Shown: piece after piece, positions 1-14,317 of the stretch
Numbering within the stretch: the stretch's first letter is position 1
Layout of the letters: each line of letters opens with the position of its first letter
Source: Deltaproteobacteria bacterium
GTDB lineage: Bacteria; SAR324; NAC60-12
Length of the DNA: 14,317 nt
NCBI GenBank assembly: GCA_038150265.1
Contig: JAYOTF010000056.1
Coordinates: forward strand, 1-14,317
Direction of reading: 5' to 3'
Made by a program: the position numbers and the translations under genes
Notes under the pieces: generated by a model
Told to the model about the DNA's origin: nothing
Seen by the model: the letters and a program-made list of their open reading frames with translations, nothing else
Database searches by the model: none

Positions 1-251
1 TTGAAGCTATAAACATAAGACCCATATAAACCAGTAGAATAATTTGGACTTAAGTTGTCAGAGTTATGGCTATAGTAATTGTCATTTCCGTATCCATCAT
101 TATAGCGAATCGATTGGAGTTTGTAATCACCGGATGGAATGTATTCCATAGAGATTTTACTCGAGTAATTAGAGGAGCTGGGTATATCTGTGCTCTCTGA
201 ACTACAACCGAAGAGGGATAAAATAAATATTATTGTAAAAATTTTTTTCAT
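1..251 (-). CDS. Putative lipoprotein, N-terminal part (runs off the left edge; not in the ORF track)
   Basis: Manual translation from ATG at 251-249 gives MKKIFTIIFILSLFGCSSESTDIPSSSNYSSKISMEYIPSGDYKLQSIRYNDGYGNDNYYSHNSDNLSPNYSTGLYGSYVYSF..., open to the window edge. It has a basic N-terminus, a hydrophobic core, a lipobox LFG-C and a Ser-rich tether. The DNA is markedly more AT-rich than the rest of the window. Confidence 0.8.
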   Translation of the reverse strand, partial: MKKIFTIIFILSLFGCSSESTDIPSSSNYSSKISMEYIPSGDYKLQSIRYNDGYGNDNYYSHNSDNLSPNYSTGLYGSYVYSF

Positions 252-645
252 TTTACGTAACTGTTCAGCCACCCTTGAGGGTGGATTCAAAAAACGGACT
301 CATCTGCCGATAAGCGGCTCATGGAACAACTTCCGAGCCTGAGCGGTCTCTCCACGAGGAGAAGGACGCGATCATCCATTCCCCAGACCGAGAGAAGTTC
401 ACCACGACCTTGTGAAGTCAGAAAGATCTGTCCGAAAAAGATAAAATCAAGGAAACGGAGTGGAGCTGAATGAGCAATCCCTCCAAGCGGCGCTTCGACC
501 AGGAAGCGAGGGCTTCTTTTAAGATCAGGAGTCCTCCTTCCTGTCACGGCGAGGGCATGATTGCACAGCAAACAACTGATTTAAAGATATTTTTCAGTGA
601 GTGAGCGGCCTCTGGTCCGGACTCCAAAGAGGTGGGACAAAATGC

Positions 646-689
646 AAAAAGCACAACCCCTGAATTCATCAGGGCTGGCTGGGTTTTTT
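646..689. terminator. Possible intrinsic terminator (possibly bidirectional) downstream of the minus-strand gene run
   Basis: Core inverted repeat CCCTGA-ATTCA-TCAGGG (658-674), flanked by AAAAA (646-650) and TTTTTT (684-689). The extended stem is imperfect. Confidence 0.35.
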
Positions 690-797
690 AGGAGATTAGG
701 GACAAAAATAGAAGTCGAGGAGGGACTGAAAAATTTTTCCAGGAAGGGGGGATTGGCTTTTCCGAATCGGAAAAAATCGGTCCGCTTCCCGCTGTGG

Positions 798-1016
798 CTA
801 CAGACACTCCTTGGGAGGAATCTCAGAGACAACGGTGCCGTAGACGTCACAGAAGACGCCCTCGGGCTGGGGATTCGGGGGAAGGGTTTCGGAGCCGTAC
901 CGCCCTTCGCGGGGCTGTGGTGAAGGAGCCGCAGGCGGCGGCGGGGTGGAGCAGTGCATGAGGACGGGGGCCAGCGCCATCAGGAGGACTGGAAGCGAGC
1001 GACGGAGGAGACTCAT
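798..1016 (-). CDS. Small Pro-rich putative lipoprotein (72 aa; alternative start at 1028 overlapping the upstream stop)
   Basis: C-terminal part of track ORF 798..1241: MSLLRRSLPVLLMALAPVLMHC-STPPPPAAPSPQP... It shows a signal peptide ending in Cys, a Pro linker and a short C-terminal region with two more Cys. It directly follows the Gfo gene (TGATG overlap at 1030-1026). Confidence 0.6.
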   Translation of the reverse strand: MSLLRRSLPVLLMALAPVLMHCSTPPPPAAPSPQPREGRYGSETLPPNPQPEGVFCDVYGTVVSEIPPKECL

Positions 1017-1027
1017 TTCAGGAGGCA

Positions 1028-2095
1028 TCAGCGAGTTGCAAGCGAAGAGAGGAAGACGGTCTGGTGGGTTTGCGTGGCCTGGTGAATGGCTGCCGTGATC
1101 TGAAGGTTCAGGAGGCCATCTCGGACACTGACCCGAGGCGCGGTGGCACCCCGGATGACGGCGGCAAAGTGGTCCATCTGCTTCTGAAGCGGGTCTTCTC
1201 GCCGCAGAGGCAGGGTTTCTTGCGAAAACTCCTCCCACCACGACCGACCTTCCGGCTCATCGTACCAGTGCATCCGCATGGTCGGGACGGCCAGGCTGCC
1301 CTGGGTTCCAGCGAGGAAGTAGCAGTCCTGATCCGGATGAGTGGGGTAGGCGGGATTTTCCTGACTGGTCTGCTCCCAGCTCCGGGGGCTGGCCGCGGTA
1401 TCAGAGAGCACGAAGCTGCCGAGGACACCGCTTTCAAACATGAGGGTGATGGCAACCGTGTCCTCCACATCAAACCCACGGGTGCTGTGACTCGCGAGGG
1501 CCTGAACGGCCTTCACCTCACCGCAGAGCATGCGGAGGTTGTGGACCTCGTGGATGAGGTTGATGAGGATCGGTCCGCCGCCAGCCTGCCGCCGCCACGG
1601 GCCTTCCTGAAAGTAGTGATCGGGCTTGAAGAAGAGGGCACTTCCCTGAACCGTCACCAGGCGCCCCAGGCGTCCGGACTGCACGACCTCCACCGCTTGC
1701 GCCATGATCGAGCTATGGGCCCGGTGGTGTCCCACGAGCACCCGGGCCTGGTGAGACTCCACCACGGCCATCAGCTGCCGGCCTTCTTCCACCGTCGTGG
1801 CCACCGGTTTTTCCAGCAACACCGCCACCCCGGCATCGACACAGTGAAGGGTCTGAGCAACGTGCAGGGCATTGGGCGTGGCCAGCACAATGCCGTCTGG
1901 CGGGTCCTGTTCCAGCAACCGGTCAAGGGTCTCATAATGAGTGGCGCCCCACTCAGAGGCGAGGGTCCGGGTTTCGGGATCGGGATCGACCAGGGCGACC
2001 AGGTTCAGGTCCGGATGCTTGCGGATGATGCCCGCGTGGGTGCGGCCGATGCTGCCCACACCGGCAACAGCCAAACGGAGCGGAGCGCGGTTCAT
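1028..2095 (-). CDS. Gfo/Idh/MocA family NAD(P)-dependent oxidoreductase
   Basis: Rossmann motif AVAGVGSIG, ATPNALH, LLEKP, VGHHR and GGGPILINLIH. GGAG Shine-Dalgarno just upstream of the ATG. Confidence 0.92.
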   Translation of the reverse strand: MNRAPLRLAVAGVGSIGRTHAGIIRKHPDLNLVALVDPDPETRTLASEWGATHYETLDRLLEQDPPDGIVLATPNALHVAQTLHCVDAGVAVLLEKPVATTVEEGRQLMAVVESHQARVLVGHHRAHSSIMAQAVEVVQSGRLGRLVTVQGSALFFKPDHYFQEGPWRRQAGGGPILINLIHEVHNLRMLCGEVKAVQALASHSTRGFDVEDTVAITLMFESGVLGSFVLSDTAASPRSWEQTSQENPAYPTHPDQDCYFLAGTQGSLAVPTMRMHWYDEPEGRSWWEEFSQETLPLRREDPLQKQMDHFAAVIRGATAPRVSVRDGLLNLQITAAIHQATQTHQTVFLSSLATR

Positions 2096-2225
2096 GGTTC
2101 TCCTACGGAAGAGGACTCCGAGTTTCCAGAAGGCCGGGTCGCCCGGAAATCGGGGAGGGAAAGTGCTGAATCACCACGCACCCTAGCGGAATTGGGGAAA
2201 CATTTCCAGCGCAAGCCCGCGGGGG

Positions 2226-4313
2226 CTACTTGTCCAGCAGGGTGATGACGCCCTTCCAGTCGTCCGGAGGCGGGTGAACCTCCCACTCCTGACAGAGCTG
2301 CCGGAAGAACTGAGCGGCCCCATCTTCCGGAAGGTGCCGGAGGCATTCCTGAAAGGTGGCCTGAGCACGAGGCCACTGCCGCTGCTGGAAGAAGCCGAGC
2401 CCTTCCTGAAAGCGCTCCAGCGTTTCCTGCTTGCGCATGGAACGGTCCGGATGGTCGGCGTCCAGGAGTTCATGGACCTCAATGGGCTGCTGATGGCCCT
2501 TGACCTGATAGGTGCCGAGGGGCCGCCAGTGGAAGGGCTCCTTCCGGACGAGGCTCCGGGTGGTGCCCGACGCGAGCACCCGAGCATCGAAGTACTTGGT
2601 CAGCATCTCCAGCCGTGAGGCGAGGTTGACGGAGTCCCCCAGCACCGTGGTTTCAATGCGCAGGGAGGTGCCCATGGTGCCGATCACGACGGGACCACTA
2701 TGGATGCCCACCCCGGCCACCAGGGCCGGAAATCCCCGAGGCTGCCACTCGGCATTGAACGCCCGCCGGGCTGCATGCATGGCAATGGCCGACCGGACCG
2801 CACAGAGCGCCTCAAAGTAGTCACTGCGCTCCGGCATGTCAAAGAGCGCCATCACGGCATCACCAATGAACTTGTCCACAAAGCCGTAGTGCTGCCCCAG
2901 TGGCGCACAGACGCGTTCGAGGTAGGCGTTGACAAAGTTCAGAAGCCGCTGGGGCTCCATCTGCTCCGAGAGGGACGTGAAGCTCCGGATATCCGAGAAG
3001 AGGATGGAGATGAAGTCGCTGTTGGCCTGCCCAATGCGGATGTTGTGGACGCCTTCTTCGGCCACCCGGTGCTGAAACTGGAGGGGCACAAACTTCTCAA
3101 AGACGTTGAGGGTGGCCCGGAGGTGTTCGTTTTGCTGCTGAATGACCGTCCGCATCTCCAGGTTCTTCAGGTTGGCCACGGTGATCCGAGCCAGGGTGGA
3201 GGTGAAGTCATGCAGGTGCGGGTTGAGGGGCTGAGCCGTGACGCTTCCGGAGAAATTCATCACCCCAATGAGCCGCTGTTGGTCGAGGAGGGGGACCACG
3301 ATCAGGAAGCGGGGAGTGCCTTCTCCCACAAAGTACTCGCATGCAGACGTGTCCGGGATCAGCAACAGGGTCTTGCTTTGGGCACACTGGCCGACGGCCC
3401 CCTCCCCCAGCTGAAAGGTCCGGGGTGGAGGCTGGGGAGGAGGAAGGTCGGGAAAGGAGTCTGACAGAAACAGCTGATTCTGCTCCGGGTCGTATTGATA
3501 AACCGAGCACCGCTCCACGGGGAGGTGCTGCTGAACCACACGGACCACGGTGTCGAGGGTCTCATGCTGCGAAATTTTGGACGCCAGGGTCTCAGCGGTT
3601 TCATTGAGCAACCGGAGGTCGTCAATCTGAGACTTGATGGCCACGCGCATGGACTCAAAGCTCTGGGCGAGGACCCCCAGCTCATCCTCGCGGTGCAGGT
3701 CGATCGGAGCATTGAGGTTCCCGGCAGCGAGGTCTTGAGCCGAGTGGATCAGGGTGGAGACGGGACGCTTGACGAGGTGGCGGATGATGAACCACTGGGC
3801 CAGCACCGTCAGGAGGAGGATGCCGATGGCTGCAACAAAGAGCTGCTGCAGGCTGTCCCAAAACTGGCGGGTCGCGTTTTCGCGCGTGACCACGAGGTGC
3901 ACCCGGCCTTCCACCTTTCCGGCGCGTCCGAGGGTGGTGTGGAGGTGGATCCAGTTGTGCTGGGCCGCGGAATGAATCAGCTCCTGGTGGTCGAGCCCCT
4001 GTGCGGCATTGCGCTGCTGGGCAAAGAGGACCTGGTCCTGGTTTTCCACGATCAGGGCCATGAAGTCCGGATCCGTCATGAAGGCGTTCACGACGGCCTT
4101 GATCTGACGCTGCTGGCGGTTCCAGACGGCTTCGTTGAGGGCCAGCTCTGCCGTCCGGAGGGTGTCCCAGGCCTTCTTGTTGAGCGCGTTGAGGGTCCGC
4201 TGATACGAAAGCCAGGAGACGCCCAGAGCACCGATCACCATGCCGACCACAATCACCAGCAGGGTGGCCGCATTGATGCGAGAGACAAGGCTGGAGGCAG
4301 AAAAGAGCTTCAT
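2226..4313 (-). CDS. Membrane-bound class III adenylate cyclase (TM-periplasmic sensor-TM-HAMP-GAF-cyclase-TPR-like tail); alternative TTG start at 4337
   Basis: Two hydrophobic helices (TLLVIVVGMVIGALGVSWL; LFVAAIGILLLTVLAQWFII), HAMP (RPVSTL...EDELGVLAQSFESM), GAF (LGEGAVGQCA...VVPLLDQQRLIGVM), and cyclase motifs ILFSDIRSFT, DKFIGDAVMA and GIHSG...ETTVLGDSVNLASRLE (Lys and Thr specifiers indicate ATP, class IIIb-like). C-terminal helical tail ...PPPDDWKGV. Confidence 0.93.
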   Translation of the reverse strand: MKLFSASSLVSRINAATLLVIVVGMVIGALGVSWLSYQRTLNALNKKAWDTLRTAELALNEAVWNRQQRQIKAVVNAFMTDPDFMALIVENQDQVLFAQQRNAAQGLDHQELIHSAAQHNWIHLHTTLGRAGKVEGRVHLVVTRENATRQFWDSLQQLFVAAIGILLLTVLAQWFIIRHLVKRPVSTLIHSAQDLAAGNLNAPIDLHREDELGVLAQSFESMRVAIKSQIDDLRLLNETAETLASKISQHETLDTVVRVVQQHLPVERCSVYQYDPEQNQLFLSDSFPDLPPPQPPPRTFQLGEGAVGQCAQSKTLLLIPDTSACEYFVGEGTPRFLIVVPLLDQQRLIGVMNFSGSVTAQPLNPHLHDFTSTLARITVANLKNLEMRTVIQQQNEHLRATLNVFEKFVPLQFQHRVAEEGVHNIRIGQANSDFISILFSDIRSFTSLSEQMEPQRLLNFVNAYLERVCAPLGQHYGFVDKFIGDAVMALFDMPERSDYFEALCAVRSAIAMHAARRAFNAEWQPRGFPALVAGVGIHSGPVVIGTMGTSLRIETTVLGDSVNLASRLEMLTKYFDARVLASGTTRSLVRKEPFHWRPLGTYQVKGHQQPIEVHELLDADHPDRSMRKQETLERFQEGLGFFQQRQWPRAQATFQECLRHLPEDGAAQFFRQLCQEWEVHPPPDDWKGVITLLDK

Positions 4314-4404
4314 CAGGATGGACGGGAACTTGTTCAATCAACAAGGAAGTAGGCTCTTTCAGCAGAGACCGGTTCCCTAACAGCAGGGCGTTGGCCCAAC
4401 CCAA

Positions 4405-6129
4405 TCAGTTGTCTTCCGGAGGCTCTTCGTTTTCGTGCTGCTTGCGGTTCCACTCCTCGCGCTGCTCATGGAACCAGTTGGTCAGCTTCTCGGCCAGTTC
4501 CGGACGCCCCAGCTGTTCAGCAGCGGCGAGCATCTGCTTGTAGAGTTCCGTCCGGGGCTCAATGTTGATGGCGTCTTCATAGAACTTGAGGGCCCGGACC
4601 GGGTCACCTGCAGCAATGTGCGCTTCCGCTTCCTTGACCTTTTCGGCAATCTGCCGAGAGCGCTCCTTGGTTTCCACCTCACTCAGGGTCTTCTTGAGCT
4701 CAGCAACGCGGTTTTCGTTTTCATCCTTGGTGTGCAGGACGATCAGCTTCTTGAGCGAAACCTTGTCCTTCTTGACCGAAATGGCCTGCTCAAGCAGCGC
4801 TGCCGCTCGGCTGAGGTCATCCTTGCTGATCGCATTTTCAGCCTCTTCGGCGAGCACCTGATGGAACTGGTGCCGAGCCTTGATCACTTCCGGAAGCCGG
4901 GGCGCCAGCCGTATGGCACGCCGCAGGGCCTGCAGGGCGTCTTCATAGGCCTTGTTGTCGAGGTGCAGCTGACTCAGCTTCAGGACGAGGAGGGCGTCAG
5001 CGAGCTCGTCCACCAGGGGGGTCAGCATCTCTGCGGCTTTCTTGGTGTTGCCCTTCTGCAGCTCCTCCTGAGCCAGGCTCAGGAAGCGGTCGAGGCTGTA
5101 GTCTCCCTGAGAGTGCTCCAGCAGCCGTGCCAGCTGAAAGAAGATGACGCGGGCCTGGGAGCTCTTGCCCTGCCGCCGGAGGAGGATGCCGTAGTTGACC
5201 AGGCCATAGCGGTGAGTGGGCTGGGCCTGCAGGAGCTTGCTGAGCAGCTCGCGCGCCTTGTCCGGGTGCCCCTGCTCGGCAATGGCACAGAGCAGGAAGC
5301 AGCGGAGGTCCACATTGTGGGAGTCATTCTTGAGGAGGCCTTCAAACAGGGCCCGCGCGGTGTCGTAGTCCCGCTCGTGCATGCAGTAGATGGCCATGTT
5401 GAGCAGGTAGGTCGGGATGCGCTCGGGTTCCGAGGCACGCTCCTCGACTTCCTGCTGGAGGCGCTGGAGGTCGATCTTTCCCGGCTCCACAGGAGTGGCG
5501 GAGGCTTCCTCCTCCGGGGCTGCGGCCTCTGGGGCCTCGGCCGGCTCATCACTGAGGATGCTGTCCACAAACGAGGGGCCACTGGCGTCCACGGTGCCTT
5601 CTGCTTCGCCTGCTTCCAGTTCGGGCTTGGAGGCTTCATAGATCTCCTGCAGCGCCTCCGGAGCAAGCTCCAGTTCGGGGAGTTTGAAGTCGGTCAGGTC
5701 TTCAAACGGCTTGACGGCAGAGACGGCGTTGTTGTCTTCGTAGTCGGTCTTGGCAATCGTCGCTGCGAGGTTGTAGGTCGCAAACTCGTTCCGGGGGTCC
5801 ACCTCGAGGCACCGCTTGTAGAGCTTCTTGGCCTGCTCGTAGCTCTCTTGCTTGCGGTAGGCGTTGGCGAGGATGTTGATCAGCTCAACATTGTTCTGGT
5901 CATACGAAAGCAGGTTGGTGCCGAGGGAGACGAGAGCGGCCGGGTCTCCGGAGGACTGGCTGTAGATGTCGAGGATGACGGGCATGGCGATTTCCTGATC
6001 CAACTGGAGCGCCTTCCGGAATTCGACCATGGCCCGGTCGTAAAACTTCCCCTCCAGGAGCTTGCGTCCGCTGCTGAGCGCCTGTTCTACTTCTTCGGAG
6101 GAGTCAATGGTAAATAGTTTTTCCAGCAT
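4405..6129 (-). CDS. Tetratricopeptide-repeat (TPR) protein
   Basis: Many TPR-like units (LANAYRKQESYEQAKKLYKRCLEVDP; YGLVNYGILLRRQGKSSQA; AYEDALQALRRAIRLAP; ALKFYEDAINIEP) interrupted by an acidic Glu/Ala/Pro linker. No signal peptide. Confidence 0.88.
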   Translation of the reverse strand: MLEKLFTIDSSEEVEQALSSGRKLLEGKFYDRAMVEFRKALQLDQEIAMPVILDIYSQSSGDPAALVSLGTNLLSYDQNNVELINILANAYRKQESYEQAKKLYKRCLEVDPRNEFATYNLAATIAKTDYEDNNAVSAVKPFEDLTDFKLPELELAPEALQEIYEASKPELEAGEAEGTVDASGPSFVDSILSDEPAEAPEAAAPEEEASATPVEPGKIDLQRLQQEVEERASEPERIPTYLLNMAIYCMHERDYDTARALFEGLLKNDSHNVDLRCFLLCAIAEQGHPDKARELLSKLLQAQPTHRYGLVNYGILLRRQGKSSQARVIFFQLARLLEHSQGDYSLDRFLSLAQEELQKGNTKKAAEMLTPLVDELADALLVLKLSQLHLDNKAYEDALQALRRAIRLAPRLPEVIKARHQFHQVLAEEAENAISKDDLSRAAALLEQAISVKKDKVSLKKLIVLHTKDENENRVAELKKTLSEVETKERSRQIAEKVKEAEAHIAAGDPVRALKFYEDAINIEPRTELYKQMLAAAEQLGRPELAEKLTNWFHEQREEWNRKQHENEEPPEDN

Positions 6130-6293
6130 CGTCTGTCTCGGAACGCTTGGAGCGGATCATCATCTTGGTGGCCAAAGGGAAGCCTGCGGGCCCCAGGGCG
6201 GCGTGAGGGGCTCCCATCTTGTGGAATCTCAAGCCTAGCAGAATCTGAAGATTCATGCATCTTTCAAGCCTTGTTGCTGCAGGGACGCACGGG

Positions 6294-6322
6294 TTGACCG
6301 AACCCGGGGAGCACGCTATAAC
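6294..6322 (+). promoter_or_regulatory. Sigma70-type promoter for the 142-aa gene
   Basis: TTGACC (6294-6299), 17-bp spacer, TATAAC (6317-6322), about 66 bp before ATG 6389. Confidence 0.6.
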
Positions 6323-6388
6323 CGGGGCAGGCAGGTCCGGCTTCCGAGCCCGGTCCACTCTGACAGCACCCCCTTCCCCACCGCGCTC

Positions 6389-6817
6389 ATGAAAGTCGAC
6401 GTTGCAAATTTCTGGATTGGCATCAGCTTCCCCAATCACCCCCTGACCGGCACCGATGAAGAAAAGGAGGCCCAGCAGGTCCGGATCCTCGAGTGCCTGC
6501 AGGAGGCCAAGGGGTGGTTTCACGAGTTCTGCCTCAGCCACCACCTCTTCCCGGAGGTGATGCGTCCGGGACCCGAACCCTTTGCACCGGAGCGGGCGGT
6601 GGATCCGATTGCCATCGTCTTCAATGGCTTCCGGAGCCTGGAGGTGACGTTTCCCCTGGAAGCCCTCAAAGGCAAGGAACTGGAGTTGGAGAGGACCGGA
6701 GCCGACTGGCGGATTGCTTGCTCCGAGATGGAAGTGGAGGCCGGAGGCGTTTGGGAACTTCAGGGAGACTGGACGTACGACTCCGTCATTGAAGACATGA
6801 AGAGGGGGCAGGGGTGA
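6389..6817 (+). CDS. Hypothetical protein (142 aa, acidic)
   Basis: ATG ORF with GC-rich third positions like its neighbours. It fills the gap between the TPR gene and the att repeat and has a good upstream promoter. No family recognised. Confidence 0.75.
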   Translation: MKVDVANFWIGISFPNHPLTGTDEEKEAQQVRILECLQEAKGWFHEFCLSHHLFPEVMRPGPEPFAPERAVDPIAIVFNGFRSLEVTFPLEALKGKELELERTGADWRIACSEMEVEAGGVWELQGDWTYDSVIEDMKRGQG

Positions 6818-6851
6818 GAAGTGGCGAGGAGACGTGAGCAAGAGAGGGCGG

Positions 6852-6886
6852 TGGTGGGCCAGGAGGGACTCGAGCCCCCGACCTAG
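6852..6886 (-). repeat. att-like direct repeat: displaced copy of the 3' 35 nt of tRNA-Ile2
   Basis: TGGTGGGCCAGGAGGGACTCGAGCCCCCGACCTAG matches 8704-8738 at 34/35 positions. The mismatch is at 6874, in the T-loop (TTC to CTC on the tRNA strand). Confidence 0.93.
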
Positions 6887-6933
6887 TAGTGATGAATCCA
6901 GCCTGATCCTGCAGGTGGAGGAATCCTGGCTGT

Positions 6934-6989
6934 TTTTAAGTTTACTCTAAAATAGCCTTGGCCACTTTAAAGTTCACTCTATAATGGCC
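6934..6989 (+). repeat. Imperfect 24-bp direct repeat (32-bp period) overlapping a candidate sigma70 promoter
   Basis: TTTTAAGTTTACTCTAAAATAGCC (6934-6957) vs TTTAAAGTTCACTCTATAATGGCC (6966-6989), 20/24 identical. Promoter match TTGGCC (6958-6963)-N16-TATAAT (6980-6985). Confidence 0.65.
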
Positions 6990-7115
6990 AGGAACTCCCG
7001 GAGCAGATGCCGGGGTGCCCCCACGAGCCTCCCTGGTCCGCTCATGAAGGGAGCAACCGGCAAATTTGCAAAATGCCGGTCACTGAATGAATCCACGTTT
7101 TTCACGCAATCCCCA

Positions 7116-8285
7116 ATGAGGTACCTCACTCCTTTTCTGCAACGTGACCTGACGCACAAAATGGTTTTTGTCGGTGGCCCACGACAGGTGGGCAAAACCA
7201 CCCTGGCAAAAGCAATTCTGGCACAACACCGGGCGGGAGGCTGCTACCTGAATTGGGATCATGATGAAGATCGCCAGCGTATTTTGCACAAAAAGTGGCT
7301 TCGCTCCGACCACCTGCTGGTGTTTGACGAGTTGCACAAGTATCCACAGTGGAAGCAGTGGCTCAAGGGGCTTTATGACACCCAGGCCGACCATCATGCC
7401 ATTTTGGTAACCGGCTCAGCACGGCTGGACCTCTATCGTCAGGGAGGCGATTCGCTCATGGGGCGTTACCACTACTGGCGGCTGCACCCCATGACGCTGG
7501 ATGAAGCACCCGTCGAGAACAGGGAGGCACTGCTGTCGCAACTCCTGACTTTGGGAGGTTTCCCTGAACCGCTCCTGCAAAATGACCTGCGTGAGGCAAA
7601 ACGGTGGCGGCGGGAACGCTTTGACCGGGTGCTGTTCGAGGACATTCGTGACCTCGAACCCATCCGGAATCTTCAATCGCTACGCCTGTTGACCGACTTG
7701 TTGCGCCAACGGGTGGGAAGCCTGGTGGTCATGAGCCATCTGGCCTCGGATCTTCAGGTGGCACCACAAACCGTCAAGTCGTGGATCGCTGCCCTGGAAC
7801 ACATGTATCTGCTGTTTCTGGTATCACCTTACACCCGAAAAATTTCCCGAGCGGTACAGAAGCCTCCGAAGATTTACTTCTATGACAATGCGGACGTGGT
7901 TGGAGACGAAGGGGCCCGTTTTGAAAACCTGGTGGCGAGCCACCTGTTGAAGTGGTTGCAGTTTCGGGAGGATTATGAAGGAGATCGCTGTCAACTCCAT
8001 TATCTGCGTGACAAGGAAGGGCGAGAAGTCGACTTTGTGGTGGAAGTGAATGGGGAGGTTGAAGAATTGATTGAAGTGAAGTGGGCTGATGCCGTGCCGT
8101 CACGGAGCTTGAAGTATTATCAGCGCCAGCTACAGCCGCTTCGCACCACCCAGATTGTCGCGCGACTCGGTTATGCGTATGAACAGGACGGCGTGCGTGT
8201 GCTGCCGGTGGCGGATTATTTCTCAGCCTCCCCCTGGAACCCTCCCCCCTCTCCAAGCAGCACCTCGGCTGGCAACGCCGCATGA
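7116..8285 (+). CDS. AAA+ ATPase with wHTH and C-terminal PD-(D/E)XK nuclease-like domain (AAA_14 + DUF4143 type)
   Basis: Walker A GPRQVGKT, Walker B LLVFDE, TGSA, SLMGR, GGFPE, HTH-like LASDLQVAPQTVKSWIAALE, PKIYFYD, FENLV and EVDFVV...LIEVK. The start is moved from 6984 to ATG 7116 (MRYL...) because family members begin about 20 aa before Walker A. Confidence 0.92.
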   Translation: MRYLTPFLQRDLTHKMVFVGGPRQVGKTTLAKAILAQHRAGGCYLNWDHDEDRQRILHKKWLRSDHLLVFDELHKYPQWKQWLKGLYDTQADHHAILVTGSARLDLYRQGGDSLMGRYHYWRLHPMTLDEAPVENREALLSQLLTLGGFPEPLLQNDLREAKRWRRERFDRVLFEDIRDLEPIRNLQSLRLLTDLLRQRVGSLVVMSHLASDLQVAPQTVKSWIAALEHMYLLFLVSPYTRKISRAVQKPPKIYFYDNADVVGDEGARFENLVASHLLKWLQFREDYEGDRCQLHYLRDKEGREVDFVVEVNGEVEELIEVKWADAVPSRSLKYYQRQLQPLRTTQIVARLGYAYEQDGVRVLPVADYFSASPWNPPPSPSSTSAGNAA

Positions 8286-8354
8286 GCGGATGAGGGTGCA
8301 AAGATCGGCACAGTTTCTCTCAAAAGTGGCTTCCAGTCCACATTGAAAATCTGG

Positions 8355-8555
8355 TCAGCCACGAGAAGAAACGTAAAAAGGTGATTTCTTGATGCTGTCT
8401 GTCAACTCATCATCGAACAAGTCAGCAGTCTCATCCCACCCTTTCAGCAATCCTTCCGTGGTGATGGTACCGGGCCCCGTATTCTTGCAGAAGATTTCCT
8501 GCTCCAGCCGATCTGGATCAAGGTTTGAGTTTTTAACCCCGAAAAAGTTTGGCAT
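8355..8555 (-). CDS. Small acidic hypothetical protein (66 aa), islet cargo
   Basis: A strong Shine-Dalgarno AAGGAGG lies 4 nt before ATG 8555 (MPNFFGVKNSNLDPDRLEQEIFCK...). It lies within track ORF 8355..8639 and is convergent with the ATPase. Confidence 0.6.
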   Translation of the reverse strand: MPNFFGVKNSNLDPDRLEQEIFCKNTGPGTITTEGLLKGWDETADLFDDELTDSIKKSPFYVSSRG

Positions 8556-8703
8556 CAGGCCTCCTTGTTGTGGGTTCCTCACATAATATGATGTCTCCTT
8601 GAAATGGAAATTCAAAGAAACCGGACACATAAGATACATATCAGAGGTGGCACAATTTCTTGCGGAAGGCTATGCCAAGCTACACCTAAACCACTGAAAT
8701 CAT

Positions 8704-8780
8704 TGGTGGGCCAGGAGGGACTCGAACCCCCGACCTAGCGATTATGAGTCGCCAGCTCTAACCAACTGAGCTACTGGCCC
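8704..8780 (-). tRNA. ileX: tRNA-Ile2 (CAT anticodon, lysidine-modified, reads AUA)
   Basis: Reverse complement GGGCCAG TA GCTC AGTTGGTTA GAGC T GGCGA CTCATAA TCGCT AGGTC GGGGG TTCGAGT CCCTC CTGGCCC ACCA forms a 77-nt cloverleaf with encoded CCA. The G1-C72 pair and the absence of three consecutive G-C anticodon-stem pairs exclude fMet. The anticodon arm GGCGACTCATAATCGCT matches E. coli tRNA-Ile2 as I recall it. Elongator Met is less likely. Confidence 0.93.
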
Positions 8781-8795
8781 ATGAGGAAGCCATCC

Positions 8796-8824
8796 AGTAT
8801 AAGAGGTGTGGGGGTGTTTGGAAA
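8796..8824 (-). promoter_or_regulatory. Candidate sigma70 promoter of the tRNA gene
   Basis: Minus strand TTTCCA (8824-8819)-N17-TATACT (8801-8796), 15 nt upstream of the tRNA 5' end. Confidence 0.5.
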
Positions 8825-8836
8825 GCAAAACCCGGC

Positions 8837-11089
8837 TCATGAGGACGTCTGAGGGTTCAGGTGCCGGGGCAGGGTGAGGCGAAAGCAGGTGCCCGGTTGC
8901 TGATCGGTGCGGTTGTGGACGGTGAGCCGTCCCCCATGGAGGTGGGCAAGATCGCGGGAAATGGCAAGCCCCAGCCCCGTGCCCTGGTCTTCCGGCTTGG
9001 TGGTGAAGTCGGGCTCAAAGACCCGCTCTCGCAAGGCACTGGGGATGCCGGGGCCCTGATCGGAGATGAGGAGGTGGAGGAAGGAAGGGGTTTCTTCCAC
9101 CCGCCACTCAATGAGCTGCTGCTCCCGAGGCTGCTCGCTCATGGCATCTGCGGCATTGTTGGTCAGGTTCATGAGGATTTGCTGAATCTCCACCTTGACC
9201 ACGGGAATCAGGAGGGGGGCCTCAGGGAAATGGAGGTGCAGCCGCACCTCTCGCAGAGTTGGCTCAATGAGCGCGTGGGTCTCCCGAAGCAGCTCCCCGA
9301 CTTCCATCCACTGGGGCTCCGGACGGGAGCCCTCTTCCCGCACATAGTGCCGGAGGCGGTTCAGGACATCAGTAATGGTGGACGTGGCAGACTCAATGAG
9401 GGACAGGGCAGGGGAGTCGCTTGCCTGAGGCCGAAGCAGGTCCACTCCCATGGAGATCGTTGCCAGGGGCGTGCGGAGGTCATGCGCAAGCTGCCGAACG
9501 AGGAGCTTGAGGCCGTTGATGCGGTCGAGGTGCATGAGCTGCGAGCGTTGCTTGCGCAGCTCCTCAAGCCGCTTCTGCTCTTCCGTGATGTCGCGGGTGA
9601 TGCCGACCAGCAGTTGCCGTCCCGAGTGCGACATCCAACGGGCGTGGCTTTCCACCGTGATGCGCTTGCCAGAGGGCAGGTTGAGCCGAAAGGTGCTCTG
9701 GGGGTACTCCTGCCCCTCCTTGATGTGCTCGCGGATGCGCCGGTCCTGCTCCTCATCTTCTGGCGCCAGCCGCTGGCACCACGCTTCTCCAAAGTCTTCC
9801 TCCACCTCAATTTCCAGCAAGCGCCGCTGAGACTCGGTGTAGGTGGTGTGGAGCGTGTGCGGGTCAAAGGTGAAGATGCCAAACGCGTTCGCTTCCTGGG
9901 CCAACCGGAGGATCTCCAGCTGTTCCTGAATCTTCTGCTCCTGGGCTTCCTCAGCCTCAACGTCCCGGTAGGTCGAAATGAGGGCCTGCTCGCCGCCGTA
10001 TTCAATGAATTCGGTATTGACGCGGATGGGAAAGCGCCGACCACGCAGGTCCTGAACGGCAATGCGGTAGTTCTTGAGGTGCCCCTGCTGCTGCAGGGTC
10101 TGAAGCATGGGCTGTCGGTCTTCCGGGTTCTGGTAGAGGTTGGGCACCGGTTGTCCCATCAGGTGCTCGCGGGTGGTGCCCGCCAGGCGGGCCATCTCAT
10201 CGTTGGCAAACAGCACCATCCCGTCTTCCTGCCGGGTGACCATCAGCGGCTGCACGGAGCACTCCAGCGCGGCTGCGAGTCGAGCGTGTGTGAGCTGATT
10301 CTCGGCCACGTCTTCCTGGTGCATCCGGATCAGCTCCTGAACGTCTTCCTTGTGAATCTGCAGCACCTCCAGCAGGTCGGCATAGGGGCTCCCCTCCGGA
10401 AGCTGGGGCAGCGGCTGGGAAAAGGCCTCCTGGTCCAGGGTCCAGCGGGAGAGGGATTCGTGGATCAGGTTCAGCGCCTTGGAATCGGCAGTGCACAGGG
10501 GTTCAAAGTGTGGCAGGTGCAGGGGCTGGTGGCTGAGCAGCTCGAGGAGGGTCGCGTCGAGGTCTTCAACGATGGCGATCTTCTGCTTCAGGGGCTCCGG
10601 TGTGGCCAGCAGGACCCCCTTGGCGATCCACTTGGTGGCAGGAGAGATCCGGACGGCGTAGGCTTCGGCCTCTGGGAGGATCAGCTGCAGGCGCTTCACA
10701 AACTCCCAGCGGCTTTTGAGCGTGGACCCGCTCAGGTTCAGGAAGTCACTGAGGTAGCTGACGGGGCCAGGGAGCGTTTGCCGGATCGCCCACTGCAGCT
10801 CTCCGACTGCTCGAGTCTCGTTTCCCTCAAAGACCCCCACTCCCCGACTGACGATGACCGTATCGTTGATCACGGCGAGATCCGAGCGGGAGTTCTGGCC
10901 CTGGCAGCTCCACTCCTGTTCGCGCCGCACCCAGATGCGGGTTCCGGCAAGGGAAAGCTCCTGAACCCCATGGGGGCTCTGAAAAATGAGATCGAAGGCC
11001 TGTGCGTGGGGCAAGAATGCAGCTGGGTGACACCAGTCCGGCGGAAGGGGCCTGGCAAGGTAACAGCAGGTCTGTATCTTGCCTACCAT
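8837..11089 (-). CDS. Cytoplasmic PAS-PAS sensor histidine kinase with an uncharacterised N-terminal domain
   Basis: H-box LAHDLRTPL, N-box QILMNLTNNAADA, G1 ISDQGPGI, F-box VFEPDFTTK and G2 GTGLGLAIS. Two PAS/PAC domains (VLFANDEMARLAG...TYRDV; GIFTFD...LVGITRDITE). No transmembrane helix. The start codon is uncertain. Confidence 0.92.
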   Translation of the reverse strand: MVGKIQTCCYLARPLPPDWCHPAAFLPHAQAFDLIFQSPHGVQELSLAGTRIWVRREQEWSCQGQNSRSDLAVINDTVIVSRGVGVFEGNETRAVGELQWAIRQTLPGPVSYLSDFLNLSGSTLKSRWEFVKRLQLILPEAEAYAVRISPATKWIAKGVLLATPEPLKQKIAIVEDLDATLLELLSHQPLHLPHFEPLCTADSKALNLIHESLSRWTLDQEAFSQPLPQLPEGSPYADLLEVLQIHKEDVQELIRMHQEDVAENQLTHARLAAALECSVQPLMVTRQEDGMVLFANDEMARLAGTTREHLMGQPVPNLYQNPEDRQPMLQTLQQQGHLKNYRIAVQDLRGRRFPIRVNTEFIEYGGEQALISTYRDVEAEEAQEQKIQEQLEILRLAQEANAFGIFTFDPHTLHTTYTESQRRLLEIEVEEDFGEAWCQRLAPEDEEQDRRIREHIKEGQEYPQSTFRLNLPSGKRITVESHARWMSHSGRQLLVGITRDITEEQKRLEELRKQRSQLMHLDRINGLKLLVRQLAHDLRTPLATISMGVDLLRPQASDSPALSLIESATSTITDVLNRLRHYVREEGSRPEPQWMEVGELLRETHALIEPTLREVRLHLHFPEAPLLIPVVKVEIQQILMNLTNNAADAMSEQPREQQLIEWRVEETPSFLHLLISDQGPGIPSALRERVFEPDFTTKPEDQGTGLGLAISRDLAHLHGGRLTVHNRTDQQPGTCFRLTLPRHLNPQTSS

Positions 11090-11226
11090 AATCGGTTGAC
11101 GCGATCTGTCAACTTGGGAGATTCACGTAGTTTCCTGCTTGACTTGGTGGCGCAAAAGGAGTTCGCTTGTGAACCTGGCTCCGCCACCGTGTTGTTACCC
11201 TCTCCCCTTATTCCAGAAAGTAGACC

Positions 11227-12651
11227 ATGCCCAGTCCTCACAGTGCCAGCAACAGCATCATCGTCCGGCTCAAGCTCGATAACGAGGTTGGCGTTCTTGC
11301 CAAAGTGACGCAAAAGATTTCTGACCTTGGCGGCAACATCGGGGCCATTGACCTCGTTCGCCCGGAAGCCGGGTTCCTCATCCGGGACATCAACGTGTTC
11401 ACTCGGGACGTGGAGCACGGGCGCTGCATTGTTGAGGCCCTCAAGGAACTGGAGCATGTGGAGTTCATCAACTTCTCCGATCGGGTCTTCCTGGCTCACC
11501 TGAAAGGGAAGATGGAAATCGCGCCCCGCATTCCCCTCAAAACCCGCGACGACCTCTCCATTGCCTACACCCCGGGGGTCGCTCGGGTCTGCATGGCCAT
11601 TCATGAAAATCCGGAAGACGCCTACAAGCTCACCATCAAGGGCAATACCGTGGCGGTGGTCACGGATGGCACCGCGGTGCTGGGCCTGGGAGACATCGGC
11701 CCCAAGGCCGGCATGCCGGTGATGGAAGGCAAGGCCATGCTCTTCAAGCAGTTTGCCGGCATTGACGCCTGGCCGATCTGCCTGGATACCAAAGACACCG
11801 AGGAGATCATCCGGACCGTCAAGGCCATTGCACCAGGCTTTGGAGGCATCAACCTGGAAGACATCTCGGCGCCCCGCTGCTTTGAGATTGAGCGTCGCCT
11901 GCAGGAAGAGCTGGACATCCCGGTGTTTCATGACGACCAGCATGGCACGGCCGTTGTGACCACCGCTGCCCTCATCAACGCCCTCAAACTGGTGGGCAAG
12001 AAGGCGGAAGACGTCAAGGTGGTGGTCTCCGGAACCGGTGCAGCGGGAACCGCATGTGCCAAGATGATCTATGGCCTGGGAGTCCGGAACCTGATCGGCT
12101 GCGATCGCTCCGGAGTGGTGCATGCTGGGCGTGACGACATCAATGATGAAGCCAAGCAGTGGTTTGCTCACACCGCCAATCCGCATCAGGAGACCGGGAC
12201 GCTCAAGGACGTGATTGCGGGCGCAGATGTCTTCATTGGGGTGTCTGCTCCCGGTGTGTTGAACGCGGAAGATGTGCAGAAAATGGCCGACCAGGCGATT
12301 GTCTTTGCCATGGCCAACCCGACTCCCGAGATCATGCCCGAGGAGGCGCTGCCTTATGTGGCGGTGATGGCCACCGGCCGGAGCGACTACCCCAACCAGA
12401 TCAACAATGTGCTCTGTTTCCCCGGAATTTTCCGCGGAGCTCTTGATTCTTTGGCCACGACCATCAACATGGAAATGCAGCTTGCTGCAGCCCAAGCCAT
12501 TGCAGAAACCATCGAGGAACAGCACCTCAACCCGGATTACATCATTCCGAGCGTCTTCGACCCTTCCATTGCCCCGAAAATTTCGGCGGCTGTGCAAGAG
12601 GCCGCACAGCGCACCGGAGTGGCGCGCAAGGCCGCGAATTCGGACCTCTGA
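11227..12651 (+). CDS. NAD(P)-dependent malic enzyme with N-terminal ACT domain
   Basis: ACT-like IVRLKLDNEVGVLAKVTQKISDLGGNI. Malic enzyme motifs AYTPGV, VTDGTAVLGLGDIG, MEGK, NLEDI, FHDDQHGTA, GTGAAG, FAMANP and ATGRSDYPNQINN. No phosphotransacetylase domain, so it is not MaeB-type. Confidence 0.95.
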   Translation: MPSPHSASNSIIVRLKLDNEVGVLAKVTQKISDLGGNIGAIDLVRPEAGFLIRDINVFTRDVEHGRCIVEALKELEHVEFINFSDRVFLAHLKGKMEIAPRIPLKTRDDLSIAYTPGVARVCMAIHENPEDAYKLTIKGNTVAVVTDGTAVLGLGDIGPKAGMPVMEGKAMLFKQFAGIDAWPICLDTKDTEEIIRTVKAIAPGFGGINLEDISAPRCFEIERRLQEELDIPVFHDDQHGTAVVTTAALINALKLVGKKAEDVKVVVSGTGAAGTACAKMIYGLGVRNLIGCDRSGVVHAGRDDINDEAKQWFAHTANPHQETGTLKDVIAGADVFIGVSAPGVLNAEDVQKMADQAIVFAMANPTPEIMPEEALPYVAVMATGRSDYPNQINNVLCFPGIFRGALDSLATTINMEMQLAAAQAIAETIEEQHLNPDYIIPSVFDPSIAPKISAAVQEAAQRTGVARKAANSDL

Positions 12652-12687
12652 GGGGCAGCCTCTCACCTTGTCTGAATCAGGAAACCC

Positions 12688-13137
12688 ATGTTGAAGCTCA
12701 AGACGCTGTTGCTGACCGGATTGGTCAGTGTTGCTTTCACCGCCACCCCCCTCTTTGCCAATGACGCTGAAACCGTCATCAAGTACCGCAAGGCGGTCTA
12801 CACCTCCATGAAGGGGCACATGGGAGCGATTGTGGGGATTTTGAAGGGAGGGCTGACCGACTACCAGGGGCACCTGGCAGACCATGCCGCTTCTTTGGAA
12901 AATTCCGCCCGGATCATTCCGGCCCTGTTTCCGGAAGGCTCCGATCAGGGGGACACCGATGCCGACCCGAAGATCTGGAGCGACCGAGCAGGCTTTGAAA
13001 AGGCCGCTCAGCGTCTGGAAGCGGCGAGTCAGGAGCTGCTGGCGGCGGCTCAGTCCGGAGACATGCGGGCCGTTGGAAAAGCCGTTGGACAGGTGGGGGG
13101 CTCCTGCAAGGGGTGCCACGATACCTACCGTAAATGA
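12688..13137 (+). CDS. Cytochrome c' (class II four-helix cytochrome c)
   Basis: Signal peptide ending PLFA, N-terminal helix IKYRKAVY, LFPEGS...TDADPKIW, and C-terminal heme motif CKGCHDTYRK. Confidence 0.93.
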   Translation: MLKLKTLLLTGLVSVAFTATPLFANDAETVIKYRKAVYTSMKGHMGAIVGILKGGLTDYQGHLADHAASLENSARIIPALFPEGSDQGDTDADPKIWSDRAGFEKAAQRLEAASQELLAAAQSGDMRAVGKAVGQVGGSCKGCHDTYRK

Positions 13138-14033
13138 GGCACCGCCTGAAGCTGGCAGTGCTGCTGCCAGCGTGCTGCTTCAGCCTCTTGGCGCATGCCC
13201 GGACCCCAGACCCCATTGCCGGGGAACAGGTGTTCCACGCGGCGGGCGGCTGTGGCTGTCACACGGACACGGATGGCAACGGAGCGTTTCTCGCTGGGGG
13301 ACGCCCGATTCCCACGCCTTTCGGCCTCTTTTACTCGACGAACATCACGCCCGATCCCCAAGCCGGCATCGGTGGCTGGAGCGATGACGACTTCCTCCGG
13401 GCCATGACCGAAGGCACGGGTCCGGACGGCACCCATTACTTCCCTGTTTTCCCCTATACCTCCTTCAGTCAGATGACGCAGGAGGACCTGCTGCACCTGA
13501 AGGACTACCTGGACACGGTTCCCGCTGTGAACCAGCCCGACCGGCCTCATGAGGTGCCCTTTCCCTTTAATCTGCGCATCGGAGCCTGGTTCTGGAAACT
13601 CGTGAACCATCACCCGGAGCCACTGGAGCCCGATCCGACTCAAACGGATTCGTGGAACCGAGGGCGCTACCTGACCGAAGCGGTGGCGCACTGTGGAGAG
13701 TGCCACACTCCCCGAAACCTGATGGGAGCCCTGAGGCGTGACCTCGCCTACGCCGGCGCGGAGGACGGCCCAGAGGGAGAGTCGGCCCCGAACATCACTC
13801 CGGATCCGAAGACCGGCATTGGCGACTGGTCGAAAGCGGACCTGGTGTATGCCCTGGAAGTCGGGATGCTTCCGGACGGTGACTTTGTCGGAGGCCTGAT
13901 GGGGCTGGCGGTGGATCACTATCAGCAGTTGCCTCCGGAAGACCTGGAAGCCATTGCCGAGTACGTCCTGTCTCTGCCTCCGGTGGTCAACCAAGTCGGC
14001 AAGCCCAAGGAAAGCGGTGAGTCGGCGTGGTGA
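13134..14033 (+). CDS. Periplasmic diheme cytochrome c (CycG-like, related to gluconate/alcohol dehydrogenase cytochrome subunits)
   Basis: ATGA overlap with the cytochrome c' stop and a signal peptide ending AHA. Motifs GGCGCHT, LAGG...TPFG.FYSTNITPD...GIGGWS, FPYTSF, RGRYL...HCGECHTPRN, APNITPD and GGLM. Confidence 0.92.
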   Translation: MRHRLKLAVLLPACCFSLLAHARTPDPIAGEQVFHAAGGCGCHTDTDGNGAFLAGGRPIPTPFGLFYSTNITPDPQAGIGGWSDDDFLRAMTEGTGPDGTHYFPVFPYTSFSQMTQEDLLHLKDYLDTVPAVNQPDRPHEVPFPFNLRIGAWFWKLVNHHPEPLEPDPTQTDSWNRGRYLTEAVAHCGECHTPRNLMGALRRDLAYAGAEDGPEGESAPNITPDPKTGIGDWSKADLVYALEVGMLPDGDFVGGLMGLAVDHYQQLPPEDLEAIAEYVLSLPPVVNQVGKPKESGESAW

Positions 14034-14071
14034 CGCCCGCTCCCCAACCGACAGCCTGATCCACGCCTGAG

Positions 14072-14099
14072 CTGGGGGCGAGTTTCTTCTCGCCTCCAG
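14072..14099. terminator. GC-rich hairpin downstream of the cytochrome genes
   Basis: CTGGGGGCGAG-TTTCTT-CTCGCCTCCAG forms an 11-bp stem with one G-U pair. There is no U-tract, so it may be a transcript-stabilising stem rather than an intrinsic terminator. Confidence 0.35.
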
Positions 14100-14269
14100 A
14101 GCGCCAGCAGTCCCTCTGCAGCCCTTTCTCAAAGCCCCCCACCCGCTTCTGAACCCTACCGCCTCCATGCCCGTTATGGGGCCATGCGCTTCGTTTTGGG
14201 CCTGGGGCCCACAGGCTCGCTTCGTCTCACCTTACCGGGTTTGACGGGATGACGTGCGGTCGGTCGCTC

Positions 14270-14317
14270 TCACCCACGCAGGCGAGCATCCAACCCCGCA
14301 AGCTCGAGCAGGAGCAG
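14270..14317 (-). CDS. Possible 3' end of a convergent gene entering from the right edge
   Basis: Minus frame reads ...LLLLELAGLDARLRG* (TGA at 14272-14270) with host-like codons. Too short to identify. Confidence 0.3.
   Translation of the reverse strand: MLLLELAGLDARLRG

Follow-up and report, generated by a model that had tools for sequence, protein, structure and literature searches.

A 1.85-kb islet without a recombinase at the tRNA-Ile2 gene of a SAR324 bacterium, bounded by copies of the tRNA 3' part and carrying a candidate defence ATPase-nuclease

The locus described here raises the question of how some 1.85 kb of DNA with a pair of genes and no recombinase came to lie at the 3' end of a tRNA gene. 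The window, that is, the whole stretch of DNA analysed, comprises 14,317 nt (positions 1 to 14,317, forward strand, of contig JAYOTF010000056.1, assembly GCA_038150265.1) of a SAR324 bacterium (genome G000). The islet is probably an att-flanked, non-autonomous product of site-specific insertion, of a CIME-like kind.

An intact tRNA gene with the anticodon CAT and an encoded CCA end was located with ARAGORN and Rfam at 8704-8780, on the reverse strand. Judged from its base pairs G3-C70, C4-G69 and C5-G68, which are not initiator-like (discriminator positions taken from passages of PMC1635315), it is tRNA-Ile2, and the identity proposed in an earlier reading made from the sequence without database searches (the sequence-only reading) was upheld. 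The other two CAT tRNAs of the genome have C3-G70, one of them with the initiator-type C1/A72 and A11/G12. The tRNA was 100% identical to that of the congener G001; an apparent tblastx similarity continuing past the tRNA of G001 proved spurious on inspection. Within the islet, Rfam gave nothing beyond the tRNA, save two sub-threshold chance matches.

The 3' 47 nt of tRNA-Ile2 (8704-8750, reverse strand, attL-like) are repeated directly at 6852-6898 (reverse strand), where an attR-like, displaced partial copy was delimited by the repeat comparison and by alignment with the empty site of the congener G002. The two copies are 87% identical and their starts are 1852 nt apart. As had been reported before, the first 35 nt (6852-6886) differ by a single mismatch, G at 6874 against A at 8726, which corresponds to T54C in the tRNA sense; the weaker similarity noted towards the anticodon loop was also recovered, as 12 degenerate nt of the displaced copy with 7/12 matches. 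The tRNA 3' half, when aligned locally with the downstream DNA, scored 65, whereas 100 shuffles gave at most 24. The repeat of the tRNA tail was unique to tRNA-Ile2 among all 42 tRNA and tmRNA genes of the genome, and no further copies of the 35-mer with up to 5 mismatches were found in the 3.39-Mb assembly besides these two. Between the repeats lie two convergent ORFs, at 7116-8285 (forward) and 8355-8555 (reverse). The insert thus lies between directly repeated copies of the tRNA 3' part, one of them within the intact tRNA, which is a feature of tRNA-targeting integrative elements.

The islet is flanked on the left by a core gene of 142 aa without known family (6389-6817, forward strand), present in 3/31 related genomes, all of one genus, and without match in Pfam, NCBIfam or PHROG, and on the right by a core gene for a histidine kinase with PAS, HisKA and HATPase_c domains (8837-11089, reverse strand, Pfam). 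An exact empty site, expected by the sequence-only reading on comparison of strains, was found in G002, of the same genus, in which the 142-aa gene is followed directly by the tRNA and then by the histidine kinase. Positions 6367-6886 and 8706-14000 of the window map to one contiguous stretch of G002 and overlap there on the same 33 nt, with collinearity over 8706-14000 at about 80% DNA identity. Of the three genomes of the genus, one is occupied and one is empty (G002); in the third, the tRNA stands in different surroundings and lacks the repeat. No other cargo was detected at the tRNA-Ile2 site in these three genomes or in four metagenome runs; the idea of a hotspot with variable cargo was therefore not borne out.

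These data also bear on an assembly artefact, in which the metagenome assembler would have joined in a foreign fragment through a short repeat. The genome is an 87-contig metagenome draft, tRNA sequences are common among community members, and the depth of the tRNA bin ranged from 96 to 3896 in the runs examined, all of which would favour such a joint. Against it, the DNA on either side of the insert shows synteny with a single contig of G002, and each junction is bridged in public contigs of other runs, the left one by X17 record 9 (covering 6000-7021, 1022 nt) and by X5 record 18, the right one by X1 record 5 (covering 8567-8881, although X1 may be the source sample); X17 record 15 enters the tRNA by 30 nt, 1 nt under the bridging threshold. 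An artefact would moreover require a fragment with a tRNA tail at each end. It is unlikely as the origin of the structure, indeed scarcely credible.

The islet DNA is foreign by composition. Its GC content was 0.49-0.56, compared with 0.60-0.64 in the flanks, and the GC3 values of its two genes were 0.63 and 0.55. GC3 was measured in five neighbouring genes, of which four gave 0.76-0.81 and the fifth, the 678-aa ORF at 11083-13119, gave 0.62. The word TCCGGA, over-represented in the genome, occurs once in the 1817 nt of the islet where 5.2 occurrences were expected, and only 4.7% of the genome windows of the same size are as poor in it.

Both arms of the islet are non-coding. The left arm (6899-7115, forward strand, 217 nt) carries a promoter-like site at 6958-6985 (TTGGCC-16-TATAAT, 10/12 consensus matches) upstream of the ATPase gene described below, and the right arm (8556-8703, reverse strand, 148 nt) carries one at 8610-8583 upstream of the gene for a 66-aa protein. 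Tandem Repeats Finder reported no repeats in the left arm. Neither arm had a relative among the other 87 phylum genomes; the best match of the left arm was at chance level (E 2.4e-4). No recombinase domain, PF00589 or other, was found with Pfam in the ORFs of the window or islet, and no integrase gene, pseudogene or remnant frame was found inside the islet; there is no room for an integrase remnant because the arms measure only 148 nt and 217 nt. The description of about 1.8 kb with two convergent ORFs and no recombinase was thereby confirmed.

From this arrangement we infer an integrase-mediated insertion, as follows. About 1.85 kb of foreign DNA would have entered the 3' part of tRNA-Ile2 through site-specific recombination of the tyrosine-integrase type, the tRNA 3' end being present as a copy in the incoming attachment site. 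The intact tRNA (8704-8780) would thereby have been regenerated and the partial copy (6852-6898) displaced to the far side; the 12 degenerate bases on the inner side of the latter would represent the arm of the element itself. The single mismatch may likewise stem from the attP of the element and not from later decay. The sequence-only reading had taken this T-loop mutation as a sign that the islet is now fixed, which is not supported: besides this other possible source of the mismatch, one metagenome run (X6, see below) seems to contain the occupied and the empty form side by side. Because it lacks a recombinase, the islet would be immobile on its own. It may have originated by loss of an integration module, or through the excision of an autonomous tandem partner that left it in place. 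Its genes, each with its own promoter-like site, look intact, and would supply a predicted NTP-dependent nuclease of the candidate anti-phage family PDC-S01 and an acidic helical protein of 66 aa.

The islet is not a new kind of element, since att-flanked islets without integrase and tRNA-linked defence cargo are well described. In passages of PMC5704250, CIMEs are defined as flanked by attL and attR and devoid of genes for integration and transfer, and an accretion model is set out. Like the CIMEs of streptococcal ICEs and IMEs, the islet is flanked by attL- and attR-like sites and has no such genes, its recombination competence being only putative; according to the same passages, CIMEs sit at the 3' end of the target gene and can originate through decay or tandem accretion. 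In contrast with them, the islet has no known related ICE or IME, belongs to an uncultured host of another phylum, and measures only 1.85 kb with two genes. In marine bacteria, elements flanked by partial tRNAs and degenerate remnants of them are described in excerpts of 10.1101/2020.12.28.424599; the Tycheposons of Prochlorococcus genomic islands treated there are marine, target tRNAs, have partial tRNAs on both sides and scattered remnants, and include defence genes in their cargo. Unlike these, the islet has no defining integrase and replication modules, is a single islet and not an island with multiple partial tRNAs, and targets tRNA-Ile2. With P4-type and other tyrosine-integrase islands it shares the duplicated tRNA segment (variable region to CCA), the regenerated tRNA and the foreign composition, but it has no integrase and is far smaller than is typical. 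Sublocation classes of tRNA integration sites were reportedly established by Williams in 2002.

A helper or parent element was sought in G000, in the 87 other genomes of the phylum and in viral contigs, as any element with the same att or arms, in collections that are small for this phylum. The genome has five PF00589 matches, on four contigs (C35, C14, C68 and C45) other than that of the islet, and none has a tRNA within about 25 kb on its contig. The att sequence was not found outside the genus in the 88 phylum genomes, nor was the repeat core found in viral contigs, and scanning metagenome and viral contigs with single proteins for a parent element returned nothing. As the att sequence, the arms and the repeat core had no relatives elsewhere, no parent element was identified.

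An alternative to decay or tandem accretion is that the islet is an active non-autonomous cassette that never had an integrase and is moved in trans by a tRNA-Ile2-targeting helper visiting the population. In line with such a cassette, the islet retains its two att copies and is very compact, free of pseudogene debris. Run X6 provides further data on this point. Its contig 26, from a metagenome, is a second empty site, in which 6851 is joined to 8704 and 1852 nt are skipped, with 71 clean letters on the left; the islet pieces in this run had a depth of 2.4-3.0 and the contig of the empty joint 7.9, so occupied and empty forms appear to coexist. However, contig 26 differs at 19/127 letters on the tRNA-upstream side, and seems to come from a diverged lineage and not from excision in the same strain. 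The joint might conceivably reflect an assembly-graph path that ran through a strain whose 35-nt repeat is perfect, the X6 contigs presumably having been assembled with k = 31. No circle junction was found among the contig joints, though contigs could hardly reveal one, and the absence of a helper with the same att from the assembly and the 88 phylum genomes also speaks against a cassette in motion. The remaining evidence on this alternative comes from the relatives of its larger gene.

This gene (7116-8285, forward strand) encodes the ATPase-nuclease that had been predicted from the sequence, a protein of 389 aa with an AAA_14 P-loop domain (Pfam, 2.1e-25), a winged-helix region and a DUF4143 domain of the PD-(D/E)XK type (2.9e-28). 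Homologues begin at the same Met, and the protein has all the columns of Walker A, Walker B and D...ExK that are invariant in 42 homologues, with K27 in Walker A and D306, E320 and K322 in the nuclease motif. The structure model (pLDDT 83) resembles STAND and archaeal AAA+ ATPases, in fold searches that were filled by the ATPase domain and barely probed the C-terminal nuclease domain. In keeping with a foreign origin, the gene was detected in 0/2 congeners, and its closest match in the phylum is 60% identical. It is rare both on plasmids, where 3/72,556 reached E<=1e-30, and in phage records (4/50,697, with identities of at most 27%). The taxonomic distribution of the family is patchy, with up to 11 paralogues per genome and a single copy in G000.

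An alignment-based scan of metagenome contigs gave 80 loci with relatives of the ATPase. At 23 loci of close relatives, 0/135 flanking ORFs of at least 150 aa had an integrase or serine recombinase domain, and the neighbours were mostly housekeeping genes. As all 23 loci are integrase-less, the absence of an integrase is the norm for this gene, which fits a route other than the decay of a classical island and favours the cassette moved in trans. So do the exact flanking repeats of 17-24 nt found around units of about 2 kb at 3/42 relatives' loci (control maximum 13). On the other hand, a tRNA is present in only 5/80 of the relatives' loci and no tRNA-tail repeat accompanies it there; beside the relatives near tRNAs at L042, L049, L064 and L082, nothing rose above the shuffles. 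On balance, an active cassette appears unlikely, although it retains some plausibility. A broader form of the idea would have ATPase-nuclease genes of PDC-S01 travelling as minimal recombinase-less cassettes, captured by integrases acting in trans at tRNA 3' ends or other short repeats, in an integron-like or tycheposon-like economy across distant phyla, with the islet and its 66-aa partner as a still mobilisable example; this is a speculative and rather doubtful proposal.

The same loci bear on the view of the ATPase-nuclease as a selfish, homing-like gene, whose PD-(D/E)XK nuclease would cut a target into which the gene is then copied, the repeats being by-products. Lone insertions between housekeeping genes at most of the 23 loci, the patchy distribution with numerous paralogues, and repeats of variable length (24, 57 and 147 nt) beside some copies would agree with such behaviour. 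Paralogues within one genome are only 25-46% identical, though, and there have therefore been no recent bursts of copying; G000 has a single copy, and the islet repeat shows the exact geometry of tRNA-targeting integrases. The islet is also shared by the unrelated 66-aa gene, which is not linked to the ATPase elsewhere: its profile was found in 0/82 other loci with relatives of the ATPase, and a conserved pair of the two proteins was rejected on this basis. No transposase or homing family is known to have the architecture of the ATPase-nuclease. A homing-like origin is thus highly improbable, and insertion by site-specific recombination remains the preferred reading. Known in its occupied as well as its empty form, the locus is a good test case for the origin of integrase-less islets, and it documents at base resolution a gain of genes beside a tRNA in a marine phylum that has received little study.

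Regarding function, the ATPase-nuclease matched the PADLOC candidate family PDC-S01 (best model match 4.6e-56), with which it shares the combination of AAA_14 and DUF4143 and from which it differs by a 15-aa Pro/Ser-rich tail unique to it. PDC-S01 corresponds to COG1373. According to passages of PMC12988326 and PMC3424549, it is an ATPase fused to a PD-(D/E)XK nuclease and the fourth most common prokaryotic candidate system; the passages of PMC12988326 present it as no more than a candidate. One PDC-S01 gene was assayed against T7, T5 and T4 in a published test and was not among the 4/8 candidates that protected. Of the anti-phage role suggested by the sequence-only reading, no more than a candidate label is supported for the islet ATPase: it matches a candidate family, but the family is unvalidated. 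The islet offers a natural two-gene construct for testing the anti-phage or anti-plasmid activity of this very common family.

The second gene (8355-8555, reverse strand) encodes a small acidic protein of 66 aa and has an AAGGAGG ribosome site 4 nt ahead of its ATG. No match to the protein was found in Pfam, PHROG, PADLOC or NCBIfam, nor in phages and plasmids by tblastn; a protein atlas gave no lead (best score 0.83). Across the 88 phylum genomes, the family profile was detected in one, G000 itself, which likewise points to a foreign origin. The structure model comprises three helices (pLDDT 78) and had no structural match in the PDB (Foldseek, VIA-align) or BFVD. The protein had been regarded as an orphan, and a word-based search indeed found only the protein itself, but a full HMMER scan revealed a family: 26 other cluster representatives from public metagenomes matched at E<=1e-3, weakly and none of them named, and Pfam searches over 24 family members at E<=1 gave nothing beyond chance. 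The relatives of the protein include MBF0236681.1 and MBF0605706.1. Nearly all the relatives are 63-74 aa long and align from the same start, and a conserved protein family without a name is thus brought to notice.

ARAGORN and Rfam agreed on a single tRNA gene in the window; its anticodon is CAT and it is encoded on the minus strand, at 8704-8780. Three CAT tRNAs were found in the source genome (a draft of 3.39 Mb in 87 contigs, GC 0.61). The one on contig C54 has the initiator pattern (C1/A72 with A11/G12), the one on C21 has C3-G70, and that of the window (the whole of contig C56, 14,317 nt) has G3-C70, C4-G69 and C5-G68. By the features that tell tRNA-Ile(CAT) from other CAT tRNAs, as set out in the relevant part of PMC1635315, the sequence of the window's tRNA assigns it to the tRNA-Ile(CAT) type, so the name tRNA-Ile2 used in the sequence-only reading is correct. 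The duplicated tRNA 3' end claimed there, 35 nt with one mismatch, was reproduced by both a repeat finder and local alignment. The direct repeat spans 6852-6898 and 8704-8750 (47 nt, 87% identity, 1852 nt between repeat starts); the sole difference in its first 35 nt, 6874 (G) versus 8726 (A), is T54 to C in the tRNA sense, on the displaced copy. Aligned locally with downstream DNA, the 3' half of the tRNA scored 65, and shuffles (n=100) reached at most 24. An assembly-wide search allowing up to five mismatches gave no additional copy of the tail 35-mer, and among the tails of 42 tRNA and tmRNA genes in this genome only that of tRNA-Ile2 recurred outside another tRNA gene.

The islet enclosed by the two copies comprises a non-coding left arm (6899-7115, promoter-like site at 6958-6985), an ATPase-nuclease gene (7116-8285, plus strand, 389 aa), a 69-nt spacer, a gene for a small protein (8355-8555, minus strand, 66 aa, AAGGAGG ahead of the start) and a non-coding right arm (8556-8703, promoter-like site at 8610-8583). 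No recombinase domain was present in any ORF of the window, and the stop-to-stop frames of 8286-8703 contained nothing similar to a recombinase remnant. The sequence-only reading was right in its core: tRNA-Ile2 carries a small islet that lacks an integrase and encodes an ATPase-nuclease. Just inside the left arm, at 6935-6996, two adjoining similar units of about 24-31 nt were seen by eye (about 20/24 matching, one indel), each with a -10-like box (TAAAAT; TATAAT). They were not reported by Tandem Repeats Finder, and may act as promoters in tandem or as (arm-type) sites to which a protein binds.

In the same-genus genome G002, window positions 6367-6886 and 8706-14000 form one contiguous stretch (925-1421 and 1389-6709 of locus L004) at about 79-80% identity, and both repeat copies fall on the same 33 nt of its single tRNA. 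This stretch is the predicted empty site, with a single tRNA at an uninterrupted junction, and the islet is an insertion. The tRNA of the other congener, G001, is 100% identical, with a different neighbourhood and the 142-aa gene on another contig; no tail repeat was found within 32 kb of this tRNA. Synteny around the tRNA is broken in G001, the 142-aa gene and tRNA-Ile2 lying on separate contigs (C13, C44) among unrelated neighbours. The tRNA-Ile2 of G002 (L004:1387-1463) has no encoded 3' CCA; both repeat copies of the source genome and the G001 gene encode it. With up to three mismatches, the 35-mer occurred in 3/88 genomes of the phylum set, all of this genus, and in two copies only in the source genome. 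The term hotspot was therefore an overstatement, the genus offering one occupied site, one empty site and one different neighbourhood without the tail repeat.

Public contigs of four metagenome runs were aligned to 6000-9600; such contigs are unable to reveal excised circles. Pieces of the islet were present in all four runs. The left junction was bridged by record 9 of run X17 (6000-7021) and the right junction by record 5 of run X1 (8567-8881). In run X6, one 352-nt contig (depth 7.9) linked 6851 to 8704, skipping 1852 nt; 71 clean letters precede the joint and the tRNA lies to its right. The depth of islet pieces in this run was 2.4-3.0. Because 19 of 127 letters differ on the tRNA-upstream side, this contig comes from a diverged lineage or runs into another member of the genus past the shared tRNA. 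The joint could also be a path in the k=31 assembly graph that presumably lies behind these contigs, if some strain has a perfect 35-nt repeat. A contig of run X17 (depth 4.4, shorter side 30 letters) joins 8588 to 8704, skipping the 115 nt next to the tRNA, which may reflect a right-arm deletion variant or a different neighbour.

The GC content of the islet was 0.49-0.56 versus 0.60-0.64 in adjoining DNA. The ATPase gene had a GC3 of 0.63 and the small gene one of 0.55. Values were also obtained for five neighbouring genes: four had 0.76-0.81, and the fifth, the 678-aa ORF at 11083-13119, had 0.62. The motif TCCGGA, at 2.86 per kb across the genome, occurred once in the 1817-nt islet versus 5.2 expected, and 4.7% of genome windows of this size had one or none; its scarcity gives modest support to a foreign islet. 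The ATPase was not detected in either congener, and its best match in the phylum (58-60% identity) is in a different family. Its top public matches, 81% and 77% identical, lie on short contigs, and the next (60-66%) are proteins named from Thiothrix, Cocleimonas, Electrothrix, Myxococcota and others. The profile of the 66-aa protein matched 0/87 other phylum genomes.

The geometry, with the intact tRNA at one end, suggests an integrase-type insertion into the 3' part of the tRNA. The inner edge of the displaced copy, matching at 7/12 of tRNA positions 30-41, would then be the tRNA-like arm of the element itself. The T54C change, from which fixation had been argued, may be inherited from the attachment site of the incoming element (attP) instead of later decay, and is thus uninformative on that point, which the sequence-only reading overstated. 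Five matches to PF00589 were detected in the source genome, on C35, C14 (two pieces), C68 and C45 and none on C56; for none was a tRNA found within about 25 kb on the contig. The islet arms had no relatives in the phylum genomes and the repeat core was absent from viral contigs, so that neither parent element nor helper was found among these integrases, genomes and contigs. The closest known kinds include CIMEs (cis-mobilizable elements with attL/attR and no integration genes), as outlined in part of PMC5704250, and, from similarly partial descriptions, degenerate tRNA-flanked elements, e.g., tycheposon remnants.

The ATPase-nuclease matched AAA_14 (2.1e-25) and DUF4143 (2.9e-28) in Pfam and PDC-S01 (4.6e-56) in PADLOC; a table of PMC3424549 places DUF4143/COG1373 among the PD-(D/E)XK families. 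Invariant columns of a 42-homologue alignment include GGPxQVGKTT, the Walker B D71 (E72) and D306...E320-x-K322, and the islet protein keeps all these residues. Its AlphaFold model (pLDDT 83) resembled, over 120-260 N-terminal residues, an AVAST5 filament (Z 11.5) and EfAvs5, and, over about 237 residues, 2fna (Z 10.8) and 2qen (Z 10.7), two AAA+ ATPases of archaea; Foldseek matches were RuvB, Orc1/Cdc6 and Hda. These matches concern the N-terminal part and barely probe the nuclease domain. A PDB sequence search gave no relative. In a section of PMC12988326, PDC-S01 ranks fourth by frequency among the candidate systems of prokaryotes and is described as a fusion of ATPase and PD-(D/E)XK domain with validation pending. 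According to the portion of the preprint 10.1101/2024.09.26.614923 on this assay, eight candidates in E. coli B, a PDC-S01 representative being one, were challenged with T7, T5 and T4; four of them gave protection, and this representative was not one of these. Defence is only a candidate label for the islet protein, somewhat less likely than not, because validation is pending and the tested representative gave no protection.

The 66-aa protein had been called an orphan, but when 1.84 billion representatives were scanned in full with HMMER, 27 matched at E<=1e-3, one of them being the cluster of the protein itself. The rest are mostly 63-74 aa long, with alignments that begin at residue 29 of the 94-aa frame, which places the start at 8555. 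Named members are hypothetical proteins in SAR324, Nitrospirae and Magnetococcales MAGs. For this family, no match was obtained in Pfam, PHROG, PADLOC or NCBIfam. The protein is acidic (12 D/E versus 7 K/R), with a predicted model of three helices (pLDDT 78) for which structure searches returned no neighbours, and it stood beside ATPase relatives in 0/82 other loci. A public 1598-nt contig carries the same protein (P0001) for 60 residues, after which the C-terminus diverges; the variant sequence therefore starts near 8375, between the islet genes.

An alignment-based scan gave 80 metagenome loci with ATPase relatives 44-65% identical. A tRNA was present in five, none of them with a tRNA-tail repeat. 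The flank-repeat screen admitted 51 of the 80, short contigs and truncated matches being left out, and 42 had at least 400 nt on both sides. Exact flanking repeats were found in 3/42, enclosing units of about 2.0-2.1 kb: L052 (2909-4920; 24 nt, also when extended), L109 (2763-4854; 18 nt, extended to 57 nt at 82%) and L066 (5572-7867; 17 nt, extended to 147 nt at 88%). The maximum in a reversed-sequence control was 13. By eye, the L109 unit has two small ORFs resembling an RHH antitoxin and a RelE-type toxin.

Neighbours were surveyed in 23 of the 26 loci with at least 3 kb upstream and at least 2.5 kb downstream, leaving out L041 and L043 (layout as L040), L083 (as L048) and the 13 ORFs lying farthest away. 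They were mostly housekeeping genes. The 135 ORFs of at least 150 aa included no integrase or serine recombinase, and one ISL3 transposase-like piece was seen (L036). The recombinase-less state is thus usual for this ATPase gene, and routes besides decay of a classical island may apply. This recurrent state of PDC-S01 genes and the unnamed 66-aa family are worth following. At L049:5700-12225, tRNA-Pro(TGG) precedes a 56%-identical relative by 225 nt. A tRNA-Arg/His/Lys cluster comes after this relative, as do genes whose domains are HATPase_c_3, DUF5343 and HEPN_Swt1; a repeat of a tRNA tail was looked for at this locus and not found. In L036 and L074, the relative stands at opposite ends of the same housekeeping cluster (coaBC, dut, phosphoglucomutase).

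Elsewhere in the window, two large ORFs at 11083-14168 (678 aa and 347 aa), without match in Pfam or NCBIfam, are collinear and conserved in G002. The GC content of about the first 800 nt is 0.40-0.49 versus about 0.62 elsewhere, and the ORFs there are all small (89-147 aa) and have no Pfam match; this edge of the contig may hold further foreign DNA.
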